52,042 nt of DNA from Macrostomum lignano (Eukaryota), in NCBI GenBank assembly GCA_002269645.1, contig NIVC01004276.1, forward strand, positions 1 to 52,042, given 5' to 3'. This document shows positions 1 through 52,042 of this stretch, in pieces (positions within the stretch are counted from its first letter, which is position 1; each line of letters opens with the position of its first letter). The translations under genes and the position numbers were made by a program. The notes under the pieces were generated by a model, which saw only the letters and a program-made list of their open reading frames with translations, searched no databases and was not told where the DNA came from.

Positions 1-115
1 GAAAGGAGGGAGAGGGCGAAGGGAAAGGAGGAGAGAGCGGAGGGAGATGGCGGAGGGAGAGGGCGGAGGGAGAGGGCGGAGGGAAAGAGGGAGAGACCGG
101 AGGGAGAGGGAAATT
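1..115 (+). repeat. GA-rich low-complexity repeat (GGAGGGAGAGGGC-like units)
   Basis: Repeated ggagggagagggc/ggagggaaag units from base 1. Confidence 0.8.
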
Positions 116-164
116 GAATTTGAAAAATTCAGTCCGCAGTCACCCAGCAGGCAGAATCTGAAGG

Positions 165-220
165 CCAATATAAAAGCCCCGAGTCAGATAACATACAATC
201 GCTTCGGTTGCCATGGCAGC
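165..220 (+). promoter_or_regulatory. Putative Pol II promoter: CCAAT, TATA box and RFX X-box
   Basis: CCAAT 165-169, TATAAAAG 169-176, GTTGCCATGGCAGC 207-220 (13/14 match to the palindromic X-box GTTGCCATGGCAAC). Target gene not proven. Confidence 0.4.
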
Positions 221-1610
221 AAGGCATCTCTAGCTTGCAACAGAAAATCCTTCTTTCAGAAAGAGTAAGAGATGGGCCTTGAAAATAAATGCAGCTCATT
301 GATTTTTGGGTTCGAAAGCGTTTGGGCTGTCTTTGATAGACTTGCGGTTGATGGTGGCAGATGACTGCCAGAGCGCTCGCTGCAACTGCAGATGCTCTCA
401 GCAGATGCCTGCGGGTCCCACAGCAGCTCCCCGTGAACTCTGCATGCAGACTGTGGGATCGCAGTCCTCGGAAACAGGTGTACCTTGATAAAAAGAACTT
501 GGATAAGAAGCCACTTTAAATTTCAAATGTTACTTTAAACATTCAAATGTTTGATAGTTACAATGCAATATTTTGTCTTTTAAACAAAAGCATCCTGATA
601 AAAAAAGCTCACTTATACATGTAGCTCACATGGAGCAAAGTGTTTTGCTGCCGCTTACTGCCCACACACAGACCAATTAGGCCACTGCACCAAGTAGTTT
701 TTTATCTAAAAGGTGCAATTGCATACGCATGCTACTACCACTGCTACTACTGAACTAATCTACTGCTCCACCAATACAAACCAAAGTTGATATCGTCAGC
801 ACTAGCACTATAGTCAAGACTCGAGCGGACTGCCGATGGCTCTGCCCCGGCGACTACCTTAGTACTTAACTTTAAGTATTAAACTACTAGTATTAAGCTA
901 CTTAAGCTACGTAGCTTAACTTCATTGATTATTATAGAGCACAAACTTCCAACACGATGGCTTCGCGAGAAGTCACAAGCGTGACAAACATTAGGCAGCA
1001 GCAGCGATATAACCACGGACTATCAAGCGTATGGCGTAGATGATGGCGTAGCATCCTGGTGCTGAGACATCGACGCTACTTGTATGCGGATGTTGCAGCA
1101 CTCGAGCCGACTCGAGAATGCTTGAAAAAGCACGTGATTCCCAAATAACAATGTCCATAATAATCGACTATACCAATGCTATGACCAGCCCACACTGATC
1201 GAAAAGTGACGCTCATGCAGAAGATTTTAACAACCACAGGAAAGCAATTGAGGCAATTTAATGCCCTCACTTTTGCGGCTCTGTTCATTCAACTGAAAAA
1301 TAATAATTAAAGGAGACGAATTCCGGAATGTCAATTATTTGATTGAGAGAGCAAAGCGTTTAAATGATCGCAAACGGGTATCGTGCTTGATTACGATATT
1401 GAATCACTTGATGCTGTGGAAGAGCCACATCCACTGATAGGCGATCACCCAATATTTTTGCACAAATGCTTTTGCAATTTATTCAAAAGGAAAAAATGCG
1501 CGTGACCCCAGATCCCCCTTGGCCGCACGCGATCTGCGCAGGAAATAAATACACATCGAGGTGAACCGGCCGATCTCACATCGCCGGGATCCCATCAAGA
1601 CGCCTTTGAA

Positions 1611-2714
1611 ATGTCGAACGATACGATTGACAAGCCGCGGAAGTTCATCGATAGCCTGCAGTTTCTGTTTATCGACTGCTGGAGCAATGCTCCTGAGGCT
1701 GTCTCGTTCTGCAGGATCAACACCGTGCTGGGATTCCTGTCCGGAATCATTCTCCCAATCTTCTTGGTAGGCGGATTCGTCGGGAACAGTCTTACTACTT
1801 ATATCTACCTGAAGAAGCTGCGGCCTCTGACGCGTCAAGGTGTGTACTTCAGTGTCATCGCCATCTCTGACAATTTCCACCTCTTCATTGTTGGATTAAT
1901 GTGGATGTTCTTGGCCAAGGGTCTGCCTTGGGTCAGCGGCGCTAGAATTGGTTTCTTTCATGTGAACGCGTCCGATGCTGCCTGTACCATTGTGCGCCAT
2001 CTTGAAGCACTGTTCAGCGTCAGCTCCAGCGTTCTGTTCCTTGTGATGGTGGTTGACAGGTGTCTGACAGTGTATTTCCCGTTGAAGTTCCAGACGGTAT
2101 CGGCGAAGACTTCGATGAAGGTGTGTCTCTTTGCTGCCATCCTCAGCGCGGCTCTGGCTGCTCCCTACGGCTCGCAGTTTCGTTGGGTTATTTGGGGCGA
2201 CTCGACTGTTTGCTTCTTTTCCCTTGAAGGCTGGCAGTACACGGTGTTTTACACCTATGTAAGCCTTTTTGTTCTCCCAGCGGCTGTTGAGTTCTTCATA
2301 ATTTTGATAGCAAATGGATTCCTCATTTGCAAGATGAGGGATATTGTGGCTGAGCAGGCTAAGATTCGAGCGGGATCAGGTGAGAACAAGCTCACCAACA
2401 CCATTATTTGTGTGGCCCTGTCCGCTGTGCTGCTTGTCTGCTCGATACCAACTGTCTTGGGCAACCTCATCAACATGACACTGACAATCATTGGCGCAGA
2501 GACTTCCATTGCCTTCCAGAAGATGCTTTGGGGCATTGTCGATATCGGAAGAGTTCTTGTGCTGTTCAATCAGTCGGTGAACTGGATTGTTCTGCTGTGG
2601 AAGAGCCGTCAATTTCGTCGGGCATTCCGTGAGATCTTTGGCTGCAGCAGCAGATCAGCTCGAGGCCTCGAAGCTGCCAACCCAAACGCTGCGCCCCGGG
2701 GCCAGAGTCCGTGA
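1611..2714 (+). CDS. Rhodopsin-family (class A) orphan GPCR, peptide-receptor-like, single exon, 367 aa
   Basis: Seven hydrophobic segments; TM1 GFVGN, TM2 IAISD, TM3 end VVDRCLTVYFP, TM6 CSIP, TM7 FNQSVNW, helix-8 SRQFRRAF; N-glycosylation sequon NDT near the N-terminus. Confidence 0.92.
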   Translation: MSNDTIDKPRKFIDSLQFLFIDCWSNAPEAVSFCRINTVLGFLSGIILPIFLVGGFVGNSLTTYIYLKKLRPLTRQGVYFSVIAISDNFHLFIVGLMWMFLAKGLPWVSGARIGFFHVNASDAACTIVRHLEALFSVSSSVLFLVMVVDRCLTVYFPLKFQTVSAKTSMKVCLFAAILSAALAAPYGSQFRWVIWGDSTVCFFSLEGWQYTVFYTYVSLFVLPAAVEFFIILIANGFLICKMRDIVAEQAKIRAGSGENKLTNTIICVALSAVLLVCSIPTVLGNLINMTLTIIGAETSIAFQKMLWGIVDIGRVLVLFNQSVNWIVLLWKSRQFRRAFREIFGCSSRSARGLEAANPNAAPRGQSP

Positions 2715-3375
2715 TTTCGTCCGGGATTTGGCTGACATCTACGTCAATTCGAAATGAATAATGACTAAATTCGTATGCAACGTTACGGAACTATAACGCC
2801 AACGCTGCAACGCTACGCAAAAAAACTTAATATTCTAGGAGTCTTGAAGACAGCATATTACAGTGACAACTCGATTGTTAACCAATTTAATATGAAAAAT
2901 AAATAAATATTAACCGGATACTTCTGCAACCCACTTTTAATGACTTCTCGATTTTTTAATTAATTTTAGAGAAGTTTGACTCATAAAGCTGTGGAACCTC
3001 TTATCGTATATACTTAAAATTAGGCAACTAAGAACAATGTGAGTGCAGTTTACTTTTCACTCTACTACTCACCGATACTACTGGATCGGTGAATCTATAA
3101 GATCAGTTAGAATTAACCATTCGTTGAGAATCGTTGTATATAAGGTCTTGACGCTATTAATTATTTCACTAGAAGTGGCCCAAAGACACTTCTGAGCCTG
3201 ATGAAGCTGTTAAACGGTATGGAGAGCTGTGCTGAGTACTCCAGCTTCTCCGTAGGTCCTGTGTCCGACAGCTACAGGCTACAGGAACTTTCCTACAGGA
3301 ACCGTCGATGGTCCGTTCGTTTAGGATCTGATCTAGATTTCGAATTTTTGTAAAAATGATTGTTTATTGGCAAAG

Positions 3376-3692
3376 GGGGTTGTAGCCTCAGGAGGTTGTA
3401 GCCTCAGGGGGTTGTAGCCCAGTGGTCAGAGCGTCGGACCCACGACTGAAAGGTCGGGGGTTCGATTCTCGACCCACTCGGAACAATTGTGACTTTGAGC
3501 AAGACACAGCCAACTCTGCATTGCTTCAGTTCACCCAGCTGTAAAATGGGTGCCAGCATTAGCCGGGGTAATTCGGGGTGCGTGCGGAGACCCCACAGTC
3601 CTTGGACTGAACAGCCGTACGCAGCCTTCAGATCCGCCGCGCAAAAAATAGCTGCGGCCGAGCTGTCGGTTGCACATCTGGGGCAGGCGTAA
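3376..3692 (+). mobile_element. tRNA-derived SINE, near full length (5' head triplicated)
   Basis: A-box-like TAGCCCAGTGG, B-box GGTTCGATTC, CORE-like gtgactttgagcaagacac...cagttcacccagctgtaaaatggg; four more copies in the window. Confidence 0.85.
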
Positions 3693-4124
3693 TCAGTTAT
3701 TATTATTTAATGTAAAAACATATTGGCTAATTGATTCTAAGAAATGCGGTTTATTAAAGCTATTAGGCAGAATAACTTTGGCTATTGGTAGTGTCCAAAG
3801 TTAACAGGTTGTAATTAGACTGTGTTTTATTGAAATGTTCAAACGCGTGAATGCTAAGTTTACCAAATATTTCCTTGTTGAACCTTCGTTAAGCATAAAA
3901 AATTGACAAGTGAATTTTGGACTTAGACTGACCTGTCCAAACTTTTACTTCAGCCCCTTTTAGTTCAGAATATTTGTGTTCGTCACTGCATGCACTGCTT
4001 TATTTCGGCCTGCTTATTTTTCTTTGTTAACTGTATTTTACACTACTGACAATTGTATCTTCATAGTAGTATGTTTTCTTTGTATATGTAACAATTTACT
4101 AATATTAAATAAAAATAGATTACC

Positions 4125-4396
4125 TCTTGCGCCAAATTTGGTCGGATGTGCAAACACGGACAGCTCAGCCACAGCTATTGCGTACGGCTGTTCAGTCCAA
4201 GGACTGGGGGTCGCCACACACCCTCAATTACCCCAGCTAATGCTGGCACCCATTTTACAGCTGGGTGAACTGAAGCAATGCAGAATTAAGTGCCTTGCTG
4301 AAGGACACAAATTGTTCCAGTGGAATCGGGAATCCGGGAACCCCCGAAATTCAAGTCGTGACTTCGACCCTCTGACCACCAGTAGGCTGCAACCCC
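4125..4396 (-). mobile_element. tRNA-derived SINE copy (same family)
   Basis: Reverse complement matches the 3376 copy (gctggcacccattttacagctgggtgaactgaagcaatgcag; cagtccaaggactg); head more degenerate. Confidence 0.85.
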
Positions 4397-4603
4397 TGGT
4401 AAAAGAATGCAAAATTGATAATTCAACGGTAGAAACTTAAATAGTCAATTTCTTGTTCTGGTATATTTTTCTGTTGATAAAATTTGTCATTGATAAATAT
4501 CTTTCATGGCGACACTGAATCATTTTCACCTTCTAAAATGATAGAATCTAGCAGTTCACATGCAATTTCGACTTCACTCGCCATTGTCTTTGTTCGGCTG
4601 GCT

Positions 4604-5190
4604 TCACTTGCCGTACTGAACGTAGGGCCCGTACTTGTTGAGCAGCCAGTTGTACTTTTGAAGGTCGCTGGAGCTCGGCTGCAGGGATCGAGCTTCGCTT
4701 GGACTGGAGTCCTCATTGACCAGCTTGTCGATCAGGCTCTGCAGGTCGCCTTTGTCGCCTTTGCTCTGAAGTATAAGAAGTAAAGCTTGCATTCTTATAG
4801 CATTTTCAAGTAATTAGTTTCCATGGGCTTTAGCAAGAAGCATCCGCAGGCACACGGAGAGGCATACCCTGAATTGGGAGAATTAGGCAAGCGACAGGGC
4901 AATTTCTGTGCAAAAGTACCAAATGGCCTCGCTCGAAATCGAACTTGGGTACTTCGGCGCGATTAGACCCAGAAGCGTAATTAAGTACAGAGCTGCTTTG
5001 CTCAATAAAATATCCCATGAAGAAATGCATGCTACTGAAAGTAGACCAAGTGAAACATATCAATTACATTGCACAAAGAACTTACGGATCTGGGTAGGGC
5101 GTCTGCTCTGCCAGCAGACAGCAGGCAGACTGTGAAGGTGCAGATGCTGAACAGCAGAAGCATTTCAGCAACTGTTCCTTTGAGATGCAT
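4604..5190 (-). CDS. Secreted neuropeptide/hormone precursor, 88 aa, ending in YVQY-G-K (predicted amidation)
   Basis: Exon 1 5190-5086 encodes MHLKGTVAEMLLLFSICTFTVCLLSAGRADALPRS (signal peptide), followed by donor GTAAGT. Exon 2 4765-4604 follows acceptor cttcttatacttcag in phase 0 and encodes SKGDKGDLQSLIDKLVNEDSSPSEARSLQPSSSDLQKYNWLLNKYGPYVQYGK*. TATATATA at 5268-5275 upstream. Confidence 0.75.
4830..4990 (-). mobile_element. Possible degenerate tRNA-derived SINE (second family) in the neuropeptide intron
   Basis: B-box-like agttcgatttc on the minus strand; loose resemblance to 32815-32900. Confidence 0.25.
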
Positions 5191-6160
5191 TTTCCAATAT
5201 TTGCGTTGCTAGCAGTTGGTCCAACACACACGCGAGTCTTGCCGAGATTCTAGCACTAACTGCAGTGTATATATAGTGTTCGCATTCCCCACTGCCGCGC
5301 CATGATTTGCAAGGCAGCCAGGATGACAGCTTGACAATTCGTATCCGACATTTCCCGATGGCGCACTCATCCGTCCTGTTTTAAAATTAAGCTACTACGA
5401 CGGCGACTCGCCGTGTCATAAGGCGAACATTTGCCTACGGAGTCGCCTCTTTGACATCTGTCTGACACATCTAATGCTCTGTCAACATACGCCTAAGAAA
5501 ACTAAGCCCACTTAATTATAGGTTGCAGGCCACACGGCGCTTTTGTATTCAAATAAAATGCCAACAATAATTCTGTAGAATCTGCGGCATGCCATTTAGA
5601 TAGTCTTATGCTGTCTGCCCACCTCTACTCAAGTATCTAGGAATTATGCTAGAAGCATTATACATGGGCGTGGTCGCACATATTCGATTTAGGGCATATT
5701 GATATTCACCGCAACTCTTCATGCAGTATCCTGTTTCAGCCAGTTTTTGTCTTTCGTTTTCTAGCATCTTAATACCTATGGCTTTGTCATTATCCTTTCT
5801 TGCTTTGCTAAGCCGGCTGAGCATAGTGTCGTGATCCCCTTGGGGAGTTCAGCACAAAGCAGCATCAAAGCATGCCGTGTCTCCAGCTAAGATTAATTTC
5901 CACCCTCAGTCATGTTGCACTTGCTTGAGAGGCAGCGAGGGAAAACAAGGACGGAAGGAGACGCAAATACAGATTTGGGATCAGGAAGTGGGGCAAAATG
6001 TGGACAGAGACAAGCATCTAAAAACATTTTTAGAAAATTAGCTTGCGTCGATTCTAAGCCTAAAATATCAAAAGGATGGCAGCCTTTATCCAACGTCCCG
6101 CTGGGGTCTATTTTGAGTGGGCTGTGCGTCACAATTTAAAATATAGCCTACAGTATTGAA

Positions 6161-6229
6161 ATAGATAGATAGATAGATAGATAGATACTCGTAGAAAGGT
6201 AGATAGATAGATAGATAGATGGATAGTAG
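6161..6229 (+). repeat. (GATA)n microsatellite
   Basis: Direct reading. Confidence 0.95.
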
Positions 6230-6504
6230 ATGGCGAGAAAGAGCGAGCGAAGCGAGCTCTTTCGAGCTTGCTTGCCGCAGCCAATCAAGCTGAAAGCACG
6301 CACACAAGATCACCGAAAACGATTAAGGCAGTTGGAAAGCCAATGGGCGCGGTAAGCGCTTTTATCCAGAGGAACTACCTGCTGGAACCAGCCATGCCGA
6401 ACGAAAATCAGACTACTCAAGTAGTGCAAAAGAGTGCAAGCAACTACCGAGAAATCTAATTTTCTAATTAGAAATTTTCTAATTTTCTAATTTTCTAATC
6501 TAAT

Positions 6505-6986
<482 letters not shown>

Positions 6987-8040
6987 TATTATTATATTCA
7001 TAAACGTAGGTGCACTATTAACCAGCTAACATTTATTATTGCGACAAAGTGGGGAACAACACTGAGGAAAAAGAAACTCAAAGCATCTTGCCATAACGCA
7101 TGAATACTTGCTCGCATGGATGCATCTCATCTTCAGAGACATCGATTATCGACCGCCATTCTGCTGCAAGCCTGAGTGTGAGACACTTCTGCAGCACTCT
7201 TAAGTAAAAGCCGCAGGTGTGCGAGACTCCACTTGAGCCAGGAATTCTGCTCTGCTCTTTGCAGAAGAAATAAGGTGTGAGAAATTCCTTTTGTCGCAGT
7301 TGCTGTTGCTGCTGCTGGCTTCGGTCGATGTATCCAGTCTGTCTGTTTTGAGCAGCCCCTTAAGGATACTCAACCAACAGCTTGTGACTGTCTGAAGAAA
7401 ACTCTAGTGTCTGAAAATCGTGCAGTTCACTTGGGTGCTTTCATTTGCACTTGTGACTAACTTGCTGGGATGCTACCAGTAGGAGCAACCATCCACCCAA
7501 TGATTTACGGCAGGGCCAACAGTCTACCAAGGCGTGATTTCCCGCTTACGGCCCCCGTTGCTTTGCCCCAGTTAAAGACTGCTTAAAACTGATTGAAAAA
7601 ACTACGGCTCGTAAAAGCGAAATCTGCAGGATGTACGCTTACACGTGTATATTTTTTGTACTTTTTGCAGAAAATACATGCAAAATCAAATTAGTGACGC
7701 GATAGACTAAGCTAGTAGGCTACGCTCGTAGTTGACTGATCCGTGGCACTGGGTTTTCGTCCTTCAAATCTTTAAAATTTGATTCAAAATCAATAACATC
7801 AAGTGAGCCTTGCTTAATAATAATTGGTGCAACGAGGTGCGAGCAAGGGCTACTAGCTATTGGTTCATCATAAGGTGCAGCTGCAACTGTTCAAGTTCAA
7901 GAAGTTCAAGAAAGTTTCTTGCAACAAAGCAAATAGAGCAACTACCGCAGTACAGTAATCGGCAGTCGACGAATTCTTCCCCCGATGACGTCATCAAGGA
8001 CCACTTCTAGTTAACAGTAACTTCGTGTGGTCCTTGAACG

Positions 8041-10943
8041 TCATCTTCCCAATCGACGGAAGATTTTGTAGGCCAGGATGAAAATTCCGGCAACAACTAC
8101 GACAATAACAGCGATGGCGAGGAATGCCACGATGAATGGCGACAGTAGGGCCACGGCTATTATTAGTAGCAGAACAATGCCGACTGAAAAGAGAGGGAGC
8201 AATAAATCCGGTTGACAATGAGTCATAAATCATGGTAATGAGTGTACCAGATGATTTACGATTGATCTTCGACTAAAAAATCCACCTAGACTCAGTGAAA
8301 ACTCTCACGCAGTCGAAGGCCTCGCATTGTGCGCCTGAGCGCGGGTCGGTCCCTCTGGTAGATGTAGCGGCATCCGAACACGCTTAGCGCGTCAGTGTGA
8401 CCGCCAAAGATTGACTCGACGTGCTGTTGAGACATCAGCAAGTAGCAGCTCAACTCCGGCGACCAGCTCTCGCCGCAGCGATAGCAGAAGACGTGCGAGC
8501 ACTCGAGACAGCGGCTGCAGAACTCTTCTTGCTGGTGCTGCGCCGGTTGTAGCTGCTGTTGCTGCTGCTGTTGCTGCTGCTGGTGATGCAGATCGAGGCC
8601 CAGCGGCAGTGGAACCAGGGCGGAACATCGGGGACACTGTCGGGATCGGGACAGCTGCAGTCCACTGACCGGATCGGTGACCATCTCGGTGGTCATTTCC
8701 TCTAACCGGCGTTTCACAATCGGGCAGTGCAGGCCCACGTGTGACCGGGTGCCGCACAGGTAGCAGAAAACAACCTGGCACAGATCGCAGCGAGTTTCCC
8801 AATCGTAGGGAGTTCGGCGCACTGACGTCTCAGGCAGGGCAACGAAGTAGCGACAAGACGGGCCGGGGCAGGGCCGAGCTAGCGGCACTGAACGATTGAA
8901 CTCTTCCCAGAAGCGAAACTGTCGACAGAGTCGAGCGTTCCGGGAACGCTGGGCAGCTGCCTCGGCGAGGTCCAGGGGAACGCAGTCACCAGCGTGGTGT
9001 GGTGCTCTGCAGGCGTAACAGAATTCGTAACCGCAGCGCGAGCAGATGACGTGGTTGCAGCCGGAGTCCTTCTCAATCAGGACGCAGCATCGGGGGCAGC
9101 GTTGAGCTCGTCGTAGAATCTGCCCGTTCTCCGAATAGGTTACATTGCACCACTGCGCCAGCAGCTGGTCCTGGCTGCGCCGGAAGTTGGCGCAGCTGCG
9201 GTCTGCGTGGAGCGGAGCGTGACAGTCGAAACACCAGGCCTGTGGATTTGGTAATTGTGTGTTTGTAAATGAAGATGGTGAGCATATGTTGTTGCACATG
9301 CAGGAAAGTATTCTAACCAAATTGGTTTTATTGTTGGTCGTGCAACGGCTTGGTGAGTCTAATGCACTCCAGAGCTGGTATACAAGGTCAATGCAGTTAC
9401 CTGAAAGCAACGCTGGCAGGCAACTGTGCAGGCAACTGTGGAGACATCGTCAGTGTCTTCACCGCTAGGATTTGGTTCCGACTCGGCACCAGTAGTTGGC
9501 TGCTGTTGAAGGGCCCCCATCGGGGGCTGCGTCTGCTGCGAAGGCGTTGGTGGTGGTCGAGGCGTCAGGAGGCCGCAGTGTGGGCAGGTCCGGCTGTCCG
9601 AGCCCACCGCCTGGTCTGCCAGCCGACGATCAAGCAGCGTCAGCAGCTGCCGGTTAAAAATCGGACCATTGTCGCCATAGTAACCACTGCAGCAGTTGGC
9701 CAACAGAAAGCGCAGCTGAGCAACGCTGAAAACGGCCTCGGCAGGGCAGAGCGGACACGGCGGCGGCTGCGGCCGGCCCTCCAGCAGGCGCGAGCGAGCA
9801 TGGTCAGCGAGGCATGCAAGGCAGACCCGCTGGCGGCAGCAAGGAGTCAAAGCCAGTAGTCGTCCGGGCTCCAGACAGACTCGATCGCAGGTACCGATGG
9901 CCAGGACTCCCAGTCCCTCTGGCAGAGACAGTCGGGCTGTCAACTCATCAGCGAGAGCTGTTGTCCACAACGACAGCCAGCAGTCGACATCGTTCAGTGC
10001 AGCGCGCAGGCACAGATGAAAGATTCGGCCGCTGCCAGCACGGTCACTGCCGTCGGTTTCAGCGTCGTTTCCAATGTCATCGGAATTGACATCCGCTTGA
10101 ATGGCTGCCTTGAGGACAGCCAGACGGTCTCGCTGGCCAGCCGTGTCGGCCACAGCGGAGACACACAGCAGATCTATGAGCAATCCGGACTCGAAACCGG
10201 CGAACCGACGATTTTGGCGGTGCCGCAGGCGATGAAGCTGTCGCCAGCAGAGGCGACGGGACCAGGCGGTGAACCTCTGAGCCGCTTCTGCGGCTGCCGC
10301 TGCTGTTACTGCAGCTTCTGTGTCGTCGTTATCCGCAGCAGTGTCAGCATAGAACCGACTGCCTAAAGATAAAATGTTGGACTGCATTCGTTTGGTTGGA
10401 AAAATATTTTTATGATAGCTTGAGAAGCGTCTGAAAAATGCACTATTAAACTTTGTGACGGTTGGTAAGGTAACCAAGCACAGAACTCGTTGTGAGTCTA
10501 TTGACGACCCGGCATCATGCTGTACAGGACACGCTTCATAGACCAACCCCAAGAAGTTTAAACTTAAATAATTCACTGAGCATACCTAGCAGAGCCCGAA
10601 CGATCCGCCACGGGCCCATCGATCCGGAGATTGACAGGCTGCTGTTGTCAGCGTCACTTAACTCTTCCGCGTCGTCCTGCACGTCTGCCAAATCACCTGG
10701 CATGTGTTTCTGGTAGTCGCCCAGCTGCCCATCATCAGCTTGGCTGTCTTTGGCGGGGCGATCGCGCTTCTCCCCGTCGTCATCGTCATCGTTGCCAGTA
10801 CTTTCCGCGTCGGAAGCGGCCGACGATGCATCGCTGGCCTCCATGGCGATGTTGACGTGACCGCAGCCTCCGGAAGGCCCGACCGACTTCGGGCCGCTCA
10901 GCTGCTGCAGCCGGCCCTTCAAAGCTGTCTGAAGTTGCTCCAT
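8041..10943 (-). CDS. RNF217: RNF217-like transmembrane RBR E3 ubiquitin ligase, 797 aa, with extra IBR-RING2
   Basis: Exons 10943-10586, 10362-9401, 9239-8309, 8183-8041 (phases 1,0,1; total 2394 nt). RING1 (CDRVC...CCRQRVCLAC...CPLC), IBR, canonical RING2 CPRC..IEKDSGCNHVICSRCGYEFCYAC. FGGHTDALSVFGCRYIYQRDRPALRRTMRG resembles the RNF217 motif FGDHTSNLSIFGCKY..ERPHLRRLVRG (from memory). C-terminal hydrophobic anchor. Confidence 0.85.
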
Positions 10944-11846
10944 CCGCGATTCTTCAACCAGAATTTGAGAGTGAATCGGGGACTCTCAAGCTGGGCTGGG
11001 CAATGGATTCGAACCTAGTTTTACCTGCCTTGCTTTTTCACATCCGTGATGTCTCGTCCAACTGGGGTGGAATTGAAGAGGACTTCGATTTCTCTCCCAT
11101 ACCCAGATAATCCCTAATCCTGCAGCGCTTCTCGCGTCTGGCCTCGAGGGGGAAGCGAAACTCGCTTTTTGGGTGGGTTGAGATGAGGCTGGGCGGGGAG
11201 GCTGGGCCAGAGCCGAGTCGTGAGGAGGCGCGGGGACGAATGAGGTTAACGCGGCGACTCCGGTTTGGGAAAAGCGGGACGGAGGTAAGAGGAGACGAGA
11301 TTGAGCGAGGAAGTGAGACAGAGAAACTGCAGCGGGGAAGAGCGGGAGAGTGTGGAGAGGAAACAAGTATTAGGAAGACGGAGGACCGACCGGCCACCCG
11401 CCTCACTGCTTCATTCCTTGTGACATCCTGCTTCCAGACCAGCGGATCCGGGACGAAGGTGGGTTACTTTTCAGAGCGATTCGGGAGAGTCTGTCTCCTG
11501 CGGGAAAGTGAGCTGGATCTTGGAATAAATATGGCCAGTTAATATACAAGAAATGGCTGCTCCATGCTGGTGCAGCTTTTTGAATTGCATGTAGTTTAAA
11601 AGTTAAAATCTTAGACAAAGCGGAAAAATATATATTTTAAGGCAGTTTATTAGTTTAAACAATGATGCACAACGATGCTTAATAGCGATGCTATAAACAT
11701 TTAATTTGTACTATCAGTAGAGTGCAATGCATTATTCGACAGCTCATTACGAGAATTACTTAACAAGCAAAGTAGGGGTGCATTCAAAGACCAGTTTTGC
11801 TGCATTGAGATTTGAAAAGACGCGCGTTGTCTACAGACAAGCAGCT

Positions 11847-13050
11847 TCAGCAGCAATGTTTCTTGGCGTGCTTGCAGCCACTGGGTGGAAGCTGGACTTT
11901 CGTGCGTTGAGCAACTCGGGACCAGTCAAGCAGTGGGCCATTCCGACCACCGAACTGCTGCTTTTTCGACCGACATCCACTCTCAGCTTCTAACTGGTCG
12001 CTGGAAATTCGCAATTTTATTCTACTGTATTAAGCATAAGTTTCTATACTATGTGGTAGATTAATTTCGCTTCTCACCAGCTACTCGTAAAGCCAGAGTC
12101 AACCGAGTCAACAGCTCCCGACGAAGTTGTTGTTGTTACACTTTTGCGACGCTGTCGACCTTGCGGTGTCTGTTGCTGCTTGGCGTACTGTTGACGATGC
12201 TGCCCGTGAAGGTCCGCGGAGCACAAGCTGGATGAGTGCGCGCCATCGGGAAGAGCTGAGCTGGAGGAGCACCTGCGGAGAAAAATGGGAAGTAGATGTA
12301 AAATTAAAAGTCCCTAGTTCTGTTTCATTGAGAAGTTCGTCAGCTCATCCTCTACTACGATTGCTACGCTCGTATCATTTATATTCAGAAACGGATCTTG
12401 TGGATCTTTTAGCTTTGGTTTTTTGCTTACCTCGCTGATAAATTTTGCGGTTTAACAGAAGGTCGCTGGCTGCGAGCTCGTTTGTCATCTCCACACTTCA
12501 CTGAAGCCTCCTTGTGGATCGTCCGATCGTCACCATTGTGACTGGTAGAAGTTTCAATGGAAAGTCCACGACGTCGAAAATACTGGGCCACCCGACAAGG
12601 CAACTCGGCTTCGGCGTTTGTCGCTCCGGCCGCTGCTGCAGTCTCGGCTGAAGCAAGTCGTCGCCTTTGCTTTGCAACCCGACGGCGGAACCTGGCGTTG
12701 CTCGGGTGCTCCCAAGTGGACTGTCCGCTGCTGCTGTTGAAGTAATAGAGCACCCAGCCTGGCTCCGGGTCCGCCGTTTTACCAACCTCGTCAACTGGTA
12801 AAAGCAGTTGAACAGCCTGCCAGCCTGGAGGCAGAGGGGATGTCAGTCCAGCAAGGGCCAGGCTTCTCAACTCGGGCTCCTGGTCAAGATCGATGCCCAA
12901 CTCGTGTAGAGCATAAAGCCTCAGCTCGGATTCGGTTGGCGGCGTGCAGTTTTCCGATGGAATTTCTTCCAGAAGTATCTGACGAATTCGATGTCTTCGG
13001 CAGCTGATCTCGCCGATCGAAGACTTTTGCTGACTGACATTCTTGTCCAT
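11847..13050 (-). CDS. CEP164-like N-terminal WW-domain protein, about 322 aa, no coiled coil seen
   Basis: Exons 13050-12431, 12272-12078, 12000-11847 (phases 2,2). LEE..SENCTPPTESELRLYALHELGIDLDQEPELRSLALAGLTSPLPPGW...YYFNSSSGQSTWEHP matches the CEP164 WW region pattern. Exons 2-3 rest on splice signals only. Confidence 0.7.
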
Positions 13051-14105
13051 TCGTCTGCTGTCGCGTTTGCGCTCGTTAGATCGTAGCTTTCATTTGCCCC
13101 TGCAATTTGAGTGGGTGGGCTCGAGTATTTATGCAGATTTGGGCTAAAAATAGCTCAGGGTGTGTTGAGGACTTTTTGGTATTTGCCTACTAGTTTTTGA
13201 ATAGCAGAATAGAATCTCTAATAAACGTATCTTAAAATATTTGTGACCCGCATACTCATAACTCTTAACCCTCCTAATAACAAAAGTCTCCGTACCTAAT
13301 ACCTGGATGACGAACCGTCATCGTGCTGAATCTATGGTTAAAGACCGTGATGGAGTTATTATTTCTAGGTAGAGACTGATCCTATGGCTCAACCAGTGAG
13401 TCGAGAACGCACTTCAGCACTGATTCCGGTATTTATTTTGGAATCTCTGATCGCTTTCGAATACGCATCTGCGGCTAACGCGCACAACTTGTCTTTTTGC
13501 TTGTCTTTGAAAGCCTTTGCAGGCAGATAGCAAGCAGTAAAATTATTGTCAACAAGAGTAAAAGTGCACCGCGGCTGTTTAAAATACGAGTATTGCAATT
13601 TGGAGTTTTTATAAGTAGAGGCTAATGTAGCTAGTATTAAATAAGTATACATATTAACAATTTTTTGTCCAGCTGCAGTCTTTCGTCCAGTGGAGACATA
13701 AGCGAGCTCAACTCAGAGCGACAGACTGTCTAGAACGTGTAAGGTCATTCTTCATAAAGCAGCTTGCTGTGTTCTACTCTTTTTTTAGCGAATTGTCAAT
13801 CTACTCAAATCTTGAGCTTTGACAGATGGTGCATTTTGCCAGGTAATTGGGTGGTTGTTTTCGCTTGTTTCACAGCCGCGGGGTTTCACAGAGCCACTCT
13901 TCTTTAAATAAGCAGTGAATAAGTTACTACTAAATATTCAAGTGAGTAGTAAAGTATGAGTAGTCTTTTTGATAGCATAGCAAAAGGGCCCAATTTTGTT
14001 ACTTATCATATTGACAGTGCAGAAGGTGTGCTAAAATTTGTTATCCAAATATACTATTATATATTGCTTATGTATTTAGAATGAATTATGTATTTAGAAT
14101 GAACC

Positions 14106-14352
14106 ATTCGAGTGTACAACTGCAAATTCAGCGCGAAGAAACGCTCTCAGGTAGTCCAAGGAGTGTCTCTACCGAGTTGGCAAGGCCAGTTACAACCCGC
14201 TGACCAACAACTGTGAGCACTTCGTTCTAGGCGTGATCAGCGGGGAGAGTCAGCTACCAGACTCGCTGGTAGTTCAGGTGCCCAGGGGTATCCTTGGCAG
14301 CGCTCTGACTGGGTTCAGCGCTCATCGACGGAGTCGGCATCGAGCTGTCTAG
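14106..14352 (+). pseudogene. LRAT/PLAAT (NlpC/P60 acyltransferase) C-terminal fragment, frameshifted
   Basis: 14161-14352 reads ECLYRVGKASYNPLTNNCEHFVLGVISGESQ...hydrophobic/basic tail*. The upstream IRVYNCKFSAKKRSQVV is in another frame (1-nt shift near 14157), with in-frame stops upstream. Confidence 0.6.
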
Positions 14353-15812
14353 CTAAGCTTTACGACCACAGGTGAGAGTAGTGAAGGATACATCCGCTAA
14401 AGCAAAACATCAAGTCTAAGCCACTTGTATTTTTCAGATTTCTAGGCCAGATTTGTACCGATATGGATCTCATTGAAATTACCGTGTCTGGGGGGGGGGT
14501 TGAACTTAAAGAGTGCCCGACTGGACTTCACCTGCACCAGAGAGTTCGCGGGTTGGAGTCGGTTTTCGATGTAGTTCTTGTTGAAGTGCGCCAGCTGCGG
14601 CAAGAGTCCTGATGTGCAATTCCTGCGGGATGTCACGTCTCCGAAGGAGGAGTTTCGGAGAGCATCTGCGACTGCTCGCACGCAATGAAGGCTCCGGTGT
14701 TACTGCGGCCTCAGAAACTCGCATCGACGGATGACGCGGAGTTGAGCGAGTAGGGAGAAACTTTGAGCAATTCCCGCATTATTAAAAATCGAATTTTAAG
14801 AGAATTTGGACCCATATAAGCCTTACAACAGTAGTTCATGGATTGTTTTTCATTCAATACTTTTCAACACTTGGGCTCTTTTGCTTTAAAATTGTCATTG
14901 AACCGTTTTTAAACTCCAGTTTTGATTTAACTTCGATTTCCATTGTAAAGATTATGAAATTACTGAAATACAAATATGCTGAGAAATGGTCTCTGCAAAT
15001 GCAAGTCCATATTGAGTTATTTTTCCCAGTTGATATACTATGGGGGATCCTGGATGAACTCAACTTTGGAACTTGACCGGGTGAAACCAGTGCATCTTGC
15101 AAAGTCCCGTACAGTAAGGACTCAAGCAGAGGCCCTGAAAGATAAGAAAAGCGTTGACAAATTGCTCTAAAATAGGGAATGTAGCGCGAGGACAAGGGTT
15201 TTCAACTTCTATTGACGACGAGTCTCTTGATCACCTGCTCGCTACCGTCTTTATATAGGATTTTATTTAAGCATTTGATTATTCTAGGGTCCAAACTTAT
15301 GCATTTAACTTGCTCCGTATGGTGGTACACTAAGTATAGGACGCTTTTATTACGAGCGTAGAAATTTACTGTATTTGATTACCGTATATTGTTGTTTATG
15401 ACACAGGGTTGCTTCTAACCATAAAAATATATAGAATATATTTATGAAATAGTTATAATAGCCTACACCTCATCTCATTCAGTGAATAGCAGTAAATGAA
15501 GGGATATTTTCACGCGATGCCCACAGCATCCGATGAAGCAGATCGACAGCTTCAGTTGCATTCATAAAAATCTCGTTTCGGATTGAACCCGAAACAGCTA
15601 CGATGCCAACAGCCTCCAGACTATCGCTTGATGCAGTTACAAGTATGTGTACAGCTGTCCTGATCATTCCACAGCTTCATACGGCAGAATTCTCAGCTTC
15701 CAGTTTCCACAGACGATGTCAGCTAGTCAACTTTGTCTTTTAAAATTAAAACCGAATAATTAAGAATACTGAATTCCTGAATAGAAGTCAATTGCTAATA
15801 CGTCTGTGAGTG

Positions 15813-15892
15813 ATGAGCAGATATTGTAACTCCACGTGCGAGATATGAGCAGATATTGTAGTTTAATCTGCGAGATATGAGCAGATATTGTA
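15813..15892 (+). repeat. Short tandem repeat, about 32 bp x3 (core gagcagatattgta)
   Basis: Three copies of tgagcagatattgta separated by ...gcgagata. Confidence 0.7.
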
Positions 15893-16901
15893 CGCGGTCG
15901 GTACAAATTAATTTCACCGACTTCCGTCAGGTCACGGCCCCCCCAACTACTCAGCAAAGTTGCTGTCGACAGCGACCTTCCAGTCTCGCAGTTGGAGATG
16001 CTGCTGCCACAGCTTGCTGAGCGCTTGCTGAGCAAATATAGGACCCCGTCAAGTGCATCGAATCAAAGAAACGAACACAAAAACAAGAATTAAATTTGAT
16101 TTTTTCGAGCTTTTAACGCACAACAGTAAAAACTTTGAAACACAATGAGAAAGTTTATATCGAATGTATTTTACGTCTCGCGAAAGTAGGTAAAAATTAG
16201 GGGGAACAAAGAAGGTCAGAGCTCGCATTGACACAGCTGGAAACAGGTCTTGTAAGACAGGCGACTAACAGGCTAAAAGTTATGTAACAACAAGTATAGC
16301 GCACAAGGAACATTGCTATATAGCATTTTGCAGCCTATTTGGGCTTAAGACAGAAGCATTTAACTTGGTCCATAGCGGCTGTGAAAGCCAACTCGTGAGT
16401 GATAGCTGTGTGATGCAATATATTTGAGCAGATTTCACTGTACTGATAAGGTGACGTCAATAAAATGCCATCTACTCAACTGTAACAAAAATTCAAAAAG
16501 AGAATTTTAGTGACCAAATCAAATACCAGCCAATTGCTACCATAGACAAAAGCTCCTTGACTTTAGCAAACATACGGGCACTATCATACCTGCCGAAATT
16601 TTGTCTGTGGTCGAAAGTCCACACGTGTCTGCATCAGCTTTGACTCCGCTTGTCACTGGCCTTCACCCAGGCGGAGCTTCTGGACCTTCAACAGGTAGCA
16701 ACAGATTGCCTCAAGTTCTACTGTTAATTTCAATGCGTTTAAAGCCCAAATAGGCTGCAAAAAGCTATTATTATGAAAACTAATCAAAAAGTCAAAACAA
16801 GAGAAAAAGAGAAAAGCAACAAAGAAGAAATCAGATTTGCACATAGACAGTTGGTTAAGCATCGAGAAGAGCCGCCTTAACTTACTCAGCCAGGTTAAAT
16901 C

Positions 16902-19900
16902 TTATTTATCTTTGGCCGGCTCCTCACTCTCGGTCGAAGTCTCCTCAGCAGCAGCAGCGGCGGCTGCGGGGGCGGCCGGACGCGGCCAGGCGCGGGCGAA
17001 CAGCTGGCACCAGGCCAGCAGCCAGCAGGGCAGCAGCATCAGACAGTTCAGCCGGTAGGTGAAGCTGCCCAACAGCTGGCCTTCAACGTAGCCCTGCAGA
17101 GCGCCGTACTCGGCGCAGGTCCACGCCGACACTAAGCTTCTGGCTCCGCCGGCGGCATAGCAACCGCCTAGCAACAGGCCGATTGGCGAAGCAGCCGCCA
17201 AGGCGACGGCGCCGATGCCGAACCGAAGGACTGCCGGCAGTCTGTCGGGCCCGGCAGCCAGCAGGCAGACGGGTGCCAGGGGCAGGGCGGAGAGGAAGGC
17301 CAGGCCGAAGTTCACCAGCGACACCGCGCCAAGGCTGAGGCCCAGCGACAGGCAGGCAGCGAGGCGGAGCGCGCCAGGGTGGCAGGCGACGATCATGTTG
17401 GGGAACATCAGCGGAAAGGCGGCGGCCATCGCCTGCGGGAGGGCAGAGGTCAGCGGACTGAACTGCCTAATTGATCTACCGAACTGCCTAATTGATCTAC
17501 CGAACTGCCTAATTGATCTACCGAACTGCCTAATTGATGTACCGAACTGCCTAATTGATGTACCGAACTGCCTAATTAATGTACCGAACTGCCTAATTGA
17601 TGTACCGAACTGCCTAATTGATGTACCGAACTGCCTAATTGATGTACCGAACTGCCTAATTGGTAAACCAAACGGACTAATTGATGTACCGAACTGCCTA
17701 ATTAATGTACCGAACTGCCTAATTGATGTACCGAACTGCCTAATTGATGTACCGAACTGCCTAATTGATGTACCGAACTGCCTAATTGATCTATTGAACT
17801 GCCTAATTGATGTACCGAACTGCCTAATTAATGTACCGATTTGCCTAATTGATCTATTGAACTGCCTAATTGATTTACCGAACTGCCTAATTGGTACACC
17901 AAACGGACTAATTGATGTACCGAACTGCCTAATTGATCTACCGAACTGCCTAATTGGTACACCAAACGGACTAATTGATGTACCGAACTGCCTAATTGAT
18001 TTACCGAACTGCCTAATTGGTACACCAAACGGACTAATTGATGTACCGAACTGCCTAATTGATCTACCGAACTGCCTAATTGGTACACCAAACGGACTAA
18101 TTGATGTACCGAACTGCCTAATTGATCTACCGAACTGCCTAATTGATCTACCGAACTGCCTAATTGATCTACCGAACTGCCTAATTGGTACACCAAACGG
18201 ACTAATTGATGTACCGAACTGCCTAATTGATCTACCTAACTACCAGAAATATTACAGTGCAGTTATTTACCCTCAATAAGTACCCCACACCTTATAAATT
18301 CCCTGCAATTTAGAAACTCCTTAGATTATATAAATTCCCCACACCCCATAAATTGCCCACGCCCTATAGATTCCCGACATCCTATAAATTCCCCACATCC
18401 CATAAATTCCCCACATCCCAAAAATTCCCCACATACCATAAATTCCCCACATCCCAAAATTCCCCACATCCCATTAATTCCCCACATCCCATAAATTCCC
18501 CACATCCCATAAATTCCCCACATCCCATAAATTCCTCACATCCCATAAATAAATTCCCCACAGCCCATAAATTCCCCACACCCCACCTGCACAGCCAGCA
18601 GGCCGATCAGCATGCCGGCGCCCGGGTCGATGCGGAAGGCGGCGGCGGTCCTGATGAAGTAGGCCGGTGCCACCAACGCCAGCAGGCCGAAGCAGCCGGC
18701 CATGACGCACAGCCGGGCCACCGGGCCGACCACGCCGCCGCCGGCGCTTTTCGGCTTTGTCGACGCGTCGCCATCGCCGAAACCGACAACCAAAGAGTCG
18801 ATAGCGGCGAGGGCGAGGGCGAGCAGTACGACACCGAGTGGCGGGGTGTAGTCGCCGATGCTCACGTACCGATCGATCGCCGGCAGGGCGTAGAAGAAAA
18901 AGGACTGGTGGAACCGCTCCTGCAGGTTGTTCAACGAGCGCCAGATCGCCTCCACGACGGCGCCGGCCGTCCGGGTGGCCGAGGAGGAGGAGGAGGCGGC
19001 GCGACCTTCGCCGCTCAGCCCGACGGCGGGAATGTCGAACGGCAGGAACAGGCCGTGGAGGGAGGCGGGGCTGCCGCTGGCCTGTGGGGTGGCGGTTCAA
19101 AGAGTAGCGAACATGACTCACTGAATCTACTCATGACTCACTGAATCTACTCATGACTCACTGAATCTACTCATGACTCACTGAATCTACTAATGACTCA
19201 CTGAATCTACTTATGACTCACTTAATCTACTCATGACTCACTGAATCTACTCATGACTCACTGAATCTATCTATGACTCACTAAATCTAGCTATGACTCA
19301 CTGAATCTACCCATGTCTCACTGAATCTACCCATGACTCACTGAATCTACCCATGACTCACTGAATGTCTCACTGAATTTACCCATGACTCACTGAATCT
19401 ATCCATGACGCACTGAATGTCTCACTGAATTTACCCATGACTCACTGAATCTATCCATGACGCACTGAATCTATCTATGACTCACTAAATCTAGCTATGA
19501 CTCACTGAATCTACCCATGTCTCACTGAATCTACTCGTGACTCACTGAATTTACTCATGACTCACTGAATCTACTCATGACTCACTGAATCTACTTATGA
19601 CTCACTTAATCTACTCATGACTCACTTAATCTACTCATGACTCACTGAATCTATCTATGACTCACTAAATCTAGCTATGACTCACTGAATCTACCCATGT
19701 CTCACTGAATCTACCCATGACTCACTGAATGTCTCACTGAATTTACCCATGGCTCACTGAATCTATCCATGACGCACTGAATCTATCTATGACTCACTAA
19801 ATCTAGCTATGACTCACTGAATCTACCCATGTCTCACTGAATCTACCCATGACTCACTGAATCTACTCATGACTCACTGAATCTACTCATGACTCACTGA

Positions 19901-22900
19901 ATCTACTCATGACTCACTGAATCTACTCATGACTCACTGAATCTACTAATGACTCACTGAATCTACTTATGACTCACTTAATCTACTCATGACTCACTGA
20001 ATCTACTCATGACTCACTGAATCTATCTATGACTCACTAAATCTAGCTATGACTCACTGAATCTACCCATGTCTTACTGAATCTACCCATGACTCACTGA
20101 ATCTACCCATGACTCACTGAATGTCTCACTGAATTTACCCATGACTCACTGAATCTATCCATGACGCACTGAATCTATCTATGACTCACTAAATCTAGCT
20201 ATGACTCACTGAATCTACCCATGTCTCACTGAATCTACTCATGACTCACTGAATCTACTCATGACTCACTGAATCTACTCATGACTCACTGAATCTACTT
20301 ATGACTCACTTAATCTACTCATGACTCACTGAATCTACTCATGACTGACTGAATCTATGACTCACTAAATCTAGCTATGACTCACTGAATCTACCTATGT
20401 CTCACTGAATCTACCCATGACTCACTGAATCTACCCATGGCTCACTGAATGTCTCACTGAATTTACCCATGGCTCACTGAATCTATCCATGACGCACTGA
20501 ATCTATCTATGACTCACTAAATCTAGCTATGACTCACTGAATCTACCCATGTCTCACTGAATCTACCCATGACTCACTGAATCTACTCATGACTCACTGA
20601 ATCTACTCATGACTCACTGAATCTACTTATGACTCACTGAATCTACTCATGACTCACTGAATCTACTCATGACTCACTGAATCTACTCATGACTCACTGA
20701 ATCTACTTATGACTCACTTAATCTACTCATGACTCACTGAATCTACTCATGATTCACTGAATCTATCTATGACTCACTAAATCTAGCTATGACTCACTGA
20801 ATCTACCCATGTCTCACTGAATCTACCCATGACTCACTGAATCTACCCATGACTCACTGAATCTACCCATGACTCACTGAATGTCTCACTGAATTTACCC
20901 ATGACTCACTGAATCTATCCATGTCTCACTGAATCTACCCATGACTCACTGAATCTACCCATGACTCACTGAATCTACCTATGACGCACTGAATCTATCT
21001 ATGACTCGCTGAATCTACTCATGACTCACTGAATCTACTCATGACTCACTGAATCTAGCCATGACTCACTAAATCTAGCCATGACTCACTGATTCTAGCC
21101 ATGACTCATTAAACCAAGCCATGACTCACTAAAATACGAATACTGAACCCCATTGAACCAAAAAGAACAAGAATATGTCAATTGCAAAAAAACTACCTGA
21201 CCAAATACCTTGACCCACAACTGACCCAAAACGAACACCCTTGACTCAAATGACTTAAAAGACTCAATAAAATGACCGAATCAATCCCAGAGCGGCATGG
21301 CGAGTCAGCTGATCTCACCTGGTACAGCAGAGAGCGCAGCAGCAGCGCGGGCTGCCTGTCGGAGCCGTGAAGTTCCAGGCGCACCCCATGCTTGCCAGCG
21401 ATGCGCACCACAGTGTTGACCAGGTCCAGGTTCGGCAGCACGCCGTTCACGCCTTCCACATGCAGCCTGGCCCGCTGCCAGCCGGACACGCCAGCAAATT
21501 CCAGAGCCACAGCGGCCTGGATGCTGCCTGAGCGATGGGGCGGATCGGACACCGAGATGCTGGGCTTCAGCAGGCTGGATTCGCCATGGTGGGCGTACAG
21601 CCAGGCCTGCAGGCCGACCGTCTCCATCTCGGTGAACAGGAAGATGGTGTCCTTGGCCCAGTGCGTCTGGCCTGTCCGGGTGCAGGGGGCGGGTAAGTGT
21701 AGAGCTGAGCAGTTGCTATTCCATAATAGTATCACCTAGATACCGGTCATGCTTGGGCGCAACCTTGGGATTCTCTCGGCCGTTTCTATTGGCAACACAC
21801 ACATGTAAGTCGCTATTGGACGGAATAGTAGTCACGTGACCGCTCTCAGCCAATAGCGACTTACATGTGTGTGTTGCCAATAGAAACGGCCGGGTGATTC
21901 CCAAAGTTGCGCATGTATGATACCGGTGATGACTATAAGATACCGGTGATGGACTATAAGATACCGGTGATGGACTATAAGATACCGGTGATGGACTATA
22001 AGATACCGGTGATGGAGTAAAGATACCGGTGATGGACTAAATATACCGGTGATGACTATAAGATACCGGTGATGGACTATAGGATAACGGTGATGGACTA
22101 TAAGATACCGGTGATGACTATAAGATACCGGTGATGACTATAAGATACCGGTGATGGACTATAAGATAACGGTGATGGACTATAAGATACCGGTGATGAC
22201 TATAAGATACCGGTGATGACTATAAGATACCGGTGATGGACTATAAGATAACGGTGATGGACTATAAGATACCGGTGATGACTATAAGATACCGGTGATG
22301 GACTATAAGATAACGGTGATGGACTATAAGATACCGGTGATGGACTATAAGATACCGGTGATGGACTGTAAAATACCGGTGATGGACTAGAGATACCGGT
22401 GATGACTATAAGATACCGGTGATGGACTAAATATACCGGTGATGAATATAAGATACCGGTGATGGACTATAAGATACCGGTGATGGACTGTAAAATACCG
22501 GTGATGGACTAGAGATACCGGTGATGGACTATAAGATACCGTTACTGGACGATCAGATATCGGTACTGGGCAGTGAGATACCGGTTCCAGAACAATACAA
22601 TACCCTTACTGGGGCTATCAGACCCCCCCCAAGGGTCAGAGTGTACATGACTGACGATGTGAAAAGTCAGGACCGCTGTACACCCTGTGTGAGCGGGTGC
22701 ATCAGTGCGTGCCTGCGTACAGCATTGGCGCGCTTGTATGCAGCTCAGCCGCAGCTATTGCGCGGCGCATCTGAAGGCTGCGTACGGCTGCTCAGTCCAT
22801 GGACTAAGGGGGGGGGGTCGCCGCACACACCCTCAATTATCCCAGCTAATGCTGGCACCCAATTTACAGCTGTGTGATCTGAAGCAATACTCACACAAAT

Positions 22901-25900
22901 TGTTCCAAGTGGGGTCGAGAATCGAACCCGCGACCTTTCAGTCGTGAGTCCGATGCTCTGACCACTAGACTGCAACCTTCACAACACAAATTTAAATAAA
23001 GTAAACTGTCGGCTTTCGGCCCCTACAACAGACTCACGCCTGAAGAACTTCGCCAGCGCCAGCATCAGCGCCACGCTGCCGTCCGTCCGACGCTCGTGGG
23101 AGGCGGCGCCAGAATCGGCGGCGCGCAGAGGAGTCATGAGAACCAGCGCCTCGGTGCGCGCCGCGCGATAGGCTCGAGAAATGCCAACAGCATTGATGCC
23201 CTGCAGCTTCTGCGGATGTGTGAAGCGAAGAGGAAATGAAGATGTACCATAAATTTCAAATCAAGCTACAGACTGCTCATATCTGATAATATAGAAATTC
23301 ACCTTTTCTCCCAGAATGAGCGGATAGCTGAAGGTGAAGTTCTGAGTGTAGGCGTCCAGGCCAATTTTTTGCATTTCCTCTTCAAGCCACTTTTGGAATT
23401 TTCCACTAAAAATAAATATAAGGAAAATGTTAAAACAATAAGTAAACATAATTAAATAAAAAATCCAGATGGCATACCTCTCAAGGTTCTTCACAGTGTA
23501 CATCTTTTGCACATCAGCATAATAATCATTGATGAAGTTGACCTGATTAAATTGTTCCTCTACAACTCCTACAAATTGAATTGCAATAAGAATAACATCA
23601 TGGATAATATTAATTTAAAATACCATAAAATAAAATTTTCTTGTATAGAAACTAATCTTCATTGGCAAGCAAAGGGTCTCAAGCATATACAATAAAGGCA
23701 CAATACAAAATAACATGGTTTTGTGTATAATAATATGCAATAGTAAAAAATCATAAATGTTACAATATACTATGAGTTTTTCAGTTCTATTACAACTAGG
23801 ACTTGGCTGAATGTCCAAAATAAAAATTTAATTTAGAATGTTACAGACACCATGCTAGTTGTCATAGTAGCATATAACACAAAACTTTATATTTTGCATC
23901 TTTTAGAATTGCAGCAATATTTCTTATATAAAATGTATAAAATAGCAATTAAATTTAAATGACAATTTAGTTCATAGTTTTACTATTACCTTAATATATT
24001 TTGGCCCTATACTCTAGCCCCAGCCTATAATATAGCAGATGTTCTTAAACCCTCTATGCTATTCACATCTTTTACAGAATGCTTGATACTATTTATGAAA
24101 TTTAAACATTAAAAGAGGGCTAAATGCTACCAATTAGATTGTGAAACAGTATTAAAATTGCATTCCTTACTGTATGATTATTTAATTTTTGGTTAAAATT
24201 TTGGTTTAAGAATATGTTATTTGATATAAAAAAGAAAGATTTAACCAATGCTCTACTTAAACCAAAATTTTACCATATCCATATCAATGACTAATCAAGA
24301 ATTATTTTAGTTAGTATAAGAAAGTCTGTATCTGTCTCAATTGGTGAAATTGGCATTAGAAAAATGGTACAAAAATTAGTAAATTTACAAAAGCTACAAA
24401 TATTAACTTCACAACTGTTATAAACTTACAATTTTTTTTCATTATAACAAAGTTTCTTATATATTTTAGCTAATAATAGTGTTTTAACTTTTTTTTATTA
24501 CACTGTTTTGCTTTTTTCAGTCTAAAAACTTTTTAATGCTAATATTTTTTCATTTTGTGCACACTTATAAGGTATAGAAAGTTGTCTTAGGATGGCCTAG
24601 TAGGTCTTTAAATCCCACTGCTGCAACCAATAAGGTGTTTGCTGTTGTCTTCTTGATTTAGGCCTTAGTAGCATAGGTAGTGCTACCACTAGTTTCTTTA
24701 GGCCTTGGCCTTCAATGAGATGACTGCCATTCAAACAAAATAAACTTTAAAATACAACAAAATAAAATTTCAAAAAATCACATTAAAATATTTGTTAAAT
24801 TAATTAAACTAAATGAATTATAAATAAAAACATTCCTTTTATAATATTCTTATTTTCTTAACAAGTAATTAATGACTAATATTATATATAAAATACAAAT
24901 ATACAAATTAAAATGAAAAAAAAAATTATATACTTAATGTTAAGGTCATGCCTGTATTAAAATGACATGGTAGGCCTAGGCCTCATAGTGTTAGGCATAG
25001 AATAGAATAATAGGCCTAATCAATATGGGTGTATAATGATATACCATAATCAGGAAGGTGGCAGATATGCCAGAATTTTCTGGTATGCCAGATTTTTTGG
25101 CATGCTTAAAGCAATTATAAAAATATGGCATAATTGGTGTGCTCAAGGCAAAGCTAAAAATATGGCATGAATGATTGGCATGCATCAAAACTTTGAATTT
25201 TGAAGTTTAATATTGTAGTTATGGTTGTCATTGTGGTCATGTGGACATGGTTGTATTTATAGTCTAGTAAAAAGCTTAGTTAAAAATATTATTTTTTGTA
25301 AAATGTACTGAATGATTTTTGAAACTTTCTTTTCTTAGAATACATTAACATTAGCACAATTCACAAGATGAAAAGTGGCGATCAAGCTGATCATCTTGCA
25401 GTTGCAGTTGCAGCTTTACAATGTTGCATGGCATTCATTTGGCATGCTAAATGCTCCCTAGTATCACAAAGGTTCATTTAGTCTATTTGAGCACTTTATA
25501 ATTATAGGCCTAATATGCTAATAAAATGCTCAAGCTAAAGATAGCAGTATGGAGGTAGTCAGCAAAGTAGGGCTGAAAATGTAAGGCCTAGTATATTTGA
25601 CATATATAGTAAAAAGGGTCATTAAAATTTTGGCGTGCTTGGCGTGAATTGGTAGCTTTGCTCATCTTCGATTCCGGCGTGCCTCTGCCACCTTCCTGAG
25701 CATGGATGATATGCCATCATGCCATAAGTTTTTGATATTGCAATTGTGCCAGAAGTTATAATGATCTATACAAGAGCAAGAGATTAAGAAATAAGCTTGA
25801 TAGTAGTAGTCATTTATAAACATAAGTTGCCAAAAATCAAGTTAATAAAATACCTGGTGAAAGCGCCTTCTCTGAGATATAGCATCGATTATTAAACTGC

Positions 25901-26010
25901 GGATCGCTTAGCATCACCATATAGCCGATTGCACCAACAATCAGCAATATTCCTACGAACCGATGGTAGGACAGGAATACCTTGATTGTGGTTTCTATTT
26001 TACCTGTCAT
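16902..26010 (-). CDS. GPAA1: GPI transamidase subunit GPAA1/Gaa1, 633 aa
   Basis: Exons 26010-25854, 23568-23478, 23405-23303, 23209-23038, 21671-21319, 19081-18587, 17432-16902; all phases match (1902 nt). Motifs YISEKALSPGVVEEQF, RAYRAARTEALVL, HWAKDTIFL, EGVNGVLPNLDLVN, LNNLQERFHQSFFFY; multi-TM C-terminus. Confidence 0.93.
17459..18240 (+). repeat. Intronic 21-bp minisatellite (gaactgcctaattgatgtacc)
   Basis: Tandem units in GPAA1 intron 6, with an interspersed variant tggtacaccaaacggactaat. Confidence 0.97.
18280..18586 (+). repeat. Intronic 18-bp C-rich minisatellite (cccataaattccccacat)
   Basis: Tandem units ending exactly at the GPAA1 donor site (18586). Confidence 0.95.
19113..21133 (+). 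repeat. Intronic 20-bp minisatellite (atgactcactgaatctactc), about 2 kb
   Basis: Tandem units with recurring variant blocks in GPAA1 intron 5. Confidence 0.98.
21777..21892. repeat. Perfect 43-bp inverted repeat with 30-bp spacer (hairpin/MITE-like)
   Basis: cggccgtttctattggcaacacacacatgtaagtcgctattgg (21777-21819) and its exact reverse complement (21850-21892). Confidence 0.9.
21919..22540 (+). repeat. Intronic 21/22-bp minisatellite (gataccggtgatggactataa)
   Basis: Tandem units in GPAA1 intron 4, starting immediately after the inverted repeat. Confidence 0.96.
22690..22977 (-). mobile_element. tRNA-derived SINE copy (same family as 3376)
   Basis: gaatcgaacccgcgacctttcagtcgtgagtccgatgctctgaccactagactgcaacc is the reverse complement of the head; tail motifs conserved. 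Confidence 0.85.
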
Positions 26011-27279
26011 TTATCAATCAATTAAATATAGCTGTCAAAAGTCGAATTGAGCAATAAAAATTCGAGAATTGTAACTGTAAATTGTAAAATTCGTAATAGG
26101 TTTCTTATAAAACTTTGTTTTTAAAAAAACACATATCAAACAATAACAAAACTATGTACATTCACAAATATCATATAAACTTAACACTTATTTTTAATGC
26201 TCTATGACATAAAGTTATTGCTTTCAAAAAGCTTTTTTTAAGAAAAAACACTGCTATGTTTTCAAAGTAAGATTTCTGTTGCTACCGCGTCTTTAAATTT
26301 AACTGTAAGAAATATGGCAATATTTCCGGCAACACAACATTGTCCTGTTCAGCAAAGGCGTCATATGCAGCGATTCTTAATTTCGTTTCGATATTTTATA
26401 CTATTAGAAATGAAACAGATTTTTAAAAGACAAAAATGTTAAAAATACGTATACTAAATGGAATAGGAGTTTATTGCTATAGTAAGAAGGTTTTACAGGC
26501 ATACTAAACTAAACTTACCTCAGCTCACAAGAAAAACTCAGGCTATTTGATTCTATGACTTTGAAATTTAATTTTAATTTTTAACTTTTAAAATCTTTTG
26601 AGTTGCATTGCTATTAGAATTTAGCGTATTCGCTTTTAGTTTCAGTTTGACCAGACTTAGTTGCAGGGGTAGATTTGGTCATTAGGGTAGAGTAGAATAG
26701 TTGCAGCAAGACCTGTTCTTAGCTAGCATTTTCTATAAGTTTTTTCTGCACGAAAATGTTTTTAGAATTGTTATACTTTAAAAACTTGAACTTTAGTCTG
26801 TTTGTAATTCTTGCAAGTTATATTTGCAGCTTTTTTAGATTTAAAAAAATAATATTCTGTCAAATGTATAGAGTGGAAATATTTTAAATGCTTCGAATAA
26901 GCAACTGAAATGCTAAATTTTTTATACTAAAATTTTATATATTGGCTAATGCATAACGCTGTGTTATTGTTATTATGTGTAGAATAACACTAAGTTTTTT
27001 ACCATATATATTGCTATGCCATGCCATATTTCATTGAAGTACTTGTAACCAAAAGTTTTTGCCAAATTTAATTTGTGAAAGTATTTGAAGCAGTGGTATA
27101 ATTTTTTTGGGAACTGTTTATTTTCTATACAATAGCTTTTGGTCAGTAGTTTTCTCATAGACATTAGAATTTACTATTTTACAAATAGGTGAGGTAAATG
27201 TTATTTTTAAAGCATTAAATGGAAACTGCAAGGCCACACATTCTTTCGATTGAGCTCTTCGAAAAATAAAACGCCGCAG

Positions 27280-30200
27280 ATTTCCGAGATCGCAGTGAGC
27301 GACGCGGACCTTCTGCGCGAGATCTGCTCGTCGAATGGCCTGCCGGAGGACCGGGAAAAACTGCAGGCGGAGGCCGCCGAGACCGCCACCTTGGAGATTT
27401 TCTTCGGCGGCTATCCCCGTTTTGCTCACCTCAGCCTGTTCCCCAATCTCCGCGAGCTCATCATTGTGGAGCAGAGCCTGACCGAGATCAGCACCCTGGA
27501 CAGCTGCCCCCTGCTGGAGGTGCTCTGGGTCTCAGACTGCAGGCTGACTCAAATCTCTGGCCTGTCTGCAAATCACCGACTCAAGAAGCTGTACTTGCAT
27601 AGCAACTCCATAGCGACGATAAACGGCGGCCTCGACCATCTCGGCGGCTCGCTGGAGGTTCTGTGGCTGGCCAACAATCAGCTGCGCGAACTCGCTGGCT
27701 TCGAGAAACTGTCCAACCTGAAGGAGCTCAATTTGGCGCAGAACTTCATCACGGAAGTGGCCGGCTGCCTCACGGAGAACGCCAGCCTGGAGAGCTTGAA
27801 CCTGTCGGGCAACCCGCTGGCCTCCATTCGCGATGTTGTGTCGCTGGCGGCTCTGCCGTCTTTGCGCCGGTTCTGCCTTCGCGACCCGCAGTACCGACCC
27901 TGCCCAGTCACCCAGCTATCCAACTACTCCATCTTCATCCTGTACCACATGCCCCGGCTGCTCAACCTGGACACGTTCGACTGCTCAAGCCGGCTGCCGT
28001 TTGAGCTGGCGGACAGCACAGTATTGAAGAAACGAATGTACTACGCCATGCGAGCCGAGGTTCTTGAGCGGACCAGCGCTTGTCTCGGCCGGAGGGTGAC
28101 AATTGGCCTGGCCGAGTACCACAAGGTGGGTTGAGGATGTGGTATCAAGGAAGTGGGATCAAGGATGTGGGATCAGAGATCTGGGATCAAGGATGTGGGA
28201 TCAAGGATCTGGGACCAATGATCTGGGATCAAGGATGTGGGATCAAGGATGTGGGATCAGGGATCTGGAATCAAGGATCGGATCACAAACCTGGGATCAA
28301 GGATGTGGGATCAAGGATGTGGGATCAAGGATGTGGCATCAAGGATGTGTGATCAAGGATCTGTGATAAAAAATCTGGGATCAAGGATCTGGGATCACAA
28401 ATCTAGGATCAAGGATCTGTGATAAAAAATCTGGGATCAAGGATCTGGGATCACAAATCTAGGATCAAGGATCTGGGATCACAAATCTGGGATCAAGAAT
28501 CTGGGATCTAATGATCTGGGATCAAGATCTGGGATCAAGGATCTGGGATCAAGGATCTGGGATCTAAGATCTGGGATCTAGGATCTGGGATCTAGGATGT
28601 GGGATCAAGGATCTGTGATAAAAAATCTGGGATCACAAATATGGGATCAATGATCTGGGATCACAAATCTGGGATCAAGGATCTGGGATCACAAATCTGG
28701 GATCAAGGATCTGGGATCTAGAATCTGGGACCAATGATCTGGGATCAAGGATCTGGGATCAAGGATCTGGGATCAAGGATCTGGGATCAAGGATCTGGGA
28801 TCAAGGATCTGGGATCAAGGATCTGGGATCAAGGATCTGGGATCAAGGATCTGGGATCAAGGATCTGGGATCAAGGATCTGGGATCAAGGATCTGGGATC
28901 AAGGATCTGGGATCAAGGATCTGGGATCAAGGATCTGGGATCAAGGATCTGGGATCAAGGATCTGGGATCAAGGATCTGGGATCAAATCTGGGATCAAGG
29001 ATCTGGGATCAAGGATCTGGGATCAAGGATCTGGGATCAAGGATCTGGGATCAAGGATCTGGGATCAAGGATCTGGGATCAAGGATCTGGGATCAAGGAT
29101 CTGGGATCAAGGATCTGGGATCAAGGATCTGGGATCAAGGATCTGGGATCAAGGATCTGGGATCAAGGATCTGGGATCAAGGATCTGGGATCAAGGATCT
29201 GGGATCAAGGATCTGGGATCAAGGATCTGGGATCAAGGATCTGGGATCAAGGATCTGGGATCAAGGATCTGGGATCAAGGATCTGGGATCAAGGATCTGG
29301 GATCAAGGATCTGGGATCAAGGATCTGGGATCAAGGATCTGGGATCAAGGATCTGGGATCAAGGATCTGGGATCAAGGATCTGGGATCTAGAATCTGGGA
29401 CCAATGATCTGGGATCAAGGATCTGGGATCAAGGATCTGGGATCAAGGATCTGGGATCAAGGATCTGGGATCAAGGATCTGGGATCACAAATCTGGGATC
29501 AAGGATCTGGGATCAAGGATCTGGGATCAAGGATCTGGGATCAAGGATCTGGGATCAAGGATCTGGGATCAAGGATCTGGGATCAAGGATCTGGGATCAA
29601 GGATCTGGGATCAAGGATCTGGGATCTAAGATCTGTGATCTAGGATCTGGGATCTGGGATCTAGGATCTGGGATTTAGGATCTGGGATCAAGGATCTGGG
29701 ACCAAGGATCTGGGACCAAGGATCTGGGACCAAGGATCTGGGACCAAGGATCTGGGACCAAGGATCTGGGACCAAGGATCTGAGATACCTAAATTTAACC
29801 GACCATTTCTTCAACAGGCTCGCCTCGTCGAAACTGGAGCAGGAAACTTCAGCCAGCTGGAGGCCGCCTGGCCAACAACGCGTGGCTTCTTCACCGAGGC
29901 ATTGAAGAAGATCGAAATGGACAGAGAGCTGGCCTGGAACCTGCTCAACATGGAGTTGGAGAGCGGCGGCAGCGTTCGCTGCGAGCTGGGCACCGGGCAA
30001 GACTGGCACAAACTGGTGGCCGACATTGTCAGCTCGAGGTTCTGCTCGTCACAGCATCGGCAGAGCGGCGTCACCGCCTGCAAGGTGGACAAAGTGCACC
30101 GATTGCACCTGCCAGTGCTGGCGGCCAGGTGAGACAGTCAGTCAGTGAGTGAGACAGTCAGTCAGTCAGTCAGTCAGTCAGTGAGACAGTCAGTCAGTCA

Positions 30201-33200
30201 GTCAGTCAGTCAGTTAGTCAGTCAGTCAGTCCTTATCAACCACACCGCCATCCAGGTACCAGGAGGCGTGTCTGCCGCGTCTGCAAACCCTTGCCCGGAG
30301 CACCTACTGCTCTCTGGACATGGTGGCAAAGAAGTACCAGGACTATCTGTTCTACCGTTGGCCCGAAGGCGACAACGACAGTCTGCTGGACTGCCTAGAG
30401 CGCGGCGTCACCAGCCGGCCGGCGGTGCTGTCCAACAGCGTCAACATCGCCGATGGGGCAACGCTTTGCGACTGCGCAAAGGAAACTGGCGTCGGCCGGT
30501 CGCGGCTGCTGCTGGTGAAGGCCTACATCGGCAAGTCGGTGCAGGCGGTCGCATCACTGGAGGAGGTCGAGACGATCATTGCGGCTGCAAACGGAGGCGA
30601 GCAACAGTCGCAGGAGTCAGGCGATGAAGAGCCGAAGCGGAAACTGACCGCCGTGTTCCACATGGCCGACTCCACCAGCGAAGGCTACTCGTGCGAATGC
30701 CTCGGCCGCCAGTGCACCTGGTACTTTCTAGACAACGCCTGCCTTGTTCCGGAGTTCCTGGTGGAGCTGGAGTACTCGGGCAGGCGGACCAGCAATCCGT
30801 TTCACCAGGTCGTGTGCGGCGGTGGCCCGGCTGCGCCCACGCCTGACCTCGAGCCCGCGCCGCCAGTGACGGCACCCTACGAGAACCTGGCCGAGCTGCA
30901 GATCGAGGCCCTCGGCCTCACCCGGCTCCGAGGCCTCGACTCGCTGCACTCTCTGCGGACGCTGAACGCCCGTTCAAATCTGCTGACAGGCCTGGAGGAC
31001 CTGGCCGGACTGCCAGTTGAAGAGATCGACGTGTCCTGGAACCGAATCGTCTCCATCGACGGTCTCAAGCACGTCGGGAAGCTCAGAAGTCTCCGGCTGG
31101 CGTTTAATCGACTCACCTGCCTGAGAAACGAGCTCAGCCACATGCGGAAGCACACGGCAATGCTGACTGGCCTCAGTCTGGAGGGAAATCCCTGGCATCG
31201 GTACAAGGTGGCTTACAGAGTCATCGTCATCAATAAGCTGAAGGAGCTGAAGGTTTGTTTACATGGAGTTCTATGCGTCATCAGACTTAAATTTCAGGCA
31301 TAAAAACATTTATAAAAGGGGACTTGGGTCCACGCAAAAATCTCAGTCAACCCCGTGCCTTAGTGTTTGCTCGAATGCAATTTGAATATTTTATCTTAGT
31401 CATGGTCTCAGCACAGATAGTAAAGAAGACCAGATATGCCTATTATGCAAATTTGCGTTGCCTTGCTCATATCCTAACACAATATTCTCATTTCACAAAT
31501 TGTGCAGGTACTGGATGGCCAGCCGGTCACAGAGGAGGAAGTCACAGCCTCAATGCCAGGCCGGTTCAACCTTCTCAGCTACGCTGCTCACGTGACCGGC
31601 ACGCCCAAATACATCAGTTTGGAGTCGCCGACCCAATTCTTGCCAGTGCAGCCGCCTGAGCTGTTCGCCCAGGTGAGCATGCTCAACCTGGACGGACTCA
31701 ACCTGACTCGAATAACCGGTCTGGAGCGCTGCTTCAACCTGCGCTGGCTGTCAATCAACTACAATCACGTGTCCCGCATTGAAGGCCTTGACTCCTGCTC
31801 GCAGCTGGAGGAACTGCTGGCAACGCACAATCTGATTGGCACAATGCCTACAGGCACATATCCGGCCCTGCGCCACCTGAACTTGGCGCATAACTGCATC
31901 GAACAGATTGGCACGGGGCTGCTGGCGCCAAACCTGACCAGCCTCAACCTGTTGAACAACCACGTGTCCAGCCTGGCCGGCATTGACAAGCACAGCAGCC
32001 TGGCCCAGCTCTTCATCGGCCTGAACCGCATCCAGGACACTCGCGAGCTCTTCTACCTCAAATCTTTGCAGTCGCTCCTGATTCTCGATCTCGGCGAGAA
32101 CCCCATCGCGTCCAACTCGCACAACTATCGGACGACTGTCATCTACCACCTGCGATCGCTGTGCTCACTCGACGGCGTCCCAGTTGAGCAGGACGAGGTT
32201 CAGAGCGCCGTTCAACTGCTGGGCGGCAAGCTGACGACTGACCTGCTGATTGAAAAGTTCGGTCACGACCGATTCTACGATCTCAAAGAGCTGGACATGT
32301 CGCGCAGCAACCTGCGGACTATTGAGCTCAACCTCCACGATCGCTTCATCAACCTGCGCAGCGTCAATCTCGAGTCCAACTCGTTGACGACGCTCAACGG
32401 AATCGCCAGCTTGCCGTCTCTTCGCGTTCTCTGCCTGAACCACAACCACATCGAGTCTCTGGCCTCGGGCACTGGCAGCCTTCTGCCCACGCTGGAGGTG
32501 CTGCACCTCGCCTACAATGGGATCAAGGACGCCGCGTCGTTACAGCTGCACCGGCTGCCGTCGCTGCGCACTCTGTTTATGCAGGGCAACGAGCTGCAAA
32601 CGACGGACGGATTGCAGTCAGGTCAACTGCGGGAGCTCGTGCTGGATCGGAACAAGCTGAGAACAATTAACCTGAGCGGGTGTCCCTACGTGCAGGTGAG
32701 AGCAGACTGTGCGCACCGATCTTGACCGATTATTCTCGCCACTACTGCTGATATTCTTTGAAGTTACATGTGTAGAGTTAAAAACGTATTGAAGTTGTCA
32801 GTGACAGAGCAGCTCAGACGAAACTTATCCGTCTAAAGTACCTGGGTTCAATTCCGTGAGCAGTGAAATTACGGTTTATGTGCATTGCCTGACAATGAGA
32901 AATTAAGGACCGATGTTCACCCTGGATTAGGCATAACCGCTTGTGTTCCTGCTGATTACCGATGGAGAACTTTTATGGCTCTCCACACGTAACTCAATTT
33001 GGTCGCATTGTAATTTGGAGTGCAACCTTTCATGAAGCCTTAAAATCGGATTTCTTGCTCGTAAATTTGACCTGTCGTAGCGATGAGGTTAGGACGTAGT
33101 CAACCCTGTGAGAGTTGGTTACAAAATTATTTGCCAAGGATAACTTCAATCAAAATACTACCAAACAGTGCAACTTTACTTCTATCAGGAGTTGCACGTC

Positions 33201-33770
33201 GAGGAGAACCGACTGAAAGACCTTGGCGGCATACCGGACCACTGCCCCTACCTGCACACTCTGTACATCAGCGCCAACAAGCTTGCCGAACTCGCAGAAC
33301 TGGACCGGCTGCACAGCCTCACCCGGCTGCAGAGCCTCACCCTGCTTGGCAACCCGCTGGCCAGACGGCTGCTCCACCGGCCCATCTGCGTGCACCGGCT
33401 GCGGCACCTGCACAGCCTGGACGGCATTCCTGTGACGCCGGAGGAGCGCGACAAAGCCGATATGTACTTTGCCGACCTGCAGCAGATGCAGCAAATGCAG
33501 GCGCAGCCGTCGATGTCAGCCGCTCTGATGTCCGATCATCAGCAGCAGCAGCAGATGATGCAACAACAGCAGCAACAGCAGCAGCAGCAGCAGGGCAGAC
33601 CTTTGCGACTCACCAACGTCAACATCGGCGGCATGCCGGAGCCGTACACGCTGAACCAGCTGGTGTCGCAGCGTCAGTCTGGCGGCGGCGGCAGCGGCTA
33701 CAAGGGCGGCAGCAGCGGTGGCATCGCGCAGACTCCACAGGCGCAGCTGCCGATGTTTCGAAAAAAATGA
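27280..33770 (+). CDS. LRRC9: Leucine-rich repeat protein 9, about 1308 codons; start codon not found in the genome
   Basis: Exons 27280-28125, 29818-30128, 30256-31252, 31508-32695, 33189-33770 (phases 0,2,0,0). Motifs LLREICSSNGL, LEIFFGGYPR, LRDPQYRPCPV..LSNYSIFILYHMP, KKRMYYAMR, MELESGGSVRCELG; many SDS22-type LRRs. Confidence 0.92.
28134..29781 (+). repeat. Intronic 14-bp minisatellite (ggatctgggatcaa), about 1.65 kb
   Basis: Homogeneous core 28740-29620 with degenerate edges; fills LRRC9 intron 1. Confidence 0.98.
30131..30229 (+). repeat. (CAGT)n microsatellite in LRRC9 intron 2
   Basis: Direct reading. Confidence 0.9.
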
Positions 33771-34374
33771 CCGACTGCTCTCTCGCAGAAATTATTTTCC
33801 TACGAGTTTGGTTGACATGTTTCAAACCGCTTTTTTGTTGACTGTTTCTCTCAGCTTTCTAATGCATTTCCCGTTCTCTCCTACTTTCAGTAATATGGGA
33901 AAGTTTTTCAAATTTAGACAGTAAAAAAGTAGCACCTTTAAAGGCGCCAAAAAGTACGGCGTGTTCGCAACCCTTTTTACTTCGTTGTTCAATTTTTCTA
34001 CACTATAAAATGCTCGCAAAGCCTTCTTTAGCACGTGATCCTAGAGATTAGTATATGGATTTGTATCCCAATTGTTGTAACAGATTAATTGACATTTTCC
34101 GTTTAATCACCAGCTGCTCAAAGTTCAAACATCTTTCACTTGTCTCGTCCATCTCTGTTGTTGTCGAGTTGCGCGTTCCAGTGCCGTCCCGTGTCAATCC
34201 TAGATGCGATTTTGTACTTTTAGTAGTTCTTGCTGTACCTTTTGATGCGATTAGTTTTTTTCACGCCTAATTTCGTTAAGATGGAAAGTAATATGCTAAT
34301 CTGGCCATTTTTATGGGTGTCGTTTATAAAGTGGGTGCACTGGTTCATTTTCCCTAAATTATACGTCTTACTGT

Positions 34375-34995
34375 CACTCTGTGTCTGAGGCACTCTTCAC
34401 TTTGTCTCTGCGTCACTCTCCTCTCTGTCTGTGTCAGTCTCCTCTCTGTCTGTGTCAGTCTCCTCTCTGTGTCACTCTCCTCTCTGTGTCACTCTCCTCT
34501 CTGTGTCACTCTCCTCTCTGTGTCACTCTTCTCTCTGTGTCACTCTCCTCTCTGTCTGTGTCACTCTCCTCTCTGTCTGTGTCACTCTCCTCTCTGTCTG
34601 TGTCACTCTCCTCTCTGTGTCTGTGTCACTCTTCTCTTTGTCTCTGTGTCACTCTCCTCTCTGTGTCTGTGTCACTCTCCTCTCTGTGTCTGTGTCACTA
34701 TCCTCTCTGTGTCTGTCTCACTCTCCTCTCTGTCACTGTGTCACTCTCTATTTGCCTGTGTCACTCTCGTCTTTGATTTTGTTTCACTCTCCTCTTTGCT
34801 TCTGTGTCACTCTCCTCTCTGTGTCACTCTCCTCTCTGTGTCACTCTCCTCTGTGTGTCACTCTCCTCTGTGTGTCACTCTCCTCTGTGTGTCACTCTCC
34901 TCTGTGTGTCACTCTCCTCTCTGTTTCACTCTTCTCTCTGTGTCACTCTCCTCTGTGTCACTCTCCTCTCTATCTGAGTCACTCTCTACTATGTC
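34375..34995 (+). repeat. Intergenic TC-rich minisatellite (tgtgtcactctcctctc, 17-23 bp)
   Basis: Tandem units of variable length. Confidence 0.95.
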
Positions 34996-35496
34996 ACTCT
35001 ACCATCAGGAGTCCAAGATTACATGGCAGACACATTAAAATTGACCAGATCAGCAGTCAACTTTATCTCAGCTTTATTTTATCCCACTGTCCGTCCAGTT
35101 ATGAATTGCCTAAAAATTTGCTTCTGAAGCAGAAAACACGAAACTCGAGTCGGCCTTTTACCCTGGCGCTTATTTTCGAGCTCTGCCCTACCTATTCCTT
35201 GCTATTTTTATAAATAATATTATCAACTTTGCCTGTAGCTTAAAAGTACATCACAGAGGAACTTTTTCAGACCATTGTCTCACTCACCTGTGCACACGCT
35301 GCTTGTTGATAAAAAACACAATAAAGCATAAAAAAATTATTGTTAAGATGTGTATTCTTTCAAACAATATTTTTTGGCCTTGATCATTTGGTAGATAGAG
35401 AAAGTTTACACTGAATAAACTTTACAAAACAATCTTAAACAAAATAATGCATGTCAACGGTGGCGGCGCACCGAACCCCATCAGACCCGGGTCGCA

Positions 35497-38400
35497 ATGT
35501 CATCTAACCAGGCACAACAAGTCACTTTTAATGACGAGGCGAATGCTGAGGTAAAGCTGAGATTTCACAACGCCATTTTTCATTTCAACCTCGAGCTTGC
35601 GCAGATTTCTCAGTTTGCGCAAATTCAATTTTTTTTCAGATCGAATACGAGGAGCAGGAGCTGGAGGACGATCCCGAGGTCTACCGGCAGTTCGTCACCC
35701 TGGTGGACGGCGTGGTTGGTTCGCTCGCCCTGCTGCAGGCCGACATGGACAATGTGAGCCACGAACTCCTCCCTGTTCAGAGCAGTCGTGCCCTCTTCCA
35801 AAGCCGCGCTGGACCACTTGGCTACGGCCTCCTGTGCAGCCATGCCCTCATGTACTTTTAACTCTACTTTAAGTAGAAGCATGGGAAAGTTTGTTTCTTA
35901 GAAAGTTTTTTGAAGGCCTATTTTGCGCGAAAATTTACGCCGCTGAGTTCAGGAAAGCAAGAACTATCACCCTTTTTTATCATCAATCACTTATGTAATC
36001 GATCTTGTTGACGCATTTCAGTTTTTGTACTTTAAAGACGAGCTGATGCAGCAGCTGCTGCCACCGAACCTGCTGCTGCAGCTGTCGCTCATTTCCGGGA
36101 AACTGTTTCGAAGGTGAGTGAGTGAGAGTTTTATCCACCACCTGTTTTCCCTGAAGACAATCTGCTTTTCTACCTTTTTATCTACCATATTAACTACCTA
36201 TCTAACAAGATAACTTCTTACCTAACGGGGGGTCTAGCATGACTCTCTGATGTGCCAGCGTCCCAGGCTCGATTCAAAGTGCAGTCACATTAATTTGAGG
36301 CTAAATTGCAATCTCGGCTTGGCTCTGCTCACGCAATTAACGCCCAGCTTGAGGGCCAACCCTCCAAGGCACAGTGAAGTGTACATGCCTAACTATAAAT
36401 AAAGTATGTACACTGCTGTACAAATGTGCGTACGTATCCGCGCGCTTGTGTGCCTGTTCAGGGGATCGGCAGTAATGCCTCTCGCCGGTTGTGTGACAAT
36501 GTCGCTTAAAGTTCGAAAGCGACATTAGAGACTTTTGACAGTATCCGGGACGATTTGCGTCGAGGCGAGCATCAATTTGCTGTTCCAGAGTGCACTCAAC
36601 CCCCTAAAAGTAACTTCTTACCTACTAATCAACCTACCCCACCCGCCCACCGCTCCGCCAGCTACTCGGACCTGCAGTTCCCCCTGTGGGAGCTGCTCCG
36701 CCTGGTCCGGGTGTACTCCTCGCCCTGGGAGGAGAAGAAGGCCGCCCTGCAGAAGATGCACGAGGACTACGCGCGCAAGAAAAGCCAGCTGGAGATCGCG
36801 CTTCGACGTCTGACTACGCAGGACGCGGAGGTGAAGCGCGCAGGCCGGGAGCGGCGCATCATGAACTGGGAGAAGCTGTTCGCCCGGGTGCAGATGGCCC
36901 GCGGCCACGGCCGGCGCTGGAAGTTCCGGATGCACGATTTCAAAAAACGCGCCGCAATGGGCGTCGAACATCTGGGAAAATATTTTGCCGAAGATCAGAG
37001 CGACCTGGAGTCGGATGTCGAACCGTCAGAGGCTGGCGAGGACGCCGAGGTCGAGGTTGATGAAGCCGACAGGGAGGCTGGGGAGGCGGACGAATCCCCT
37101 GCTGATGAGGCGGCACAGCGGGAAAACGCCGAGGAGAAAACCACGGCCGCTGTGGAGCAGGTGGCGGAGGAATTTCCTGAGATTGAGCTCGAGTCTATGA
37201 GCGAGATCAACGCGGAGGAGCCCGAAGAGCCGGTTAGTTGCTATGGGGTTGCTATGGTGTTGCTATGGGGTTGCTATGGTGTTGCTATGGTGTTGCTGTG
37301 GTGTTGCTACGATGTTATGGCGTTGCTACGCCGTTACTAAGCCGTTGCTAAAATGTTGCTACGCCGTTACTAAGCCGTTGCTAGAGTGTTGCTACGGCCT
37401 TGCTGCGACAATGCTTCTTTGGCGTTGCTTTGGTCTGGCTTAAGTGTTGTTAGGACGCTTTTTAAATTTCTTACTCGGTTTTGCTTTCGTTTTTCTGCTA
37501 TTCTTAATAATCAATATTCCTCAATAGAAAAACACTTAAAAACCCATTTCAGCTGTACCAAGAAGCAACAGACGTGAAAAGTGTTTCCGTAAGTACTACT
37601 TACACTATCATTGGCAGCAATGCGGTTGTTCGAACTATAATTATTCTGTCCAACTCGCAGATGCCAGCCGAGATCGCTCTGCCAGTTGAGACGGCCGATG
37701 CCGAGGTGTGGACTCACGAGCCGGAGTTTGGCAGGCGCCTGCACGTGCGGGTTTACCCAGCCAAGCAGGTCAAGGCCAAGCAGGTGTCTGTTGAGGTCGA
37801 GTTTGATGACGGAGGTGACGAAGAACCCGCCTGCCACCAGCTGGAGGTGCAGGACGTCCTGGTGCCCGCCGCAGATGAGAAGCGTCGGATGCCGCGTAGG
37901 CGTCAGGTGCGCGCATAAAAATTGACCTTGTTGCTATGGCGTTGCTGTGGTTTTGCTAAGTTGCTATGGAGTTGTTTATGACGTTGCTATGGAGTTGTTT
38001 ATGACGTTGCTATGGAGTTGTTTATGACGTTGATATGGAGTTGTTTATGTCGTTGCTACGGAGTTGTTTATGTCGTTGCTATGGAGTTGTTTATGTCGTT
38101 GCTATGGTTTTTTATCTTACTATAGCTGTTATTATGTTTTTAGAGTCGTTTTTTATTTCTCTGACAGGGCGCAGCGGCTGACGAAAACGGTTCAGGCGCC
38201 GGCGGAGCGGCGGCGGCGGCGGCCGCTTTCCAGGAGGTGAGCTTCTTGGTGCCCGACGGTGTGGCACCGGAGCACGGCGGTCCGCAGCTGCGCATCAACG
38301 TGCAGAACGAGCGGATGGACCGGGTTGGCTCGGTAGTCCTCAGCCTCCGACAGCTGGTCGACGCCGACCTGCTCACTCTGGACGTCGGCGCCGACGACAG

Positions 38401-41400
38401 CGCTGCTGGCAACGAGGACGAGTTGGAACGGCGTCGACGGACGCTGGAGGAGCTCGGGCCGATCGAGTACCCGATGCTGCTCAACGACATCGAGGCTGGA
38501 CAGCTGCCCATGCTGGTCTACTGGACTCGATGGCCTGTGCCGCGAGTTGCCGAAAGGGACAATAGTGAGTTGCTATGGATTTGTTTATGGCGTTGCTATG
38601 GACTTGCTGTCAGAAAATTATGGTTATACTGTTGATATGGCGTTGCTATGGGATAAGCTTTTTGTGTACGTTACCACAACGTTGCTATGGCGTTTTAAAA
38701 TTTCAGGTGTTTACTTAATGAAAGTTTTTAAGTTCAATATTTTCGTTAAAGAAAATAGTTAGGTCAAAATGCGTGCATCGGTATGCTCCAAAGTTTCTAT
38801 ACAACTTAGTTATAATGATAGAGCTAGTTTTGTAATCATTCTCATATTTGCTGTTGACTTATTCAGTTTGTGAGGTGACATTGGGACTGATTTATTGCAT
38901 GAACTGCCTGCCCGATTTAATTTCAGCTCCATTTAGACAGGCACTGGCACCGTCTATGGTAATTTCCTATGATTTCATCCAGTTTTGAGCACAACGCAAC
39001 CCCTTCACCGCGTTCCGTCACTTCACTCTAAGTTGATTAAAAGAAAAAGTCAACTGTAGAGAAGTGGAAGTCACACCCCATTGTTACTCTGTGTTATTCA
39101 TTGTCACCAGCCTGTCGATTTGAATTTTTGATACTTAACCATTTACCAATGCAAGATTCCCGTTTGTTTTTGCTACTTGCCCAGCCATCGGAGCTTTTGT
39201 GCACTTTGGGTGCCTGCTTGACGCCCGTTTGACCAAATTTAATTTCCATTGTTCAAGTACGAGCAAGTACATTGAAGTACATCATGTCTTGCTCAAGGAC
39301 ACAAATTGTTCCGAGTGGGTCAAGAATCGAACCCCCGACCTTTCAGTCGGTGAGTCCGACGCTCTGAACCACTAGGCTGCAACCCCCCATTAAGCTACAA
39401 TTCCCCTCTGAAGTACATGACGTCCTTTTAATAGCGAGGTACTTGGAACTACTAACTAGAAATGCATAATGTTTACTCTGCTGCATTATAAATATAATTT
39501 TACTAATCTGTACTAATCAGGTGTAAGTTTATGCAGAGCAAATAAATTGGGAATAGACACGTTAGTGCTGTACATCAACACCGCCACCCACCATCATCGT
39601 CATCTGCGCGTCACCTGCAGACACCGCCTCGGTGTTCGAGCTGGTCGAGGAGCTGACTGGCATCGACCTGACGAAGGTCACCAAGGAGGAGCTGACCAGG
39701 GAGAAGATCGACGCGTGCATGTCGCCGAGGCCGATGACGCCGCAGCCTGTGAGACGGTTTTCATAAGAGGGAATCGCAGTATAGGCTAGACTTACTAACA
39801 CTACTCATACTTGACTAATTATCCTACTTATCAGTAGTGAGCAGTGAAAACTGCAACCATTTTAGCTGCATTTAGAGCTAGAATTGTTGGTTAATTCTAA
39901 AAATCAGTGCACGCGAGTTTAAACAAATTCATTAAATTTTTAAATTATTTGCTATTTCCAGGAAAACGTTCCGAGAGAGGAATTCGACAAGTTGAACGAG
40001 GAATTTTCTGAGAAGTTCGCTCAACTTGAGAGAGATTACGTGTAAGATTAAGCGGCTATTTTGTTTGTCAGACTACCTGGATTGAGTGGTTGGGATTTTA
40101 CGGCTCCTAGTGTAGGGGTAAAACCAAACCACGCTCTAAAGGTTGTGGGTTCGAATCCCCGGCACGGCCTCGTTAATTTGAGATTCTGAAAGTCCCCAAG
40201 TGAAAGAGCCACCAAGTGACGAGAAATCAAACCCTTGTCACTTAATCTTAGTTCCAGAGTCAGGTGATCTCGCATTTTTGCAGGGAAAAGCTGAAAGCGC
40301 TCGAGGCTCAGCTGAGCAGCAGCGAGGCGCCGGCGACAGCGACGCAACAGCAGGCCGCCGCCGCGGACACGCAGGAGCGAGCGACCAGCGCCCAGCGCTC
40401 CCTGCCGGGTTCGCGGCGGTCGTCTGGGAGGAGAGCGACGCCGCAGCTGGCGCAGCAGCAGCAGGCGGCTGAAGAGACTGCGGTGAGCTTGAAGATTAAA
40501 AAATTTCTATATTATTCTAGAAGTGCATGTACATGTAATGAAAACAAGGCACAGAGAGTGGACATGCCTGACGACATGCCTGACGACATGCCTGATGACA
40601 TGCCTGACGACATGCCTGACGACATGCCTGACGACAAGCCTGACGACATGCCTGACGACATGCCTGACGACATGCCTGACGACATGCCTGACGACATGCC
40701 TAACGAGATGCCTGACGACATGCCTAACGACATGCCTGACGACATGCCTGACGTTTGTGTGTGCTCAGGGGTTACTATTATTATTGTTGATTTTCACTAA
40801 CTCGATATTTGCACTTGCAGCAACAGCAGCAGCAGCCGCCAAAGAAGCCGGGCATCCGCGTGCCTCCCCGACCGCAGCGCCCAAAGAAGAACTTCATGGT
40901 GGGCCGGCCGCTGCCAGCCTGGGGCGAGGACCTGCCAGAAGATTTCTTCGAGCGCATGGAGCTGCTCAACCACCTGACTCGCGAGCACAAGGCCCGCCTC
41001 GTTGCTCAGATTCGAGCCGAGATTGCTCGAGAAGTTGAGGCTCAGCTGATGGAGCTGTCGCGACTGGCCGCTGGCTACGATGATGATGAAGATGAGCAGG
41101 GAGAGGTCGGGGAGGCTGGAGAGGACAGGCGGCAGCTGAGCTCAGCTGACGAGGTCACCATTCCTGCGCTGTTCATGCCGCAGCGGGGCGAGCGCAAGGT
41201 GTACAACCCCAGGGCGCACCTGTACTTCCAGCCGCACGGCATCAAAGGTGCTCGGCTCACTCAGCCGCCCTCTATGCTGAGCCTGCCGCCGCTGCCTGCT
41301 GTGAGTCTGATGGAGGATGGGGCCGCGGCACTGCCGAGGTTTCTCACTGGAAATAAAGGGCTTCCAATCCTGCCATAAGCCTTCCGAATCTTATCCCAAA

Positions 41401-42744
41401 CAATCTGATCCCAAATCGACAATCTGATCCCAGATCGACAATCTGATCCCAAATCGACAATCTGATCCCAAATCGACAATCTGATCCCAAATCGACAATC
41501 TGATCCCAAATCGACAATCTGATCCCAAATCGACAATCTGATCCCAGATCGACAATCTGATCCCAGATCGACAATCTGATCCCAGATCGACAATCTGATC
41601 CCAGATCGACAATCTGATCCCAAATCGAAAATCTGATCCCAGATCGACAATCTGATCCCAAATCGAAAATCTGATCCCAGATCGACAATCTGATCCCAAA
41701 TCGACAATCTGATCCCAAATCGACAATCTGATCCCAAATCGACAATCTGATCCCAAATCGACAATCTGATCCCAAATCGACAATCTGATCCCAGATCGAC
41801 AATCTGATCCCAAATCGAAAATCTGATCCCAGATCGACAATCTGATCCCAAATCGACAATCTGATCCCAGATCGACTATCTGATCCCAAATCGACAATCT
41901 GATCCCAAATCGAAAATCTGATCCCAGATCGACAATCTGATCCCAGATCGACAATCTGATCCCAAATCGACAATCTGATCCCAAATCGACAATCTGATCC
42001 CAGATCGACAATCTGATCCCAAATCGATATCTGATCCCAAATCGACAATCTGATCCCAAATCGACAATCTGATCCCAAATTGACAATCTGATCCCAAATC
42101 GACAATCTGATCCTAAATCGACAATCTGATCCCAAATCGACAATCTGATCCCAAATTGACAATCTGATCCCAGATCGACAATCTGATCCCAAATCGACAA
42201 TCTGATCCCAGATCGACTATCTGATCCCAAATCGACAATCTGATCCCAAATCGAAAATCTGATCCCAGATCGACAATCTGATCCCAGATCGACAATCTGA
42301 TCCCAGATCGACAATCTGATCCCAAATCGAAAATCTGATCCCAGATCGACAATCTGATCCTAGATCGACAATCTGATCCCAGATCGACTATCTGATCCCA
42401 AATCGACAATCTGATCCCAAATCGACAATCTGATCCCAAATCGACAATCTGATCCCAAATCGACTATCTGATCGCAAAGCGAGAATCTCATCTAAAGAAT
42501 ACTATTTAAAGTCAAATATGAACTACAAGTAGATGGGAATATTTGTTATTGCACTGTACATGTGAATGTTTGCAGCAGCCCCCTTACACTTCCGCTTGCA
42601 ATTTCTCATACAATTTTCCAGCGAACTTCAGTCCTGAATTTGTTCGATGTGAGCAGTCGACCAGCAGCTCAGAGCGTCACCGCCCCGCCTCCCAACGTCA
42701 GCATTCAGACTCAGCTGAGCATGCTCAAGAAAACTGTCAATTAA
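35497..42744 (+). CDS. Uncharacterised multi-exon coiled-coil protein with a probable C2-like domain
   Basis: Exons 35497-35550, 35640-35753 (next junction unresolved), 36038-36113, 36662-37232, 37661-37906, 38168-38564, 39621-39748, 39962-40041, 40284-40482, 40821-41300, 42622-42744. Phases are consistent from 36038 onward, with strong GC3 codon bias. C2-like strands LHVRVYPAKQVKAKQVSVEVEF and LRINVQNERMDRVGSVVLSLRQL. Confidence 0.75.
36211..36624. mobile_element. About 386-bp insertion flanked by a 14-bp direct repeat (putative TSD)
   Basis: taacttcttaccta at 36211-36224 and 36611-36624; the insert starts ggggggt and ends accccctaaaag. Confidence 0.55.
37233..37400 (+). repeat. Intronic gttgctatgg-type repeat
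   Basis: Repeated gttgctatgg/gttgctacg units directly after a donor site. Confidence 0.85.
37929..38110 (+). repeat. Intronic 22-bp repeat (gttgctatggagttgtttatga)
   Basis: Tandem units; same core as 37233 and 38568-38690. Confidence 0.85.
39283..39388 (-). mobile_element. 3'-truncated SINE copy (head plus start of body)
   Basis: gaatcgaacccccgacctttcagtcggtgagtccgacgctctgaaccactaggctgcaacccc; flanked by tgaagtacat direct repeats (39273, 39409). Confidence 0.8.
40105..40200 (+). mobile_element. tRNA-like/SINE head with perfect B-box
   Basis: GGTTCGAATCC near 40148; no complete cloverleaf recognised; intronic. Confidence 0.35.
40560..40752 (+). repeat. Intronic 12-bp repeat (tgacgacatgcc)
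   Basis: Direct reading. Confidence 0.95.
41390..42475 (+). repeat. Intronic 19-bp minisatellite (gacaatctgatcccaaatc / ...cccagatc)
   Basis: Tandem units in the last intron of the 35497-42744 gene. Confidence 0.97.
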
Positions 42745-43729
42745 ATGCAGAGAGAAATCATTCTGTACTATTAATAAAAATAATTGACCACCCGAACCAA
42801 TTTTCTGTATTTTGGCCCCTCTGTATGAATGAATTTAACTTAAAATTGCCTCAGATGATTTACATGTACAATCGAATTAACAAATTTGTTAATTTAGATT
42901 TTGATTTTCAACAGTGCATCATAATGTACTTTATATAAGCACAAATTGTTGTTGTGCCTTAAAATAAAAAAAAACACGTCGAAAAGCTTTCCTTTTACTT
43001 TAAACATGTGTCTAACTTCACGTGTTTTAAATTATTTATTTTATCGTGATATTTTCAGACGATATTTTTCCACATGCTTTGCTTGCTTTTGTATTTTTTA
43101 CAGATTTTCAAATCAGTGGATATTTCATTCATTCCGGCCTTAGCTTTGAACTTCTGCCATTCTTGTAGCAAACTATTTGTTAATTCTTTGAAAAATCTGT
43201 TTCTTAGAAGCGTTTGCCGTTTAGCTTGTAGATTAACAAATCAGGATTAGATAAGCAATCGATCAAGGCTTAATGAACAAGTCCGAATTGGATCGATAAA
43301 GCAGAGTTAAATAAGAATAATATCAATTGTCAAACGAATACACATGAATTCAAAAAACTAATAAATATTTGAATTTAGACAACCAAAATACGAACCACTA
43401 CGAAACAAATTAAATCAACCAGTTATGAAAGAAGAAATGTTGAAAAAAATAAGCTAAACATAAATAAAAACGAACAAATGTCTAATTCAAATAAACTAAA
43501 ATCAAAGTTACAGAAGCAATTCAAAACATTAAAATAAAATCTGGATTATAGAAAATCACATAAAAGTTTGATTATCAAATCAAAAGCCAAGATTAAGTAA
43601 AAATTACTATTAGATAAACAAACCAGATCAGAATAACGTAAATATGTAAATTACAATAAAATATAAGAATAAATTAGTAATTAAATTTCATTGCAATTTT
43701 TTCAGCTCTGGGTCGCAATTATCGGGCGC

Positions 43730-44866
43730 ATGGAATCCGAAATTGCAGACCTACAAAACCCGGAAGTGCCGCAGTGCCTCTACTGGTCAGCCGAGCAGGT
43801 GGCGGACTGGGTGTCCAGCCTCGGACTCGGCCAGTACCGGGACTGCTTCCTCACCAACGGCATCAACGGGCGCCGTCTGGTTCTGGTTGACGCGTCAAAT
43901 TTGCCTAAAATCGGGGTGCACGAGTTTCAGCACGTGCAGGCGTTGAGCGGAGCTGTGCGCGACCTGCTGAAGATCGAGAGCCCTAGATGGGATCGGTGGG
44001 TCACGGCTCTGCTCTTTTGCCTTCGAATTTGTACTTTTGGCACAAAAATGTTTTACTTTTAATAATAACTGTCGCGTCAAAATACATTGAAGCATCTGGA
44101 TTTGCGCCAATTCAAATGTCAAGAATTGGCGCCAAATTGAGTGTCCTAGGATTTGCGCCAAATTAGGAGTCAGAGCGTTGGCGCCAGATTTAGTCTCTCA
44201 GCGTTGGCGCTAAATTTAGTGTCAGGATTGGCGCCAAATTTAGTGTCAGGATTGGCGCCAAATTTAGTGTCAGGATTGGCGTCAAATTTAGTGTCAGGAT
44301 TGGCGCCAAATTTAGTGTCAGGATTGGCGCCAAATTTAGTGTCAGGATTGGCGTCAAATTTAGTGTCAGGATTGGCGCCAAATTTAGTGTCAGAATTAGC
44401 GCCAAATTTAGTGTCAGGATTGGCGCCAAATTTAGTGTCAGGGCGCCAAATTTAGTGTCAGGATTGGCGTCAAATTTAGTGTCAGGATTGGCGCCAAATT
44501 TAGTGTCAGGATTGGCGCCAAATTTAGTGTCAGGATTAGAGAAAGTAATTGTCAGGATTGGCGCTAAATTAAATGTCATGATTGGCGCCCACTTCAGTGT
44601 CAGTATCGACGCCAAATTCCGTGTCAGGGTATCAGGTAAAGCGTCAGTTGCAGCCATTGATAAGACTATATTCTAAACCCATTTCCAGCCGCATCTACCT
44701 GCCGCCCCGCGACAACCTCGGCATGTACCTGGAGATGAAAAGCAAAACCGGGAAGTCTCTAGACGAGCTGACCTACGATAAATTCAATGCGAAATTCTCC
44801 GACGCGAAGTGGAGACCCCCCGTGGCGAACATGTGCCTCCTGCTGCCGCCCAGCTCTGACGAGTGA
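43730..44866 (+). CDS. SAMD15: SAMD15-like SAM-domain protein, 147 aa
   Basis: Exons 43730-43995 and 44689-44866 (phase 2). SAM domain WSAEQVADWVSSLGLGQYRDCFLTNGINGRRLVLVDASNLPKIGV; tail RIYLPPRDNLGMYLEMKSKTG resembles the SAMD15 C-terminus. Confidence 0.8.
44085..44640 (+). repeat. Intronic 21-bp minisatellite (ggcgccaaatttagtgtcaggatt-like)
   Basis: Fills the SAMD15-like intron. Confidence 0.95.
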
Positions 44867-45496
44867 CTGAAAATTTAACTGAAAAATTTAGGCTTTTGTT
44901 ATATTTTTTAGTTTGTTTAATTTTGATAGACGGAAGTTTGAATTCGCGCCGGAAAGCGTTTGACGATTGTTAAACTCTAATCTGAATAATTAAACAACAA
45001 AGATATCTGCTAAACCTATCTTCTGAATTATGTTTCCGTCCAGTGTTTATCTGTTTTTATGTTTTACTGGCCTGCTATTTTTGCAAGAAGATAAAATTCT
45101 CGCGCACAATTTCTCTGCTGCATGAATTTCGTGTAAGATATCGATTATTTTCTGATCTTTTAAAATTCTTATTATACACTTTCTATTATGCTCTTAAAAT
45201 AAAACCTTGCTGCTTCACAGATTCTCCGTTTTTCGTATGAATTTTCGTTTGATTTTATACATAACTTCAATAATTTTGGTAGTAAGTGATTGTAGGAATC
45301 TAGGAGATAATTATATAGGTTTTCAATAATTTTATAAAGCGTAGATGTATTATCAGTGGGTAATTACTATTTTGTTTAAACCGACAAACACATCAGTGTT
45401 TAAAGATGGTTTAAAATGCGTTAAAATAAGTTTCTAAGAAACCGGTCCACTTTAACATCAGTTTTAGCTTTTCCGGTGTTGCACTTGCGAAACGTC

Positions 45497-48400
45497 ATGC
45501 TGTCTGTCTCGCAGGATTTCCAGAAGCCGCCGCCGCCTCCGTCCCGGACTTTGCTGTCGTCGCAGGAGGACCAGCGGGCCGGTGGTGACTCCCCGAACTC
45601 CTCCCTGACACCGTCATCGTCCTCGAGCTCGCTGTCATCGGACAGCGGCAGCAGCAGCGTGGTGTCCTCAAACTCCCCGATTGTCGGGAACCAGGCATCC
45701 GTCAATGTCGAAAACGATGCCAGCAGCGGTAGCAGCAGCGACGTAGACGACGATGTTGACGGCGCCGCGGGAGCGTCGACAACGGCCACCACGATGATCG
45801 ACCCGTCTGCCGACTCCGTCGGGATCTCCCCGGGCACCGACGATTCGGCGATTCTCTCCGACGAAGGCGACACCGGACTGGACGCGGATCTCGACGTCGA
45901 CTTCTTCGGCCTCGGCGATGACGTCACCGCCTGTCTCAGCCTGCTGACGTCGACAGCCGAAGTGCCCGAAGCGGAGGCCGGCTTCCTGGCCGACTTCCTC
46001 ACCCGGCCGCCGCTGCCGACCATCTGCGGCCTCGGCGCCGTCATTCAGCGGCTGCGGCGGCACGGACCGCCGGCCAGTCCATTCCAGGAGATTCCGGGCG
46101 CCGCTGAAGACCTTCAAGACCCGATGCCACCGGTAATTGAAGACGTTTGTCGCATCGGCTCTCCGGACTCCGAGGCTCTGCTCCAACTGCTGCTCAGCCC
46201 TCACCTGGCGGCGCTCTGGGACTGCCTGCTGCGCGTCGCTCACCCGCCCGCTGACGAAACTTCGATCGACCTCGACGATTTTCTGGAAATCGACATCTCG
46301 ACGGCCGTCGGCGACGCGCCGGACGCCGCCAACGACCCTGCCACCGTTCCGCTGCGCAGGCCGCAGCCGCCGCCTCAGAGGCCGCCGCCGCCTGCCGCTT
46401 TTCGGCGGAGCGTCATCGGCGGGGGCGGCGGAGCGCACGCGGCATCGGCGGCGGAGCGCACCGCGCCGGAGCTTTTTTCCCGCGACGTCACCCTGCTGAA
46501 GGCGGCTGACCAGCCACTCGGCTTCACCGCTGTCCGCTGCATCTGCCCGACGTCCCCAAAGCCTGCCGTGGCGGTGGCGGCGGCATCGGGGGACGACGGC
46601 ACGGCGTCCTCATCTTCGCTGTCCGCCTCGCCGCGACAGGCGATCGCCGTCGCCCGCGTGCTGGCCGGCAGTCAGGCCGACGTCGCCGGAGGTCTCCACG
46701 TCGGCGACATCATTCGCGAGGCTAACGGCCAGCCAATGGAGACGCCCGAGGCGCTGCAGCGGCTGCTCAGGCAGACTGTCGGCCGGATCACCCTGCGCAT
46801 CGAGTCGGAGACGCCGCCGGAGTCGCCGCTGTCGCCTCCGCCGCCGCCGATGCCGGAGCCGCGGCTGCTGCGCGCCTGCTTCGACTACCAGCCTGAGCGG
46901 GACCCCCTGCTGCCCAGCCCCGAGCTGGGCCTGCGCTTCCGGCATGGCGACGTCCTGGAGGTTGTCGACCAGAGCGACGAGGCCTTCTGGCAGGCCCGTC
47001 CGGCTGGTCGTCCGCGAGAACCGGCGCGCCTCATACCGTCGCAGACGCTCGAGGAGCGAAGGAAGGCGTTTTTCCCGGCGAGCAGGATCGTGCCCGGGCC
47101 CGCCGACAGGCGTGAGTGCAGGATGGGGTGGCTGATGGGGGATGTCGGGATCCTTGGATGCACTGCGATTTATGGAGAATGAGGGATCTATCTAATGAGA
47201 ATCTATGGGGAGTTTATGGAATGTGTTAAAGAGTGCAAAGGGGTTGCAGTCTAGTGGTTAGAGCGTAGGACTCACCGACTGAAAGGTCGGGGGTTCGATT
47301 CTCGACCCACTCGAAAAAATTTGTGACCTTGAGCAAGACACACTTAACTCTGCATTGCTTCAGTTCACCCAGCTGTAAAATGGGTGCCAGCATTAGCTGG
47401 GGTAATTGAGGGTGTGTGGGTTTATTCAATTATTTAAATATAAGAGTTTATTGACTCTAAGGAGGGGTTTATTGAATATGGAAGGGGTTTATTGAATATT
47501 GACGGGGTTTATTGAATATGGAAGGGGTTTATTGAATATAGAAGGAGTTTATTGAATATGGAAGGAGTTTATTGAATCTAAGAAAGAGTTTATTGAATTT
47601 AAGAGGGAGTTTATTGAATCTAAGAAGGAGTTTGTTGAATCTAAGATGGAGTTTGTTGAATCTAAGAAGGAGTTTGTTGAATCTAAGATGGAGTTTGTTG
47701 AATCTAAGATGGAGTTTATTGTATCTAAGAAGGAGTTTGTTGAATCTAAGATGGAGTTTGTTGAATCTAAGATGGAGTTTATTGTATCTAAGAAGGAGTT
47801 TGTTGAATCTAAGAGGGAGTTCATTGAATCTAAGAAGGAGTTTATTGAATCTAAGAGGGAGTTTATTGAATCTAAGAGGGAGTTTATTAAATCTAAGAAG
47901 GAGTTTATTGTATCTAAGAAGGAGTTTATTGAATCTAAGAAGGAGTTTATTGAATCTAAGAGGGAGTTTATTAAATCTAAGAGGGAGTTTATTAAATCTA
48001 AGAGGGAGTTTATTGTATCTAAGAAGGAGTTTATTAAATCTAAGAAGGAGTTTATTGAATCTTAGAAGGAGTTTATTGTATCTAAGAAGGAGTTTATTAA
48101 ATCTAAGAAGGAGTTCATTGAATCTTAGAAGGAGTTTATTGAATCTAAGAGGGAGTTTATGGCTCTCCATCTCCGTCTCTGTCGCCCCGCAGTGAAGCAG
48201 CTGTACACCAAGCTGCACCATCAGAAGCCGGTGATGTACAGAGCCCAATCAGCTGCCGATTTTGATCGCGCCGAGCTGGCGCTCTACGAGGACGTCGCCA
48301 GGCTGGCAGCGAGTCCCGTCTCCCTGCTGGTGCTCACTGGGCCCGGCTGCGCGGTGGGCAGAGACCTGCTGCGCAGGTGGCTCTGCAGGCAGTATCCTTT

Positions 48401-49275
48401 GAAGTTTGCCGCCCCAAGGCTCATATCCAGCGATCCGGAGCGATGCGGAGACGCCGGCGGCGACCTCGAGTTCATGCCGAGGCAGGAGATGCTGGCAGCC
48501 ATTGCCGCTGGAGACTTTGTGGAGTTCCGGAGACTGGGCAACGATGTTGCTGGCGACGGGTGAGCAGGGACTCAAATCTCAGTGTCTTGGGTCTAACACC
48601 GGTGATTCTGAGGTGTCTAACACCGGTGATTCTGTGGTGTGGAGCTACAATCGGTGATTCTGAGGTGTCTAACACCGGTAAATCTGTGGTGTCTAACACC
48701 TGTGATTCTGTGTGATGCCTAACTCAGGTGCTGTCTAACACAGGTGCTGTCTAACACAGGTGCTGTCTAACACAGGTGCTATCTAACACCGGTGCTGTCC
48801 AACACAGGGGAACTGTTAGATATACATAAACTCATCTTTCACCTTCCCGAGCAGCGGAGACCTGATCGGCCTCAGCCTGGAGTCGGTCCGCGGCTCAGTC
48901 TCCACTGGCGCCTCATCCGGCCTCACCGTTGTCCTCGACTGCCACCCGTCGGCCGTGCGCCGCCTCCGCCTGGCGGAGTTGCGTCCGCTTGTGCTGTTCC
49001 TGGCCACCCCGGACGTGGCTGCCCAGCGCGAGCTGTTGGCCGAGGCGCAGTCCCTGGGCCTGGTGCCGGAGTCTGAGGAGCCCGGCTCCGAGCAGCAGCT
49101 GCAGGATGCTGTCAGACAGAGCGTCAAACTGGAGAAGCTGTACAGGCCGCTGTTCGATTCAGCAATCCTGTGCGACGGTTTGAGCAGCACTCAGACCGAG
49201 GTGCTCAACGCTGTTGCCACGGCCGAAGCGGAGGGCCGATGGGTGCCCGCGGGCTGGGTGGAACCCGAGATGTGA
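45497..49275 (+). CDS. p55-subfamily MAGUK (MPP2/MPP6/Varicose-like): L27-PDZ-SH3-HOOK-GUK
   Basis: Exons 45497 (or acceptor 45515)-47111, 48193-48559, 48855-49275 (phases 1,2). L27-like ALLQLLLSPHLAAL; PDZ PLGFT...GLHVGDIIREANG; SH3 FDYQPERDPLLPSPELGLRF; LIPSQTLEERRKAF; FDRAELALYEDV; GUK ending WVPAGWV. Confidence 0.88.
47240..47420 (+). mobile_element. 3'-truncated SINE copy (same family as 3376)
   Basis: ggggttgcagtctagtggttagagcg...ggttcgattctcgacccac...cagctgtaaaatgggtgccagc. Confidence 0.85.
47445..48160 (+). repeat. Intronic 21-bp minisatellite (gagtttattgaatctaagaag)
   Basis: Tandem units between the SINE and the MAGUK acceptor. Confidence 0.96.
48590..48800 (+). repeat. Intronic about 16-20-bp repeat (ggtgctgtctaacaca)
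   Basis: Tandem units in the last MAGUK intron. Confidence 0.85.
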
Positions 49276-49399
49276 TCTGGCAGCAGGTTTTGCTAACCTG
49301 GCTGTTTTTAGCGACAGCTTTAATTTTGCACCTGCATGTGCAACAAACTGGTCTAATTACTGCCATCTTCCACCTGCAAGTCGCATTAAATTTAGCAGT

Positions 49400-50180
49400 G
49401 GATGCTCCCATTGCGGCGCCCCTTTGATGCTCCATTGCGGCGCCCCTTTGATGCTCCCATTGCAGCGCCCCTTTGATGCTCCCATTGCGGCGCCCCTTTG
49501 ATGCTCCCATTGCGGTGCCCCTTTGATGCTCCCATTGCGGCGCCCCTTTGATGCTCCATTGCGGCGCCCCTTTGATGCTCCCATTGCAGCGCCCCTTTGA
49601 TGCTCCCATTGCGGCGCCCCTTTGATGCTCCCATTGCGGTGCCCCTTTGATGCTCCCATTGCGGCGCCCCTTTGATGCTCCATTGCGGCGCCCCTTTGAT
49701 GCTCCCATTGTGGCGCCCTTTGATGCTCCCATTTTGGCGCCCCTTTGATGCTCCCATTGTGGCGCCCTTTGATGCTCCCATTTTGGCGCCCCTTTGATGC
49801 TCCCATTGTGGCGCCCTTTGATGCTCCTATTGTGGCGCCCTTTGATGCTCCCATTGTGGCGCCCCTTTGATGCTCCCATTGTGGCGCCCCTTTGATGCTC
49901 CCATTGCGGTGCCCCTTTGATGCTCCATTGCGGCGCCCCTTTGATGCTCCATTGCGGCGCCCCTTTGATGCTCCCATTGCGGCGCCCCTTTGATGCTCCC
50001 ATTGTGGCGCCCTTTGATGCTCCCATTTTGGCGCCCCTTTGATGCTCCCATTGTGGCGCCCTTTGATGCTCCCATTTTGGCGCCCTTTGATGCTCCCATT
50101 GTGGCGCTCCTTGTGGCGCCCTTTGATGCTCCTATTGTGGCGCCCTTTGATGCTCCCATTGTGGTGCCCTTTGATGCTCC
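49400..50180 (+). repeat. 21/22-bp minisatellite (gcggcgcccctttgatgctcccatt) downstream of the MAGUK
   Basis: Direct reading. Confidence 0.96.
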
Positions 50181-51349
50181 GTTCCTGTGCGCTTCATCAG
50201 TTAAATATCCGGCTGTATTAACTGTGAATATAATTGATTTTGGTTATTGATTTACCTGAAATCTTTTTTTCGGCGAAATTTATTAGCTAAACAACTTATT
50301 TTTTGGTCATCATTGTTTTTATCACTATATATTGGCACGTTTTGTGCTCGTACACTTAATGACGTTCATTGATTATTTTGGTAACCTTTGCAGCTTATAA
50401 TTTATCCATTTCCTTTGGTTGGTGGCCTCATTTCAGTGCGAAATTAAAATTTCATTATCATTTCATTACATACACATATCAAAATCGCTCCAATTTTTTT
50501 CTGGGGTTCAAAATCACGACCATTCATTTAAATTCAAATTGGTGCCAATTTAATTCTGAAAAAAAAAATCACGAAAATTTCATTCGAAAATTTAAATTGG
50601 CGCAAATTTTGCTCCGGGAATTAAAATTAGGACTTTTCATGTCGTTTTAAGTCAAAACGGTGCCAATTATATTTCAAAACTCTAAAAGCATATTTTTCAT
50701 TCCAGATTCTAAAATTTCGGCTATCGTGACAATCCCAACTTTGGTTGAAAAGTTGATAAAATTTAAAAAAAATTCCTCTAAATACTCGTAGCTTTTAAGC
50801 AACTGTACTAATAATTAGTACTGACGACATAAAATTTCATATTTCAAAGCAATCAACACTGTTGTTAGGAACCGTTTATCACGTGTAAAAATTTTATTTC
50901 AATATCATTTGTTTATGCAATAATTTGTTAAAGCCTTTTTTAAATGCGCACTTTTGTTTTGCATCAGTACAAGTTTGTACTTAATTATTTACTAATTGAT
51001 TCAACCTCATTAGACCCTCCAGACGGAATATTAAATATTTAGTGTTTACCTCGTAAAACTCTCGTTTATCATGACTACATTATAAAATAAACACTTTGCA
51101 GGCAAACACATTCCGTATGATATGTTGTGCTGCATTATTGCCGTTTTAAATGACTAAAGAAACAGAAACAGTTAATTAACTTCTTCAATATGCTGAATTT
51201 TCTGTCTATGCGAGGACGACTTTAGTAGACAATCTCGTTTCGTTAAAAACAATTTAAGAGCTGTTTTTTTGTAAAGCTTTATTTGTACCAATTAGAGATT
51301 TATAAAACTTGTATATATTTTCATGCATCTGTCAAAAGTCGCAAAATCT

Positions 51350-51790
51350 GCTAGCTGTCTATGGGCCAAGCCCTCAGCACAGCTGCTCAATGAGCTTTGC
51401 AAACTGTCTATGGGCCAAGCCCCCTCCCTAATTTCGCTCATTGAGCTTTGCAAACTGTCTATGGGCCAAAGCCCCCCTCCCTAATTTCGCTCAATGAGCT
51501 TTGCAAACTGTCTATGGGCCAAGCCCCCTCTCCCTAATTTCGCTCAATGAGCTTTGCAAACTGTCTATGGGCCAAAGCCCCCTCCCTAACTTCGCTCAAT
51601 GAGCTTTGCAAACTGTCTATGGGCCAAAGCCCCCTCCCTAACTTCGCTCAATGGGCTTTGCAAACTGTCTATTGGGCCAAGCCCCTCCCTAATTCCGCTC
51701 AATGGCTTTGCAAACTGTCTATGGGCCAAGCCTTCCTCTCTAATTTCGCTCAATGAGCTTTGCAAACTGAGCTTTGCCCTGAGCACAGCT
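51350..51790 (+). repeat. About 51-bp tandem repeat (gctcaatgagctttgcaaactgtctatgggccaagcc...)
   Basis: About eight degenerate tandem units. Confidence 0.93.
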
Positions 51791-52042
51791 GCTCAATAAG
51801 ACACCCCCGGTACCCAAGTGCAAATGAATGAAAAAATTTTTCGAATTAATTCGCAACAATGCTTTGATTATTCTGCTGCTACAAATCCAACAAAACAAGA
51901 ATTGAAAGCAGATAAGAATGTTTTTTCAAGTGTAATTTATTAACAAACTAATTTAGGAATGGAAATAAAATGGAGATGGAACGCATTTCTTTGCAATTGT
52001 TTTATTAAGAAAGCCAAGTCCAAACAATTATTTAAGTAACAA

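What the first reader, a model, noticed from the sequence alone, without database searches (positions are those of the whole stretch)
27240..27350. LRRC9 lacks a genomic start codon: Met may come from the spliced-leader AUG
Seen: the frame has no ATG until about residue 235 (the ORF track starts at TTG). An AG at 27278-27279 precedes ATT TCC GAG in phase 0, and I found no ATG|GT mini-exon in the 1.2 kb shared with divergent GPAA1. Established: flatworm spliced leaders end in AUG, which can act as initiator. Adding that Met gives MISEIAVSDADLLREICSSNGL, colinear without gaps with the vertebrate start as I recall it ([22 protein letters not shown]). Inference: this conserved ciliary gene depends on trans-splicing for translation.
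Basis: partly seen in the sequence, partly recalled or inferred. Interest (0 to 1): 0.75.

Follow-up and report, generated by a model that had tools for sequence, protein, structure and literature searches.

The report
Flatworm LRRC9 gene without start codon
The Macrostomum lignano LRRC9 gene has no ATG of its own in front of its conserved first exon, and most likely borrows the AUG at the end of the trans-spliced leader RNA, which is a mechanism already known in flatworms and could not be shown directly here.

Summary
The LRRC9 frame is open from the stop at 27208. It has no in-frame ATG until 27949, which is codon 224 counted from 27280. An AG at 27278-79 precedes ATT TCC GAG in phase 0.

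The window is the whole Macrostomum lignano contig NIVC01004276.1. GenBank annotates this gene (PAA47969.1, Mlig005232.g2) as 5'-partial, with the CDS starting at 27283. Three other assembled copies are identical across this stretch, so the missing ATG is not an assembly error.

Exon 1 is clearly translated. It runs 282 open codons with GC3 0.81 and matches LRRC9 orthologues at E = 1e-70 or better. With one added Met, its N-terminus has the usual orthologue length.

The single M. lignano spliced leader ends in ATG. Use of that AUG as initiator has been published for flatworms (Cheng 2006), and Macrostomum annotators already note it.

I could reach no SL-junction reads. The acceptor looks weak. 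A second copy's annotated 5' end sits at an AG 16 nt downstream, where the SL AUG would be followed by UGA. At best this is a new example of a known mechanism, of modest interest.

The parts
26011..27279 (+). AT-rich region shared with divergent GPAA1. Presumed promoter plus outron of LRRC9.
   Evidence: GC 0.28. It has 20 plus-strand ATGs, none in a usable ATG|GT mini-exon. No exon is annotated here in GenBank.
27208..27210 (+). In-frame stop codon (TAA) that closes the LRRC9 frame upstream.
27278..27279 (+). Candidate trans-splice acceptor AG (cgccgcag|ATT). The SL AUG would be in frame, giving M-ISEIAVSDADLL.
   Evidence: The annotated CDS of PAA47969.1 starts at 27283.
27287..27288 (+). 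Second AG in phase 0 (tttccgag|ATC). The SL AUG would give M-IAVSDADLL.
27294..27295 (+). AG out of phase (gatcgcag|TGA). The SL AUG would be followed by UGA. It coincides with the annotated 5' end of the identical copy g3.
27280..28125 (+). LRRC9 exon 1: 282 codons, the conserved N-terminal LRR block, no ATG before codon 224.
27949..27951 (+). First in-frame genomic ATG. The WormBase-derived models A0A1I8IZN9 and A0A1I8FZM7 use it as their start, which drops 223 conserved residues.
29818..30128 (+). LRRC9 exon 2.
   Evidence: Spliced mapping of P0168 onto the window.
30256..31252 (+). LRRC9 exon 3.
31508..32695 (+). LRRC9 exon 4.
33189..33770 (+). LRRC9 exon 5, including the stop codon.
25837..26010 (-). 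First coding exon of the divergent GPAA1 (Gaa1) gene, with its own ATG at 26010.

Best explanation
The LRRC9 pre-mRNA of Macrostomum lignano is transcribed from the 1.27 kb region it shares with GPAA1. Its AT-rich outron is removed by spliced-leader trans-splicing at the AG at 27278-79, or possibly at the in-phase AG at 27287-88. The 35-nt SL ends in AUG, so the mature mRNA reads ...UUGCAUG|AUUUCCGAG. The SL AUG becomes the only AUG upstream of the conserved N-terminus and is in frame with it, giving M-ISEIAVSDADLLREICSSNGL.

Shown here: the missing genomic ATG, the phase of the AG, the species, the sequence of its SL, and that exon 1 codes for conserved protein.

Inferred: that this AG is used for trans-splicing, and that the ribosome starts on the SL AUG.
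For: 1. There is no in-frame ATG between the stop at 27208 and codon 224, yet exon 1 is 282 open codons with GC3 0.81. It matches LRRC9 orthologues from residue 7-15 onwards at E = 1e-60 to 1e-78. Translation must therefore start upstream of about 27300.
2. The window is M. lignano contig NIVC01004276.1. Its single SL ends in ATG, and about 30% of its genes are trans-spliced, with conserved genes enriched (PMC8629364).
3. The GenBank annotation was built from RNA-seq plus SL-read peaks (TBONE pipeline, PMC5730564). It has no upstream exon in any of the four copies, and it labels g2 and g3 'partial'. The g2 CDS starts at 27283, 3 nt after the AG.
4. Four assembled copies are identical over 27208-27355.
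5. With the SL Met, the Asn of the conserved C..NG motif sits at residue 20. Compact full-length orthologues have it at about 14-36, so only a Met is missing.
6. The mechanism is established: more than 40 S. mansoni cDNAs need the SL AUG (Cheng 2006, cited in PMC9851317). Macrostomum genome authors call the SL's terminal ATG a translation start codon (PMC10468722).
7. On the same contig, the SAM-domain gene's 5'-partial CDS begins exactly after ttttttcag at 43706. This shows that trans-splice-defined 5' ends occur in this annotation.
Against: 1. No SL-junction read, cDNA or peptide was available.
2. The g2 mRNA end implied by the CDS (27281-27283) is not directly preceded by AG. The SAM gene control, in contrast, is exact.
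3. The identical copy g3 is annotated from 27296-27298, and 27296 follows AG 27294-95. There the SL AUG would read AUG-UGA, out of frame.
4. The acceptor is cgccgcag. It does not fit the commonest motif [T/C]TNCAG. Its -25..-4 pyrimidine fraction is 0.45, against 0.59-0.68 for the gene's cis acceptors.
5. Only 2 of the 7 AGs between 27209 and 27300 are in phase, which is what chance gives.
Confidence: 0.6

Rival explanations
1. A short cis-spliced 5' exon with its own ATG, missed by the annotation, lies upstream and splices into one of the AGs at 27213-27300.
For: Enumeration finds in-frame combinations with consensus GT[AG]AG donors. ATG 26256 with donor 26267 (GTAAGA) fits acceptors 27213, 27255 or 27300. 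ATG 26436 with donor 26482 (GTAAGA) fits 27233 or 27296, and 27296 is the g3 5' end. An ATG|GTAGGA also lies at 25963.
Against: There are 268 frame-compatible combinations in 3.3 kb, so a few with good donors are expected by chance. All are AT-rich and encode non-conserved peptides. None with a consensus donor joins 27280. The RNA-seq-based annotation shows no such exon in four copies and declares the CDS partial. Orthologue N-termini need no extra residues.
Confidence: 0.1
2. Translation starts at a non-AUG codon. Candidates are the AUU at 27280 (one base from ATG), the UUG at 27250, or the in-frame CUG at 27313. The mRNA could be capped conventionally or trans-spliced out of frame at 27296.
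For: ATT at 27280-82 is a near-cognate codon at exactly the point where coding composition begins. The g3 annotated 5' end is compatible with the 27296 acceptor, which would leave no usable AUG.
Against: The annotated mRNAs begin downstream of both 27250 and 27280. Near-cognate initiation is usually inefficient. An in-frame AUG supplied by the SL is a simpler, documented route in this phylum.
Confidence: 0.1
3. The start codon has been lost. The locus now yields only an N-terminally truncated protein from Met 224 (27949), or it is on its way to becoming a pseudogene in this neopolyploid genome.
For: M. lignano carries several redundant copies. WormBase-derived models start at MPRLLNLD. Copy g1 has a frameshift at the A-run at 27356.
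Against: The 223 codons before that Met are open, GC3-rich, and conserved with orthologues from animals to protists. All four copies keep them. The g1 frameshift is a homopolymer indel, typical of long-read assembly error.
Confidence: 0.07
4. Both AGs (27278-79 and 27294-95) are used for trans-splicing. One product is productive (AUG-AUU...). The other carries a one-codon uORF (AUG-UGA) and is not translated into LRRC9.
For: Two different annotated 5' ends sit on identical sequence: g2 at 27281-83 and g3 at 27296-98. The latter is exactly compatible with an AG.
Against: A 5' end falls next to an AG by chance about 3 times in 16. The g2 end is not exactly at an AG. There are no read counts.
Confidence: 0.1

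Closest known systems
SL-AUG-initiated mRNAs of flatworms (Cheng, Cohen, Ndegwa & Davis 2006, J Biol Chem 281:733, as cited in PMC9851317 and PMC12582326)
   Same: The SL exon ends in AUG. The recipient ORF has no genomic AUG of its own before conserved sequence. The junction puts the SL AUG in frame.
   Different: That work was in Schistosoma mansoni, with cDNA and translation assays. Here the species is the free-living Macrostomum lignano, and the junction is inferred rather than observed.
Macrostomum SL trans-splicing as annotated (Wudarski 2017 PMC5730564; Ustyantsev & Berezikov 2021 PMC8629364; Wiberg et al. 2023 PMC10468722)
   Same: Same organism and same SL. The 2023 paper explicitly treats the terminal ATG as a translation start codon that matters for annotation.
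   Different: None of the texts I could read names LRRC9 (Mlig005232), and none counts genes that strictly need the SL AUG.
LRRC9 orthologues in trematodes (Calicophoron daubneyi CAL8086500.1, Paragonimus westermani KAA3674875.1)
   Same: Same protein family, with the same N-terminal ...EIC..NG... start a few residues after the Met.
   Different: Both are single-exon genes with a genomic ATG. The lack of an ATG is therefore not shared across the phylum.

Membership tests
SL-AUG-initiated flatworm mRNA | The organism's spliced leader exon ends in AUG. | tested here: met
   Species identified as M. lignano. SL sequence ...TTATTGCATG taken from PMC8629364 and PMC5173321.
SL-AUG-initiated flatworm mRNA | The mRNA is trans-spliced to the SL at a defined AG acceptor. 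| tested here: inconclusive
   The annotated mRNA ends are 27281-83 (g2) and 27296-98 (g3), next to AGs, and there is no upstream exon. No SL-junction reads were reachable.
SL-AUG-initiated flatworm mRNA | The SL AUG is in frame with the conserved ORF at the junction. | tested here: met
   In phase for acceptors 27280 and 27289. Not in phase for 27296, which gives AUG-UGA.
SL-AUG-initiated flatworm mRNA | No genomic in-frame AUG lies between the upstream stop and the conserved N-terminus. | tested here: met
   Stop at 27208, first ATG at 27949, identical in four copies.
SL-AUG-initiated flatworm mRNA | The protein starts with the SL-encoded Met. | not testable with these tools
   This needs N-terminal proteomics or ribosome profiling.
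LRRC9 (leucine-rich repeat-containing protein 9) | Full-length similarity to named LRRC9 proteins, with N-terminal, central and C-terminal LRR blocks. | tested here: met
   Pfam LRR_4, LRR_8 and LRR_9 match exons 1, 3, 4 and 5. Best relatives are named LRRC9 in Octopus, Priapulus, Pycnogonum, trematodes and fish. UniRef names the M. lignano proteins LRRC9.
LRRC9 (leucine-rich repeat-containing protein 9) | Ciliary or axonemal role. | not tested
   No LRRC9 chain matched among solved structures; the nearest hits are other LRR proteins such as LRRC23 and dynein light chain 1. The literature gives only ciliome and sperm listings.

The most novel reading that the evidence does not exclude
Identical gene copies carry two annotated 5' ends, next to the AG at 27278-79 and the AG at 27294-95. 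If both AGs are real trans-splice sites, acceptor choice would act as a translational switch. One junction gives AUG-AUU..., the only route to full-length LRRC9. The other gives AUG-UGA, a one-codon uORF with no usable start. In that case a conserved ciliary gene would be fully dependent on trans-splicing and regulated by it, and this dependence would have arisen within the Macrostomum lineage, since trematode LRRC9 keeps a genomic ATG.
Probability: 0.1. Interest if true: 0.55.

Novelty: new member of a known kind. Interest (0 to 1): 0.3.

Why it matters
If confirmed, LRRC9 would be a clean example, in a free-living and transgenesis-ready flatworm, of a conserved gene that cannot be translated without the spliced leader. 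Genes like this would help explain why trans-splicing persists once it has evolved.

There is also a practical consequence for annotation:
- The public models of this gene are either '5' partial' or start at internal Mets (27949, or within exon 3), which loses up to several hundred conserved residues.
- Gene finders for flatworms need to allow an SL-supplied start codon.

The mechanism itself has been known since 2006, so the conceptual gain is small.

Tried and rejected
- Word-indexed protein search with exon 1. It returned only a scallop LRRC9-like protein and generic LRR proteins. No M. lignano entry came back, although such entries exist. The species came only from the exhaustive representative search plus cluster look-up.
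- Exact look-up of the single-exon GPCR ORF: not on record.
- Rfam scan of the window and a search for the SL 3' half in the window: nothing. No SL RNA gene lies here.
- Searches for Mlig005232 or LRRC9 in M. lignano papers and held supplements: nothing.
- Wasik 2015 by my guessed PMC id: not held.
- Scan of metagenome contigs for the SL 3' end followed within 0-16 nt by exon sequence: no match.
- PDB sequence search: no LRRC9 structure.
- A uniform +1 coordinate offset in the annotation, which would have put both annotated 5' ends exactly at AGs. I rejected it because the SAM gene's CDS starts exactly at its acceptor.

Full report
WHAT IS THERE

The plus-strand frame containing 27280 is closed upstream by TAA at 27208-27210. 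It has no ATG until 27949-27951, which is codon 224 counted from 27280. The mechanical ORF list starts at TTG 27250 only because it accepts TTG as a start.

An AG sits at 27278-27279, and 27280 begins ATT TCC GAG in phase 0. Composition changes sharply here. GC is 0.28 over 26011-27279 and 0.60 in exon 1, where GC3 is 0.81.

The minus-strand neighbour starts at ATG 26010 and is GPAA1 (Pfam Gaa1). Among the 20 plus-strand ATGs in the 1.27 kb between the two genes, none is followed directly by GT.

WHOSE GENE IT IS

The word-indexed protein search gave only a scallop LRRC9-like hit at 42% identity. The exhaustive representative search found a near-identical protein, P0016. The cluster look-up then named six Macrostomum lignano entries.

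One of them, PAA47969.1 (BOX15_Mlig005232g2, 'partial', 1306 aa), lies on a contig of exactly 52042 bp. The window is that contig, NIVC01004276.1, in the same orientation.

Mapping that protein back onto the window gives five exons: 27283-28125, 29818-30128, 30256-31252, 31508-32695 and 33189-33767. All introns are GT...CAG|G. The best relatives are named LRRC9 in octopus, priapulid, sea spider, fish, gecko and two trematodes.

HOW THE PUBLIC ANNOTATIONS HANDLE THE START

No annotator found a start codon for the conserved N-terminus:
- g2 (this window) is 5'-partial and begins SEIAVSDADLL, at 27283.
- g3 is partial and begins SDADLL, at the equivalent of 27298.
- g1 and g4 start at internal Mets in exon 3.
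- The two WormBase-derived models start at MPRLLNLD, which is the ATG at 27949.

The GenBank annotation came from StringTie/TACO transcripts. These were cut at peaks of SL-trimmed reads by the TBONE pipeline, and ORFs were then called with TransDecoder (PMC5730564). A 5'-partial CDS therefore means that the annotated mRNA itself begins at that CDS start or within the two bases before it. So no upstream exon was seen in RNA-seq.

NOT AN ASSEMBLY ERROR, AND NOT A DEAD GENE

I fetched the three other copies (L001, L002, L003). They are about 99% identical to the window, and base-for-base identical over 27208-27355.

L002 has a one-base deletion in the A-run at 27356, which explains its truncated model.

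Exon 1 is 282 open codons. It aligns with orthologues from residue 7-15 onwards at E = 1e-60 to 1e-78, so it is translated.

With one extra Met, the Asn of the conserved C..NG[ILV] motif is residue 20. In compact full-length orthologues it is at roughly 14-36. Examples are fish MTDEEIVKELCSINGI, gecko [25 protein letters not shown] and Calicophoron MELSQRVILGEICSQNGV. Only an initiator is missing, not a domain.

THE PROPOSED MECHANISM

M. lignano has a single 35-nt SL, CGGTCTCTTACTGCGAAGACTCAATTTATTGCATG. About 30% of its genes are trans-spliced, with conserved genes enriched. The commonest acceptor motif is [T/C]TNCAG, found at 44% of sites (PMC8629364).

Joining the SL to 27280 gives ...GCAUG|AUUUCC, which reads M-I-S-E-I-A-V.

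That the flatworm SL AUG can act as initiator is established. It is in frame in 28% of S. mansoni trans-spliced mRNAs and is required by more than 40 cDNAs (Cheng et al. 2006, as summarised in PMC9851317; see also PMC12582326). [quoted passage not shown]

WHAT WEAKENS THE SPECIFIC CLAIM

1. I could reach no SL-junction read, cDNA or peptide.
2. The g2 mRNA end implied by its CDS is 27281-27283, which is not directly after an AG. On the same contig, the SAM-domain gene's 5'-partial CDS begins exactly after ttttttcag at 43706. A uniform coordinate offset therefore cannot explain the discrepancy.
3. The identical copy g3 is annotated from 27296-27298. Position 27296 follows AG 27294-95, and an SL joined there would read AUG-UGA, out of the LRRC9 frame.
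4. The acceptor cgccgcag| does not fit [T/C]TNCAG. Its pyrimidine fraction over -25..-4 is 0.45, against 0.59-0.68 for the gene's four cis acceptors.
5. Of the seven AGs between 27209 and 27300, two are in phase (giving exon starts at 27280 and 27289). That is what chance gives.

RIVALS

Upstream cis exon. Enumerating every ATG...GT exon that could splice in frame into any of those AGs gives 268 combinations over 3.3 kb. In the intergenic region, only two ATG-donor pairs have a consensus GT[AG]AG donor. One is ATG 26256 with donor 26267, which fits acceptors 27213, 27255 or 27300. The other is ATG 26436 with donor 26482, which fits acceptors 27233 or 27296. None with a consensus donor joins 27280. 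All are AT-rich and unsupported by annotation, so I give this about 0.1.

Non-AUG initiation at ATT 27280, TTG 27250 or CTG 27313: about 0.1.

A truncated product from Met 224, or decay of the gene, fits poorly with the conserved open exon 1: about 0.07.

Dual acceptor use is possible but untested: about 0.1.

COMPARISON AND NOVELTY

It would work like the SL-AUG-initiated mRNAs of Schistosoma. On membership, the SL-AUG feature, the in-frame junction and the missing genomic AUG are met. Trans-splicing at this site is inconclusive. The N-terminal Met is untestable here.

The two trematode LRRC9 genes I fetched are single-exon and have genomic ATGs. The dependence, if real, arose in the Macrostomum lineage rather than being ancestral to flatworms.

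This is at most a new member of a known kind. Its practical value is for annotation, since all six public models of this gene are partial or truncated.

VERDICT

Interest is 0.3.

Noticed in passing
window 43697-43735: The annotated 5'-partial CDS of the SAM-domain gene begins at 43706, exactly after a consensus acceptor (ttttttcag|CTC). The SL AUG would be in frame and would add 8 residues (LWVAIIGR, after the Met) ahead of the first genomic ATG at 43730. This is a second candidate for SL-AUG initiation on the same contig.
   Followed up: partly
window 35440-35460 (same in L003 14767-14787): The 853-aa gene is also annotated 5'-partial, starting at 35455. Just upstream is genomic aataatGCATGt, which matches 8 of the last 10 bases of the SL (TTATTGCATG), and there is no AG nearby. 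It could be a false SL-read call in the annotation pipeline or chance similarity. The real start is probably the ATG 14 codons downstream.
   Followed up: partly
window 27296-27298; L001 5997-6003: Copy g3 (PAA46348.1) is annotated from SDADLL. That is compatible with an mRNA starting at the base after AG 27294-95, where the SL would read AUG-UGA. This may be an alternative, unproductive trans-splice site.
   Followed up: partly
L002 (NIVC01001544.1), equivalent of window 27356: A one-base deletion in an A5 run inside exon 1 shifts the frame and explains why g1 (PAA66653.1) starts at an internal Met. It looks like a homopolymer assembly error. The other differences between the four copies in the intergenic region are mostly homopolymer indels too.
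   Followed up: partly
window 28134-29786: LRRC9 intron 1 is almost entirely a 14-bp minisatellite (AGGATCTGGGATCA, about 119 copies, 90% matches). Similar arrays show up as repetitive ORFs at about 6500-7000, 17400-18200, 34380-35040, 41260-42440, 44150-44660, 47530-48250 and 49200-50160.
   Followed up: partly
L005 1501-5961 (Calicophoron daubneyi); L006 1501-6042 (Paragonimus westermani): LRRC9 is a single uninterrupted exon of about 1490-1510 codons in both trematodes, against five exons in M. lignano. Each has a genomic ATG a few bases downstream of possible acceptors (ctgcag, ttttag in Calicophoron). Intron loss or a retrogene origin was not examined.
   Followed up: no
window 27949; UniRef A0A1I8IZN9 and A0A1I8FZM7: The WormBase-derived LRRC9 models start at the first genomic ATG and drop 223 conserved N-terminal residues. 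This is a systematic risk for flatworm genes whose start codon is supplied by the SL.
   Followed up: no
The word-indexed homology search did not return any of the six M. lignano LRRC9 entries that are in the collection. The absence of close hits from that tool should not be read as absence from the database.
   Followed up: no
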